This document shows, one piece after another, positions 1 through 40,363 of a DNA stretch of 40,363 nt. The translations under genes were made by a program, and so were the position numbers. Within the stretch, counting starts at the first letter, position 1; every line of letters begins with the position of its first letter. The notes below the pieces were generated by a model, which searched no databases, was not told the origin of the DNA, and saw nothing but the letters and a program-made list of their open reading frames with translations. The DNA is from a virus: the IMG/VR virus record IMGVR_UViG_3300022214_000002. One strand, given 5' to 3'.

Positions 1-127
1 TACCAATCGAACCACAGCGTTCAGACAAGTTAGCCTATAAGATCTACATGAAGTACAAAGCCCACGTGATCAATCAGGCTATCAACTACCGCATTCAGAG
101 TCTTGCAAGCTATGTCACTGGGTGTGC
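1..127. repeat. Terminal direct repeat, copy 1 (identical to 40237-40363). Marks circular closure or terminal redundancy of a 40,236-bp unit genome.
   Basis: Read directly: nt 1-127 (taccaatcgaaccacagcg...cactgggtgtgc) recur exactly as the last 127 nt of the window. Confidence 0.95.
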
Positions 128-419
128 TGCTATCGATCTTGAGGCTGCATTCTTACGACACTGGAAGTGGGACTACCTGCCCTATCAGCAAGCCTTAATG
201 GAAAAACGTTGGCCCCGCATTCCGTTGATCTGCATCGAAGTCCATGACGACCTGGTGCAGGACATTCCACCAGAGCACGTCAAGAAAGCCCACGACATTA
301 CGCATGAGATCATGCAGTGTCCTCCAAGTCTGAAGGCTGTGCTTCCAGAACTGTTTGACTCCAATGTCACGTTGACTGTAGACACGAATACGGGTCCGAC
401 CTGGGGGTTAAAATCATGA
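3..419 (+). CDS. DNA polymerase I family (PolA), C-terminal part of the junction-spanning gene that starts at 38145
   Basis: Same frame across the duplication (40236 is divisible by 3). Contains the PolA motif C region IEVHDDLVQD. Stop TGA at 417-419. Confidence 0.9.
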   Translation, partial: PIEPQRSDKLAYKIYMKYKAHVINQAINYRIQSLASYVTGCAAIDLEAAFLRHWKWDYLPYQQALMEKRWPRIPLICIEVHDDLVQDIPPEHVKKAHDITHEIMQCPPSLKAVLPELFDSNVTLTVDTNTGPTWGLKS

Positions 420-473
420 GCTACTACTGGGACGATTACTTCAGATATCTAGACCAACGAAAGGAGAAAGAAG

Positions 474-755
474 TTGAAGAAGAAATCCGGCTCCAAGACG
501 GGAGCCAAATCAGTCTCGTCGGCCAAGACACATTCACGAGTCAGAACCAAGAAGGCGAACAAGATCTCACGGACCAAGATCAAGCCGACGAAGACGGTGG
601 TTGAACAGACTGAACAGCAAGATGACTTTGACACGTTGCTTGCCGATGACGAACTTGTAGATAACTCTCCTGAGTCGGATGACGATTGCGGCCCCACAGA
701 CTACCACGAGGAAGACTTCTTTTCAGACCTTGACGAGGAGGACGCTGATGTTTAA
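474..755 (+). CDS. Hypothetical protein, basic Lys/Ser/Thr-rich N-terminal half and strongly acidic C-terminal half
   Basis: TTG start 7 nt after AAGGAG (461-466). AAG and CAG codon preference matches the helicase gene. 8-nt overlap (ATGTTTAA) with the next ORF. A competing ORF at 416-604 exists. Confidence 0.5.
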   Translation: MKKKSGSKTGAKSVSSAKTHSRVRTKKANKISRTKIKPTKTVVEQTEQQDDFDTLLADDELVDNSPESDDDCGPTDYHEEDFFSDLDEEDADV

Positions 756-969
756 AATTGCAGGTAAAAAAGGTAAGCACGAAATGGATCATGTGTTTGA
801 TGTGGACGTTGACAAGGATGGAGACTTGGTGCTTACCTGTAACGAGCAAAATATATTGTGGATCTGCAAACACGATGGATCTATTCACACGGCGTATGGT
901 GTGGATAGCGAATATGTACCGGCTTTGAAGTTAACCAAGGATAACCGTGTGCACATTGAAAACCTGTAA
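748..969 (+). CDS. Hypothetical protein (73 aa)
   Basis: ATG at 748 preceded by GAGGAGGA (734-741), in frame within track ORF 679-969. Confidence 0.6.
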   Translation: MFKIAGKKGKHEMDHVFDVDVDKDGDLVLTCNEQNILWICKHDGSIHTAYGVDSEYVPALKLTKDNRVHIENL

Positions 970-989
970 TTTTAACCGAAAGGATTAAT

Positions 990-1418
990 ATGAGCTGGGG
1001 AAAAAAGAAACGCGGTGGGAATGATGGTAAGTACCTCCGATTGACTGGGCTGTGGCAGAGCAAGAATAAAGAGAACCTGTACACAGGGAAACTTCGAGCT
1101 GAAGACGTGGAGAAGTTAGCCGCGAAGATCGAGGAAGCAGATGGGTCCGATATCGGGTTCTTCTTGTGGGTGAATGAGCAGGAGTCACGCAAGGACCCCC
1201 AGTTTACTTTGCAGTGTGCTGTCTCTGAGTCTGACGGGGGATTCTCCTCGAAGAAAAGGAACCGACGAGACGAAGAGGAACAAGAAGAGCAGGCAGAGGA
1301 GGAACAAGAAGAGGATGAAGACGATAAGCCGAAGAAGTCTGGAGGAAAAGCTAAAGCTTCTGGTAAAGCTAGCACGACAAGTGGAAAGAGCAAAGGCAAG
1401 AAAAGGGACGACTGGTAA
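990..1418 (+). CDS. Hypothetical protein with Glu/Lys-rich tail ending in DDW; candidate ssDNA-binding protein
   Basis: ATG after AAAGGA. Globular N-terminal ~100 aa (LRLTGLWQSK...FFLWVNEQ...FTLQCAV), then a charged low-complexity tail ending RDDW. Sits in the replication module, which has no other SSB candidate. Confidence 0.55.
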   Translation: MSWGKKKRGGNDGKYLRLTGLWQSKNKENLYTGKLRAEDVEKLAAKIEEADGSDIGFFLWVNEQESRKDPQFTLQCAVSESDGGFSSKKRNRRDEEEQEEQAEEEQEEDEDDKPKKSGGKAKASGKASTTSGKSKGKKRDDW

Positions 1419-1557
1419 ATAAACTATTAGATTGGGACATGGTAGAAGACAATCTACACCAGCGTGGAGCTGGAGACGGACAAGTTATAGAGGATAGACA
1501 CCGGAACGCTCGTGAAATCCCTCTGGTTGTAGTCCTGTCCCGACCATAGGAGATAAC

Positions 1558-1758
1558 ATGATTGATGCAGTCGGTAAGACAATTACGAAAACTAAGACGT
1601 GCAAGATTGCTGGCCTAGCCCTGAGTTCGTGGGCACAACCGTGGTTCTACGTCGGAAAGATTTCTAAACTTTCTGAGTCTGAGAACACGATCTACGTGCG
1701 TTCAGGTGGTGAAACATTTTATATGGACCCAGGCGACTGCGTGGTAATACATCCTTAA
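1558..1758 (+). CDS. Hypothetical protein (66 aa)
   Basis: ATG preceded by TAGGAGATAAC; non-repetitive sequence. Confidence 0.6.
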   Translation: MIDAVGKTITKTKTCKIAGLALSSWAQPWFYVGKISKLSESENTIYVRSGGETFYMDPGDCVVIHP

Positions 1759-1772
1759 TGTGCAGGAGCTTT

Positions 1773-1880
1773 ATGGCGGATACAGTTTTCACATTAGGCA
1801 TCTTTATTCTAATCATACTGACTGTGGGTGAGCCCGACCTTCTTGATGCATTAACTTCTTATATTCAAAAGTGCAAGTAG
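1773..1880 (+). CDS. Small membrane protein (35 aa, one hydrophobic helix)
   Basis: Own translation MADTVFTLGIFILIILTVGEPDLL... AGGAG lies 4 nt upstream of the ATG. Below the ORF-track size cutoff. Confidence 0.5.
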   Translation: MADTVFTLGIFILIILTVGEPDLLDALTSYIQKCK

Positions 1881-1887
1881 GAGAACT

Positions 1888-2001
1888 ATGGACAAGATCG
1901 TAACTGGTTATCTGTATAGCGTGGGTGCAACGGCTGGCTTTGCTACGTGGTATTATGTAGCAGAGATTTTCTTTTACCTGATCGACCGACTCGTCTTCTG
2001 A
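1888..2001 (+). CDS. Small membrane protein (37 aa)
   Basis: Own translation MDKIVTGYLYSVGATAGFATWYYVAEIFFYLIDRLVF. AGGAG upstream. Its stop overlaps the next ATG (ATGA-type coupling). Confidence 0.5.
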   Translation: MDKIVTGYLYSVGATAGFATWYYVAEIFFYLIDRLVF

Positions 2002-2243
2002 TGAACAAACATGATGTGCTGGCCCATATCTGGCAATTCATCGGCTATGTCGAAGATAGAATGGCAGCACCCAAGCTATTCGACAAAGACGTGATGCGTA
2101 TCAAACTTGAACAAATCAAAGAGGTACTAACTAATGCTGACCCTGCCGAAGAATCTGAAAGAGGGAGTCACCCGAAACAAAAAGGCAGAGGCAAGCCTGA
2201 TTCAAAAGACAAGGGAATGGCTCGAACACGACTCAAAAGATAG
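2001..2243 (+). CDS. Hypothetical protein (80 aa); 3' end overlaps the nuclease gene by 110 nt
   Basis: ATG coupled to the upstream stop. The N-terminal 45 aa look protein-like (MNKHDVLAHIWQFIGYVEDR...). The tail overlapping 2134-2243 looks like an out-of-frame read-through. Confidence 0.4.
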   Translation: MNKHDVLAHIWQFIGYVEDRMAAPKLFDKDVMRIKLEQIKEVLTNADPAEESERGSHPKQKGRGKPDSKDKGMARTRLKR

Positions 2244-2871
2244 GACGGGTATCCATGCCTCAGATCTCCTCGATCCTCGAAAGGCGTACTTCGATAAACG
2301 CTATCCTCAAAAACTTACAGATAGACTCGTTGGTACGTTCTTTGTTGGTAAGACCCTCCATGCCTTCTTTCTTTCAGCCTTTACAGGTGCCAAGGGTACG
2401 GACTGGAAGACAGATGGAGGAAGTCACGAGAACAAAAAGCTTGGCATCACCTGGAGTGCAGACTGGATCAAAGACGGAATCCCATACGAGTTCAAGACAA
2501 GTCGTTCTAAATACGAACAGTCGTTTTCAGATCTCAAGAGTTACTTGGAACAGTTGCTTATATACATGGTTGGAACCAAATCCACCACAGGACGGCTTAT
2601 TACTCTCATGTACAACCTCCCAGCAGCTAAAGGAGAGGGTTGGGGAAGCTATCCTCAGTATCGAGCATACGATGTTGAAGTCACTCCTAAAGAACTCAAG
2701 CAGTACGAAGCACAGCTACTTGACACAGCAAACCTTTTACGAGCTGCACTCAAGAAGAAATCGCACAAAGACCTACCCTTGTGTCGAGAGTTCAAGTGCA
2801 TGGGGTGTCCACACATGGAGCGGTGCAAACCTGAAGGACGCTACGGCCTAAAGAGGTTTATGCCACGATGA
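2134..2871 (+). CDS. PD-(D/E)XK nuclease, Cas4/RecB-like exonuclease
   Basis: GIHASDLLDPRKAYF, GKTLHAFF, DWIKDGIPYEFKTS (D...ExK), QLLIYM (QxxxY) and C-terminal CREFKCMGCPHMERC (Cx4Cx2Cx5C). Confidence 0.8.
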   Translation: MLTLPKNLKEGVTRNKKAEASLIQKTREWLEHDSKDRTGIHASDLLDPRKAYFDKRYPQKLTDRLVGTFFVGKTLHAFFLSAFTGAKGTDWKTDGGSHENKKLGITWSADWIKDGIPYEFKTSRSKYEQSFSDLKSYLEQLLIYMVGTKSTTGRLITLMYNLPAAKGEGWGSYPQYRAYDVEVTPKELKQYEAQLLDTANLLRAALKKKSHKDLPLCREFKCMGCPHMERCKPEGRYGLKRFMPR

Positions 2872-2905
2872 AGTATGTACCAGACTACGCAAAGTATGGA
2901 GCCAT

Positions 2906-4039
2906 ATGAAACGAAAGAAGGACGAGAGAGTACTCCCGCTTGGTCCGGTGCTGGAACAGGCTGTCGTCGGAGCCCTCGTCGCCGGTACGCTGAGCCTCAA
3001 GGGAGTCCGTAAAGAGGAACTATCCAAACCAGGACAGGCTGTCTACAAAGTTCTTCACGAGAATGAAGGAAAGCCTGTCAGTCTCAAGACCTTGAAGATC
3101 GCTGCATCTGAAGTTTATGGCATCGACAAGGCAGAGTTTAAAGAGTACCTTGACAACTTGATTTCCGACTCTGACATAGCTAGCGTCTTGCAAACGCTCC
3201 GACGTAAACGCACCGTGAACCAGCTTGTCAATGAAGCCACGAATCAAATAGCCTCAGGTGACTACGACCTGTCGCCACTCAGTCACATTCTAGAGAACAC
3301 TCAGGTAGAACGCAAGAAGCTAAGTCCGCTCGGCGATGATAAGAGTGAGATCAAGCATCCTCCGGCACTACCAATTAAGTCTTTACCTAGGCTCACGGCA
3401 GCCGTCGGCGGTGTATACGGAACGTGGATCATCGGAGGTACACCCAAAGCTGGAAAGAGTACGCTCACCACACAGATTGCGGTGTCGATCGCAAAGCGTT
3501 ATATGCCGTGTTTGTATTATGACTTTGAGTTAGGATATGACGTTGTCAGGGATAGGTTGTTAGCGGCTTTCGATGGAGATCGGGAGCAATACGACATCGC
3601 TGTCAAGAACTTCTACTTACGCAGGAGCATTTCGACACTCGAAGAAGACCTCGTAAGTATCGGGCAGCCCTGCTTGATCGTTGTCGATTCAATCCAAGAT
3701 CTTCCAACATCCTCGCAGCACAACGTTGAAGACTTGGGAAGGTGGGTCAAGAGGTTGGACGCACTGAAACATCGAGGACATCATACCATCATGGTCTCGG
3801 AAGTCAATCGGTTCTCATACGGAACACCCACACCCAAGGGATACAAAGGTTCTGGAGAAATTGAGTACGCTGCTGATGTGGCAATCACGGCAGTGCTCCC
3901 TAACGAAGAAGACCCCAGTACTGTAGATTTGTTTGTGACTGAGAACAGACACTTCCGGAAACGTGGCCTGGTTTGTCAGTTAGAACGAGTCAACAACTGG
4001 TGGTTCAAGGAGGCTGGCAATCATGGCGCTAGTAATTAA
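2906..4039 (+). CDS. DnaB-like replicative DNA helicase (RecA-fold ATPase)
   Basis: Walker A GGTPKAGKSTLT, Walker B LIVVDSIQDL, SEVNR and ENRHFRKRG motifs. Size and position fit a phage replicative helicase. Confidence 0.85.
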   Translation: MKRKKDERVLPLGPVLEQAVVGALVAGTLSLKGVRKEELSKPGQAVYKVLHENEGKPVSLKTLKIAASEVYGIDKAEFKEYLDNLISDSDIASVLQTLRRKRTVNQLVNEATNQIASGDYDLSPLSHILENTQVERKKLSPLGDDKSEIKHPPALPIKSLPRLTAAVGGVYGTWIIGGTPKAGKSTLTTQIAVSIAKRYMPCLYYDFELGYDVVRDRLLAAFDGDREQYDIAVKNFYLRRSISTLEEDLVSIGQPCLIVVDSIQDLPTSSQHNVEDLGRWVKRLDALKHRGHHTIMVSEVNRFSYGTPTPKGYKGSGEIEYAADVAITAVLPNEEDPSTVDLFVTENRHFRKRGLVCQLERVNNWWFKEAGNHGASN

Positions 4040-4208
4040 AGTGATGACGGCACTGATTCTGTTATTACTTCTGCTTGGTGTGTTCGTGACATTCTCAGCC
4101 TTGGCTGAAGAGACCTACAAGCTACAGCCTCAACAGTTTCGCTTCCAGCAACCACCCAGTCTTGATGTCAGACCAGATTACGGAGAACCGAAACCATGTC
4201 GGCAGTGA
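4023..4208 (+). CDS. Small protein with N-terminal signal peptide or TM helix (61 aa)
   Basis: AAGGAGG 9 nt upstream of the ATG. MALVIKVMTALILLLLLLGVFVTFSALA followed by a polar tail. Confidence 0.55.
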   Translation: MALVIKVMTALILLLLLLGVFVTFSALAEETYKLQPQQFRFQQPPSLDVRPDYGEPKPCRQ

Positions 4209-4516
4209 AGAAAGAGAAAGACCCAAACGCAAAGAAAGCCGCCTACGTCAAGAGGAAGTACGGCCTAACATATGAAGCCTACGAAGCCATGCTCAAGAAG
4301 AATGGAAACAAGTGTTGGATCTGTTCTCGTCCACCTAAGAAGCTAGCCCATAACATCGACCACGATCATAAGACGGGACAAGTTCGAGGGTTACTGTGTT
4401 TCTTCTGTAACAAGTTCCTGATTGGGAGACGGAGACGAGAACACGCTCACCTCTTCCGTAAGTCGGCAGAGTATCTTGAGTCAACCTACGATTGGAGGGA
4501 CTATGACGAAGAATAA
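4196..4516 (+). CDS. Recombination endonuclease VII (T4 gp49 family)
   Basis: CWICSRP...IDHDHKTGQVRGLLCFFCNKFLG is the hallmark Endonuclease_7 zinc/H-N-H-like motif. Confidence 0.9.
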   Translation: MSAVKKEKDPNAKKAAYVKRKYGLTYEAYEAMLKKNGNKCWICSRPPKKLAHNIDHDHKTGQVRGLLCFFCNKFLIGRRRREHAHLFRKSAEYLESTYDWRDYDEE

Positions 4517-4664
4517 GTGTACCCACAATCACGGAATGATTGAGTTGTCTCATAATGTATGGGCATGTGATGAATGTGGGAAGCTTTTTGAACAAGTTAA
4601 TCTATGGAAGCCCGTGTCAGATAAAGAGTATGATAGGAGGAGGAGGAATGCCAAACAAGTCTGA
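4503..4664 (+). CDS. Small zinc-ribbon-like protein (53 aa)
   Basis: Internal ATG of track ORF 4422-4664, preceded by GGAGG. Contains CTHNH...CDECG. Confidence 0.5.
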   Translation: MTKNKCTHNHGMIELSHNVWACDECGKLFEQVNLWKPVSDKEYDRRRRNAKQV

Positions 4665-4824
4665 AGCCCTGCACATAGCCCTACTTGATGCGAAGTTGGC
4701 GAAACTAGAAGCGATTCAAGAGGAGATTCTTGTATATCTTAAAGTCGCGGTTAAAACAACATCGTATGGTCGTGATTACTACTTACGTTCATGGGAGGAT
4801 AATAGTGCCATACAAAAATCCTAG
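4648..4824 (+). CDS. Hypothetical protein (58 aa)
   Basis: ATG preceded by AGGAGGAGGAGGA, in frame within track ORF 4540-4824. Confidence 0.55.
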   Translation: MPNKSEALHIALLDAKLAKLEAIQEEILVYLKVAVKTTSYGRDYYLRSWEDNSAIQKS

Positions 4825-5677
4825 TGATGAAGCAGAGAGAAGCCGTCGCTACCGGCAGGCTCGTCGCGAGGAGCTTGGGACAAATGCTCCGCATGCTCAA
4901 CTCGTCAAGCCTCTCAAGATCAAGGGTCCTGCCCACGGGCTTCAAGTCGCGGTAATTCCAGATTGCCAGGTTAAACCTGGTGTTCCGCTTGGTCACGTAG
5001 AGTGGTGTGGAAAGTACTTAGCTGCTAAACGACCAGACGTGGTGATTTGTGGTGGAGACTTCTCAGACTTACCGTCTCTTGGTACACATGACGTGCCAGG
5101 GAGCCGCAAGGTCGAAGGTCGGCGGTATAAAAAGGATATCGATGTCACACATAGAGCAATGGAGATGTTCCTGAATCCTATTCAGAAAGTATCTGGCTGG
5201 AATCCTAGTCTACTATTCCTCTATGGAAACCACGAAGACCGGATCGAACGCGCCATTAACCGCGATCCAAAGCTTGAAGGGTTTATGTCGGTGGATGATT
5301 TGGGATATACGAGATACGGTTGGACGACGTTTCCTTTTCTACAACCTATCTCAATCAATGACGTAGCCTTTTGTCACTATTTTCCATCTGGAATTATGGG
5401 AAGACCAATTACGACAGCCAAGGCAATTCTTACCAAGCTGCACATGTCGGCATTCGCTTTTCATCAGCAAGGACGAGACATTGCCTATTCTAAACGAGCA
5501 GACGGGAAAGACTTGACGGCGATTATATCAGGATCGTTCTATCAGCATCACGAAGACTACCTCTCCCCGTTTACGAATCAGCATTGGCGTGGAATGTACG
5601 TCCTGCATGAAGTCAAAGACGGTAACTTCGATGAAATGGCGGTATCAATTAACTACCTAAAAAGGAAGTTTGCATAA
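4805..5677 (+). CDS. Calcineurin-like metallophosphoesterase
   Basis: VIPDCQ, ICGGDFSD and LYGNHEDR motifs. Start set at GTG 4805, 5 nt after GGGAGGA. The track ORF extends to TTG 4730. Confidence 0.8.
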   Translation: MPYKNPSDEAERSRRYRQARREELGTNAPHAQLVKPLKIKGPAHGLQVAVIPDCQVKPGVPLGHVEWCGKYLAAKRPDVVICGGDFSDLPSLGTHDVPGSRKVEGRRYKKDIDVTHRAMEMFLNPIQKVSGWNPSLLFLYGNHEDRIERAINRDPKLEGFMSVDDLGYTRYGWTTFPFLQPISINDVAFCHYFPSGIMGRPITTAKAILTKLHMSAFAFHQQGRDIAYSKRADGKDLTAIISGSFYQHHEDYLSPFTNQHWRGMYVLHEVKDGNFDEMAVSINYLKRKFA

Positions 5678-5835
5678 TGAGTCTTCCTAGTTTACTGTTT
5701 GTAGTATTTCTTACGTTGAAGTTGACGAACTATATTGACTGGTCCTGGTGGTGGATAACATCTCCGTTGTGGATCGTGGCATGTATTTGGTTCGTGTGTA
5801 CGACACTATACACCATTGCGAAAGGGATCGAATAA
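5677..5835 (+). CDS. Small membrane protein (52 aa, two hydrophobic segments, Trp-rich)
   Basis: Own translation MSLPSLLFVVFLTLKL...WSWWWITSPLWIVACIWFVC... TAATG overlap with the upstream stop. Confidence 0.5.
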   Translation: MSLPSLLFVVFLTLKLTNYIDWSWWWITSPLWIVACIWFVCTTLYTIAKGIE

Positions 5836-6159
5836 ATGGCTAAGAAAAAACTTGAGACTCGTGAAGACAGAATGCTGGACGCGATCCGTGAATATGAGGA
5901 AGTCTCCGCTGAATTGAAACCACTAGCAGACAAGAAGGATGCGTTGTGGACTGAACTGAAAGAATTGATGGGGGCATCAGAAGAAAAGATCGTCCCTGGA
6001 TTTGGAAAGGTTACCTACGGCTACGACAAGGACAAGCCAATACGAGAGATCGACTGGGATGTATTCAAAGAGGAACAGCCCAAGATTTACAAGAAGTACG
6101 TTGTAGAGGATACCAAGAAGGGGAGTCGCAGGCTTATTCTGAAGGGCATGGAGGAATGA
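5836..6159 (+). CDS. Hypothetical protein (107 aa), N-terminal coiled coil
   Basis: ATG immediately after the upstream stop. Coiled-coil N-terminus plus a beta-rich C-terminus. The architecture recalls Gam/Gp157-like phage proteins, but this is not verifiable here. Confidence 0.65.
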   Translation: MAKKKLETREDRMLDAIREYEEVSAELKPLADKKDALWTELKELMGASEEKIVPGFGKVTYGYDKDKPIREIDWDVFKEEQPKIYKKYVVEDTKKGSRRLILKGMEE

Positions 6160-6308
6160 TTCCAGACGGCGAACATGTGATCCTGGCGATCCTGGTTATC
6201 TTTTATTTTGCACTGGCTGTTGTGGTGATCCTCCAACAGGGGCATCCAGGTAAAGTCTTGTACTACCTAGGAGCCGCACTATTAACACTAGGAGTTTATA
6301 TCTTATGA
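6156..6308 (+). CDS. Small membrane protein (50 aa, two TM helices)
   Basis: Own translation MIPDGEHVILAILVIFYFALAVVVILQQ...LGAALLTLGVYIL. ATGA overlaps at both ends. Confidence 0.5.
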   Translation: MIPDGEHVILAILVIFYFALAVVVILQQGHPGKVLYYLGAALLTLGVYIL

Positions 6309-6778
6309 GCCTTGTCTATCTGGCTGGTCCAATTGCTAACTGCACTGTCGAGGGCGCAACTGACTGGAGAACTCTTGCGACTAGTGATTTGTTTCACAAT
6401 TATGGAATTGACACACGTGACCCCATGCGAGCTAAAGCTGAGGGTTTTAGAAAGTACGGAAAGATTGGCAGCAACTTCAACGAGTACTCCAAGGAAGGTA
6501 CATTCTTCACCAGTAAAGCCATCATGACTCGTGACTTCAACGACGTGAAGCAAGCCGACGCCCTGTTAGTCAATCTACTAGGCGTCAAGATACCGAGTCT
6601 GGGAACCGTGATGGAATTGGCCTGGGCTTTTGCTTTGCAGAAGCCTTGTGTGGTCTGCATTGAGGAAAGTGGGAACCCTCACGATAACCATCCTATGATT
6701 CATGAGGCGATGGGGTTTCGCGTGACGACGTTAGAGGAAGGCATTCATTCCGTAGCCGTCATCTTGGGTGGAGCATGA
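6305..6778 (+). CDS. Nucleoside 2-deoxyribosyltransferase / dNMP N-glycosidase (DNPH1)-like protein
   Basis: N-terminal VYLAGPI, DFNDVKQADALLVNL and PSLGTVMELAWAF (conserved Glu) match the Nuc_deoxyrib_tr superfamily pattern. Confidence 0.6.
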   Translation: MSLVYLAGPIANCTVEGATDWRTLATSDLFHNYGIDTRDPMRAKAEGFRKYGKIGSNFNEYSKEGTFFTSKAIMTRDFNDVKQADALLVNLLGVKIPSLGTVMELAWAFALQKPCVVCIEESGNPHDNHPMIHEAMGFRVTTLEEGIHSVAVILGGA

Positions 6779-7152
6779 GAAAGTTTGAAAGCGGGGCTAC
6801 CCGTAGCTCGTCAGACAACAAGCCAGATTATGAAGGATTCTTGAATCCTGAAGTTCTCCGTATCTACGGCCAGTACATGCACACACATAGGAAGCAAGAA
6901 GACGGTTCTTTGCGTGATTCTGATAACTGGCAGAAGGGGATTCCTCAAGATGTCCTGATGAAGTCATTGCTCCGACATGTGTTTGACCTCTGGCGGATGC
7001 ACCGAGCTGGAGCGGTGTTCCTAGAAGACTGGGAGGAATCAAAGATCAAGATTGACCAGCTCTGCGCCATCTTGTTTAACACTCAAGCCTACATCTTGGG
7101 AATGATCAACGAATCACGAAAGGCTACCAATGGGACTACGACGAATCCTTGA
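6775..7152 (+). CDS. Conserved phage protein resembling the all-alpha NTP pyrophosphohydrolase-related family (dATP/dGTP diphosphohydrolase N-terminal-like, DUF5664-like)
   Basis: RKFESGATRSS...DNWQKGIP...SLLRHVFDLW matches my recollection of the xFxSGAxR / NWxKG / RH signature. The family name is from memory and is unverified. Confidence 0.45.
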   Translation: MRKFESGATRSSSDNKPDYEGFLNPEVLRIYGQYMHTHRKQEDGSLRDSDNWQKGIPQDVLMKSLLRHVFDLWRMHRAGAVFLEDWEESKIKIDQLCAILFNTQAYILGMINESRKATNGTTTNP

Positions 7153-7348
7153 CCATAGAAAGAGGAAAGAACCTACGCGAGCACATGCATTACAGATCAT
7201 ACAGAGACAGCAAGACGTGATCAACGCCATGTCTCAGTCCATTCATGAAGCACGGACGATCATGGAAAGTCTACTTCCTCCAAAGCCAGGAGAGATTGTT
7301 AAGCCAACACAGGTTCCTTTTATTATTCCAACAGGAGGTAACCAGTGA
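7130..7348 (+). CDS. Hypothetical protein (72 aa)
   Basis: ORF-track ORF filling the gap between neighbours. No recognisable motif. Confidence 0.5.
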   Translation: MGLRRILDHRKRKEPTRAHALQIIQRQQDVINAMSQSIHEARTIMESLLPPKPGEIVKPTQVPFIIPTGGNQ

Positions 7349-7614
7349 ACATTGAAGCACTCCGTAAAGCATTTGTCGAACGAGTGTCGTGGGGTCCCTC
7401 GAAGGTTCCATTTGGCGATGCGATTGCATTCTTCGATCAAGCGGCTGAAGCCGTTGGCCTTGTTGTCCCAACGACACAAGTACCAGATACTGCGCCTACT
7501 GCATCAGACGCGACAACTCCACGGAGAAAGACCAGGGTTGAAGACAGTGGAATGGTGTTAGAGGATGAACAGGAGAACGGGGAAGCCTTAAAGAAGGTAG
7601 GTGTGAAGAAATGA
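7345..7614 (+). CDS. Hypothetical protein (89 aa)
   Basis: GTG start after AGGAGG (7333-7338). GTGA overlap with the upstream stop. Confidence 0.55.
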   Translation: MNIEALRKAFVERVSWGPSKVPFGDAIAFFDQAAEAVGLVVPTTQVPDTAPTASDATTPRRKTRVEDSGMVLEDEQENGEALKKVGVKK

Positions 7615-8348
7615 TTTCTAAAGTCTATGACTCGAAGAGGATCGGGTTGATCCTGCCGACATATGACGGACAGTCTTACAACAGAATTGCTGTTGTGAAC
7701 TTTGCACTGCAGTTTCCTGAGTCTAAGAGTGTGGAGATTGCGAGTTCCGCGCTTGGTCACTGCTTCAATACTGGATACCAGACCCTCCTGAAGCTAGTGG
7801 ATAAAGGCGAGCTGGACTATATTATGATGCTGCATGCTGATATTGTTCCGGTTCAAGCCTCTTGGGGTGAGATACTAATTCAGGAAATGTTGACGACGAA
7901 GGCCAGCGTTCTCAGTGTGGTATCACCAATCAAGTCACATGCTGGACTATCAAGCACAGGTGTGATGAAGAAAGACGAAGCGGATTCCAACATGTGGAAC
8001 CCTATTAGGTTCACCATGAAGGAAGTCTACAAGTTGCCTGAGACGTTCACACATCCCCGATTGATCGTGAATACTGGGTGCATGATCATAGATGCTAGGC
8101 AGCAATGGGCAAAGGACCTGGTGTTTGATCTGCGATGTTTTGTGCACAAGGAGACTGGTCAGAGTTGGTATGTTCCAGAGGATTGGATGATGTCGAAGGT
8201 GTGTTGGCAAGCAGGCGGTACAGTGTGGGCCACACGCAAGGTTCTCTTAGAGCACCGTGGCGTGATGGGATTTCCTAATACACAACCGTGGGGCACAATG
8301 GAAACTGAAGGGGCACTGGAAGTCTACAACAACGAAGGGGCAAACTAA
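7611..8348 (+). CDS. Glycosyltransferase-like protein (GT-A fold candidate)
   Basis: RIGLILPTYDG start, then SSALGHCFNTGYQ...LDYIMMLHADIVP (DxD position reads HAD), then VPEDWMMS. The pattern resembles phage GT-A-like proteins. Weak, by eye only. Confidence 0.45.
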   Translation: MISKVYDSKRIGLILPTYDGQSYNRIAVVNFALQFPESKSVEIASSALGHCFNTGYQTLLKLVDKGELDYIMMLHADIVPVQASWGEILIQEMLTTKASVLSVVSPIKSHAGLSSTGVMKKDEADSNMWNPIRFTMKEVYKLPETFTHPRLIVNTGCMIIDARQQWAKDLVFDLRCFVHKETGQSWYVPEDWMMSKVCWQAGGTVWATRKVLLEHRGVMGFPNTQPWGTMETEGALEVYNNEGAN

Positions 8349-8539
8349 TGACTGAAGTCAACACCTACTATTCATACTACGATGAAGACATGATCAACTT
8401 TCTTGAACAAGGTAACCACCTTGTAAAGGTGGGCAAGTGGTACGGAGTGGCAAGTCATGTCAACGATGCTGACGGCGTGGAAGGTACCGTGATCTGGGTT
8501 CCTGGTGTGAAGATCTCTGATCTGCCACGGGCTAAATAG
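8348..8539 (+). CDS. Hypothetical protein (63 aa)
   Basis: TAATG coupling to the upstream gene. Confidence 0.6.
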   Translation: MTEVNTYYSYYDEDMINFLEQGNHLVKVGKWYGVASHVNDADGVEGTVIWVPGVKISDLPRAK

Positions 8540-8540
8540 C

Positions 8541-8771
8541 ATGATCTACCGTGGAGTTCAAATCACCGAAGTGTTCAGAGGATATCCAGACACTCCTGAG
8601 TACTTTCCTGGTGGAGGGTTTGTGACGTTACTATCTAAACACCAAGGCTCTAACGGTGCCACGGTCGTATTCGCCACACGGTGGGATAAATTTTCTATGA
8701 GACACGATGACGAATATCGTAGTAGTGCGTATAGTCAACACGTGACTAGGTATCTAAAGAGATTTGAGTAG
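8541..8771 (+). CDS. Hypothetical protein (76 aa); last gene of the + strand block
   Basis: ATG 1 nt after the upstream stop. Followed by a GC-rich hairpin. Confidence 0.6.
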   Translation: MIYRGVQITEVFRGYPDTPEYFPGGGFVTLLSKHQGSNGATVVFATRWDKFSMRHDDEYRSSAYSQHVTRYLKRFE

Positions 8772-8781
8772 CAGAAGTGTT

Positions 8782-8810
8782 GGCCCCCAGCATTCTAGAC
8801 CCTGGGGGCC
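8782..8810. terminator. GC-rich hairpin between convergent transcription units (candidate bidirectional terminator)
   Basis: GGCCCCCAG (8782-8790) pairs with CTGGGGGCC (8802-8810), with an 11-nt loop. No U-tract on either strand. Confidence 0.5.
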
Positions 8811-8897
8811 TTCACCCTACCTGACATCCTCACTAAACTCGTCGTCCCAATATCCTAACATTTTATCTAACCACTCGCCAGGTTCCATACTACCCTC

Positions 8898-9152
8898 TTA
8901 TTTTAATCCTAACTTAGTAAACAAATACCCGATGATGCCTGTAAGGGTTGGTGTTCCAATCCAACCCAGGACATTGAAGTATACGGAGTGTCTAGCGACA
9001 TCCTTTTGCAGGATCTCGACTTGACCTAGAACCGCATTTCGTGCTTCATCAACGTATTTATGATGATCATGTAGCATGGCAAGTTGGTCATCATTTTGTT
9101 TCTCGATGCGCTGGAGTCGTTCAACGAGTAACGTAAACGTCCGTTCATCCAT
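8898..9152 (-). CDS. Coiled-coil protein with C-terminal TM anchor; putative lysis accessory protein
   Basis: AAGGAT upstream of the ATG. C-terminal VYFNVLGWIGTPTLTGIIGYLFTKLGLK. Directly downstream of the holin and lysozyme genes. Confidence 0.55.
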   Translation of the reverse strand: MDERTFTLLVERLQRIEKQNDDQLAMLHDHHKYVDEARNAVLGQVEILQKDVARHSVYFNVLGWIGTPTLTGIIGYLFTKLGLK

Positions 9153-9165
9153 TGGCTTATCCTTA

Positions 9166-9570
9166 CTACTTTAGCTTCAGTTTTTCATAGGTACGTAACC
9201 CACCAAACCCTAACAGAGCCAGCAGGAGTTCAAACATCAACGACACATCAGGATTTGGAAGTATGGGTATAACCTTGTCGGTATACATCGACACAATCCC
9301 CATAGCCCAGTTTAACAAGTCCCTCACCACAACAGAGTAGGCAAGACTTCCAGCACAGGCCCACCCCACAAACGGTCTCCATCCTGACTTGAACAAGTTA
9401 TCACTCTGTGCCTCAATCTTGTTGACTTCGATCTGGGCAAGGTTCAGCTCATGTGCCTGCTTGAAGAAGAACTGTTCAGCCTCTAGTCTCTTGTCGGCAT
9501 CCGGTATCCACTTGTCAAGCATTGGCTTGACGACTCCGCTAAACACACCCGCCACAGCATCCGCAATCAT
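9166..9570 (-). CDS. Holin, GTA-type 3-TM holin family
   Basis: Amphipathic N-terminus, conserved SGWRPFVGWAC and following TM segments, as in the Pfam GTA_holin_3TM family. ATGA coupling to the lysozyme gene. Confidence 0.7.
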   Translation of the reverse strand: MIADAVAGVFSGVVKPMLDKWIPDADKRLEAEQFFFKQAHELNLAQIEVNKIEAQSDNLFKSGWRPFVGWACAGSLAYSVVVRDLLNWAMGIVSMYTDKVIPILPNPDVSLMFELLLALLGFGGLRTYEKLKLK

Positions 9571-10001
9571 GATGGTTCCTTCCAGATAATATCAGCCAGT
9601 CGTGCCGAGCGTCCCTTGACTTGCTGAGCCCACAACGAATTCAACATTTCAGCCTTAGCTTCTTTGTATCTCTTGTCTTCGAGATGAGCCAAAAACTTTC
9701 TGAATCGGCTCAGCTTATTGATCCCTAAGTTAAACGCCATGTTGAAGACGACGTTCCGCCGGTCTTCTTCCAGTCTCTCAAGCCACGGCCACTTCTTCAA
9801 AGACTCATGGACATGCTTCTCGATGTCCTTGTCGAGAAGAGCCAAGGCTTCTTCCTCGGTAATCGGTACGGCCCTTTCGTGGGCCGATACCAAATGTCCA
9901 TAACCTATGGTGAGAAATCCTAACGAGTCCGTATAGGGAATGTGCATCCCGTCTTTCTTCACCGACCCTTCATCCCGTACAAGCATATCTCGTAACGTCA
10001 T
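9567..10001 (-). CDS. Endolysin, T4-type lysozyme (GH24)
   Basis: MLVRDEGSVKK...YTDSLGFLTIGYGH aligns with the T4 lysozyme catalytic residues E11, D20 and T26. Confidence 0.9.
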   Translation of the reverse strand: MTLRDMLVRDEGSVKKDGMHIPYTDSLGFLTIGYGHLVSAHERAVPITEEEALALLDKDIEKHVHESLKKWPWLERLEEDRRNVVFNMAFNLGINKLSRFRKFLAHLEDKRYKEAKAEMLNSLWAQQVKGRSARLADIIWKEPS

Positions 10002-11446
10002 AGCTTCACCACAATGTTACAGCCAACGCCAGGCGGCGAGACTGGATAGGTTGTTCCACCACCTGTGACAATTGCACTTACGCCAGTGCTTCCTCCACCC
10101 AACTTAGTTATACCTCCACCAGACGGATTGTTTGCTCCACCACCACTGATCCAAACATTTGGTAAAGTGTGGGAGTGTGGGTGCGAGTGAGGAGCGACCT
10201 CTGTTGACTTAGGTGCGTGGTACTGTTCACCAAACGGAACGCCTAGTTCCCTATCGGCGTAGGTATGGGTGATTGTCCAAACAGGCGAACTCTTAGCCGT
10301 TATGTTTATGGCTGTGCTGTTCTGGGCATTCAGCATTGTACTCGCTAACTTCACCGTAGTGGAGCTGCTACGCACGATGTAATATGTCGAACCACTCGTC
10401 AAACCGGTAATGGTCCCGCTAGCTAGGGTGAACACGACTGGCATTCCAGTGATCCATGTGTCCACGTTCGAGCGTACCGTTAGCGTATCGGTTGATACGT
10501 TGACATCTCCATCCACACCGACTTCAGTTGAGATCCCTTCGCCTTGGCAATACAGGGCACGTCCAACCGTTAACGGCATCCTGATTGTTTTCGTTGCGGC
10601 CCAATCGGCGGCAGCACTTGCCCCGCGTCCAGTAGAAACTGGACAGAGATCGTCGTCGTAGTTATTCCACCACAATGTGAACAGGTCTTCAACGTCGGCG
10701 TTCTCTCGTGATGTGGCACCACTCCCTACATCTCCGATTGTGCCATCATCCAACAAGAGCCATCCCGTCGTTGCGCTTGGTCGCCACGTGGCCTTCATGT
10801 CGCCTGTCTGCCATCCCGTGACAGCCGCATTGATTGCGTTGTACACGTCCGACAGTATGGCATTGAACGAGTTCAAGGTATCGCTCGCTGACTGTGCGGA
10901 GTTGGCTGCGCTGTTCGCGCTGTCGCTGGCGGCTTGTGCGAAGATCTCGGCTTCTGCAGCTCCACCACCGTCCACCACTGTTAACCCTGTCCCTGTCGAA
11001 TTGAACGCAATAACCTTTGCTGCCCTGTCGGCAGCATCAAGACTCAGAACCAAGTCATCAGCACTTGTGAAGTTCGTGACGTTCACGCGAATGCACCTGG
11101 TGATGCGTTCATCAAGTTGCTGTGTTAGCATGACGGTTCTGTCTTGTGCGGCTTCCACCACGCTTGCAGGAAACTTCTCTCCTTCAGGAATGGAGACTGG
11201 CTGTGTAAAGGCCACGACCCGTTGGAGAACGACGTTGCCTGTTCCTGCGCTAGGTGGTGATGTAAAGGTTACGGTCCCACCGTCTTCAAGTCCGACACCA
11301 GACACCGTATACGCAGAGTTACTGATTACGGCATCATCTACGTATACGACTAAGTCAGAGGCTTGGAAGATAAGGAACGGGTAGTCGAAGTCGTCTGCGA
11401 CACCGTCGCCGTCATATCGCACGATATTTGAATTTGACTCGATCAT
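9998..11446 (-). CDS. Tail fibre protein 2 (482 aa)
   Basis: The N-terminal ~150 aa are paralogous to the upstream 653-aa fibre. The C-terminus carries HSHPHSH and Gly-rich repeats typical of fibre tips. Confidence 0.8.
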   Translation of the reverse strand: MIESNSNIVRYDGDGVADDFDYPFLIFQASDLVVYVDDAVISNSAYTVSGVGLEDGGTVTFTSPPSAGTGNVVLQRVVAFTQPVSIPEGEKFPASVVEAAQDRTVMLTQQLDERITRCIRVNVTNFTSADDLVLSLDAADRAAKVIAFNSTGTGLTVVDGGGAAEAEIFAQAASDSANSAANSAQSASDTLNSFNAILSDVYNAINAAVTGWQTGDMKATWRPSATTGWLLLDDGTIGDVGSGATSRENADVEDLFTLWWNNYDDDLCPVSTGRGASAAADWAATKTIRMPLTVGRALYCQGEGISTEVGVDGDVNVSTDTLTVRSNVDTWITGMPVVFTLASGTITGLTSGSTYYIVRSSSTTVKLASTMLNAQNSTAINITAKSSPVWTITHTYADRELGVPFGEQYHAPKSTEVAPHSHPHSHTLPNVWISGGGANNPSGGGITKLGGGSTGVSAIVTGGGTTYPVSPPGVGCNIVVKL

Positions 11447-11453
11447 GTGTTCC

Positions 11454-13415
11454 TCACCATTTGAACCCTGCCCGTGATAAGACTGATCCTGTAGCTGCTG
11501 TTACCGTTAGATAGACTCCGCTTGAACGTCCGACTGGAATCTCTATCGGCGATGTTGGCACCGGTGCTGCCGGTGATCCAACATAGAAGCTGTCCTCTAC
11601 GTAGGTTACCGGAATGGCTGCAGGCATATCGCTAGCCCGTTCACCACCAAATCCAAACGAGAGAGAGGCCGAGGTTCCCCATGCTCGTAACGTCTCAACC
11701 ATGTTCTCACGATATGGGATGTTCCCAATCGTTGAGGTTGTCGCGTTGTAGCACGACGAGAACCAGTCTGCTGTAACGGTCGTCGGATTCGCCATGACAC
11801 GTGCTGATCCGGATACCGCAGATCTGTCGATATACTCTCTATCTTTACCAGAGCAGGAGACGAACTCCGCTCCGTTGGCTATAGTTTGGGCATACCCTAG
11901 GAGACACTTCTCGTCGTACCCTGTAGGCATAGTCACAGTAGTATCGACGGGGATACCCTGTACCGAGAATCTGGCGTCGGCTCCTGTTCCACTCCATGTC
12001 GCTCCGTCGTATAACAAGGCTGTTCCGCCTGTATATCCACCCGCTGTGACTCGACTCCAAATGACATAGTTCACGCCATCGATCGAGAAGTCACCCTTAG
12101 CTACGATCCAGTACGTCGTAGCATCCGCGAGGGCTATCCTATTAGCTCCTCTGAAGTGGAATCCCTGCCACTGATAGGCAGTCAACAGACGGCTCACCTG
12201 TTTCGTTTCGCTTGTTGCCAGAGCTGTGCCTGAGGGAGCACCACTCGAATCAGCGTGTATTTCTAGCCAGAGATTACCCGAAGGAGTGCTGACCTTCGCC
12301 ATCGACACGACGACGGAGTGTAGTTCGGCTAAGGCTACTGTCGTGGTAAACGACTGTGCGGCCTGTTGGTTTGCCGATGATAACCTCAGGATGTGTGCGC
12401 TGTCTAACCCTGCTACAAACGCGGCTGTTTGGACACGGCTTTGTGCTGGACTGAACAGCAAAGCGTCTTCTGCCGGACTCCCTGGATCGGCTTCCGTGCT
12501 TTTGTAGATATAGTAGACTTCCCACCAGCGGTGACCACTTGTTCCATCGTCGGCTCTGTCTCGTCCACCAGCTCCTACGGTTGCAAAGTCCGCGAGCAAT
12601 CCCTTGGACGGGGTGACGATGGTACCTTTGTCTGTCACCAGGTATTGGCAGTCTGTCAATCTGGCTTGATCCGGATTCGAGATATCGATGATCGGACCAG
12701 CATCAAGCTTGAGGCCTACTGTGTAGCCTTCAAACCTGTCGTGTACGTCAACGTTGGGTTGACCACCGGCTTCCGCTTCGAGTACCGTGCCGTTCATCGC
12801 AAGACCAGCCCCAAGCGTGATAGCTTCTACCGGACCGTTGCCTGCTGCAGAACCACGCCCTCGAAGTGTACTTGCCGTCGCGTTGATAATGGCTGATGGA
12901 GACGACTCTATGAGGGACTGTAGCTCTGTGACCGTCGGACCTACCGTCACCGTGTTGCCATCGGGTGAGAACGAGACCACTCGATCGGCCCTCTGGGCCG
13001 CGTTCTGCGCTATCTCTAAGTCTTCATCCCCTGTTGCTGCATACGAGGCGATCGTAATCCCTCGAATGGCTTTATCAAACAACTGGTGGAGCATGACGAC
13101 AATACGGTCAAGACCAGTCTCGACAAGACGAGCAGGGAACTTACTCCCCTCTGGAATTGCTATGGTCTGTGTATAGGGCACACTCCGTTCAAGGATGATG
13201 TTGGTCGTACCAGTCGGTGGAGCTACTGAGAACTCCACCGTTCCTCCACCTGGTAGCCCTACGCCAGTCACGGTATAATCTGACGACAATGTTTGCAAGA
13301 CGCCATCGACATAGACCAAGAGATCCGAATCCGCAAAGATCGGGTAGGTATAGTCGAAGCTTGTCGTCGCGTCATTTCCGTCATACCGCATTACATTGGC
13401 TTTGAATTCAATCAT
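11454..13415 (-). CDS. Tail fibre protein 1 (653 aa)
   Basis: N-terminal adaptor-like domain (RYDGNDATTSFDYTYPIF..LLVYVDG..DYTVTGVG..IPEGSKFP). Occupies the position of T7 gp17. Confidence 0.8.
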   Translation of the reverse strand: MIEFKANVMRYDGNDATTSFDYTYPIFADSDLLVYVDGVLQTLSSDYTVTGVGLPGGGTVEFSVAPPTGTTNIILERSVPYTQTIAIPEGSKFPARLVETGLDRIVVMLHQLFDKAIRGITIASYAATGDEDLEIAQNAAQRADRVVSFSPDGNTVTVGPTVTELQSLIESSPSAIINATASTLRGRGSAAGNGPVEAITLGAGLAMNGTVLEAEAGGQPNVDVHDRFEGYTVGLKLDAGPIIDISNPDQARLTDCQYLVTDKGTIVTPSKGLLADFATVGAGGRDRADDGTSGHRWWEVYYIYKSTEADPGSPAEDALLFSPAQSRVQTAAFVAGLDSAHILRLSSANQQAAQSFTTTVALAELHSVVVSMAKVSTPSGNLWLEIHADSSGAPSGTALATSETKQVSRLLTAYQWQGFHFRGANRIALADATTYWIVAKGDFSIDGVNYVIWSRVTAGGYTGGTALLYDGATWSGTGADARFSVQGIPVDTTVTMPTGYDEKCLLGYAQTIANGAEFVSCSGKDREYIDRSAVSGSARVMANPTTVTADWFSSCYNATTSTIGNIPYRENMVETLRAWGTSASLSFGFGGERASDMPAAIPVTYVEDSFYVGSPAAPVPTSPIEIPVGRSSGVYLTVTAATGSVLSRAGFKW

Positions 13416-16400
13416 GGTCTACCTGCCTTAAAGCGTTGGGCCTTTTCCACGTCGTCAACTAAGTCTTTCCATTTTAACTGTCCGTTCTCACGTTGACCAA
13501 GCAACGTGTTCCACGCTGCCGTCTTGTATGCTGTCGTGACGGACGAGATCATATCCTGCTTCGATCCGTTCGGACCATTCGTTCCCTTCTGGAATGCAGG
13601 CATTGACTGCAATTCATTCAAGGATTGGAACACCGTCTTCCCACCTACTTCCATGTTTCCATAGAGTCTACGTAGTTCCATATAGGCATCTACAGGAAGC
13701 TGTACGTGCGGAGACTGCGTCCGAGCAGGTCCCGTAATGTGGTTCTGATCCTTTTCGAGTTGTGCGTAGACCTGTTGTTTCAACGGGTCTGTTGTCGGAA
13801 TGGGTGTCCATCCGAACTGCTTCCCTAATCCACTCCATGACCGCCAGTCGGGTACCTCGGAGAGTTCACCCGCTTCGTTATAGTATGGGATTTTGTTGAA
13901 CCCAGGAATCGTATTCGTAATGTTTCCTAAGGGTCCTTCTGCGGCTGTGACATGACCCTCCACTTGTTGGACGATCTGTCGCAGCATACTAGAATAGGGA
14001 ACCATCTTGGCTGGAAGTTCTTCGATGAACTTCACCATGCCTTTTTCATCACGCATGCTCAAGGCTCCGACGAGATCGTGGAGGTCTTTCGCTACGCGCA
14101 CGTCAGTAAACGCACTTGCCAGTGTTCCAGATATGGCGAGTGTCCACTGCCTGGCGGCGTCCTCGTTGTCGATACGTGGAAGCATATAGGCCATGTTTGC
14201 CACGGTCCTGAGGAGCTGACCCTGTGATCCGAGCTTCTCATAGGGTATGACTGTATCACCAATATGAATCCCTGGCTTGTTCGCCTGATCCATTCGGTAG
14301 ACTCGTCGCATGGCTGGATCTGCCGGTCCATCAGAGACAAGGACCCCTGCTCCTGTCAGAGCTGCAGCAGATGTTGCCACCATCGCGCCCATACCAACTC
14401 GTGCCATTGCCATAGCTCTGCGCTCACCACCAGCCAGGAAGTCGGATACGTTCTTTGGTGATACAAGACCGAGTACCGGATTCCGATAAATGGCTTCGGC
14501 AGAACTGTTGTACATCACGCGAAAGAATGGTACCAGCATTCTGAACGCCAGACTGTTTTCAGTTTTGGCTTGTATCACACCACCGATAGGTCCTCCACGT
14601 ATCTCCTTCATCATGTTAATTAAGTCGGCTTCGTGTTCCCCTATCTGTGAGAGGGGAGTCAGATTACCTTCGTGCATCACCTTGGTGTCAGGGTTACGCA
14701 TGAGTTCTTGTCGCCTGTCGGCAACCATCTTGGCAAACTCTTTGTCCGACAAAGCCTTGCCTACACGTTGTGCGGCTTGGGCCTGGAACATCGCTTCACG
14801 GTAGGCTGCGGCTTCCATCGCAGACTGCTTCACAGCAAATCCTAGGATCGCGTCACCATTCCCGATTATGAAGGAAGGAAAGTTCAACACGCGAGTTAGG
14901 GCATCGACTCCCCACTCAAAGACTGTGTCGCTTCCAGTCAACTTTGGACCAGAGATGTTCCGGATAGGATCTTCTCCACGCCATCTCGCGACGGCTTTCT
15001 TCGATCGCTCTTGAAACTCTTTCGAGACCTGTGCCTCTGTCTCTGTCAGGGGCAATCCCTTCTTGTTTTTATAGGCAGCACTCGCCAGATCACTATAACT
15101 CTTGACGAATGACCACGCCTGAATACCGGCTTCGTTCGGAAGTATGTCGGCAGAGAACATCGCTGCCATGCGCTTCTCTGCAAGCTTCGTCCCTAAGAGG
15201 GCTGCTCCTGCGGTGAAGTTCCCGACGAAGACTCCTAGTCCTGCCGTGCTCGACAGGATGCTGTTCAGATAGATCCCTAACAGATTACCCTTCGCTCCCT
15301 TGATCGAACCCATCAGCCCCTTGACGAACTCAGACTTCTGGGCTGGTTCAGACAGGGAGTTAAACATTTCCACCATCCGCTCTGGTGTCGTCCCAGGAGG
15401 AAGGTCCTTGATCATAGACTCCATCGCCTGTACGACAGGACGCTGTCTTGTCTTCTCGGCTCTGAGGGCCGCTCCGTGTTTCGCGGCATCAGCCATCAAT
15501 GCGCTGGTGACTTCCTTCGCTCCGGTGAGTTTCACCATCAGCTCTTCGAGCTTGGCAGACGAGGGATTAGCCTGATAGGCTTTTGCGAATTTCGAGAAGT
15601 CTTCTGCAAAGCTGGCTTCTACGGCGGCACTCGCCGCGATGTAGTCCTGCTCTTTGAACTCGTGAGGCTTGAACCCTGACTTAGCGGAGGGTTCGAGTCG
15701 TGCCCCAGACTTAATAGACCACGGGGTTACGAGATGTTGATCAAGCAACACTCGTGCACGTGCGGTCATGTCTTTGTCACCATGAGAGGCTAAGTCTAAC
15801 TTGACGAGGGCTCGCTTGTGCCAATCTTCTACATCCATGACCTTCTTGAAGATCATGGTTTGCTGTGCTGGATCGGGTACGGCGTAGGCGTCTGGACCTG
15901 TCGGCTCAGGCAACCCTTCCTTCTGTCGGACACTTCGTCCGAAACCTGGAAGCACAGTCTGCTTGATGTCTGTCGTGTTGGTCAGTGTGACCTGCGGGGG
16001 AGTTGCTTTTGGAACCTCGACTCCACCTTTCTTTGGCACGAACACGTCGGCATGAAGTTCGGTCACGCCTGCGCGTCCTGCTCCGGCTAGCCTACCGTTA
16101 CCCGATACAGGTTGATACCGGCCATCCGGCTTTTGTTCTAGAACGAGACGGTCAACGGCCTCACCCTGCTTGAACTTGGATTCGTACTTCAAGGCTGAGG
16201 CGACGCCTTCCGGACTCGTCATGTCGTGCGCCAGGTCAATCTGGTTGGTCGGAATAGTCTTCGCACCCTCGAACTTCAGGTTCGGATCTGCAGCCGCTAG
16301 ATCAAAGTGCCGGTCGCGGTTGACGCTTTCTAGGGTATTCTGTTCCCCTGGTTTTGGTAAAACTGGCTCAGGACCCCCTGGTTCCTTGCCAGCCTGGACT

Positions 16401-17011
16401 TGAGCGGAGACTTTTTGCTGTTCCTGTAGGGCAGACTTAGTTGCTTGCTTTTCGGTGGCTACAGCCTGATCTACGGAGACCGACCGTCCAACTGCCTTTT
16501 CGGCTGCGGTGACTCCACCTTTAGCAGCCCTGGCAGCAACACCAGCCCCAAGGGCTAGGTTCAACGGGTCGGTTGCCATCTCCACAGCAAAGTTGACTGC
16601 GGCCTTCGGACGCTGAGCCACGATGGAGGCAGCGGCTAAGGGTGCCTTATACCACGGCCCATCGAACAGTTCGGCTTCCATTTGCTTGGTAAACTGTTCA
16701 TCCTTAAGGCCGGTAATGTCCTCGCCTGTGGCTTCCTTCTCAGGTTTCCCTACGAGGGTTCCCCTGAAGTGTCCGGCAACCTTCTCATAGGCATCGATCG
16801 CCGCTCCGATCGGGCGGATTACATAGTCCATGATCGGTTTCGTGGCAGACGATCCAGCCAATGCCGAACCAATCTGTCGAAGACTGAGATGTTCCTGGTG
16901 TCGGACGTTGCCGATCTGGTTGGCTTCAGCAGGACCCACCATCGGACGGATCTGATCAAGTTCTTCCTCGCGTGTGCGTCCCGCTGCGTAGTCGTCCCAA
17001 AGGTCTGCCAT
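13412..17011 (-). CDS. Large internal virion / DNA-ejection protein (gp16-like position) with an embedded ParB/Srx-like domain
   Basis: 1199 aa, the last gene before the fibres as in T7. Residues ~250-326 read IPTNQIDL...DGRYQPVSGNGRLAGAGRAGVTELHADV. Confidence 0.7.
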   Translation of the reverse strand: MADLWDDYAAGRTREEELDQIRPMVGPAEANQIGNVRHQEHLSLRQIGSALAGSSATKPIMDYVIRPIGAAIDAYEKVAGHFRGTLVGKPEKEATGEDITGLKDEQFTKQMEAELFDGPWYKAPLAAASIVAQRPKAAVNFAVEMATDPLNLALGAGVAARAAKGGVTAAEKAVGRSVSVDQAVATEKQATKSALQEQQKVSAQVQAGKEPGGPEPVLPKPGEQNTLESVNRDRHFDLAAADPNLKFEGAKTIPTNQIDLAHDMTSPEGVASALKYESKFKQGEAVDRLVLEQKPDGRYQPVSGNGRLAGAGRAGVTELHADVFVPKKGGVEVPKATPPQVTLTNTTDIKQTVLPGFGRSVRQKEGLPEPTGPDAYAVPDPAQQTMIFKKVMDVEDWHKRALVKLDLASHGDKDMTARARVLLDQHLVTPWSIKSGARLEPSAKSGFKPHEFKEQDYIAASAAVEASFAEDFSKFAKAYQANPSSAKLEELMVKLTGAKEVTSALMADAAKHGAALRAEKTRQRPVVQAMESMIKDLPPGTTPERMVEMFNSLSEPAQKSEFVKGLMGSIKGAKGNLLGIYLNSILSSTAGLGVFVGNFTAGAALLGTKLAEKRMAAMFSADILPNEAGIQAWSFVKSYSDLASAAYKNKKGLPLTETEAQVSKEFQERSKKAVARWRGEDPIRNISGPKLTGSDTVFEWGVDALTRVLNFPSFIIGNGDAILGFAVKQSAMEAAAYREAMFQAQAAQRVGKALSDKEFAKMVADRRQELMRNPDTKVMHEGNLTPLSQIGEHEADLINMMKEIRGGPIGGVIQAKTENSLAFRMLVPFFRVMYNSSAEAIYRNPVLGLVSPKNVSDFLAGGERRAMAMARVGMGAMVATSAAALTGAGVLVSDGPADPAMRRVYRMDQANKPGIHIGDTVIPYEKLGSQGQLLRTVANMAYMLPRIDNEDAARQWTLAISGTLASAFTDVRVAKDLHDLVGALSMRDEKGMVKFIEELPAKMVPYSSMLRQIVQQVEGHVTAAEGPLGNITNTIPGFNKIPYYNEAGELSEVPDWRSWSGLGKQFGWTPIPTTDPLKQQVYAQLEKDQNHITGPARTQSPHVQLPVDAYMELRRLYGNMEVGGKTVFQSLNELQSMPAFQKGTNGPNGSKQDMISSVTTAYKTAAWNTLLGQRENGQLKWKDLVDDVEKAQRFKAGRP

Positions 17012-17012
17012 G

Positions 17013-17474
17013 TTATTTCCTCTTCGTCATGGAACGATAGATGCGTTCCAGGTTTGGAAAGTGATTTGCGTTGAGTCCGGATGGATCGTTGTCCACCCCA
17101 AGAGGGGCATAGCCCCGACTGCTCGACTCTTTCAACCCTAGGGCTTTCCCACCCCAGGAAAAGTACTGCAAGAACTCAGGAAGATATTTTCCACTTGAAT
17201 CGACTGGGGGTCTGCCCATCTCTTGCTGGAACCTATCTTCCGTGAGCTTGACTTGGTTCGCGGCTCCCATGAACTGAGCCTTCATTCCAAACCATCGTTT
17301 ACTGCCCACACCAAACCCCAGTTCATAGCCCGTCTTGCCTTGTTCTGTTAAGGCCAGAGCAGACAACAAATCAGGATCACTCACCTGTGCCTGTTTGGCG
17401 TAGAATTGGAGGGTGTTGGCTGCAGAGGGACGAAGGAATTTCTGTCCTTCGCTTTCAAAAAATAAGTCACTCAT
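17013..17474 (-). CDS. Internal virion protein (153 aa), function unknown
   Basis: ATGA coupling within the internal-protein block. N-terminal FFESEGQKF weakly recalls the catalytic ES motif of lytic transglycosylases; not supported further. Confidence 0.55.
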   Translation of the reverse strand: MSDLFFESEGQKFLRPSAANTLQFYAKQAQVSDPDLLSALALTEQGKTGYELGFGVGSKRWFGMKAQFMGAANQVKLTEDRFQQEMGRPPVDSSGKYLPEFLQYFSWGGKALGLKESSSRGYAPLGVDNDPSGLNANHFPNLERIYRSMTKRK

Positions 17475-19213
17475 GGTTTACCCTTCATGACGGGATCGAC
17501 ATAGAGTCTGATCATCTCACCCAGCTTGGTGTGCATGGCATCTCTGCGTCGTTTCTCTGACGTGTCGAACTGTTCGTCTGGTGCACCAGCTTGTTGAAGA
17601 CTGTGCAGTGTCAGGTCGTTGTTCTTGAGCGAGTGCTGAAGGAGCGTCGTATAGAGAAGCTTCTCAGCCTGCGGAAGATCTGACTTGTTGATGTTGTCCA
17701 GGGCTTTGACGTGGACATCCATCCAGTCCATACCGGAGTTCTTGGGAGGCACAAACCGCTTCAGCGAATTGATCACATGTGTTGCATCCTGTTGGAAGCT
17801 GTCTTCCATCGTCTGTGTCAACTCACCCGTAAAGCGCATGACTTCTGACATAGGATCTAGAGAGTCATATCCTGTGTTGTTCTTTCGTGCTTCTTCTGCT
17901 TTCTTTTCCATCCGGATACGGAATTTGGTTAACTGCTGTTCTCCTGCCGAGTCCACAATGCCCAGCTTGTTGAACAGTGGGTTCTTCTCACCCACCCACG
18001 CGGTGGCAAACTTCATCGCGTCTTTATATCGAGACTCGTACCGTCCATAGGACTTGTCGAGTCGTTGCTCATTCTTCTCGATCAACTTATTGGTCAAGGC
18101 TTTCTTGTCACTGAACTCGACATTCGGATCAGCCATGATGTTGTCTATCGTAATACCGGCCTTCCCGTCAATGATCCCGTTCATGATACGCGCATAGACT
18201 TGAGGATCTGTAACCGTGCCTTGTCGTGCGGCATTCTGTAGACCGTCGTGGAGATGCTTCAGGGCTGTTAACTTCTCGCCATTAATCAGGGTACGCGAAG
18301 CGTCCTTGTTGGCAAGGCTCACGACTTCGTCGTAGGCTCTGAGATCTCCACCAATCATGCGCGTGGCATACTCGGTGTAGGTTTGCTCTACCCGCTTGGA
18401 AGCGGTGTGCATTGCCTGGGTCTCTTCCTGTACGACTTGCTGATGATCGAAGTTCAGTCTTGCTCTGGCAATCCCGACGAGTGATTCCCTCGCCTTGGGA
18501 TCGAGCTGGAACACGTCCTTCTGCTCACCATCAACATCTATCGTCAGGGCTTGCCCCTCGAACACCGTCTTGAGCATCGTCTGAGGATCTTTGTAGGCGA
18601 TTCGTTCAGCCACGGCTAATGCGAGTTCGTTAGACAACTGAGTCTTGAGTTCTGCTTTGTTTGGAAACCATGCCTCAGGCAGATTGTCAGCCTCACTCAA
18701 CATTTCCTTCACCTTGGCTGAGTACTCAGGGCTCCCTGGGTTCAGCGTCGCGGCATCCCGCTTGATCGTATCAAGCTGTGCCCTGAGGTTACTCTTCTGT
18801 CCCTCGATATGCGAGGCTGTGTAGTTCGCAATGTGCTGCGAGGCATGGCTTGTAACGAATCCCTGCATCTTTTGCTGGTACATACCAAAGGCACGGGCAG
18901 ACATACTTTCCTGTGCCTTCGCCCCCCTTTGCGATAAGGTATCCTGTGAAAGCTTCAAAACAGCCTTGCCCTTATCAACCGACGAGAGGTCAGGATTAGC
19001 CTGCAGTGCTGAGAGTTCAGCCATGTAAGCTAACTGGTCATCGTTGACGGCTGACAAATAACTCGACTGGTCCTCTAAGTCTTGTATGGATTGACCCAAC
19101 TTAGCTAAGACATCTCCTGCCCCTTCTGAAGTCAAGCCCGATCTGAACGGTGCCGACAACGAGAGATTCGGTGGCAAGTTGCCTGCGATAGTGGGCTGTG
19201 ATAGCTGCGGCAT
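17471..19213 (-). CDS. Internal virion protein (580 aa, alpha-helical; gp15-like position)
   Basis: AAGGAG upstream. Position and size match podoviral internal core proteins. Confidence 0.65.
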   Translation of the reverse strand: MPQLSQPTIAGNLPPNLSLSAPFRSGLTSEGAGDVLAKLGQSIQDLEDQSSYLSAVNDDQLAYMAELSALQANPDLSSVDKGKAVLKLSQDTLSQRGAKAQESMSARAFGMYQQKMQGFVTSHASQHIANYTASHIEGQKSNLRAQLDTIKRDAATLNPGSPEYSAKVKEMLSEADNLPEAWFPNKAELKTQLSNELALAVAERIAYKDPQTMLKTVFEGQALTIDVDGEQKDVFQLDPKARESLVGIARARLNFDHQQVVQEETQAMHTASKRVEQTYTEYATRMIGGDLRAYDEVVSLANKDASRTLINGEKLTALKHLHDGLQNAARQGTVTDPQVYARIMNGIIDGKAGITIDNIMADPNVEFSDKKALTNKLIEKNEQRLDKSYGRYESRYKDAMKFATAWVGEKNPLFNKLGIVDSAGEQQLTKFRIRMEKKAEEARKNNTGYDSLDPMSEVMRFTGELTQTMEDSFQQDATHVINSLKRFVPPKNSGMDWMDVHVKALDNINKSDLPQAEKLLYTTLLQHSLKNNDLTLHSLQQAGAPDEQFDTSEKRRRDAMHTKLGEMIRLYVDPVMKGKP

Positions 19214-19221
19214 AGTACTCC

Positions 19222-19755
19222 TTACATGGCAAATGCTTTAGAAACAGAAGTGAGTGAATCTTGAATGGCTTTACTTTGAGCCATCTTGTTCTGTCTGCGA
19301 AGTTCTTCTTGCTTGTACTTATTGAGATTCACCTGGTTCTGTGCTTGTATCTGCACACGAAGCTTGTCGACCTTGGACCGTGCTATAATTGCGGCTGCTC
19401 CGTTGACGATACTCGCGCTATCGGCAGATACTCCACGCGCTCCGGCTCCAGCAATAAAATCACCAGACATAATACCAGCACGTATATCGATATCCCGTTT
19501 AACTTGCTTTTCGGCAATCAATACCATCTGTGTGTTGTTTTCGAGGATGTTAATTTCAACCTGTTGCTGTCGTTGAAACTCTGCCATCCTACCAAAGCTG
19601 GCCGCAATATCGCTGAACATGCCCATGGCCTTGGTAGCCATACCGGCTCCCAAACCGCCCATACCACCAGCCATACCAGCAGAGGCACTTGCTCCGCCTG
19701 AGGCCCCGCCCATACCTGCAGACAATCCCGCTGCAGACAGTCCTTCTCCTGCCAT
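19222..19755 (-). CDS. Internal virion protein (177 aa, Gly/Ala/Met-rich N-terminus; gp14-like position)
   Basis: TAAATG junction with the upstream gene. Low-complexity GMGG repeats followed by a coiled coil. Confidence 0.6.
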   Translation of the reverse strand: MAGEGLSAAGLSAGMGGASGGASASAGMAGGMGGLGAGMATKAMGMFSDIAASFGRMAEFQRQQQVEINILENNTQMVLIAEKQVKRDIDIRAGIMSGDFIAGAGARGVSADSASIVNGAAAIIARSKVDKLRVQIQAQNQVNLNKYKQEELRRQNKMAQSKAIQDSLTSVSKAFAM

Positions 19756-21909
19756 TTAATCACCTGTCTCCACATGCTGCACCGCCGCAAGGATCGAAGA
19801 TCGAAACGGCAGTGGTTGTGTGATAATCACGGTTTCATTCCACCCGATATCTGGCGAGAACGTCAGATCGGTTTGTTCTTCTGACGGAGCACTCCCCATC
19901 AAGTCTTCTGTCGAGCGTGTGTAGTTGGTGGAGTTACCCACCGTCAACCCACGGCTTTCGTTTACTCGAAGAGTTACAGTAGTTGTTCTGATTCTACGTC
20001 CTACCGTAGTGCCATCCGCAAATTCACGGTGAGGTAAGAACAGCTCGATCGTCGGTGTCTCTCGTTCTAACCCGATATGGATCGTCGTCACAGTAGGATC
20101 AAGGGGCTCTAACAGAGCGGCCCCTATCACCGTCTGGCTTGGGTACGTCGCATCGTCACCCACAATCATGACTTCCTCACCCTCAAGGTGATGGAGACCC
20201 GACGTAACATTCGACACTGCACTGTTGAAGGTTGTTTTTATGGCACAGTCGAGCTGAACTTCAGGGTCGAAGTACTCGACAAACTTTCTTGTCGTTCCGT
20301 TAATTGTTCTCTGAGCAATCACCCACACGTCGTCGTCACCAGTCGTCTTAGTGGCGCACACGCTCTTGAATAGACCATTCGTCGTGCGTCGTGCCCAGGC
20401 GTTGATGTTCTGTTCTGACAAGAGTGCGATTGCAATCAGTACACCGTCGTTACGCACAACCCAGACTGTCTCGTTTGGTTCTGACTGGTAGGCGAGCTGT
20501 GCCATCCCACCACCTTCTTTAGCCAACCTGTTCGCCAATAGAGAAATGTCAGGAGCTATGTACTTGTCGGCTTCAACGCTGAACGACACCCGCCTGAGTT
20601 TCTTTCCACCACGTTGCATAAAGACGATCCCTGACGAAGTCTCAACCGCATCGCGTGGCTCGCTCCCGTGGTTAGCTTGTGGCCGTGCAAAGACTGACGT
20701 AGGAGTAATCCCGCCGTTATCTGAGCCGGTAATCTTAAACAGCTTTCCCGTTGTTCCAACTACCAAGAGATCGTCTGCTGCAAACCATCGAATAAGGTTC
20801 GCTGTCTTTGTCGAGATGTCGTACTGAAATCCATAACTACTGTCTTCTGGGGTCGCCATATCGAAGTTCGTAAACTGTCCGCTTCGACTACCTGAGAACT
20901 TCTGATCAAGGCCGACGACAAGTCGGTTCTCATGAAAGGTTCCGGCTTCCGGATATCCCTGAGCATCGCTCCACTGTCCTTTTGACCAGTCTGTCGTAGC
21001 CACGTTCACACACGTCTTCGTAATGACTCCGTTGGCGTGTGTACTGTTGATGACTCCTGTGGTGTTGATCCGCACAACCCCGTTCGCTATCCTGTAATGA
21101 ACCCCGTTATCATCGGCTGTAAAGACAGCGCCACTTGCGACTACCTGCACGTTCGAGTTGACGGTAGTTCCACCTGGGGTGAGCGTTGTCGCCGACTCGT
21201 TTGTGTCACCAAACGGTACGATCTGCCATAGTTCTCTGGCTAACTGAAACGTCGTCGCAGTTAGGCGAGTGAGTTTGTACGTAGGGTAGTTACGATGAAA
21301 CAAAAACATCGTGTCGGCATTCTGTGCTACTCGAACATTACGAACATCTGCTTCAAGCCACGGAGCAGTCAGCTCATAAATGCGCTTGGCTGTCCCACCA
21401 GAGATGTAAGCATTCGTGAACGTACTCCCTGCTAGCGTGAACTCGTTGGCTGTTGACGCAGTCACAACCCAGTCGCCATTCGCTTCATGTGTCCCAAGGA
21501 CTCCACTGATCACAACATACTCTCCGTCACTAAACCCGTGAGATACGGCAGATATGCGGACGAGTCCTCCTCCGTCGTCTTGCACGTCTGTAATCGTAAC
21601 AGAGTTTGCTTCGATACGGGCATGCTGTGTAAAGAATCGAAGATAGGCATTCCCCATTTCGATCGCGTAGGTTTGATCAGCACTGAACTCAAACGGGAAG
21701 AGGACCTGATCCCCATCCTCATGTCTGACGGGTGCTGCCATTAAGGTTCCTGGTGCGGTGTAGACACCACCATGTGGTTGAACAAGCCAGTTCACCATGC
21801 TCCTAACAGCCATGTTGTATTGAGGAAGATCAAAGCGTCCAGCTAGATCCTCACTCCACTCTCCACCTGTAAAACTTGTTTTTGCATGGTACCAGCTTGG
21901 AACTGCCAT
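19756..21909 (-). CDS. Tail tubular protein B / nozzle (gp12-like)
   Basis: 717 aa. N-terminal FTGGEWSEDLAGRFDLPQYNMAVRSMVNW...APGT is typical of podoviral nozzle proteins. Follows the gp11-like gene. Confidence 0.7.
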   Translation of the reverse strand: MAVPSWYHAKTSFTGGEWSEDLAGRFDLPQYNMAVRSMVNWLVQPHGGVYTAPGTLMAAPVRHEDGDQVLFPFEFSADQTYAIEMGNAYLRFFTQHARIEANSVTITDVQDDGGGLVRISAVSHGFSDGEYVVISGVLGTHEANGDWVVTASTANEFTLAGSTFTNAYISGGTAKRIYELTAPWLEADVRNVRVAQNADTMFLFHRNYPTYKLTRLTATTFQLARELWQIVPFGDTNESATTLTPGGTTVNSNVQVVASGAVFTADDNGVHYRIANGVVRINTTGVINSTHANGVITKTCVNVATTDWSKGQWSDAQGYPEAGTFHENRLVVGLDQKFSGSRSGQFTNFDMATPEDSSYGFQYDISTKTANLIRWFAADDLLVVGTTGKLFKITGSDNGGITPTSVFARPQANHGSEPRDAVETSSGIVFMQRGGKKLRRVSFSVEADKYIAPDISLLANRLAKEGGGMAQLAYQSEPNETVWVVRNDGVLIAIALLSEQNINAWARRTTNGLFKSVCATKTTGDDDVWVIAQRTINGTTRKFVEYFDPEVQLDCAIKTTFNSAVSNVTSGLHHLEGEEVMIVGDDATYPSQTVIGAALLEPLDPTVTTIHIGLERETPTIELFLPHREFADGTTVGRRIRTTTVTLRVNESRGLTVGNSTNYTRSTEDLMGSAPSEEQTDLTFSPDIGWNETVIITQPLPFRSSILAAVQHVETGD

Positions 21910-22511
21910 TATCGAACCTCGTCTAGTGTGGACGGAGTATAATCCTCTGTCGTCCCTTCTTGCCCATCAACGCTTCGTGCAGCCATGAGGACTTCTTTGA
22001 ACTCATTTCGTGCTTCCGTCTGTGCATCTGTCTTGCCGGTAATCTGGCGAGCAATGTACATCTTCAGCATCTTAGAGAAAGCCATAACGAAATTTATAGA
22101 GAAGACTTGACTATTTGAGACTCTGTAAATATACTTGATGTCAATGGGCGGGGCTAAGTCAGTGACGATGACTCTGTCGTCATTCTCTGCTGCTACTTCA
22201 GCTTCCCACGCATCATTGACTTCATATCCACCCTTGCCAATAGCAATGACTCGTAGGCAATTCGTCGGATAGGTGTAGGCATACTTATAACCCCAGGCAG
22301 GAGCCGTAGCACGGGCTGCTTGATTGGCGACACGTTTGATCGCAAAGTTCCACTTGTGTGCGACGAGTGTTTGCTCCAAGGCAAGGTCGTAGTATGTCAA
22401 AATAATTGAGGCTGACGAACTTCCATCTGATGGAAAGAGACTGCTCACACGGGACTGTCCTAGCTCGGACAACGCCATGTTGGCAATGTTAACGGGTGTG
22501 ATTGCGGCCAT
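21909..22511 (-). CDS. Tail tubular protein A / adaptor (gp11-like)
   Basis: 200 aa. VNIANMALSELGQSRVSSL...LVAHKWNFA pattern and position between the capsid genes and the nozzle. Confidence 0.65.
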   Translation of the reverse strand: MAAITPVNIANMALSELGQSRVSSLFPSDGSSSASIILTYYDLALEQTLVAHKWNFAIKRVANQAARATAPAWGYKYAYTYPTNCLRVIAIGKGGYEVNDAWEAEVAAENDDRVIVTDLAPPIDIKYIYRVSNSQVFSINFVMAFSKMLKMYIARQITGKTDAQTEARNEFKEVLMAARSVDGQEGTTEDYTPSTLDEVR

Positions 22512-22526
22512 CGTAATTCTCCATGT

Positions 22527-22550
22527 GGGGGCCAGGTTATTCTGGCCCCC
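22527..22550 (-). terminator. GC-rich hairpin downstream of the capsid-proximal genes (attenuator/terminator candidate)
   Basis: GGGGGCCAG (22527-22535) pairs with CTGGCCCCC (22542-22550), with a 6-nt loop. Lies between the stop at 22563 and the GGAG RBS of the next gene. Confidence 0.5.
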
Positions 22551-22562
22551 CGTTGATCTACA

Positions 22563-23126
22563 CTATGCGAGGTAGTACCCAATCTGGAACGTAAGCCTGT
22601 CGCCAATGTCACCATCAAAGGTCCCGCCCCCGTTTGCGGCCTTGATGAACAAGGTCACTGCAGAACGCGAGTTCAGCTTCACCGTCCCAAGGGGGGAGGC
22701 AGTCGCACCAGCAGTGATCGAGGATTCGCCTGTCCCGAAGTAATGACGGGTCAGAGTCGAAGAGTTCCCAAGGTCTGCAAATGTGCAGATCCCGTCAGAG
22801 TCTTCGGCAACGTCCGTCCCATCAGGATTCTTGAACGCTCTCCATCCCAATTCGAGGTTAGCAGCGTCGCCAAGATCGGCACTACATTTGAAGTAGGTCC
22901 GCTTCAGGTCGATCGTAGCACCGGCAGGAAGGACACAGAGGTTGATTTCGTCGGTGTTGGCGACGGTAGAACCCGTTCCATCTGCAGCCACGAGAGTATG
23001 ATCAATAAACGCAACCCGCTCTTTTGCTCCCAACTCCTGAGGATCGAGACGATCCCGTGTCGAGTTGACAGCGACTTGGCGGTTATACAGCGTCGTTCCC
23101 GACGCACTTGAACCAGTACCAGCCAT
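22563..23126 (-). CDS. Beta-rich virion protein (187 aa); candidate capsid decoration/cement protein
   Basis: AAGGAG upstream. Immediately follows the major capsid gene and precedes the hairpin. No motif-level assignment. Confidence 0.55.
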   Translation of the reverse strand: MAGTGSSASGTTLYNRQVAVNSTRDRLDPQELGAKERVAFIDHTLVAADGTGSTVANTDEINLCVLPAGATIDLKRTYFKCSADLGDAANLELGWRAFKNPDGTDVAEDSDGICTFADLGNSSTLTRHYFGTGESSITAGATASPLGTVKLNSRSAVTLFIKAANGGGTFDGDIGDRLTFQIGYYLA

Positions 23127-23152
23127 TTTAGTTTCTCCTTATTTCAGAATGA

Positions 23153-24019
23153 TTACTCAGTGACCTGGTTTTCAACTACGAGAGCGTCTTCCACTCGAAC
23201 CGCGCCGTGCATGGTCTTCACGAGTACCTGCAAGGTGTTGTTCTTGTCAGCACGTTTGTCAACGCTCGCCTTCACGCGGACCCATTCGGCAAACCCTACC
23301 GCACTCTTGTGGAAGAGGTACGTACCGCGAACGTTTGCGCCGCTCACGATAGGCAACAAGGTAGACTTAATCCACGCCATGCCCAAGTAGTTTTCAAGCT
23401 GACCAGTCATCAACGCCATAAAGGGGTTGAAGTCACGGCTGGTAAACGTGCTGATGGACAGCAAGTCTTCCAAGCTAGCAGGGCTGTGCACATACACAAC
23501 CTGTGATGGATCAACTTCCACGTCCACATCATGCAACTTCTTCAACGAAGCAATCAGCTTCGCCAAGGTATTGCCTGAGGCAGTCGTTTCTTTCTGCGCC
23601 GCAGGAAGAGCCAACGAAGAAGAACCAGATTCATCATACGCAGCCGATCCTTGAAGGGCATTGATGATTGTCTGATCGATCCGTCGGTTCACGGCAGCAG
23701 CCGCAGCCACAGCCAATTCACTGGTGATGTCTTGAAGGACTTCGAGTTGATCCTCTTCGTCCACCGGATGCGCCCACGAGTAGTTAGCTTTGAACGCAGC
23801 CCGACGGCTCTTGTCAATGTCCACCCACTCTGTGTCGCCATGTCGGACGGTATTGGCAACCATGTTGCTCGGACCGATCCGATCAAAGAACTTTACTTTA
23901 CCCGTAAGGTTCGTCGCCTTGCGGACCCACATCTCTAACTTCGCCATCTTTTGCTGAGTCAGGTGATGGACGTTGTCACTGTAGGCTTGAACTCTCCATT
24001 GCTCAATTGTATCAATCAC
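23153..24019 (-). CDS. Major capsid protein
   Basis: QWRVQAYSDNVHHLTQQK...KFFDRIGP...RRAAF...NRRIDQTIINAL pattern and position after the scaffold gene. Start set at GTG 24019 (AGGTG 5 nt upstream). The track ORF extends to 24073. Confidence 0.8.
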   Translation of the reverse strand: MIDTIEQWRVQAYSDNVHHLTQQKMAKLEMWVRKATNLTGKVKFFDRIGPSNMVANTVRHGDTEWVDIDKSRRAAFKANYSWAHPVDEEDQLEVLQDITSELAVAAAAAVNRRIDQTIINALQGSAAYDESGSSSLALPAAQKETTASGNTLAKLIASLKKLHDVDVEVDPSQVVYVHSPASLEDLLSISTFTSRDFNPFMALMTGQLENYLGMAWIKSTLLPIVSGANVRGTYLFHKSAVGFAEWVRVKASVDKRADKNNTLQVLVKTMHGAVRVEDALVVENQVTE

Positions 24020-24152
24020 AATAACACCTATAACTAAAAACACGTTACAAACATATCGCCAGTTGTCCCACACTGTGGGGCCGACTTGCTCGTAAGTGAG
24101 CCTGACTCTCCTTGTCTTTCCAAGGCGTCATAAGGGGGTCGTAACCTTGTCC

Positions 24153-25007
24153 TTATTCTTTTGGCGCATAAACAATTTTACGTAGCTCGTTGACCATCGA
24201 ACACGCTGCAGCATGTTGAGGATGGGCACTATCATGGTACGCATGTTGTTTATTCGCCAGGATCTCGTCAACTTGGGTCTTGGCTTGTTCTCGCGTAGTA
24301 AACCTCGCGTTCGACTCACCTGTAACCCAACTGTCTTCATGAATAGCTTTGCCGATAGAGACAAAGGTATCGAAGAACGTCTTATCTGAATTCAACTGAT
24401 AATCGTGGATCGCCTTTACGAGGGCATCCCCACCAAACCGCTTTGCCACCCTGTTAGCTAGGATCGCCGCAGACTGGTACTGATCACCATAGGCATCTCG
24501 GATAGCTTTGTCCCGCTCTGCTGTAGTAGTCTGAACCGTCTGCTCGTAGTTCTTCACGTCTGCTGCCAGGATGTCCTGGTAGCCAGCAAAGATCGCCTGT
24601 GCTTGTTTCGGGTGCAGTCCTGCTGACCACACTAGATCACTCAGGGCTTTCACCTTGTCGTCAGGAAGGTACTGCTTGAGCTTATCATCCTTGACAGCTA
24701 GTCCGTACTTGTCTGACGTTTCAGGACGAAGCTTCCCGTAGAAGCTGTCCCAATCCTTTTGTTCTGACTTCTCACCAGGGATGCGGACGCTTCCGCCTAC
24801 CATCTTGTGAGCTTCGAGGGCTGACTTGTAGACTTCCGTTACTGGCTTTCCTTCAAAGCCTTTGAAGAATGGCTCCGTTGCCATGTCCTTCGGGAGAGTC
24901 GCCACGCTAAATGCGGGAATCTGTCCTTGCCCCTGTTGACTTTCGCTACCCTGGCTTCCGCCAGTCTGTCCACCTTCTTGACCCTGATTGCCTGCAACGT
25001 CACTCAT
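24153..25007 (-). CDS. Scaffolding protein (by position)
   Basis: Between the portal and capsid genes. Gln/Gly-rich N-terminus, helical remainder. ATG 25007 lies 8 nt after GGAGGA. Confidence 0.6.
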   Translation of the reverse strand: MSDVAGNQGQEGGQTGGSQGSESQQGQGQIPAFSVATLPKDMATEPFFKGFEGKPVTEVYKSALEAHKMVGGSVRIPGEKSEQKDWDSFYGKLRPETSDKYGLAVKDDKLKQYLPDDKVKALSDLVWSAGLHPKQAQAIFAGYQDILAADVKNYEQTVQTTTAERDKAIRDAYGDQYQSAAILANRVAKRFGGDALVKAIHDYQLNSDKTFFDTFVSIGKAIHEDSWVTGESNARFTTREQAKTQVDEILANKQHAYHDSAHPQHAAACSMVNELRKIVYAPKE

Positions 25008-25269
25008 ACAATTCATCCTCCATTGGTGACTCTTGATTGCCTGACGGCGGGAGTCCGTTCTCTAGTACATCGTGTATGTACAGAACGACATCCTGTGAGC
25101 CGAGTCTGTAGCCCATCTGTGTCTGTAGGTTTACGCTCTGGGATTGTACCAGGGCTTGGCTACGGTAGTTCACGTACAAATCCCGTAGCCATTCCAGTAC
25201 GACTTGACCCGACGGAGTACTAAAGGTTTCCCTTACGCAGTCTGTGATCAACTCGTTTGTGTACTTCAT
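25000..25269 (-). CDS. Hypothetical protein (89 aa)
   Basis: ATGA coupling to the portal stop. Confidence 0.6.
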   Translation of the reverse strand: MKYTNELITDCVRETFSTPSGQVVLEWLRDLYVNYRSQALVQSQSVNLQTQMGYRLGSQDVVLYIHDVLENGLPPSGNQESPMEDELYE

Positions 25270-26909
25270 TGATTCCCTGTCGCCTCACTAAATGATTTCT
25301 GTGCAGCGCCCATGTCTTTCGCGGCTTGTGCTCCCTGCTGAAGCTGAGCCATTTGCTGAGACTGTGCTTGTTGTTCAGCACGTTGTGCCCTGATCCCGTC
25401 ACGGGTCTCAGTATCTCTGATGTACCTGCGGCTAATGCCGGTCAGTCTAGAGGCGTCAAGTGCCATCTCGTCTAGATCGTAGTTATCCCACACGTCAGGG
25501 TTGACAGCCGCTAGGTTGCCTACCACTGCCATAGTGTCACCAACAGCACGAAGCTCGTCTGCTCGCTGTGAACGAGCCAGAGGGCCTTCAAAGTTAAAGC
25601 GAACATGACCTAACTCCGGACGCATGATCGGTGGACGTGGGAGTAAGGCTCCAGCACGTTCCATGATGTTTAAAGCACGGCCAAGCACGGGGGCTAAGAA
25701 CTCGTACTTCAGTCGTCCAGTGCTGGGTCCTAATAGTTGATGTAAGAACTCCATTCTCTGAGCCACTTCAGTAGCAGACGGTGGTGTCTTTGCTTGCGGA
25801 GCAAACTGTAAGATCTGCTCCGTAAAGAAAATCTGTCTGATCTGTAACTTCGACTCGTTCTCTGGGATCGAGGCGTGGTCAAATCGCGCACCCGATTCAA
25901 GCGGACGAAGTGCACCGTCAAACCTAATACGAGTTAATCCCCCAGGGATCAGTTTCGGCGTGTTGATCACACCGTCATCGATCGCCAACAAGGGAGGATT
26001 CACGGCTAAGGCCCACTGTCTCAGCTTGAGCTGTCTAGCTCTGTTCAACGTAGCGACTTCTGGAAGGGCAAGATGTCCTCTACCGAATCCCCAGACTTCG
26101 CCTGTAGCTGTGTCCCATCGTGGGAATGCAAACGGCCATTCATGAAAGAATGACTCGTGAGCTGGCTCGAACTGCGCTGTATTGGCGAACTCTCCACCCG
26201 CTAAGGGTGTCCGTCCTGCCACGTAATACGTACTTTCGTACCTGTTCTTGCCCATCCTCACGTCGTGCACGACGGAGAGGCGCTCATACGGACGCTCAAT
26301 CATCAGCTTCAGAGTACTGGCTTTGTAGCTGCCCTTGGGCCAACGCTTCAGGATCGCACCTGCTGGAAGTCTGAACTCTCGTGTCTGCTGTCGGATCTGA
26401 CCCATACCATCTTCTTGGATTGTATAGGTGCCGATCGGCTGGCCCTTAAAGAGGAGCCCCCGAAAATCATCCGTCATTCTAAACTGCTCTTCGACTTCAT
26501 TCAGGAATACCCCGCCGGTACCAAACGCGACGATGTCGCGGATCACACCGGGACCTTCTACCTTATAGTTGCTTTCGTTAATCGCGGCAAACAGCCTGTC
26601 CGATGTGTCTGACAGCCAGAACTGAACTTCCGGCAGCAAGTTAATGGCGGGCTCGCTAAACTCAGCCATGAACCAGCGCAAGACATCGGACGTTACTGTC
26701 CCGATGATTAGCGATGTCAATTTGTCGAGGGCATCGATACCTGTGGTGTCGTGAACACGCTCCGTCTTCTTGTATCCTTCAAATCCAGACTTTGTAATAC
26801 TCTGAAGGTTTGGGAGAAGGTACTCAGCAATGCGCTGCCACTCAGATGCGGCTTGTCGCCGCTCACTGATAAGGTATTGATACTCTTGCTGCAAGAACTT
26901 CAAGTCCAT
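25266..26909 (-). CDS. Portal (head-to-tail connector) protein
   Basis: 547 aa. The N-terminus YQYLISERRQAASEWQRIAEYLLPN...DTTGIDALDKL...LRWF matches the podoviral connector pattern. Position upstream of scaffold and capsid. Confidence 0.85.
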   Translation of the reverse strand: MDLKFLQQEYQYLISERRQAASEWQRIAEYLLPNLQSITKSGFEGYKKTERVHDTTGIDALDKLTSLIIGTVTSDVLRWFMAEFSEPAINLLPEVQFWLSDTSDRLFAAINESNYKVEGPGVIRDIVAFGTGGVFLNEVEEQFRMTDDFRGLLFKGQPIGTYTIQEDGMGQIRQQTREFRLPAGAILKRWPKGSYKASTLKLMIERPYERLSVVHDVRMGKNRYESTYYVAGRTPLAGGEFANTAQFEPAHESFFHEWPFAFPRWDTATGEVWGFGRGHLALPEVATLNRARQLKLRQWALAVNPPLLAIDDGVINTPKLIPGGLTRIRFDGALRPLESGARFDHASIPENESKLQIRQIFFTEQILQFAPQAKTPPSATEVAQRMEFLHQLLGPSTGRLKYEFLAPVLGRALNIMERAGALLPRPPIMRPELGHVRFNFEGPLARSQRADELRAVGDTMAVVGNLAAVNPDVWDNYDLDEMALDASRLTGISRRYIRDTETRDGIRAQRAEQQAQSQQMAQLQQGAQAAKDMGAAQKSFSEATGNQ

Positions 26910-26916
26910 TGTGTCC

Positions 26917-27201
26917 TCACTGACCCGTCAAAGTTGGTCCGCCTAATGTCTGTGCGACTTGTGCACCAAGCGGTGAAGTCTTAATATTCATGTTTTGACG
27001 AGCAATCATTTGCCGTCGTCGCTTTTCGTCTACTTTTGCTGCCTGGTCGACTTTTTCTTCGTCAACCTTTTCAGCCCCACCACCAGGAGGCGGAGGAGGA
27101 GCTGTTGGCTTCTTCATCGACTGCGCTATTTGCAATCCCGTGGAGGCTGCTGCTGCGGCCACTGATACGGCCAACGCAGCCGCGATAGCTACTGGGGGCA
27201 T
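26917..27201 (-). CDS. Small protein with Ala-rich hydrophobic N-terminus, PPPPP tract and basic C-terminal region
   Basis: AAAGGA upstream of the ATG. Function unknown. Confidence 0.55.
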   Translation of the reverse strand: MPPVAIAAALAVSVAAAAASTGLQIAQSMKKPTAPPPPPGGGAEKVDEEKVDQAAKVDEKRRRQMIARQNMNIKTSPLGAQVAQTLGGPTLTGQ

Positions 27202-27524
27202 GATCGTTCCTTTCGTTTCTTTCGTTTATACTGATACAAAACGCCTACTGGTTCAAAGGACTTCTTGCCCCATTCAATAACATGAGCAGTATGTCCAACA
27301 AAGTAAATGGCAATGTCCGATTTAAAATACGGGAGCAACGCAAGACAGGCTTTCGTTCCTGTTCCAACTATACCAAGAATCATTAAGTGATCTGGGAAGA
27401 CACTATAAAAACACATCCCATCGTCGGCTACCGACACGTAACAGAAGTCCACCTTACTACTAAACTCAGTGGACAAGTCGGAACGTAACTCAGCCGGAAA
27501 TGTTCCTGGCGGATAGATGATCAT
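27189..27524 (-). CDS. Hypothetical protein (111 aa)
   Basis: TGATG coupling to the TerL stop. Confidence 0.55.
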   Translation of the reverse strand: MIIYPPGTFPAELRSDLSTEFSSKVDFCYVSVADDGMCFYSVFPDHLMILGIVGTGTKACLALLPYFKSDIAIYFVGHTAHVIEWGKKSFEPVGVLYQYKRKKRKERSCPQ

Positions 27525-28921
27525 CAGTCCTCCATCACGTTGAATTCCATGTCGGCTACAGTAGGAGCGTCGTGCATTTCGTCAAAGTCAATCTGAGCCT
27601 GATCACCAGCAGTAGTACTGTTTAGGTAGCGCCTGATAGCGATTGCCCCGTAGGTGAATGCTGACCCTCCGTGCGAGGCCCAGTCGTGGAACTCGTTGTC
27701 GCTGTACTCTTTCTTGTCTTCGTCGTACTCTCTGCGATAGCCTAAGAGGGCTCCCCAGCCTGACCTTTCCGGCACACGATGCGTGACGGCTGGTTTGTGG
27801 AAAAAGCTGATAGGGAATATCCTACGGCCAGCATCCACACGGTCAGCCACACCGAGTTTTTTAAGTTGGATAAAATGAACGCCAAGTCTCCGTGCTGTTT
27901 CGATGCGCGTCTGACCTGTGCCGATTTCAGTGCTCTTAACGTCGAACGGAGCAAAGTGTTTACCATAGCGGTACGTCTTGTCTCTGAGCAGCTTGGCAAA
28001 CTCTGGAATACCACCAGACTCCAAGGGCTCGTAGTCGATCCAGAACGGACGACCATTCTTCAGTTGAAAGAACCAGGTAACAAACTTCAAGCCTGTCCCA
28101 AGGTCTGATACCGTGTGAACAGGAAGATCCGGATCATACGGGTAGTTCCCGTATCGATCTTCTTCTTCACAGGCAATGCACTGGTCCGCAAAATAACTTC
28201 CAATCTGTACGCCAGCAAAAGATGTGTAAAACTCCTGCTGGATCTTTTCCTCAGGCATACCCGAACGTCGTTCGGCTTCGATCATCGAATCAGGAATCAG
28301 CCTGACTCCGTTCCAGTCAAGGATGTCTTCCGCCGTTAGCTTGGAGACTGCCCAGTCTGGATTGTCTTTATTTCTGTCGTAGAGTTCATATCCGTGATTG
28401 TGGCCTCTGGGCGTATAAATGAACATAGCCCATCCACCATTCTTTGCAAGGATGGGTCGGATATAGTCCCAGCCTGCGGCTTTTTGTACTGAGTACTCTG
28501 AGAGAACGGCTCCAACACAGTTTGTACCAAGCGCTGATGTATCAAACGTGTCGATACCAACAAGTTGGATTATTGATCCGTTAACAAGGGAAACTTGTAA
28601 CTCGGATTCATTCGGATCTCCTGTGATGATCTCTTTTGGAATGTAGTCACGGAAACGCATTCCGTCGTCTGTCATTCCATCCCAAATGATGCGCTTCGCT
28701 TGCTTGTGCGTCGGTAGAAAGTAAAAGTAAGTCCCTACCCTCTCAAGAGCCCGTGCAACCATGAAGTTAATCGCGGTCAAGTCTTTGCCAGCCCGACGAG
28801 GCCAGACGAGGATAAACCGCTTAAACCCTTCGTGCCATTTCACAAATGGGAATTCTTGATAGGGATAGGGATTATACTTCCAGTCTGGACTAAGATCCAT
28901 CTCTTGAATAATTTCAGGCAT
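27524..28921 (-). CDS. Terminase large subunit
   Basis: GGAGGA upstream. PYQEFPF...ILVWPRRAGKDLT Walker A region, 465 aa, acidic nuclease-domain residues in the C-terminal half. Confidence 0.9.
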   Translation of the reverse strand: MPEIIQEMDLSPDWKYNPYPYQEFPFVKWHEGFKRFILVWPRRAGKDLTAINFMVARALERVGTYFYFLPTHKQAKRIIWDGMTDDGMRFRDYIPKEIITGDPNESELQVSLVNGSIIQLVGIDTFDTSALGTNCVGAVLSEYSVQKAAGWDYIRPILAKNGGWAMFIYTPRGHNHGYELYDRNKDNPDWAVSKLTAEDILDWNGVRLIPDSMIEAERRSGMPEEKIQQEFYTSFAGVQIGSYFADQCIACEEEDRYGNYPYDPDLPVHTVSDLGTGLKFVTWFFQLKNGRPFWIDYEPLESGGIPEFAKLLRDKTYRYGKHFAPFDVKSTEIGTGQTRIETARRLGVHFIQLKKLGVADRVDAGRRIFPISFFHKPAVTHRVPERSGWGALLGYRREYDEDKKEYSDNEFHDWASHGGSAFTYGAIAIRRYLNSTTAGDQAQIDFDEMHDAPTVADMEFNVMED

Positions 28922-28949
28922 CGCCTTGTTGATCCTCCAGACTGTTGAG

Positions 28950-29045
28950 TTAGTTTTTCTGAATGAGTCGCGCCTCTAATTCTGCAATGCGCTCTTCAAG
29001 TTCTTCTATTTTCTCTGCAAGTGCGTTTAACAGTTCTGTGTTCAT
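28950..29045 (-). CDS. Tiny coiled-coil protein (31 aa)
   Basis: Own translation MNTELLNALAEKIEELEERIAELEARLIQKN. ATGA overlap with the upstream stop. Confidence 0.35.
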   Translation of the reverse strand: MNTELLNALAEKIEELEERIAELEARLIQKN

Positions 29046-29236
29046 GACGCCCCCAATGCTCCAACCGAAGTTAAACTCTCATGTCGCTTCTTCTGTTCCT
29101 CAAGCTTCATCTTCTTGGCGTAGGCCTTCTCAAACCACTCCAACGTTTCGTGTGAGACTTTGCCTTCATGTCGAAGAGCCCTCGCCGTCTCGGTAACCTC
29201 TCGCCCCCGATATTTTCTCTCGTCATGCTCGTCCAT
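29042..29236 (-). CDS. Hypothetical protein (64 aa), charged
   Basis: ORF-track ORF, coupled to neighbours on both sides. Confidence 0.5.
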   Translation of the reverse strand: MDEHDERKYRGREVTETARALRHEGKVSHETLEWFEKAYAKKMKLEEQKKRHESLTSVGALGAS

Positions 29237-29342
29237 ATCGTCGCTCCGTTATTTCATCAAGATGTTCATTGCAGAGATAGCACGTCTTGTCTTGCTGAAA
29301 GCAGTACCAGATCATACACGAAAAGCAGAGTAGATACTTCAT
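29223..29342 (-). CDS. Tiny Cys-rich (zinc-binding-like) protein (39 aa)
   Basis: Own translation MKYLLCFSCMIWYCFQQDKTCYLCNEHLDEITERRYGRA. ATGA overlap with the upstream stop. Confidence 0.35.
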   Translation of the reverse strand: MKYLLCFSCMIWYCFQQDKTCYLCNEHLDEITERRYGRA

Positions 29343-29776
29343 ACAATCTCTCCCCTGTCTCGGAGTTTATCTTTGCCAGCACCACGAACTAACATGCGCC
29401 CACGCAGGACACGTAAATCATGCAAGCTGAGCAACCGAATCCGGCTGTACTGTCCTTTACGAACCATCGTCCTGCGATATACAGGCGGGTCCAGTTGCGG
29501 CTTGCAGACCTTCAGGAGCCAGCGAATGTACTCCTTGGTACATGGAAGTGCGGTGGCAGCCCAGTCAAGGTCTACCATCGGGCCGAACTTCTCCTCGCCG
29601 GTTACGATTGATAACACAAAGTTCACTGGCTTCCCGAAGTGTCTAGAACTCGGATGCCGTTGAGCACGTTCGACTTGATTTAGGAACGTCCGTATCTGTT
29701 CAACGAACTCGTCTACATGTTCTCGCGTGGCGATGACATGTCCCGTCATTGTTGACTTCTGCCGGAGTTCATTCAT
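29339..29776 (-). CDS. Hypothetical protein (145 aa); possible DNA-binding or small-terminase candidate, by position only
   Basis: GTGGAG upstream. Lies three mini-ORFs upstream of TerL. No recognisable motif. Confidence 0.55.
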   Translation of the reverse strand: MNELRQKSTMTGHVIATREHVDEFVEQIRTFLNQVERAQRHPSSRHFGKPVNFVLSIVTGEEKFGPMVDLDWAATALPCTKEYIRWLLKVCKPQLDPPVYRRTMVRKGQYSRIRLLSLHDLRVLRGRMLVRGAGKDKLRDRGEIV

Positions 29777-29777
29777 A

Positions 29778-31187
29778 TCAATACTCCACGGTCTGGTTTG
29801 TCTTGGCCGTACTGTCTAACTTGTAAATCGTAGACTCTCGATACTCTTGTCCGTTGTACCAGGCTTTCCCTGGACCACGAAAGGCATTGAGTGAGAAGGC
29901 ACTTGTGTTCACTGACGGCACTGCATAGATCCAGTACTGCGACTCGGCTTCAAAGATATTCCCGACGATCTGCCATCCGCCAAAGGCATCGTTACCAGGC
30001 TCGTTCGACTTATCGATGTAGAGACCAACTTCTCCCCCACGAGAAATGTTGTTACTAAACACGCTCGTCTCTGTACTGTCGTTTGCAAGTTTGTAGTTAC
30101 GGATGTTGTCGAACGACGTGTTCCCAGAAATGATACAGGCCCCGCCGTATCCAGTCCGCTCTTCTATCCCGTTATTGCCGGAGGCATTGTTTGCGGTGTA
30201 GTGCCTGTGTCCAAATACTGTGTTATTCAGGATGCGACACCCAACGGTTCTGTTCTGACTATTCCCCCACACTTCGATCCCGTCTGATTCGTTTTCATAC
30301 ACGACGTTCCCTTGGATGGTGATATAGGGAGACATCTCGCTCCCAATCCCGTAGGACTCACCCAGCATGGGAAAGGCCAGCCGTGAGTTGTAATAGGAGA
30401 TGTTCTCGCGAATGATGACGTTTGCAGCCATGTGGCTGTAGATCCCATCTCCGTTTGCAAAGGTGCGACAGCGGCTAATCACGACATGTTGAATCAGATA
30501 TGGGTCCGTGGCTGTCCCGTCTAGGGACACGCCCCCGCGTCTGTTTCCATGCGCGACACACTTATCGATCGTGATATGGTGCGTATTCGGTATGGACGAG
30601 TTCTGCACTCGAATCCCATGTCCGTAGTTATTACGTGAGATCGCGCCTACCGACGTAATGTAGCTGCTTCCCCCTGCAATGAAGAGCCCGTGTCCACGTG
30701 TGGCCCCTGGTGTTGGTGACGACTCGGTGTTTGACTGTGTCACGGTTGAGTACATCTGAATATGTGTTACACTCCTCGTGACAAGCTGTGCGCCATACAA
30801 CCCCGTATTGGATGTGGGGCCTGTAATCGACACGTTCCGGATCACGAGGTAGTGACTGTCTTGAATCAAGAACCCGTAGGGCGTTGTGCCGGTGAGTGTC
30901 ACCGTGGCAGGTGTCCCTCCTGGGCATGACCAGTCATAGGTAATCGGAAGAGAACTTGTTCCCGCACGATTATGCAGCTCAACAGGAGGCTGCAACGGTC
31001 CGCACAAAAAGACAGTATCTCCTGGTGCGGGTGTGCACGACGGGTCCGTCAAGCCTTGACATGCATTGGATGCACTCGACCCCGATCCGTTGCCTGAATA
31101 GACTTGGGCGACATACAGGTTTGCAGCCAGAGTGAGTGATGGAAGACTCAACCCACATAAGACTACCGTACTAATTCTTTGGAGCAC
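29778..31187 (-). CDS. Right-handed parallel beta-helix protein (polysaccharide lyase/depolymerase-like) with N-terminal signal-peptide-like segment
   Basis: Repeated beta-helix signatures (NVSITG, HGIRVQNS, HGNRRGGVSLDG, ANGDGIYS, NESDGIEVWG, NNGIEE). GTG 31187 gives MLQRISTVVLCGLSLPSLTLAANLYVAQ. Alternative starts at 31256 and 31334. Confidence 0.75.
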   Translation of the reverse strand: MLQRISTVVLCGLSLPSLTLAANLYVAQVYSGNGSGSSASNACQGLTDPSCTPAPGDTVFLCGPLQPPVELHNRAGTSSLPITYDWSCPGGTPATVTLTGTTPYGFLIQDSHYLVIRNVSITGPTSNTGLYGAQLVTRSVTHIQMYSTVTQSNTESSPTPGATRGHGLFIAGGSSYITSVGAISRNNYGHGIRVQNSSIPNTHHITIDKCVAHGNRRGGVSLDGTATDPYLIQHVVISRCRTFANGDGIYSHMAANVIIRENISYYNSRLAFPMLGESYGIGSEMSPYITIQGNVVYENESDGIEVWGNSQNRTVGCRILNNTVFGHRHYTANNASGNNGIEERTGYGGACIISGNTSFDNIRNYKLANDSTETSVFSNNISRGGEVGLYIDKSNEPGNDAFGGWQIVGNIFEAESQYWIYAVPSVNTSAFSLNAFRGPGKAWYNGQEYRESTIYKLDSTAKTNQTVEY

Positions 31188-31467
31188 TAACCGTAGCAAA
31201 TACACGAACACCCCCAGTTGTGCTAATCCACCAATCTGACTTCCGAGAGATTGCATCAAGCTTGACTGTGTACCATCCCACCGGAACAGTCGTGCTAATG
31301 ATCTGCACGGGTGACGCCCCTGAAGGGTTGTCACTAATTTCTACAATCTGCGTCGTTGAGGCGACGTTGAATATGAGTGTGCCTAAGATCGCTCCTGGGC
31401 CTGATTTCGTTAACTGCGAATTGGCACTGCCCAAAGCTGTGCCTGGTGCAACGGTAATTAAGTGCAT
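31171..31467 (-). CDS. Hypothetical beta-rich protein (98 aa); first gene after the large non-coding region
   Basis: AAGGGAG 4 nt upstream of the ATG. Confidence 0.65.
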   Translation of the reverse strand: MHLITVAPGTALGSANSQLTKSGPGAILGTLIFNVASTTQIVEISDNPSGASPVQIISTTVPVGWYTVKLDAISRKSDWWISTTGGVRVFATVSAPKN

Positions 31468-31581
31468 GATGCTCCCTTTCTATTTTCTATGGCCGTTTTT
31501 AATACGATGTAAAAAATGGAATACTTGTTCACTGCTCTAGACGCACATGGACCTTGCTCGTTTTTAACCCCCACCCCCTTG

Positions 31582-31697
31582 ATCTACGTATAAACAACTA
31601 AGGGGACCCTTTGCTTAATGAAAAATACTTAGTACGTAGTAGTACTGTACGTAGAAACGAGTTACGTAGTTACAACTAGGTGGGCACATCTACGTGG
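31582..31697. repeat. Array of TACGTA palindromes (4 perfect copies plus 1 TACGTG)
   Basis: TACGTA at 31585, 31633, 31648 and 31663; TACGTG at 31691. The three TACGTAG copies are phased at exactly 15 bp. Confidence 0.8.
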
Positions 31698-31706
31698 AAA
31701 CAGAAG

Positions 31707-31880
31707 CACTAGTAATACACATAGTCTATGCCCCCTCACTAGTAAGACTTTACACCGTGGATTGGTCACTAGTAATACATTGCATCTAACTAGTAACTAG
31801 CTCCACGTTGTTACGCTAGTTTAGTAATACTCGTTATCTAGTATTACTAGTTATATATTATATTAATATATAATACTAGG
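31707..31880. repeat. Array of ACTAGT palindromes (5 perfect, 4 one-mismatch copies) ending in a 25-nt pure A/T tract
   Basis: CACTAGTAATACA at 31707 and 31767, and CACTAGTAAGAC at 31737 (30-bp phasing). ACTAGT also at 31789 and 31846. Palindrome CTAGTAtTACTAG at 31838-31850. A/T-only stretch 31851-31875. Confidence 0.8.
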
Positions 31881-32088
31881 GCCGGAATAGTAGCTGTTAG
31901 TCCTTGTGCCGATCGTTAAACGTGTCGATTCGATGCTGTATCTCACCAATCACGATAGCTAACAAGGCGACTGCCATGATCGTCCAGAATATGCTATCCA
32001 TTGTCTTAAACATCAGACATAATACCTTTCTAGTAGTTTGTCATACAATCGAGCAAATAATAAGACAGCAAGTAGTAGTAAATGCTCC

Positions 32089-32493
32089 TCAACTGAGTTC
32101 AGCATTGGTCGTAATCTCCTCAGGCTTGGGAGTGATATTCTTGGGGTCTTTCATTCCCTTTGTGGCGAATGCTGGTAACTTGACAACGGCCTTGATTGTA
32201 ACCTTAGGTGCCTCTTGTTTCTTGACTCCAACAAGACCTAGGTTAATTGCTTGATCGATTGCCTTGCCTTGTGTGGCATGATCCACCATAGGCTTGGTAT
32301 ACACGATCGTTCCCTTATAGTTAAACACCTTAACCTCTGTGGCCTGCATCCGCTTGACCGTCTTATCAAAGACCTTACGGAGCAATTGTGCTCTGTCTTC
32401 CTTCGTGATACCCGCTCTTGCGAATATCTCTTCGTTGATATCTGGGACTGTGGGGAGGTTTCTGACTGTGTTATCTTTTCGTGCCTTGCTCAT
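32089..32493 (-). CDS. Hypothetical protein (134 aa); weak resemblance to terminase small subunit
   Basis: The C-terminal DHATQGKAIDQAINLGLVG recalls the Terminase_2 C-terminal motif, but no N-terminal HTH was seen. It is separated from TerL by 3 kb. Confidence 0.5.
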   Translation of the reverse strand: MSKARKDNTVRNLPTVPDINEEIFARAGITKEDRAQLLRKVFDKTVKRMQATEVKVFNYKGTIVYTKPMVDHATQGKAIDQAINLGLVGVKKQEAPKVTIKAVVKLPAFATKGMKDPKNITPKPEEITTNAELS

Positions 32494-32496
32494 ATC

Positions 32497-32691
32497 TTAG
32501 GCCTCACTCATGAAAACACATTGCAGTTTGTAGACTGTACCCTTTGGGTAGGTATACTCCATGTCTTGCTGTATTCTGTCTCGATCAAGAATACACTCGT
32601 TATGAGCATTGACGCCAGTATATGTATTCAGCTGGTGCGTATGAGACACGCCAGTAGGTGCCGATATCAGAACCAAGAATAAGTACCACAT
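32497..32691 (-). CDS. Small protein with signal-peptide-like N-terminus (64 aa)
   Basis: GAGG 7 nt upstream of the ATG. MWYLFLVLISAPTGVS... First gene of the leftward operon. Confidence 0.45.
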   Translation of the reverse strand: MWYLFLVLISAPTGVSHTHQLNTYTGVNAHNECILDRDRIQQDMEYTYPKGTVYKLQCVFMSEA

Positions 32692-32814
32692 AATAAGGCC
32701 TCATACGTAGATTTTAGGGTATCTCATAAGATATAAGACGGCAAACTAGCCTTTTGTCTCACATAGGTCTAACCTGTTGATTTTATTATATGAAAAAATA
32801 TGTGGCTATCGTAC

Positions 32815-32843
32815 TTGACAAGTCAAACTGTAGCTGGTAGAGT
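32815..32843 (+). promoter_or_regulatory. Sigma70-like early promoter candidate for the rightward early operon
   Basis: TTGACA (32815-32820), a 17-nt spacer, then TAGAGT (32838-32843). Lies ~40 nt upstream of the first + strand ORF. Confidence 0.45.
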
Positions 32844-32952
32844 AGCCATTGACATGAGAGTGTCGTAAGAAAGGTAGGTGAGTTATGGTGACCATGTTTG
32901 ACGGAAAGACTAAGTTGAACATGGTCCTACTCACTCTTACATGGAGAGAATT

Positions 32953-33681
32953 ATGAAATACTGCCTCTGGCATGGAGAAGAATACGGTGAGGAGTGTTTA
33001 GGTTGTCTCTATGATCAACAAGAACAACCCTTTGAAGACGTACTCAAGGATTTACACGCAATAGCCGATAAGACACTAACCAGGGAGGTTACTATGAAAA
33101 CACAAGACCAGCTAGACAGAGAATGGTTTGAAAGAACGATTGCGATTGATACTCAGGCTGGAGCAAGTTATGATCAAGTTACTGCAGAAATACAAGCTAT
33201 TAGTGATTGGTACGACAAGACGCCAAGCATCATAAACGAACAAACCGTGACCATGTATCACTGCTTCTCGAATGAATGTCACGATCAAGCCAAGTGGCTA
33301 ACAAAGAAGCACAACGTCAAGATTGAATTGGTCACAGGTCAACCCTACCTTACCCTTGAGGAAATGTCTGCAGACATCCGCCAGGGAATTCTGAAGATTA
33401 CAACCGATAACACAAATCATCCGATTATGTTTCTTGAAGATACGATAGCCTTAAGAATTTGGCATGATCTGACCCACTACGAAATCCAAGCAAACTTTGG
33501 GTTCTATGGTGAGGTTAGAACCTACGAAGCACAATGTCTACACGTGGAAACCTCTTGGCGAAACCAAGTCTACTTGCAACATGTCTTATACTGTGATATA
33601 GTAGGACAGGTCGCTAACGGTTTGGTTCATCGTGTATTTCCAGAGCAGAAAGTATTCACCCTTTACTCAAGGAGTAACTAA
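32953..33681 (+). CDS. Early protein (242 aa), N-terminal Cys/His cluster; function unknown
   Basis: ATG 32953 after GGAGAG (the track ORF starts at 32941). MKYCLWHGEEYGEECLGCLY then a globular domain with WHDLTHYE. Confidence 0.65.
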   Translation: MKYCLWHGEEYGEECLGCLYDQQEQPFEDVLKDLHAIADKTLTREVTMKTQDQLDREWFERTIAIDTQAGASYDQVTAEIQAISDWYDKTPSIINEQTVTMYHCFSNECHDQAKWLTKKHNVKIELVTGQPYLTLEEMSADIRQGILKITTDNTNHPIMFLEDTIALRIWHDLTHYEIQANFGFYGEVRTYEAQCLHVETSWRNQVYLQHVLYCDIVGQVANGLVHRVFPEQKVFTLYSRSN

Positions 33682-33682
33682 C

Positions 33683-33853
33683 ATGATTGACCTATTTATC
33701 AGCCTTGTTCTTGCTCTGAGCCTTGGAACGATTGACCTAGAATGTACGTTCTATTCTGGTACTGACACATGCGTAGGATGTACCGACGATTGCTTAGAAC
33801 CGGCGCAAAACGATGGAGTCCTAGAATCAACCGTTAACCTCACAGAGGCCTAA
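33683..33853 (+). CDS. Small early protein with N-terminal hydrophobic helix and Cys-rich tail (56 aa)
   Basis: AAGGAG (33669-33674) upstream of the internal ATG of track ORF 33632-33853. Confidence 0.5.
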   Translation: MIDLFISLVLALSLGTIDLECTFYSGTDTCVGCTDDCLEPAQNDGVLESTVNLTEA

Positions 33854-33855
33854 CC

Positions 33856-34464
33856 ATGCACGAAACCTTCACACAAAACGTTAAAGACTGGGTTGATCGA
33901 ATCCGTGCCGATCATTGGCAACAAGGCAAAGTCTGGTATAAGCATGCTAATCAATTATGTCGTACTCTTTCTGATAATACCCAAACTCCTCTAGACAACG
34001 TGGTAGGCGTCTTAGCTGCCCTCTCTCCCCAAGTCTCTTGGGATATCAATATCACATCGTGTGAATCGATCGTGAAAGACGGTATTATAGATCCTGGCTA
34101 TACCGGCTACAAGATCAACGTAGAAAAGGCTCTGCAGTGTCTTGTGTCTCCTCCACTTGAGGTATTAGGCGGACGCAAAGTCATAGCCTTTTATCACAAT
34201 ATCATTGATCCAACCAAGAGCCAAGAAGTCACCATTGACACGCATATCGGACGAGTATTATACGACAACCTTGACTTGACAGCGCAACAAATCAGGTATA
34301 TATTTTCAAAGACAGGCAACGAATTAGCGCAAGAGGCCGTCCGTAAGGTAGCCAAGAAGCTTAGGACAATTCCCCATGTGCTCCAAGCTTCGTTGTGGGT
34401 ATGTGTTAGAGAAATGACCCAGGCACGGGCAGATAAGAACCAACTAAGTCTGTATTTCAAGTAA
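33856..34464 (+). CDS. Conserved-looking early protein (202 aa), function unknown
   Basis: GKVWYKHAN...VLAALSPQVSWDIN...GRKVIAFYHNI...VTIDTH...LQASLWVCVRE resembles a widespread phage DUF pattern. Recalled from memory, unverified. Confidence 0.65.
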   Translation: MHETFTQNVKDWVDRIRADHWQQGKVWYKHANQLCRTLSDNTQTPLDNVVGVLAALSPQVSWDINITSCESIVKDGIIDPGYTGYKINVEKALQCLVSPPLEVLGGRKVIAFYHNIIDPTKSQEVTIDTHIGRVLYDNLDLTAQQIRYIFSKTGNELAQEAVRKVAKKLRTIPHVLQASLWVCVREMTQARADKNQLSLYFK

Positions 34465-34485
34465 CCTGTAACCAAGGAGTCAACC

Positions 34486-34617
34486 ATGTACAAATACGTT
34501 GTGTTAAACGGAGATGTGTATATCAGGACTGAACCACGCGTTCAGGTTGTACGAAGAATCAAAGGACTCGTTGCCTTCGTTCAGGCCTTCGTTGGAAAGG
34601 TAAAGAGCCATGTATAA
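34486..34617 (+). CDS. Small early protein (43 aa)
   Basis: AAGGAG (34474-34479) upstream. 8-nt overlap (ATGTATAA) with the next ORF. Confidence 0.4.
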   Translation: MYKYVVLNGDVYIRTEPRVQVVRRIKGLVAFVQAFVGKVKSHV

Positions 34618-34870
34618 AAAAGTCGAACTAACAGAGCGAGGAGATAATGACTTTATCATGAAGATCTGGTACAATGATCTCAATGGATCATTTGACTACT
34701 ATACTTCGGCTAGTACCATGCAAGACTTGTTTAATAAACTTGGTCAGATCATGAACGAAGACGAAGAACAAGAGTACTGGTACGAGTTAGAGCGTAAGAT
34801 TCTCAGAGCAGATTATGAACGTGATAAACAACAAGAGGAGAACTACTACCATGCAAACATGGTTTCATAA
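34610..34870 (+). CDS. Acidic early protein (86 aa)
   Basis: ORF-track ORF, Glu/Asp/Tyr-rich. Confidence 0.6.
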   Translation: MYKKVELTERGDNDFIMKIWYNDLNGSFDYYTSASTMQDLFNKLGQIMNEDEEQEYWYELERKILRADYERDKQQEENYYHANMVS

Positions 34871-35165
34871 CACATGGGTCACTATCGAAGCCGGTAGTAC
34901 AAGTGAAGCACTAGACAAGGCCTATGGCTTGGCCTCACCACATGAGAGAAAAGAATTGAGCGTACTGTCAGACAGAGTCAAAGAAGGTGTATACAATATC
35001 CGCTATGGCTTGATCGGAGTGCAGGCCAATACTCCCCTTGAGGCCTATAAAATCTTGAAGGCTCACTTGACTGAGCGCACCATTTCTGCTAACATCGACA
35101 CATACACGATCCAAAACGGACTGACAGAGTTTCCTGTGTCCAAATTCCTTGAACCTTTAACATAG
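34851..35165 (+). CDS. Early protein (104 aa)
   Basis: Internal ATG of track ORF 34815-35165, preceded by GAGGAG. Confidence 0.6.
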   Translation: MQTWFHNTWVTIEAGSTSEALDKAYGLASPHERKELSVLSDRVKEGVYNIRYGLIGVQANTPLEAYKILKAHLTERTISANIDTYTIQNGLTEFPVSKFLEPLT

Positions 35166-35197
35166 GAGTACGACTAACCTAAACCAGAGGAGAAAGT

Positions 35198-35401
35198 ATG
35201 AATCAATTACCTAGTCTCTATCGTGAAGTCTACAAGATTGATCGAGTCAAGCCTACCAATCTACGGTTTAAGGTTGACTTGAAAACCATTCATCCGTTTG
35301 CAGATCAAGGAAGACTTCAGCAATTTGCACAACGGAACGGTAAACGGCTAGTTTATATTTCGCGCAAAGAACGCTATGCCACTTTTAAGTTGAGAGGGTA
35401 A
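35198..35401 (+). CDS. Early protein (67 aa)
   Basis: GAGGAGAAAGT upstream of the ATG. Confidence 0.6.
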   Translation: MNQLPSLYREVYKIDRVKPTNLRFKVDLKTIHPFADQGRLQQFAQRNGKRLVYISRKERYATFKLRG

Positions 35402-35402
35402 C

Positions 35403-35597
35403 ATGCCATATCCTGAGGGAGTACGTACGGTTAGGTGGGATAAAGAAGGTTTGGTTGTAGTCGAAGAGGATAGATTGCTTCAGAGTATGCTGAAGAATAG
35501 AGAGATAAAAGCCGGATTGGCTAGGCTAATAAAAAACAAGCTAGAACCCGTAGACTTAGAAGACTGGCAAGAAGACAACTACAACGTTATGGCTTAA
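35403..35597 (+). CDS. Early protein (64 aa)
   Basis: ATG 1 nt after the upstream stop. Confidence 0.6.
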   Translation: MPYPEGVRTVRWDKEGLVVVEEDRLLQSMLKNREIKAGLARLIKNKLEPVDLEDWQEDNYNVMA

Positions 35598-35616
35598 TCT
35601 TAACCAAGGAGACATT

Positions 35617-35928
35617 ATGACAAAAGAGGCAAAGCGTAGTAAGGTCCGACGTGCATTTGACAAAATTATCAACTACTCACCTAGTTACACTGAGTTTGTT
35701 AGGAATGGATCTAAAAGCCTCTTACTCTACAAAGAAAATATACAGGCTACTGTAACGCCGTTCTGGGGTGTTGTGACGCCAGAGGGACCAGAATGCTTAT
35801 CGTTTGAAATGAAGGTTGAAGAGATATCCTCAGAAGACGTGTGTTGCTTAGTCTGGTCCAGCAACGTCTTGTCCCTAGAGTTCGTTATTCACAAAGTCAA
35901 CGAGACATTCGCAAGGGTGATAGCATGA
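35617..35928 (+). CDS. Early protein (103 aa)
   Basis: AAGGAG upstream of the ATG. Confidence 0.6.
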   Translation: MTKEAKRSKVRRAFDKIINYSPSYTEFVRNGSKSLLLYKENIQATVTPFWGVVTPEGPECLSFEMKVEEISSEDVCCLVWSSNVLSLEFVIHKVNETFARVIA

Positions 35929-36176
35929 CAAGTATTTATCGAATCTACACAGAGCGAAGAACAAACTTAGCAGAGATTGCGTCTCGATACTTTGAGAGTT
36001 TTACAATCTTTGACGGGCAAGGAGTGTACAAGAAAACGTTTGAGTACTCTGCAGTTATTGCCGTCATAGGAGCAGATTGGCAAGGCGTCAAACGTCTAGC
36101 ACAAGACATCAAACAAGAGAACAATCAAGAATCCGTCATAGTCACAGAACAACCTGTAACCGTTCACTTAATCTAA
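35925..36176 (+). CDS. Early protein (83 aa)
   Basis: ATGA overlap with the upstream stop; internal ATG of track ORF 35841-36176. Confidence 0.6.
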   Translation: MTSIYRIYTERRTNLAEIASRYFESFTIFDGQGVYKKTFEYSAVIAVIGADWQGVKRLAQDIKQENNQESVIVTEQPVTVHLI

Positions 36177-36190
36177 CCTGGAGGTATACC

Positions 36191-36391
36191 ATGCGTGGAG
36201 GAAAACTAAACGAAGATTTGCAGGAGTACGGAGTACTGGCGGAATATCGCAAGGCCTTGGAGTTTGACGCGCACAACCACGCGGAACTCATTCGCTCAGC
36301 GAATCCACAGGTACATATGAGCAAGTTTGACGCTATTTACGACGAAATCACAGAAAAAACACATGGCCCAAATGAACCAAACGAGGAGTAG
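36191..36391 (+). CDS. Early protein (66 aa)
   Basis: GGAGG upstream of the internal ATG of track ORF 36077-36391. Confidence 0.55.
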   Translation: MRGGKLNEDLQEYGVLAEYRKALEFDAHNHAELIRSANPQVHMSKFDAIYDEITEKTHGPNEPNEE

Positions 36392-36393
36392 CT

Positions 36394-36621
36394 ATGCCAA
36401 ATCAGTTACCAGAAACACAAGAAGAAATGGAATGGTTAAAGCGGAGATTCTTTAACCTAATGTGCTTCAGATTGGGTGGTGAAGTTACCGTGACACAGGC
36501 AGAACTGGAAGACGTTACACGGTTTGTAGAACGAACACAGATACTTTTGCTCCAACATCCTGATAAGCCAAACGAATTCTTGCTTAAGACGATACGAAGA
36601 AAGGGACCAGGAGAAACCTAG
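36394..36621 (+). CDS. Early protein (75 aa); last gene of the early operon
   Basis: GAGGAG upstream of the ATG. Confidence 0.6.
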   Translation: MPNQLPETQEEMEWLKRRFFNLMCFRLGGEVTVTQAELEDVTRFVERTQILLLQHPDKPNEFLLKTIRRKGPGET

Positions 36622-36712
36622 TATTATATTATATATATTATACTAGTATAACTAGTACTATATCACGTTGTATCTAGTTCGTAACGACAGTGAAGAACTA
36701 GAACTAGTAGAA
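36617..36712. promoter_or_regulatory. Second ACTAGT/A-T-rich element, immediately upstream of the sigma factor gene
   Basis: CCTAGTATTATAT (36617-36629). A/T-only stretch 36622-36642. ACTAGT at 36642, 36651 and 36703, plus three one-mismatch copies. Confidence 0.65.
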
Positions 36713-36726
36713 CGGGGGGGATTCAC

Positions 36727-37377
36727 ATGCAGCAAAGGGAATTCAAACAACTAGTGCGCCAGAGTATCACGAAGCTAAGGCAACAAGTAAGCAAGACTGG
36801 TATTGCCTATGATGATTGCCAGGATATTCTGGCTACTGTGTTTGATAGAGCGTACCGCAAGAAAGCCTATACTAGGCTATCGAAGGCTAAGGCCTTCTCA
36901 TACTTGGCGAGTCGCGTCTACTTTGCTGCACATGAATTCTTGCGACAAGAACAAAATAAGAAAACAAGAGAGTGTTTCTTACCAGACGATACCGAGAGTC
37001 CCTTGATCCGCTTTGTTGAAGAACATACCGTTCCGGTAACAGAGTGTCCGTTTTGTTTCCAAGAAACCCTAAACGCGCTAGGCACGTGTAGTGCCTGTCA
37101 TACTGCCTGTCCATCGTATGCTGTGCTCCATCGTGGAACATACTCGATTGAAACTGTAAGCCTAGCCTTGGACGAAGACGTAATGCAGAAGACAGACATC
37201 AATCAAGCCATAGAAAGCTTGAACCCGATGGAGCAGAAGGTCGTTAAAGCCTGCATCATGGGCAATGAAAGTCTCGAATCCTTTGCCCAAATTGAAGCGC
37301 TGAATAGGAAGACACTCTGGAGAATTTGGGTAAAAGCCCGTGAAAAGCTTACACAGAAATTAGCAGAATATGCCTGA
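36727..37377 (+). CDS. Sigma-70 family (ECF-like, regions 2 and 4) factor with a Cys-rich insertion in the linker
   Basis: Region 2-like: AYDDCQDILATVFDRAYRK...FSYLASRVYFAAHEFLRQ. Region 4-like: AIESLNPMEQKVVKACIMGNESLESFAQIEALNRKTLWRIWVKAREKL. The insertion is CPFC-x10-CSACHTAC. Confidence 0.6.
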   Translation: MQQREFKQLVRQSITKLRQQVSKTGIAYDDCQDILATVFDRAYRKKAYTRLSKAKAFSYLASRVYFAAHEFLRQEQNKKTRECFLPDDTESPLIRFVEEHTVPVTECPFCFQETLNALGTCSACHTACPSYAVLHRGTYSIETVSLALDEDVMQKTDINQAIESLNPMEQKVVKACIMGNESLESFAQIEALNRKTLWRIWVKAREKLTQKLAEYA

Positions 37378-37423
37378 TTGGTAAAAATAACACAGTTTTC
37401 TCCCTTGTATAACAAGTAGTTAG

Positions 37424-37453
37424 AGGCCTGAGACAAACGCATGTTTCAGGCCT
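37424..37453 (+). terminator. Hairpin downstream of the sigma gene (attenuator/terminator candidate)
   Basis: AGGCCTGA (37424-37431) pairs with TCAGGCCT (37446-37453), with a 14-nt loop. The loop contains the first ATG (37441) of the track ORF. Confidence 0.4.
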
Positions 37454-37479
37454 TTAACTCTATACAGGGGGGGAAAACT

Positions 37480-38166
37480 ATGAGTTATGAACATGAGCGG
37501 TATACCTCACGTGAGAAGAATACAGCATTCAATACGGTATGGCCTGCAGTAGAATGCGGTGAGACTGCAGACAACGAACTACGCCACTATCTTCGCTCTA
37601 GACGTTTAGACTTCGAGACGGCCTATCTTGCTGGTTGGTATCCATCGGTAATAAACAATTGTCTTCGCCTTGTAATACCCTGTAAGTCTCTCAATCCTAA
37701 ACATGCGTACTACCAAGCCAGAGCCTTAGACAAGAGCATCCGTCTTCGCTACGTCTCTCCTTCTGGCCCTAGGCTCGGCGCTTTGTGTATTGTCGATCCT
37801 GTCTTATTTGACTGGGACGATACGCTATCTCCCTCTGTCACGGCGATTGTAGAGGGTCCCATGTGCGCCCTGGCTCTTGCCTCTTTGGGAATTCCAGCTA
37901 TTGCCTTAATGGGTATCAGTCCAGAGCCTAGCGCATGTTCGCACCTTGTTTCTATTCTTAAGTCTCGCCACCACGATGCAGCTATCTTGCTAGACAATGA
38001 AGACGAAGCACAAGCCAGTGCTTCAAATCTTGCTGTCTTTCTAGCAGGGAACGGAATTATCAACCACGTCTTCTTGTTAAAAAGCAAAGACGTTGCCGAT
38101 TCTTCAGACAAGGAACGCAAGAAAATAGCAGGAGACATTCTACAATGGCAAAGGAAGTCAAGGTAG
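37480..38166 (+). CDS. DNA primase (TOPRIM domain, DnaG-like)
   Basis: TAIVEGPMCALALASLGIPAIALMG (TOPRIM Glu) and AAILLDNEDEA (DxD-type acidic motif). Start at ATG 37480, 6 nt after a G7 run; the track ORF starts at 37441. Confidence 0.75.
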   Translation: MSYEHERYTSREKNTAFNTVWPAVECGETADNELRHYLRSRRLDFETAYLAGWYPSVINNCLRLVIPCKSLNPKHAYYQARALDKSIRLRYVSPSGPRLGALCIVDPVLFDWDDTLSPSVTAIVEGPMCALALASLGIPAIALMGISPEPSACSHLVSILKSRHHDAAILLDNEDEAQASASNLAVFLAGNGIINHVFLLKSKDVADSSDKERKKIAGDILQWQRKSR

Positions 38167-40363
38167 TTAATAACAAGTTTGGTACTGTAGCTGAGTGCTC
38201 AGAGAACGCCAAGCTATCGCGTAAGGCTTGCCAGGAATGCGGATTGGCTAATACCTGCAATGAACCTTTCTTACGTCCGTATCTTCCCTTGAATTGGACT
38301 AGCGAATATTTATTTATTGTCGAGGTATCTAGCCAAGGCGAAGCAAACTACCCTAGGCGTGGCGTGTTCTTGTCAGAATCAGAAGGCAAGGTATTAGGTC
38401 GCGTTCTCTCAAGGGTTGGTCTGAACAAGGACCAAGTGGCTTTCTACCCTGTGCTCCGTTGCCGTCCGAACCTATCCGGCTCTAAGAAAGCTAAGATGCA
38501 CTCTCTTAGGGCTTGCCGTCCGTTTCTCTTGGATGCACTTAGAGAGGCTGAAGCAAAACATATCTTGCTATGTGGCGAAGCCTGTGTACGTGCGTTCACG
38601 AACTCAGGAAAGTCTAGCTCGATCAATACCACACGTGGACGTGAGCTATCACTAGACAACTACAAAGCCTACGCCACAGTGTCACTCAAGAGCCTTGTTG
38701 CAGACCCTCATGCTTCAGCAAGATTTACTGAAGACTTGCAACGGTTCAACCGACCGCTCTTGAAGTATCCAGGGATTCTACCTAGTGTATCTAAAAAGAT
38801 ACAGTCAAGTGTTGCACAAAAAACACAGTACCTCGGCTTCGATACCGAATTCAGTCCGGACCTTGCGCCGATTACCCTAGGAATCGCCACAGAGGCCAAC
38901 GCCCTGGGCGTAGGCATTGAGAAAAGTGCTCAGGCCCTACCTTACCTTCAGGATTCCATAATCGTAGGCCACAACGTCACTGTGGATGTCGAGAGTTTGA
39001 TAAGACTTCACTCCAAAACGTTGGACAAAGCCTTGAACAGGTGGTTACAGGGTGATCGTCTACGAGACACAAGCCTACTGGCTAGGTTGGCGGACGAGAA
39101 CAGAGGTAAGGGCGGGTACAAGCTGGAGAGTCTCGCGACCAGTCTCCTCAACGTCAAGGACTGGAAGGGACCTACTGAGGCACTGGGTACCGATTCGACA
39201 AAGTGGCCGAAGCATCTCCGCGACGAACGCTGTCGGTTAGATGCGTGGGCAACACTTCAGATTTATCGAGCACTCGAACCAGACGTTGAAGGCCCCGCTA
39301 GACTCTCACATAAGATAGCCATGACCTTGCGCCGCTTTTATTGGACTGGGGTGTACATCTCGAAGAAGAACTACCAGACCATGAAAGTGCAAGTCGAGAA
39401 AGAACGAGCGGCAGCACTCGGAGACCTCACACAATTTGCAAAGAAGTTTGGACTTAAGGATTTCTCTCCGACAAAAGACGATCACCTTAGAGATTACGTC
39501 TATGGAGAGAACGGAGTAGGGTTGCGGGTCGGCAAACTAACTAAGGGCGGCTTGCCCACTGTGTCTGTCAAGACCTTAAAAGAATTCAAAGACCGGCCCG
39601 CAATCTCTGCCCTGATTCAGTTTTCTAAATACGACAAGCTACTCTCCACGTACTGCGAGAGTCTTGCCAAGAAGTTCCAGCCAGTCAAGGATGGTATCTG
39701 GATTCCAGTTATCATTAATCCATTGGCAGCGAAGACAGGTAGGCGATCGAGCGCCGCACCAAACTTTCAGAACTGGCCGGTGGCTGTCCGCAAGATCATC
39801 ACGTCACGTTGGCAGAACGGAGTCATCGCCGACAACGACTACAGCAAGCTTGAGCCTATCTTAGGTGGATGGGTCACAGGAGAACCCAAGCTGACCGATT
39901 ACTTTGTGAAGCACTCAAACGGGTACATCAAGATCGGCGAAGACTTCTTTCAAACTTCAGTAGACAAGAACAGCGACCAGTACAAGGCGATGAAGTCCCT
40001 CGTGTTGGCGATTCTCTACAACAAAAAGAAATGGAGTCTTGCCGAGGATCTGTGGGTCAACTACGGAGTCAAGCTGAATACAAACTATGACGACCACATC
40101 GAAGAATCCGGCAAGCTCTTGGATAAGTTTCTTAAGCTGTTCCCGCGTGTGAAGAAGTACCACGAAACTACTGAAGACCTGGTCTTAACGGAAGGAGTAA
40201 TCTATAATGCCCTAGGCCAAGCCAGAAGGTTGCCGCTACCAATCGAACCACAGCGTTCAGACAAGTTAGCCTATAAGATCTACATGAAGTACAAAGCCCA
40301 CGTGATCAATCAGGCTATCAACTACCGCATTCAGAGTCTTGCAAGCTATGTCACTGGGTGTGC
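38145..40363 (+). CDS. DNA polymerase I family (PolA) with an N-terminal family-4 UDG-like domain and a 3'-5' exonuclease domain. Open at the window end; continues at nt 128-419 (836 aa in total).
   Basis: Own translation shows no stop up to the window end. UDG4-like: CQECGL..C and YLFIVEVSSQGEA..GKVLGRVLSRVGL..YPVLRCRP. Exo I/II: LGFDTEF and VGHNVTVDVESL. Motif A: DNDYSKLEPIL. AGGAG lies 10 nt upstream of the ATG. Confidence 0.9.
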   Translation, partial: MAKEVKVVNNKFGTVAECSENAKLSRKACQECGLANTCNEPFLRPYLPLNWTSEYLFIVEVSSQGEANYPRRGVFLSESEGKVLGRVLSRVGLNKDQVAFYPVLRCRPNLSGSKKAKMHSLRACRPFLLDALREAEAKHILLCGEACVRAFTNSGKSSSINTTRGRELSLDNYKAYATVSLKSLVADPHASARFTEDLQRFNRPLLKYPGILPSVSKKIQSSVAQKTQYLGFDTEFSPDLAPITLGIATEANALGVGIEKSAQALPYLQDSIIVGHNVTVDVESLIRLHSKTLDKALNRWLQGDRLRDTSLLARLADENRGKGGYKLESLATSLLNVKDWKGPTEALGTDSTKWPKHLRDERCRLDAWATLQIYRALEPDVEGPARLSHKIAMTLRRFYWTGVYISKKNYQTMKVQVEKERAAALGDLTQFAKKFGLKDFSPTKDDHLRDYVYGENGVGLRVGKLTKGGLPTVSVKTLKEFKDRPAISALIQFSKYDKLLSTYCESLAKKFQPVKDGIWIPVIINPLAAKTGRRSSAAPNFQNWPVAVRKIITSRWQNGVIADNDYSKLEPILGGWVTGEPKLTDYFVKHSNGYIKIGEDFFQTSVDKNSDQYKAMKSLVLAILYNKKKWSLAEDLWVNYGVKLNTNYDDHIEESGKLLDKFLKLFPRVKKYHETTEDLVLTEGVIYNALGQARRLPLPIEPQRSDKLAYKIYMKYKAHVINQAINYRIQSLASYVTGC
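40237..40363. repeat. Terminal direct repeat, copy 2 (identical to 1-127)
   Basis: Read directly; an exact 127/127 match to the window start. Confidence 0.95.

What the first reader, a model, noticed from the sequence alone, without database searches (positions are those of the whole stretch)
31582..31880. Largest non-coding region holds two phased arrays of palindromic hexamers (TACGTA, ACTAGT) next to a pure A/T tract
The 430-nt gap between the leftward mini-operon and the first late gene is the largest non-coding stretch in the genome. It contains TACGTA at 31585, 31633, 31648 and 31663, plus TACGTG at 31691; three TACGTAG copies are exactly 15 bp apart. It also contains ACTAGT at 31708, 31738, 31768, 31789 and 31846, plus four one-mismatch copies. 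The 12-13-mers CACTAGTAATACA, CACTAGTAAGAC and CACTAGTAATACA are exactly 30 bp apart. The perfect palindrome CTAGTAtTACTAG lies at 31838-31850, followed by 25 nt of only A/T.

A palindromic hexamer is expected only about 10 times in 40 kb, and CTAG is usually avoided, so these clusters are far from random. No gene call explains them. Three candidate roles are:
- an operator or promoter array for the early-to-late switch, possibly read by the phage sigma factor or another phage DNA-binding protein;
- a replication origin (iterons plus an A/T unwinding element);
- a packaging (pac) site, by analogy with the repeated hexamers of the phage P1 pac site and given the adjacent small-terminase-like gene.
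Basis: partly seen in the sequence, partly recalled or inferred. Interest (0 to 1): 0.75.

Follow-up and report, generated by a model that had tools for sequence, protein, structure and literature searches.

The report
Phage late-gene promoter and packaging-site region
The clustered palindromic hexamers are real and conserved, and they mark the control region in front of an uncultured phage's late genes: most likely a promoter read by the phage's own sigma factor, followed by repeated protein-binding sites around a probable DNA packaging cut site.

Summary
**Observation: confirmed.**
- Every coordinate is correct.
- The TACGTA, ACTAGT and CTAG clusters exceed all 300 dinucleotide-preserving shuffles.
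- Eight of the ten ACTAGT copies in the genome lie in two control regions.

**Interpretation: partly supported.** The 429-nt gap has four parts.
1. **Promoter module.** The A/T tract and the adjacent CTAG-rich 70 nt form one copy. A second copy lies directly upstream of the 216-aa gene. Profile and fold searches show that gene encodes a divergent ECF-type sigma factor. The module carries GTAAnn-N14-16-ACTA, the form of the validated sigma-dependent late promoters of phage 7-11.
2. **ACTAGT repeats.** Three CACTAGTAAtAC sites lie 30 bp apart.
3. **CTACGTAG array.** Its copy number and spacing vary between relatives.
4. **Conserved core.** A single-copy core of about 110 nt is conserved in all relatives.

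Between parts 2 and 3, two independent contigs from two related phages end within 2 nt of each other. One is fused to a sequencing adapter. This suggests a physical genome end.

**Best reading:** a sigma-dependent late promoter plus a pac/terminus region flanked by binding-site arrays. An iteron origin is the least supported role.

It is a new member of known kinds, and of moderate interest.

The parts
31897..32013 (-). 38-aa small hydrophobic protein gene, the last gene of the leftward early mini-operon and the upstream boundary of the gap
   Evidence: Called in the JGI annotation. Translation. Homologous ORF ends are seen in L056, L070 and L062.
31838..31879 (.). A/T-rich quasi-palindrome CTAGTA...TACTAG, including the 25-nt pure A/T run at 31851-31875. 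It is the upstream element of the promoter module.
   Evidence: It is conserved in L026, L031, L056, L070 and L035. A second copy lies at 36618-36646 (family D3). It has no significant RNA fold.
31822..31851 (-). ACTAGTA-N2-ACTAGA dyad and inverted repeat TAGTAATACT-N8-AGTATTACTA. On the minus strand it reads GTAATA-N16-ACTA (candidate promoter P1). It contains the ACTAGT at 31846.
   Evidence: (I10). The minus-strand GTAATA-N16-ACTA is kept in L056 and L070. The dyad with 9-bp spacing is present in all nine module copies.
31780..31815 (-). Core of the promoter module, CTAGCGTAACAACGTGGAGCTAGTTACTAGTT (GTAACA-N14-ACTA). It points toward the late genes and contains the ACTAGT at 31789.
   Evidence: It is homologous to 36673-36713 and to L026 7201-7240 and L031 3339-3378. 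Only two copies exist per genome. Its form matches the phage 7-11 late promoters, GTAAtg-N16-aCTA.
31707..31779 (+). Three (C)ACTAGTAA(T/G)AC(A) sites spaced exactly 30 bp apart (31707, 31737, 31767), all in one orientation
   Evidence: The spacing is identical in L056 and L070, 28/31 bp in L026, and lost in L031, L030, L035 and L028.
31690..31712 (-). Conserved junction CTAGTGCTTCTG|TTTCCACGTAG, with a candidate physical DNA end at 31699-31701
   Evidence: JGI contig Ga0224495_10142420 ends at 31701. Logan contig L033, from a related phage, starts with a TruSeq adapter fused to the position homologous to 31699. The element CTG-N2-3-TTCAC is kept even in L030 and L035.
31585..31697 (.). Array of (C)TACGTA(G) palindromes (31585, 31633, 31648, 31663) plus CACGTAG (31691). 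This segment is hypervariable between strains.
   Evidence: Relatives carry 3-11 copies at varying spacing. The array is replaced by CCTTAG/CTAAG repeats in L035 and AAGTAAAAA repeats in L028.
31485..31612 (-). Single-copy conserved core: GGGTCCCCTTAG..TACGTAGATCAAGGGGGTGGGGGTTAAAAA..GTGCGTCTAGA..GAACAAGTATTCCATTTTTT..TATTAA..CGGCCATAGA
   Evidence: It is aligned across seven relatives with TerL identity down to 63-66%. It occurs once in the genome. It has no consensus RNA structure and no Rfam match.
31171..31467 (-). First late gene (98 aa), preceded by the ribosome-binding site AAAGGGAG
   Evidence: It is conserved as a 99-108 aa first gene in L026, L031, L034, L035, L028 and L030.
36618..36726 (+). 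Second copy of the module: A/T tract, ACTAGTATAACTAGTA dyad and GTAACG-N16-ACTA, ending 20 nt before the sigma gene's ATG (ACTA at 36703-36706, ATG at 36727). It carries ACTAGT at 36642, 36651 and 36703.
   Evidence: It is conserved upstream of the sigma gene in L026, L037 and L039.
36727..37377 (+). 216-aa divergent ECF-type sigma factor with a C4 zinc-ribbon insert between the sigma2 and sigma4 domains
   Evidence: A profile of 44 homologues hits PDB entry 5uxx (a sigma factor) in both domains. Some family members hit Pfam Sigma70_r2, r4 and ECF. The AlphaFold2 model has pLDDT 87.8. Nearly all top Foldseek hits are sigma factors, mostly ECF type.

Best explanation
The gap is the control region of the late (structural and packaging) operon of a T7-supergroup podovirus that lacks its own RNA polymerase. 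It combines two functions.

(a) Late promoter. At the end nearest the early mini-operon there is an A/T tract, an ACTAGT dyad and a bipartite GTAAC-N14-16-ACTAGT element. Together they form a promoter read by host core RNA polymerase carrying the phage's own ECF-type sigma factor. The same module precedes the sigma gene, which would give positive autoregulation. So two of the five ACTAGT copies, most of the one-mismatch copies and the A/T tract are parts of this promoter module.

(b) Packaging or terminus region. Downstream, within the roughly 310-nt leader, the three 30-bp-spaced CACTAGTAAtAC sites lie on one side of a conserved junction (about 31700). The variable CTACGTAG array and the single-copy GGGTCCCC/G-run core lie on the other side. 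The junction is where virion DNA is cut: a pac cut, or one boundary of a short terminal repeat. The arrays are binding sites that position the terminase complex, with packaging running toward the late genes.

What is shown: the motif clustering, the conservation, the module duplication, the sigma identity and the coincident contig ends.

What is inferred: who binds each element, the transcription start, and that the contig ends reflect a real terminus.
For: Promoter part:
- No sigma70-like promoter lies in the gap, whereas strong ones sit in the early divergent region at 32815/32826.
- The module occurs exactly twice per genome, both times pointing at the downstream gene.
- Nine copies from six phages align around CTAG-c-GTAACA-ACGTGaAG-CTAG-ACnAGTA.
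- In four phages the module ends at a fixed short distance from the sigma gene's ATG (39-40 nt from the GTAAC hexamer), which suits a short leader carrying a ribosome-binding site.
- The 216-aa protein is an ECF-type sigma factor.
- Experimentally mapped late promoters of the phage 7-11 sigma factor are GTAAtg-N16-aCTA (PMC8948821). The copy at 36681-36706 matches this form exactly, as does 31847-31822.

Packaging part:
- The JGI contig L021 (100% identical to the window) ends at 31701.
- The Logan contig L033, from a phage with 80% TerL identity, begins with ...GCTCTTCCGATCT fused to the base homologous to 31699. It is the only TruSeq adapter in all the loci fetched.
- By my estimate, the chance that one of about 40 contig ends falls within 2 nt of that site is about 0.005.
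- Both contigs run toward the late genes. That pattern suits a pac cut or a left terminal-repeat boundary.
- The junction motif is conserved out to relatives with about 63-65% TerL identity.
- The core is single-copy and conserved in all relatives.
- The arrays differ between lineages while their flanks stay conserved, as expected for sites co-evolving with a binding protein.
- In the closest cultured relative, Alteromonas phage ZP6, the PhageTerm-assigned terminus lies in a non-coding region of about 480 nt upstream of the packaging genes. That region also holds short repeat arrays and the motif GGGTCCCC.

Precedents:
- The P1 pac site has seven hexanucleotide repeats.
- T7-like genomes with terminal repeats assemble as circles.
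Against: - No transcription start, binding or read-start data exist.
- Two contig ends are thin evidence. Logan contigs of a relative also end recurrently at a variable, non-terminal site, and L062 ends inside the core simply because of strain mosaicism.
- Seven other contigs cross the junction, and the assemblies are circular.
- No small terminase was identified next to the region.
- In L037 and L039 the position matching the 7-11 '-10' element reads ACGA or ACAA rather than ACTA, and the focal copy has N14 rather than N16. The exact promoter elements are therefore uncertain.
- In L030 a CTACGAG/CTACGTAG array also sits upstream of the sigma operon. That fits a transcriptional regulator better than a terminase.
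- The 15-bp phasing is unique to this genome.
Confidence: 0.4

Rival explanations
1. The region is purely transcriptional. It is only the late promoter plus its leader. The ACTAGT and CTACGTAG arrays are operators for one or two phage (or host) DNA-binding regulators that delay or tune late transcription, by roadblock or looping. The contig ends are assembly accidents.
For: - The arrays lie between the putative promoter and the first late gene.
- ACTAGT-type sites are shared between the late region and the sigma gene's upstream region.
- In L030, CTACGAG/CTACGTAG repeats lie between a sigma70-like promoter and the sigma operon as well as in the focal homologue. This is the signature of a regulon.
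- The dyad TACTAGTATAACTAGTA looks like a classical dimer operator.
- Recurrent non-terminal contig ends do occur in this family.
Against: - It does not explain the adapter-fused end, or the second contig end 2 nt away in another phage.
- It does not explain why the most conserved element is a single-copy 110-nt core with no promoter-like features.
- No candidate regulator was identified: Pfam, PHROGs and PDB profile searches of the neighbouring genes found nothing.
- The hypervariable copy number of CTACGTAG among co-occurring strains is unusual for operators.
Confidence: 0.27
2. The region is a replication origin. The repeats are iterons for an initiator and the A/T tract is the unwinding element. 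Alternatively it is a T7-style origin, in which a promoter fires next to an A/T-rich stretch to prime replication.
For: - A pure A/T tract lies next to repeated motifs.
- The cumulative GC skew reaches its minimum around 31-34 kb.
- The replisome is T7-like: family A DNA polymerase, Toprim primase and a DnaB-like helicase. From general knowledge, T7 origins are promoters adjacent to A/T-rich DNA.
- A plus-strand GTAATA-N16-ACTA at 31824-31849 would fire into the A/T tract.
Against: - The GC-skew switch coincides with the switch in gene orientation, so it is not independent evidence.
- No initiator-like gene and no DnaA boxes were found.
- The A/T tract is duplicated upstream of the sigma gene, where it behaves as part of a promoter module.
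- The plus-strand promoter-like match is not conserved in L056 or L070.
- The repeat spacings of 30 and 15 bp, and the non-conserved phasing, do not resemble classical iterons.
- T7-type replication needs no iterons.
Confidence: 0.1
3. The arrays have no sequence-specific function. They are products of slippage or recombination in a fast-evolving non-coding spacer near a genome end or recombination hot spot. Only the promoter module and the core are functional.
For: - The CTACGTAG segment varies greatly in length and copy number, even among strains from one sample.
- L062 shows a recombination breakpoint in this region.
- Phasing is not conserved.
Against: - The same 8-bp palindrome is maintained in five lineages despite turnover of the spacers.
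- The three ACTAGT sites and their exact 30-bp spacing are identical in W, L056 and L070.
- The last TACGTAG copy always lies 11-13 nt before the G-run.
Confidence: 0.08

Closest known systems
Late promoters of Salmonella phage 7-11, read by its sigma factor gp47 (and of phiEco32, read by gp36)
   Same: - A podovirus without its own RNA polymerase encodes a divergent sigma factor that directs late transcription.
- The 7-11 promoters are bipartite, GTAAtg-N16-aCTA, with the start 6-9 nt downstream.
- The module here has GTAACG-N16-ACTA upstream of the sigma gene, and GTAATA-N16-ACTA and GTAACA-N14-ACTA upstream of the late operon.
   Different: - tblastn of this sigma factor against 50,697 phage records found no match at E<=0.01.
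- It has a zinc-ribbon insert.
- Only two promoter copies exist per genome, against eight in 7-11.
- One copy precedes the sigma gene itself, whereas no gp47 consensus was found before gene 47 in 7-11.
- Each copy is preceded by an A/T tract and an ACTAGT dyad.
- Nothing has been tested experimentally.
Bacteriophage P1 pac site
   Same: - Clusters of short hexanucleotide repeats on both sides of the terminase cut; P1 has seven repeats.
- The site is single-copy.
- One-sided ends with packaging in one direction would explain why both contigs run toward the late genes.
   Different: - From general knowledge, the P1 hexamers are TGATCA/G, carry Dam sites and lie inside the pacA gene.
- Here two different motif families (ACTAGT-type and CTACGTAG) lie in non-coding DNA, with no GATC in them.
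- No PacA/PacB or small terminase homologue was found.
- Cutting is inferred from only two contig ends.
Lambda cos (cosQ-cosN-cosB) lying inside the late transcription unit
   Same: From general knowledge, repeated small-terminase binding sites (R1-R3) lie on the side of the cut facing the packaging genes. The late promoter pR' reads across the joined ends, so late structural genes are expressed only from circular or concatemeric DNA. The layout proposed here (promoter, cut site, arrays, late genes) is the same.
   Different: - No evidence for cohesive ends.
- No homology to Nu1 or A.
- The motif sequences are unrelated.
- The IHF site was not tested.
T7-group terminal repeats with flanking arrays of short repeats, and T7 origins (a promoter next to A/T-rich DNA)
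   Same: - The phage belongs to the T7 supergroup: portal PF12236, family A DNA polymerase and primase/helicase.
- From memory, T7 has arrays of a short repeated heptamer next to its 160-bp terminal repeat.
- Genomes with terminal repeats assemble as circles.
- A terminal repeat of about 120-230 bp would fit between 31700 and the first late gene.
   Different: - No phage RNA polymerase.
- The genes lie in two opposed arms rather than one direction.
- A terminal repeat cannot be seen in a collapsed assembly.
- The function of the T7 arrays is itself unknown.
Iteron-type replication origins (lambda ori, P4, plasmids)
   Same: Repeated short motifs next to an A/T-rich tract.
   Different: - No initiator gene was found.
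- The motifs are palindromic or 11-13-mers at 30 and 15 bp, rather than about 20-bp direct repeats in helical phase.
- The A/T tract is duplicated at a promoter.
- No DnaA boxes were found.

Membership tests
Phage sigma-dependent late promoter (7-11 / phiEco32 type) | The phage encodes its own sigma factor | tested here: met
   The 216-aa protein gives a profile hit to sigma factor 5uxx in both the sigma2 and sigma4 domains. Some family members hit Pfam Sigma70_r2, r4 and ECF. The AlphaFold2 model has pLDDT 87.8 and its top Foldseek hits are almost all ECF or other sigma factors.
Phage sigma-dependent late promoter (7-11 / phiEco32 type) | A conserved non-sigma70 bipartite motif at a fixed distance upstream of late or middle genes, in the correct orientation | tested here: met
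   GTAAnn-N14-16-ACTA lies at 36681-36706, 31847-31822 and 31814-31791. Nine aligned copies come from six phages. No sigma70-like promoter lies in the gap. Caveat: only two loci per genome, and the '-10' position varies in L037 and L039.
Phage sigma-dependent late promoter (7-11 / phiEco32 type) | Transcription starts 6-9 nt downstream and depends on the phage sigma factor | not testable with these tools
   This needs primer extension, dRNA-seq or in vitro transcription.
Terminase recognition / cleavage site (pac, cos or terminal-repeat boundary) | A physical end of virion DNA maps to the site | tested here: inconclusive
   Two contig ends from two phages lie 2 nt apart, and one is adapter-fused. 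However, other contigs cross the site, and non-terminal recurrent contig ends exist in this family.
Terminase recognition / cleavage site (pac, cos or terminal-repeat boundary) | Single copy per genome, conserved with the terminase lineage | tested here: met
   The core and the junction are single-copy. They are conserved in relatives down to about 63-66% TerL identity.
Terminase recognition / cleavage site (pac, cos or terminal-repeat boundary) | Within or next to the terminase genes, with an identifiable small terminase | tested here: inconclusive
   TerL (27524-28921) lies 2.5 kb downstream in the same operon. Neither the 134-aa nor the 145-aa protein could be shown to be a small terminase.
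P1-type pac site | TGATCA/G hexamers with Dam (GATC) methylation control | tested here: not met
   The hexamers here are ACTAGT and TACGTA and contain no GATC. Only the architecture resembles P1.
T7-type direct terminal repeat | An identical sequence of 150-500 bp at both ends of the virion DNA | not testable with these tools
   The assembly is circular with a 127-nt k-mer overlap inside the polymerase gene. A terminal repeat would be collapsed, as happened for P-SSP7.
Iteron replication origin | Direct repeats bound by a cognate initiator encoded nearby | tested here: not met
   No initiator-like family was found in any neighbouring or early ORF. The repeats are palindromic or in mixed orientation.
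Iteron replication origin | An A/T-rich unwinding element, with or without DnaA boxes, adjacent to the repeats | tested here: inconclusive
   An A/T tract is present (31851-31875), but it is duplicated in the sigma promoter module. No DnaA box lies in the region.
Structured RNA (leader, riboswitch, sRNA) | Stable or covarying secondary structure, or an Rfam match | tested here: not met
   Rfam gave only a weak match outside the gap at 32082-32131 (E = 4.8). RNAalifold predicted 0 pairs. Fold z-scores were +0.06 and -0.22 for the two strands. The A/T tract folds no better than shuffles.

The most novel reading that the evidence does not exclude
The packaging cut site lies inside the leader of the late operon, between the sigma-dependent late promoter and the late genes. 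In the linear virion DNA the promoter would then sit at one end of the genome and the genes it drives at the other. Late transcription could happen only after the ends are joined or concatemers form. Two different palindromic site families (ACTAGT-type and CTACGTAG) would mark the two sides of the cut for the terminase. One of them would be shared with the autoregulated promoter of a previously undescribed family of zinc-ribbon ECF sigma factors, coupling replication, late transcription and packaging in a single 430-nt element.
Probability: 0.2. Interest if true: 0.6.

Novelty: new member of a known kind. Interest (0 to 1): 0.42.

Why it matters
If this reading is right, the region gives a complete and testable regulatory map for an uncultured group of RNA-polymerase-less T7-supergroup podoviruses found in sediment and water metagenomes.
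- It proposes a phage ECF-type sigma factor with a zinc-ribbon insert, and that factor's autoregulated and late promoters.
- It proposes the genome terminus or pac site.

Knowing the terminus and the promoters would allow:
- correct linear genome maps;
- prediction of packaging mode and transduction potential;
- reuse of the sigma/promoter pair as an orthogonal expression part.

The approach also shows that adapter-fused and coincident contig ends in public assemblies can point to phage termini without the raw reads.

Tried and rejected
- **Cultured close relative.** blastn of the region against 50,697 phage records found no match. tblastn of the sigma factor also found none.
- **IMG/VR.** It holds only distant TerL relatives, at 37% identity or less. 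The core-pattern scan there gave only an unrelated phage.
- **Genome collection.** The scan gave no family member, so there is no host clue.
- **Structured RNA.** Rejected: Rfam, RNAalifold and fold z-scores were all negative.
- **tRNA.** None found.
- **Small ORFs in the gap.** None convincing.
- **Classic tandem repeats.** Tandem Repeats Finder reports only weak rows. The 30-bp units share only the 11-13-mer, so they are spaced sites rather than duplications.
- **Multi-copy promoter.** Rejected: nhmmer finds only two module copies per genome.
- **134-aa or 145-aa protein as small terminase.** Pfam, PHROGs, PDB profile searches, and BLASTP and hhalign against the ZP6 and a Terminase_2 TerS were all negative or marginal; the best was E = 0.018 pairwise.
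- **More contig ends to test the terminus.** A repeat look-up on P0006 showed recurrent ends at a variable tail-fibre region, not in the focal region.
- **ACTAGT depletion outside the control regions.** It is significant against dinucleotide expectation (2 observed against 9.1 expected). It is explained by general CTAG-pentamer depletion (2.9 expected under a maximum-order Markov model).
- **DnaA boxes.** None in the region.
- **ParB-like domain.** Not found in the ORFs scanned.
Full report
**1. What the window is**

The 40,363-nt window is a circular assembly: bases 1-127 equal 40237-40363. It is JGI contig Ga0224510_10000303, and the same phage was recovered in several other samples.

It is a T7-supergroup-like podovirus.
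- It has a PF12236 portal, a family A DNA polymerase, a Toprim primase, a DnaB-like helicase and endonuclease VII.
- It has no phage RNA polymerase.

The genes lie in two arms.
- Early and replication genes are on the plus strand, from 32941 across the window junction to 9024.
- Late genes are on the minus strand, from 31467 down to 9166.
- A short leftward early operon (64, 134, 30 and 38 aa) ends at 31897.

Strong sigma70-type divergent promoters lie at 32815 (plus strand) and 32826 (minus strand). None lies in the focal gap 31468-31896.

**2. The observation**

None of 300 dinucleotide-preserving shuffles of the genome reaches the observed clustering of TACGTA, ACTAGT or CTAG. Eight of the ten ACTAGT copies lie in this gap or in the 109 nt upstream of the 216-aa gene.

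The repeated ACTAGT unit is really an asymmetric 11-13-mer, (C)ACTAGTAAtAC(A). It has plus-strand copies at 31708, 31738 and 31768 and an inverted copy at 31851-31841.

**3. Relatives**

No cultured phage matches the DNA. TerL homologues at 61-83% identity exist in public assemblies.

I recovered the homologous intergenic region from these sources:
- L026 (83% TerL identity), L031-L033 (80%), L034 (79%), L030 (65%), L035 (63%) and L028 (66%);
- three closer strains, L056, L070 and L062, from a metagenome pattern scan.

The alignments show four conserved blocks separated by variable DNA.
- The A/T tract plus a CTAG-rich segment of about 70 nt.
- The three ACTAGT sites and the junction CTAGTGCTTCTG/TTTCCACGTAG.
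- A hypervariable segment holding 3-11 CTACGTAG-type palindromes. More distant lineages carry CCTTAG/CTAAG repeats (L035) or AAGTAAAAA repeats (L028) instead.
- A core of about 110 nt: GGGTCCCC..TACGTAGATC..GGGGGTGGGGGTTAAAAA..GTGCGT..AACAAGTATTCCATTTTTT..TATTAA..CGGCCATAGA. It is conserved in every relative and occurs once per genome.

The 21/30/30 ACTAGT spacing is identical in W (this window), L056 and L070. The 15-bp TACGTAG phasing is not conserved anywhere.

So the hexamers are conserved features. Their precise phasing is only partly conserved.

**4. The promoter module**

A whole-genome repeat search linked 31838-31870 to 36618-36650. The region upstream of the 216-aa gene holds the same series of elements:
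- an A/T tract flanked by CTAGTA and TACTAG;
- an ACTAGTA-N2-ACTAGTA dyad;
- the stretch CTAGt-CGTAAC-ACGTGaAG-aCTAGAACTAGTAG.

The module is conserved upstream of the orthologous gene in L026, L037 and L039. It is conserved at the distal end of the focal region in W, L056, L070, L026 and L031. nhmmer finds only these two copies per genome.

Both copies point at the downstream gene. In the four sigma-gene copies the GTAAC element (counted as the hexamer GTAACN) lies 39-40 nt before the ATG.

**5. The sigma factor**

Pfam alone does not recognise the 216-aa protein. Four further lines of evidence identify it.
- An HMMER scan of 1.8 billion representative proteins found a small family of 56 clusters.
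- A 44-sequence profile hits the ECF sigma factor 5uxx in both the sigma2 and sigma4 domains (E = 8e-6), plus many sigma4 domains.
- Several family members hit Sigma70_r2, Sigma70_r4 and Sigma70_ECF.
- An AlphaFold2 model with pLDDT 87.8 retrieves mostly ECF sigma factors (M. tuberculosis SigH and SigL, E. coli SigE, SigW, AlgU) among the top Foldseek hits.

Four invariant cysteines form a zinc-ribbon-like insert between the two domains.

The published late promoters of phage 7-11, read by its own sigma factor, are GTAAtg-N16-aCTA with the start 6-9 nt downstream (PMC8948821).
- The copy upstream of the sigma gene reads GTAACG-N16-ACTA (36681-36706).
- The focal region has GTAATA-N16-ACTA (31847-31822, kept in L056 and L070) and GTAACA-N14-ACTA (31814-31791) on the late-gene strand.

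I therefore read the A/T tract, the ACTAGT at 31846 and 31789, and most of the one-mismatch copies as parts of a sigma-dependent late promoter whose twin autoregulates the sigma gene. Who binds it, and where transcription starts, are inferred.

**6. The arrays and the probable DNA end**

The three 30-bp-spaced ACTAGT sites and the CTACGTAG array lie downstream of that promoter, in a leader of about 310 nt with no RNA structure.

Two contigs end between the arrays.
- JGI contig Ga0224495_10142420 (1,027 nt, identical to the window) ends at 31701.
- Logan contig L033, from the phage with 80% TerL identity, begins with the Illumina adapter ...GCTCTTCCGATCT joined to the base homologous to 31699. 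It is the only TruSeq adapter in all the loci fetched.

Both contigs run toward the late genes. By my estimate, about 40 contig ends in 40 kb give roughly a 0.005 chance of such a coincidence.

Supporting context:
- The junction motif, CTG-N2-3-TTCAC after an ACTAGT site, persists even in L030 and L035.
- In the closest cultured relative, Alteromonas phage ZP6 (38% TerL identity), termini were set with PhageTerm.
- Those termini fall in a non-coding stretch of about 480 nt upstream of the packaging genes. It contains short repeat arrays (CGCGCAA, ACGCGT) and GGGTCCCC on both sides of the end.
- GGGTCCCC is also a conserved part of the core here.

Known precedents are the P1 pac site with seven hexanucleotide repeats, lambda cosB (general knowledge) and T7-like terminal repeats that assemble as circles.

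Cautions:
- Other contigs cross the junction.
- Recurrent non-terminal contig ends exist in a relative.
- L062 ends inside the core because of strain mosaicism.
- No small terminase could be identified.

**7. Weighing the roles**

| Role | Main support | Main problems | Probability |
|---|---|---|---|
| Sigma-dependent late promoter plus a packaging/terminus region flanked by binding-site arrays | Sections 4-6 | Thin end evidence; nothing tested experimentally | 0.40 |
| Purely transcriptional control region with operator arrays | L030 also has CTACGAG/CTACGTAG repeats upstream of its sigma operon | Does not explain the contig ends or the single-copy core | 0.27 |
| Replication origin | A/T tract; a GC-skew minimum confounded by gene orientation | No initiator, no DnaA boxes, A/T tract duplicated in a promoter, T7-like replisome | 0.10 |
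| Non-functional repeats | Hypervariable array | Motif and spacing conserved in close relatives | 0.08 |

**8. Novelty**

Each component has a known counterpart: phage sigma-dependent promoters, pac/cos sites with repeated binding sites, and a late promoter reading across joined ends as in lambda. This is therefore a new member of known kinds, in an undescribed phage group with a new zinc-ribbon ECF sigma family.

The most novel reading not excluded is that the cut site separates the late promoter from the late genes in virion DNA. Late transcription would then require end joining, and one site family would be shared between the promoter and the terminase. I give this a probability of about 0.2.

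Noticed in passing
window, whole genome: The palindrome TTCGAA occurs 0 times against about 12 expected from dinucleotide composition. This suggests avoidance of a restriction site.
   Followed up: no
window 36727-37377: The sigma factor belongs to a small family (56 clusters at 50% identity) of ECF-like sigma factors. They carry an invariant four-cysteine zinc-ribbon insert between sigma2 and sigma4. Pfam does not recognise the window's own member.
   Followed up: yes
window 31171-31540: The gene calls conflict. ENA calls the 98-aa ORF plus a 409-aa beta-helix protein. JGI calls a 492-aa beta-helix protein plus an antisense 80-aa ORF. The mechanical ORF list gives 518 aa. Conservation of a 99-108 aa first late gene in relatives favours the 98-aa call.
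   Followed up: partly
L030:3739-3870 (minus strand) and L030:2710-2790: In the relative with 65% TerL identity, five CTACGAG/CTACGTAG copies and a perfect hairpin (CCTCGTTAC-AACA-GTAACGAGG) lie between a sigma70-like promoter and the 85-aa gene that precedes the putative sigma gene. The same promoter sequence, TTGAACAAA..CTAGTC.TATACATGACGA, recurs before the next gene.
   Followed up: partly
L062 (Ga0222714_10240121), homologous to window about 31537: This strain is a mosaic. It is identical to the window through both arrays, then switches to the L070-type sequence in the middle of the conserved core. That indicates a recombination breakpoint inside the core.
   Followed up: no
L137, L200, L204 (IMG/VR contigs): An unrelated phage has GAGGGTGGGGGTTAAAAAC immediately after a Pfam Terminase_2 small terminase gene, in a 360-nt gap. 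This may be chance, because the loci were selected with that pattern.
   Followed up: partly
window 31690-31712 and 36641-36657: From memory only: the junction CTGTTTCCACGTAG resembles half of a chromosomal parS site (TGTTNCACGTGAAACA), and the dyad TACTAGTATAACTAGTA resembles the E. coli trp operator. Neither resemblance was tested.
   Followed up: no
window 32780-32845: Strong divergent sigma70-type promoters (TTGACA-17-TAGAGT with an upstream TG, and TTGACT on the other strand) mark the early control region between the two gene arms.
   Followed up: no
window about 22515-22560 (minus strand): A G+C-rich hairpin, CGGGGGGCCAG...CTGGCCCCC, follows the capsid-region genes. It is a likely intrinsic terminator or attenuator inside the late operon.
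   Followed up: no
L122-L127 (Logan contigs of the P0006 phage): Many independent contigs of one relative begin at the same base, 155 nt upstream of a 211-aa gene next to a collagen-like gene. This is probably a strain-variable tail-fibre boundary. It warns that recurrent contig ends need not be genome termini.
   Followed up: partly

Follow-up and report, generated by a model that had tools for sequence, protein, structure and literature searches.

A divergent ECF-type sigma factor with a zinc-ribbon-like connector insert, and its likely role in redirecting host RNA polymerase in a T7-like podovirus

How does a podovirus with T7-like virion genes transcribe these genes if it does not bring an RNA polymerase of its own? 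The question is raised by a stretch of viral DNA of 40,363 nucleotides (IMG/VR record IMGVR_UViG_3300022214_000002; here called the window), which represents a complete podovirus genome of ~40.2 kb with a 127-bp terminal duplication. T7-like podoviruses with a sigma factor and without an RNA polymerase are already known in themselves. In the window, the candidate is a gene for a 216-aa protein, and the initial annotation had read it as an ECF-like sigma factor. The frame was borne out as an ORF on the plus strand with an ATG start, a TGA stop and a Shine-Dalgarno-like G-rich run upstream of the start codon. It is preceded by a 75-aa ORF without a family match and followed by a gene for a Toprim primase, and related loci keep the same synteny, from small early ORFs to the sigma gene, primase and DNA polymerase; no cognate anti-sigma gene adjoins the sigma gene. 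Scans for Rfam families and tRNAs in the window gave nothing.

Late in infection, the sigma factor presumably acts on the virion and lysis operon, which encodes a beta-helix protein, terminase, portal, capsid, tail tube, internal virion proteins, two fibres, endolysin and holin. PHROG matches identified a T7-type portal, a scaffold-position protein, the major capsid protein, a gp11-/gp12-like tail tube and an internal virion protein, and the two fibres carry a T7 gp17-like N terminus. Hence, a T7-type virion module, as claimed at the outset, is present, but the claimed T7 gene order fails for the large terminase, which is encoded upstream of the portal here and at the far end in T7. ORFs on the plus strand at 31904-32682 were discarded, since comparison with the related locus L001 places the gene on the minus strand.

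The second premise, that no ORF is large enough for an RNA polymerase, did not hold as to size: an 836-aa ORF spans positions 38145-40363 and resumes at 128-419 across the terminal duplication. It is not an RNA polymerase, however, but a fusion of uracil-DNA glycosylase (UDG), 3'-5' exonuclease and family-A DNA polymerase (PF00476, E=2e-35). The other of the largest ORFs, with 1199 aa, was rejected as well, because it matches an internal virion protein family only. The absence of an RNA polymerase itself was confirmed at the level of detectable domains: neither RNA_pol (PF00940) nor a PHROG RNA polymerase was found among the ORFs of at least 200 aa and some smaller ones, and no RNA polymerase domain was found in any related locus examined. 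A very divergent or split enzyme may have escaped these profiles.

Is the 216-aa protein a sigma factor? Profile searches with the protein alone gave a significant yet subthreshold answer. The NCBIfam model for sigma70-ECF factors, TIGR02937, matched residues 9-212 over profile positions 13-165 of 165 (E=4.6e-8), its score of 32.9 bits staying below the 42.9-bit cutoff, and Pfam gave no sigma match even at E<=10 (only noise, such as Fer4_16 with E=0.03). The family to which it belongs is more telling. It comprises about 55 uncharacterised phage protein clusters with identities to the 216-aa protein down to about 20%, and 46 of the 49 members that were aligned match TIGR02937, the best with E=2e-15. 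In these members Pfam also recognized Sigma70_r2 (5 of 49), Sigma70_r4 and r4_2 (six each) and ECF models. Searched against the PDB, the family profile found the ECF sigma factor 5uxx with both domains aligned (E=5.5e-6); its positions 5-79 could be aligned with sigma2 of 5uxx, 1h3l and 2q1z, and its positions 151-218 match sigma4 of 5uxx, 6pfj, FliA and SigA. The sigma4-like domain of the protein was also matched by phrog_1740 (E=0.012). The region 2- and region 4-like segments that had first been noticed in the sequence alone are thus recovered by HMM searches.

The predicted structure points in the same direction. The AF2 model of the protein (pLDDT 85.6) begins with three long sigma2 helices (pLDDT 95-98). 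In a Foldseek search of the PDB, ECF sigma factors were the first 11 matches in a row and 18 of the top 20; full-length matches to ECF sigma factors had a probability of 1.0, and isolated sigma4 domains (3hug, 5fgm and 2h27) were matched with TM scores of 0.71-0.84 and an rmsd of 1.5-1.8 A. The best viral fold matches, too, are phage ECF-type sigma factors, so the fold is not one unrelated to sigma factors. Regions 1.1 and 3 are absent: the protein opens directly with the sigma2 helices, Sigma70_r3 was matched in no family member, and AF2 models the connector without helices. The signatures of region 2.2 (D-x-V-Q) and of region 4.2 (T-L-W-R-x-W-x-x-A-K) are kept by most members. In the 216-aa protein itself, however, region 2.2 reads DILATVF instead of the usual D-x-V-Q-E/D. 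The Q and E are lost, and binding to core RNA polymerase is therefore not assured. Taken together, profiles and model support the assignment of the gene to a very divergent ECF-type sigma factor built from sigma2, a connector and sigma4 (Table 1).

The ECF Hub defines ECF sigma factors by Pfam matches to sigma2 and sigma4 with at most 50 aa between them (PMC7826278); the 216-aa protein has no Pfam sigma match and a connector of 68 aa, and phage ECFs are not captured by that pipeline (PMC7826278). With tblastn, the protein had no match at E<=1 in INPHARED (50,697 phage records), and blastn of the sigma locus found no match among INPHARED phages. A profile scan of IMG/VR with an alignment of close relatives found nothing, nor did the search of GTDB genomes; a 10-sequence family alignment recovered only three loci from IMG/VR.

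Table 1. Features of the sigma locus and of its presumed targets (positions in the window)
Feature	Position	Strand	Basis or remark
Virion and lysis operon	9166..31467	-	PHROG and Pfam matches; downstream of module A
Module A, second copy, facing the virion/lysis operon	31785..31890	-	Same module as B
Elements of module A	CGTAAC 31815-31810; GTGGAG 31806-31801; ACTAG 31794-31790	-	
Divergent early promoter region	32494..32940	.	Candidate sigma70-like sites in both directions; consensus scan only
Module B, directly upstream of sigma gene	36618..36715	+	Candidate sigma-dependent autoregulated promoter; conservation, motif count
Elements of module B	AT-rich tract; ACTAGTA-NN-ACTAG 36642-36655; CGTAAC 36680-36685; GTGAAG 36690-36695; CTAGAA/CTAGTA boxes 36698-36709	+	
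Sigma gene, 216-aa ECF-like sigma factor	36727..37377	+	ORF (stop codon included), TIGR02937 match, family, fold
Sigma region 2-like domain, residues 1-81	36727..36969	+	AF2 model, family profile, Sigma70_r2 in 5 members
Acidic connector segment, residues 82-104	36970..37038	+	Net charge -5
C4 zinc-ribbon-like insertion, residues 105-130	37039..37116	+	Invariance in 49/49, AF2 beta bridges, weak profile matches
Ribbon Cys codons	37045-37047, 37054-37056, 37087-37089, 37096-37098	+	
Ribbon-to-sigma4 tether, residues 131-149	37117..37173	+	Low confidence, pLDDT 51-54 (AF2)
Sigma region 4-like helix-turn-helix domain, residues 150-216	37174..37374	+	Foldseek, profile match, phrog_1740

The most unusual part of the protein is the connector. 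Between the end of the sigma2-like helices (near residue 81) and the start of the sigma4-like helices (near 150) the AF2 model leaves 68 aa, close to the ~70 aa estimated before. The connector begins with an acidic segment whose length varies across the family and whose charge is always negative (median -6, range -1 to -10). It is followed by the motif ECPFC-x10-CxxCHT, in which all 49 aligned members share C107, P108, C110, C121, C124 and T126 without exception; conservation of the CxxC-x10-CxxC core is, on the alignment, far beyond chance. The protein has eight cysteines (residues 31, 83, 107, 110, 121, 124, 128 and 176), and the cluster had been described as running from C107 to C128 at nt 37045-37110. 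These coordinates are exact, but residue 128 is Cys in only 3 of the 49 members and usually L, V or I, and therefore C128 lies outside the conserved site, which is of the C4 and not the C5 type. In the AF2 model this part has short beta bridges at 106, 114, 120 and 127 (pLDDT 81-88). The family profile weakly matches the ribbons of the ribosomal proteins L32 and S27e (E about 0.05), and a few family members match TackOD1 and Zn_ribbon_9, which agrees with the zinc-ribbon-like insertion first proposed. The spacing from C124 to D157 is 30-33 residues in 48 of 49 members, which makes the tether to sigma4 nearly constant in length. Canonical ECF sigma factors have no such ribbon, and we found no described sigma factor with a zinc ribbon between sigma2 and sigma4.

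What could the ribbon do? Two known kinds of cysteine-based sensors were considered (definitions as in PMC8999054) and rejected. In ZAS-like sensors, the motif HxxxCxxC belongs to a helical anti-sigma domain; the protein has CPFC...CxxCHT in a nonhelical segment and no HxxxCxxC. CorE-type sensors have a CxC in the linker and a Cys-rich C-terminal extension; the protein ends three residues past the last sigma4 helix and has no such extension. Most likely, the ribbon is a zinc-stabilised mini-domain located where the sigma factor threads or passes the polymerase cleft and RNA-exit channel. It could offer the polymerase or the spacer DNA an additional contact. A regulatory or DNA-contacting role, as suggested in the initial annotation, is conceivable.

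Where might the promoters of such a sigma factor lie? A module of ~95 nt occurs in two copies that flank the early region and both point outward, module B toward the sigma gene and module A toward the virion operon. Each copy has CGTAAC-N3/4-GTGRAG and then a CTAG box; two copies of the former were observed in the window versus 0.04 expected. Module B is 81% conserved in relatives. A second copy like module A is also present in L001 (at 5083, minus strand), and in L006 the upstream part of the module likewise faces the virion operon; in the window, L001 and L006, modules stand at both boundaries between early and non-early genes and point outward. The exact motif CGTAAC-N3/4-GTGAAG is found upstream of the sigma operon at six loci of two clades, including two loci with a sigma factor that is only 24-29% identical, and the CGTAAC motif is absent from seven related loci (L006, L008, L010 and L012-L015). 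By eye, CTAGAA or CTAGTA may serve as the -10 box in module B; with CTAGTA, the sigma mRNA would have a leader as short as about 6-12 nt. The candidate promoter has only two copies in 40 kb, and none was found in the gaps before internal late genes (gaps at 24074-24152, 28922-29041 and 29237-29338).

Candidate sites for the host sigma factor lie elsewhere. The divergent early promoter region has candidate sigma70-like sites, such as a plus-strand TTGACA-17-TAGAGT with TG at 32815-32843. The consensus scan found no sigma70-like promoter inside module B on the right strand and none before the virion operon on the minus strand (31468-31900). From placement and conservation we infer that modules A and B are the promoters of the phage sigma factor.

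In our model, promoters of the host sigma70 type would be used early in infection, and transcription of the sigma gene would occur by read-through. The sigma factor would then bind the host core RNA polymerase instead of the host sigma, and the new holoenzyme would fire both outward-facing modules around the early region. From module B, it would transcribe the sigma gene itself, giving positive feedback, together with the genes for primase, DNA polymerase, helicase and nucleotide metabolism, and from module A the virion and lysis operon. A phage whose middle and late transcription depended on such a holoenzyme would need no RNA polymerase of its own. That the protein is a functional alternative ECF-like sigma factor, which fires modules A and B for the replication and virion genes, is in our judgment probable, and redirection of the host RNA polymerase to these genes is its most likely role.

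Could the ribbon take part in promoter recognition? The conserved element of 15-16 bp is too long for one helix-turn-helix and is invariant between clades whose sigma factors are only 24-29% identical; the ribbon is preceded by a segment that is acidic throughout the family, in the manner of the RNA-mimicking linkers of sigma factors, and is followed by a tether of fixed length. Furthermore, the zinc-binding domain of the polymerase beta' subunit contacts spacer DNA (bioRxiv 10.1101/2020.01.02.893370). It is therefore imaginable that sigma4, ribbon and sigma2 correspond to CGTAAC, GTGRAG and CTAG, with the ribbon reading GTGRAG or, like the ribbon of TFIIB/TFB, docking at the mouth of the RNA-exit channel, but we regard this tripartite correspondence as rather doubtful.

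The modules themselves may be read differently. They could be operators of another phage regulator or origin-like elements, with the sigma promoters lying unrecognised elsewhere. The same 15-16 bp exceed what a single sigma4 helix-turn-helix normally reads, the palindromes ACTAGT and TACGTA occur in arrays with 9-, 15- and 30-bp spacing that are typical of repressor or iteron sites, and the motif is missing in several relatives with similar sigma4 recognition helices. However, the motif consistently shares the direction of the operon that follows it, in two distant clades it is tightly associated with the sigma gene, and it combines an 'AAC' -35-like core with a CTAG box 15-18 nt downstream, as in the mapped promoter of phage 7-11. 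This makes an operator or origin function unlikely in our view. A narrower role is also conceivable, in which a genuine sigma factor drives only its own operon, that is, sigma and the replication ("middle") genes, and the virion operon is left to the host sigma70 holoenzyme, perhaps by leftward early read-through or by another activator. The leftward early gene (32493-32089) could give such read-through, module A and the first late gene are separated by a leader of about 320 nt in which other conserved elements lie, and exact copies of the motif are found only upstream of the sigma operon, with one mismatch in the virion-facing copies. On the other hand, module A repeats the ~95-nt module in full and is oriented like the virion operon, with its counterparts in L001 and, for the upstream part, L006, and the consensus scan gave no sigma70-like promoter on that strand between 31468 and 31900. 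We consider a restriction to the sigma operon to be quite improbable.

Lastly, the protein might not initiate transcription at all but act as a sigma-derived decoy or regulator that binds host core, or DNA by means of its helix-turn-helix, to shut off or modulate host transcription. The strong divergence of region 2 in the 216-aa protein would fit, and a long connector with a folded insert might hinder threading through the polymerase. Yet sigma2 and sigma4 are kept across about 55 clusters, with the signature positions in most, and the phage would otherwise be without visible means of late-gene transcription; we give a decoy very little credence. The reading that we prefer remains that of an initiating sigma factor that serves both modules.

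With this reading, a known strategy, the redirection of host polymerase, is seen in a new structural variant of sigma. No Pfam model exists for the family, and no member turned up in INPHARED, the collection of cultured phages that was searched. Phage sigma factors are compact orthogonal switches of bacterial RNA polymerase, of use in synthetic biology and in the study of the evolution of initiation factors, and the family shows that the sigma2-sigma4 connector, normally a short acidic threading peptide, may be able to carry a folded zinc module. It also suggests a simple two-promoter plan for widespread, uncultured T7-like podoviruses without an RNA polymerase of their own.

The closest functional parallels are gp47 of phage 7-11 and gp36 of phiEco32, which likewise are phage-encoded, consist of sigma2 and sigma4 and form a holoenzyme with host core for non-early phage genes (PMC8948821). 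The promoters of gp47, GTAAtg-N16-aCTA, one of which feeds back on its own gene (PMC8948821), resemble GTAAC-N15-18-CTAG of the window in sequence and geometry, and one of the best fold matches among viruses is the sigma factor of GAP52, a phiEco32-like phage. In contrast, there is no sequence similarity to these sigma factors detectable by tblastn against INPHARED, a zinc ribbon in their connector is not reported, there are two candidate promoters here versus eight in 7-11, and the genome is that of a T7-like 40-kb podovirus and not of the phiEco32-like group.

The portal of the window has its nearest cultured relatives, at 28-32% identity, in Pelagibacter phages of the HTVC010P type, Vibrio phages VP2/VP5 and Salinivibrio phage CW02. 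These members of the T7 supergroup share the T7-type portal and tail module and a genome size of 35-40 kb, and they are not known to encode an RNA polymerase either. The relationship to them is distant. The annotated sigma factor of CW02 is a fold match, and tblastn against INPHARED detected no homologue of the sigma family in any of these phages.

Among bacterial proteins, the ECF (group 4) sigma factors, for example E. coli sigmaE and M. tuberculosis SigH, SigL and SigE, give the best sequence-profile and fold matches and have the same build of sigma2 and sigma4 without sigma3. An 'AAC'-containing -35 element and autoregulation are hallmarks of ECF sigma factors, and the candidate -35 element with its 'AAC' and the likely autoregulation fit them. 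Unlike bacterial ECF sigma factors, the protein is phage-borne, has a connector of more than 50 aa, has no Pfam sigma2 or sigma4 matches and has no adjoining anti-sigma factor, a neighbour that many but not all of them have. The sigmaR2/4 linker of SigL is acidic, like the connector segment here (PMC6372665), but has about 20 aa instead of 68 aa with a C4 ribbon. [quoted passage not shown] In CorE and OrbS, however, the main Cys-rich domain is a metal-sensing C-terminal extension, and in Gp17 the ribbons replace sigma2, whereas here a single CPFC-x10-CxxC ribbon lies inside the connector and both sigma domains are intact.

A last parallel, by analogy only and not by homology, is TFIIB/TFB, an initiation factor whose zinc ribbon is coupled to a segment in the RNA-exit channel and active-centre cleft. 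Sigma linkers and the ribbon and reader of TFB/TFIIB do an equivalent job (PMC6372665). Should the ribbon of the phage sigma factor contact polymerase or DNA, a bacterial virus would have its counterpart of the zinc ribbon that TFB and TFIIB, initiation factors of archaea and eukaryotes, place at the same channel.

The sigma gene is real and conserved. It is a clean ORF preceded by a G-rich ribosome-binding stretch; its four close homologues (61 to 75% identity) lie on contigs of 34 to 40 kb, and an exhaustive phmmer search revealed 55 cluster representatives, nearly all of 216 to 270 aa, with a few truncated fragments. One homologue was automatically named "sigma24 family" in a JGI record. 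A Pfam search with the sigma protein alone gave no sigma hit, and the PHROG sigma match of the single protein was weak (phrog_1740, E = 0.012). NCBIfam model TIGR02937 (sigma70-ECF) covers residues 9 to 212 at profile positions 13 to 165 of 165 (E = 4.6e-8), with a score of 32.9 bits that is below the curated cutoff of 42.9; the same model is matched by 46 of the 49 aligned family members (best E = 2e-15), and ECF subfamily models are matched by many of them. Furthermore, Pfam matches were obtained among family members for Sigma70_r2 (five), r4 (six), r4_2 (six), and Sigma70_ECF (one). The family profile aligns with the Bartonella ECF sigma 5uxx (E = 5.5e-6), with sigma2 (profile positions 5 to 79) and sigma4 (161 to 217) aligned separately; further matches are to FliA and SigA (sigma4) and to SigR and RpoE (sigma2). 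The AlphaFold model (pLDDT 85.6) shows three helices at the N-terminus and a C-terminal domain of four helices. In a Foldseek search of the PDB, the 11 best matches and 18 of the best 20 were ECF sigmas, among them SigE, SigH, and SigL of Mycobacterium tuberculosis, Escherichia coli sigmaE, and AlgU; isolated sigma4 domains superimposed with an rmsd of 1.5 to 1.8 Å (TM 0.71 to 0.84). Among viral proteins, the best fold matches were to sigmas of ECF type encoded by phages, among them the phiEco32-like phage GAP52 and Salinivibrio phage CW02.

Taken together, TIGR02937, the Pfam matches of family members, the family profile, and the predicted fold are four independent lines that show the protein to be a sigma-70-family member of the ECF type, and the profile and fold results agree with the region 2-like and region 4-like segments seen in the initial annotation. 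By its domains, the protein belongs to the ECF type; the formal ECF Hub rule demands Pfam hits and a connector of at most 50 aa. The protein fails this rule and also scores below the NCBIfam threshold, so it is best labelled "ECF-like". Binding to the core enzyme is a prediction whose weak point is the divergent region 2.2, in which the protein of the window, as aligned with its family, has lost the usual Q and E residues.

The connector between the end of sigma2 (~residue 81) and the start of sigma4 (~residue 150) measures 68 residues in the AlphaFold model and the ORF, close to the ~70 aa estimated at first, and has three segments (see table). Across the family, the stretch before the ribbon varies in length and is always acidic (median charge −6), and sigma4 follows the ribbon at a nearly constant distance (30 to 33 residues). 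The positions initially assigned to C107, C110, C121, C124, and C128 (nucleotides 37045 to 37110) were confirmed from the ORF, but the idea of a five-cysteine cluster holds only in part. C107, P108, C110, C121, C124, and T126 are kept in 49 of 49 sequences, and position 128 is a cysteine in only 3; because of this difference, the conserved site is, by alignment, a C4 CPxC-x10-CxxC ribbon and not a five-cysteine cluster. Outside the C-terminal domain, E-C-P-F-C ... C-x-x-C-H-T is the sole invariant block. Neither the ZAS motif nor the CorE arrangement fits the cysteines, and the family profile revealed a weak likeness of the ribbon region to the ribbons of ribosomal proteins L32 and S27e. Zinc binding by the C4 site is putative, as is the role of the ribbon. 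In M. tuberculosis SigL, the whole job is done by a 20-residue, net-negative linker that runs into the active-centre cleft and leaves via the RNA-exit channel (PMC6372665); compared to this, either segment flanking the ribbon is long enough for the linker role. The ribbon would then be located either in the place that sigma3 takes in larger sigmas or where the exit channel opens. It is imaginable, but we consider it unlikely, that the ribbon serves as a third module for reading or docking, comparable to the ribbon of TFIIB/TFB or to the zinc-binding domain of beta' with which the polymerase contacts spacer DNA (bioRxiv 10.1101/2020.01.02.893370).

The window is a complete genome, circularly closed or terminally redundant, of ~40.2 kb (~40,236 bp), since its ends (1 to 127 and 40237 to 40363) are identical over 127 bp. 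The initial annotation had seen no ORF fit to be an RNA polymerase; it had missed an ORF of 836 aa that is interrupted by the ends of the window, but this candidate is a fusion of a family-4-like UDG domain, a 3'-5' exonuclease, and a family-A DNA polymerase (835 to 1,061 aa in relatives), and neither the window ORFs nor any related locus showed an RNA polymerase domain. The T7 gene order claimed for the virion genes applies only to the core from portal to fibres, because the large terminase precedes the portal, whereas in T7 it lies at the end of the structural module. The nearest cultured portals (28 to 32% identical) are those of the Pelagibacter phages Baldr and HTVC010P-type and the Vibrio phages VP2 and VP5, which are T7-like and are not known to encode an RNA polymerase. 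A gene close to the beginning of the virion operon, remote from both fibre genes, encodes a 518-aa right-handed beta-helix protein that may be a depolymerase-type tailspike. The GC content is 42 to 45% in the early region (31000 to 37000) and 50 to 57% in the virion module (10000 to 31000), and GC and AT skews change sign at the strand-switch points.

Coordinates of features in the window and of the connector segments in the sigma protein
Feature	Position	Strand	Remarks
Sigma gene	36727-37377	+	ATG start, TGA stop, 216 aa
Acidic stretch	residues 82-104		net charge −5
C4 ribbon	residues 105-130		pLDDT 81-88, short beta bridges, no helices
Tether	residues 131-149		low model confidence
Sigma and replication genes	36727 across window end to ~9024	+	sigma, Toprim primase, DNA polymerase, nuclease, DnaB-like helicase, nucleotide-metabolism genes
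DNA polymerase fusion	38145-40363 continuing at 128-419	+	836 aa
Virion and lysis genes	31467 to 9166	-	PHROG/domain matches, in order: beta-helix protein, large terminase, T7-type portal (phrog_332), scaffold-position protein, major capsid protein, gp11-like and gp12-like tail tube proteins, internal virion protein, two fibres with T7 gp17-like N-terminus, endolysin, holin
Beta-helix protein	29778-31334	-	NosD/Beta_helix
Large terminase	27524-28921	-	upstream of portal
Fibre genes	9998-13415	-	two genes
Leftward early unit	31897-32493	-	32089-32493 gene (134 aa) and two tiny ORFs
Divergent early promoter region	32494-32940		sigma70-like sites in both directions
Module A	31890-31785	-	faces virion operon
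Module B	36618-36715	+	11 nt before sigma start codon
Repeats	31706-31780		copies at 31708, 31738, 31768
TACGTA palindromes	31585, 31633, 31648, 31663
Leader block	31480-31640	-	non-coding, ~130-150 nt

In the early region, the 134-aa gene is real (77% identical to the 132-aa gene at 5353-5751 of the related phage locus L001) and is followed by two tiny ORFs on the same strand; plus-strand ORFs within 31904-32682 (TTG starts, 116 and 143 aa) are spurious according to the comparison with L001. The divergent early promoter region therefore lies directly upstream of this minus-strand gene; among the sites that a consensus scan placed there is the one at 32815 (TTGACA-17-TAGAGT, with an upstream TG). 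Early genes extend rightward to 36621 and leftward to 31897. In L001 (9187-9447), L002, and L003, a small early gene with a weak Pfam match to S-adenosylmethionine lyase (T3 SAMase-like) is found just upstream of sigma; in the window, ORFs are present at 36077-36391.

Modules A and B, two copies of a ~95-nt element, sit exactly at both ends of the early block and point outward. Each consists of an AT-rich tract, an ACTAGTA-NN-ACTAG pair, CGTAAC-N3/4-GTGRAG, and then CTAG boxes. For module B, the identity is 81% in relatives with a 68 to 75% identical sigma; L001 has both copies in the same arrangement, and L006 (sigma 36% identical) has retained the AT-rich/ACTAGTA part at each boundary. Six loci (the window, L001, L004, L009, L007, and L011) carry an exact CGTAAC-N3/4-GTGAAG core ahead of the sigma operon; in L007 and L011, sigma is only 24 to 29% identical and the flanking DNA is unrelated. 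A motif search of the window gave two hits (0.04 expected by chance), and the CGTAAC motif was absent from seven related loci searched. A consensus scan of the minus strand upstream of the virion operon found no sigma70-like promoter, and such sites are depleted across 22.5 to 32 kb (3 found versus 8.2 expected). ECF promoters typically have "AAC" at the core of the −35 box. For phage 7-11, the promoters mapped by experiment for its sigma gp47 read GTAAtg-N16-aCTA, and one of them feeds back on the sigma gene (PMC8948821). GTAAC, 15 to 18 nt, and CTAG in the window come close to these promoters.

Weak points of the promoter reading are the seven loci that lack CGTAAC, the very short sigma leader that would result if CTAGTA is the −10 box, and the length of the conserved element (15 to 16 bp), which exceeds what one helix-turn-helix reads. 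Furthermore, the arrays of the palindromes ACTAGT and TACGTA resemble sites of operator or iteron type. TACGTA arrays recur across the non-coding regulatory regions of the phage group (L011 841-1168 and 4640-4697, L012 2371-2421, L013 654-844, L015 46-106, and L008 868-1146), often with an exact 15-bp period and with five copies in L015 and twelve in L011. Between module A and the TACGTA array of the window lie three copies of CACTAGTAA(T/G)AC, exactly 30 bp apart. The leader block before the first late gene is 82% identical to L001 4738-4868, contains G-run and C-run tracts (GGGGGTGGGGG and GGGTCCCC), and had no match in an Rfam search; a structured leader RNA or a further promoter is conceivable here.

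The most economical reading of the two modules is that they are probably sigma promoters. In our model, sigma would be made by early read-through transcription and would fire module B, resulting in positive feedback and expression of the replication genes; it would also fire module A, which would turn on the genes for the virion and lysis.

Sigma factors encoded by phages are already known, and so are T7-like phages that lack an RNA polymerase of their own; what is new is a conserved, putative zinc ribbon within the connector, and the family that carries it (~55 clusters) is uncharacterised. In the literature searched, no sigma was described with a ribbon inserted between sigma2 and sigma4 while both domains are intact. 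Cysteine or zinc modules are described as C-terminal extensions in CorE/ECF238, OrbS, and ECF287/288, the CorE linker has a bare CxC, and in Gp17 of Bacillus phage HSE3, sigma2 is replaced by a double ribbon (PMC8999054, PMC7826278, PMC9023288). The ECF reclassification explicitly missed phage ECFs and excluded connectors of >50 aa (PMC7826278). In function, the sigma of the window would be nearest to phage 7-11 gp47 and phiEco32 gp36, whereas in build it is nearest to bacterial ECF sigmas.
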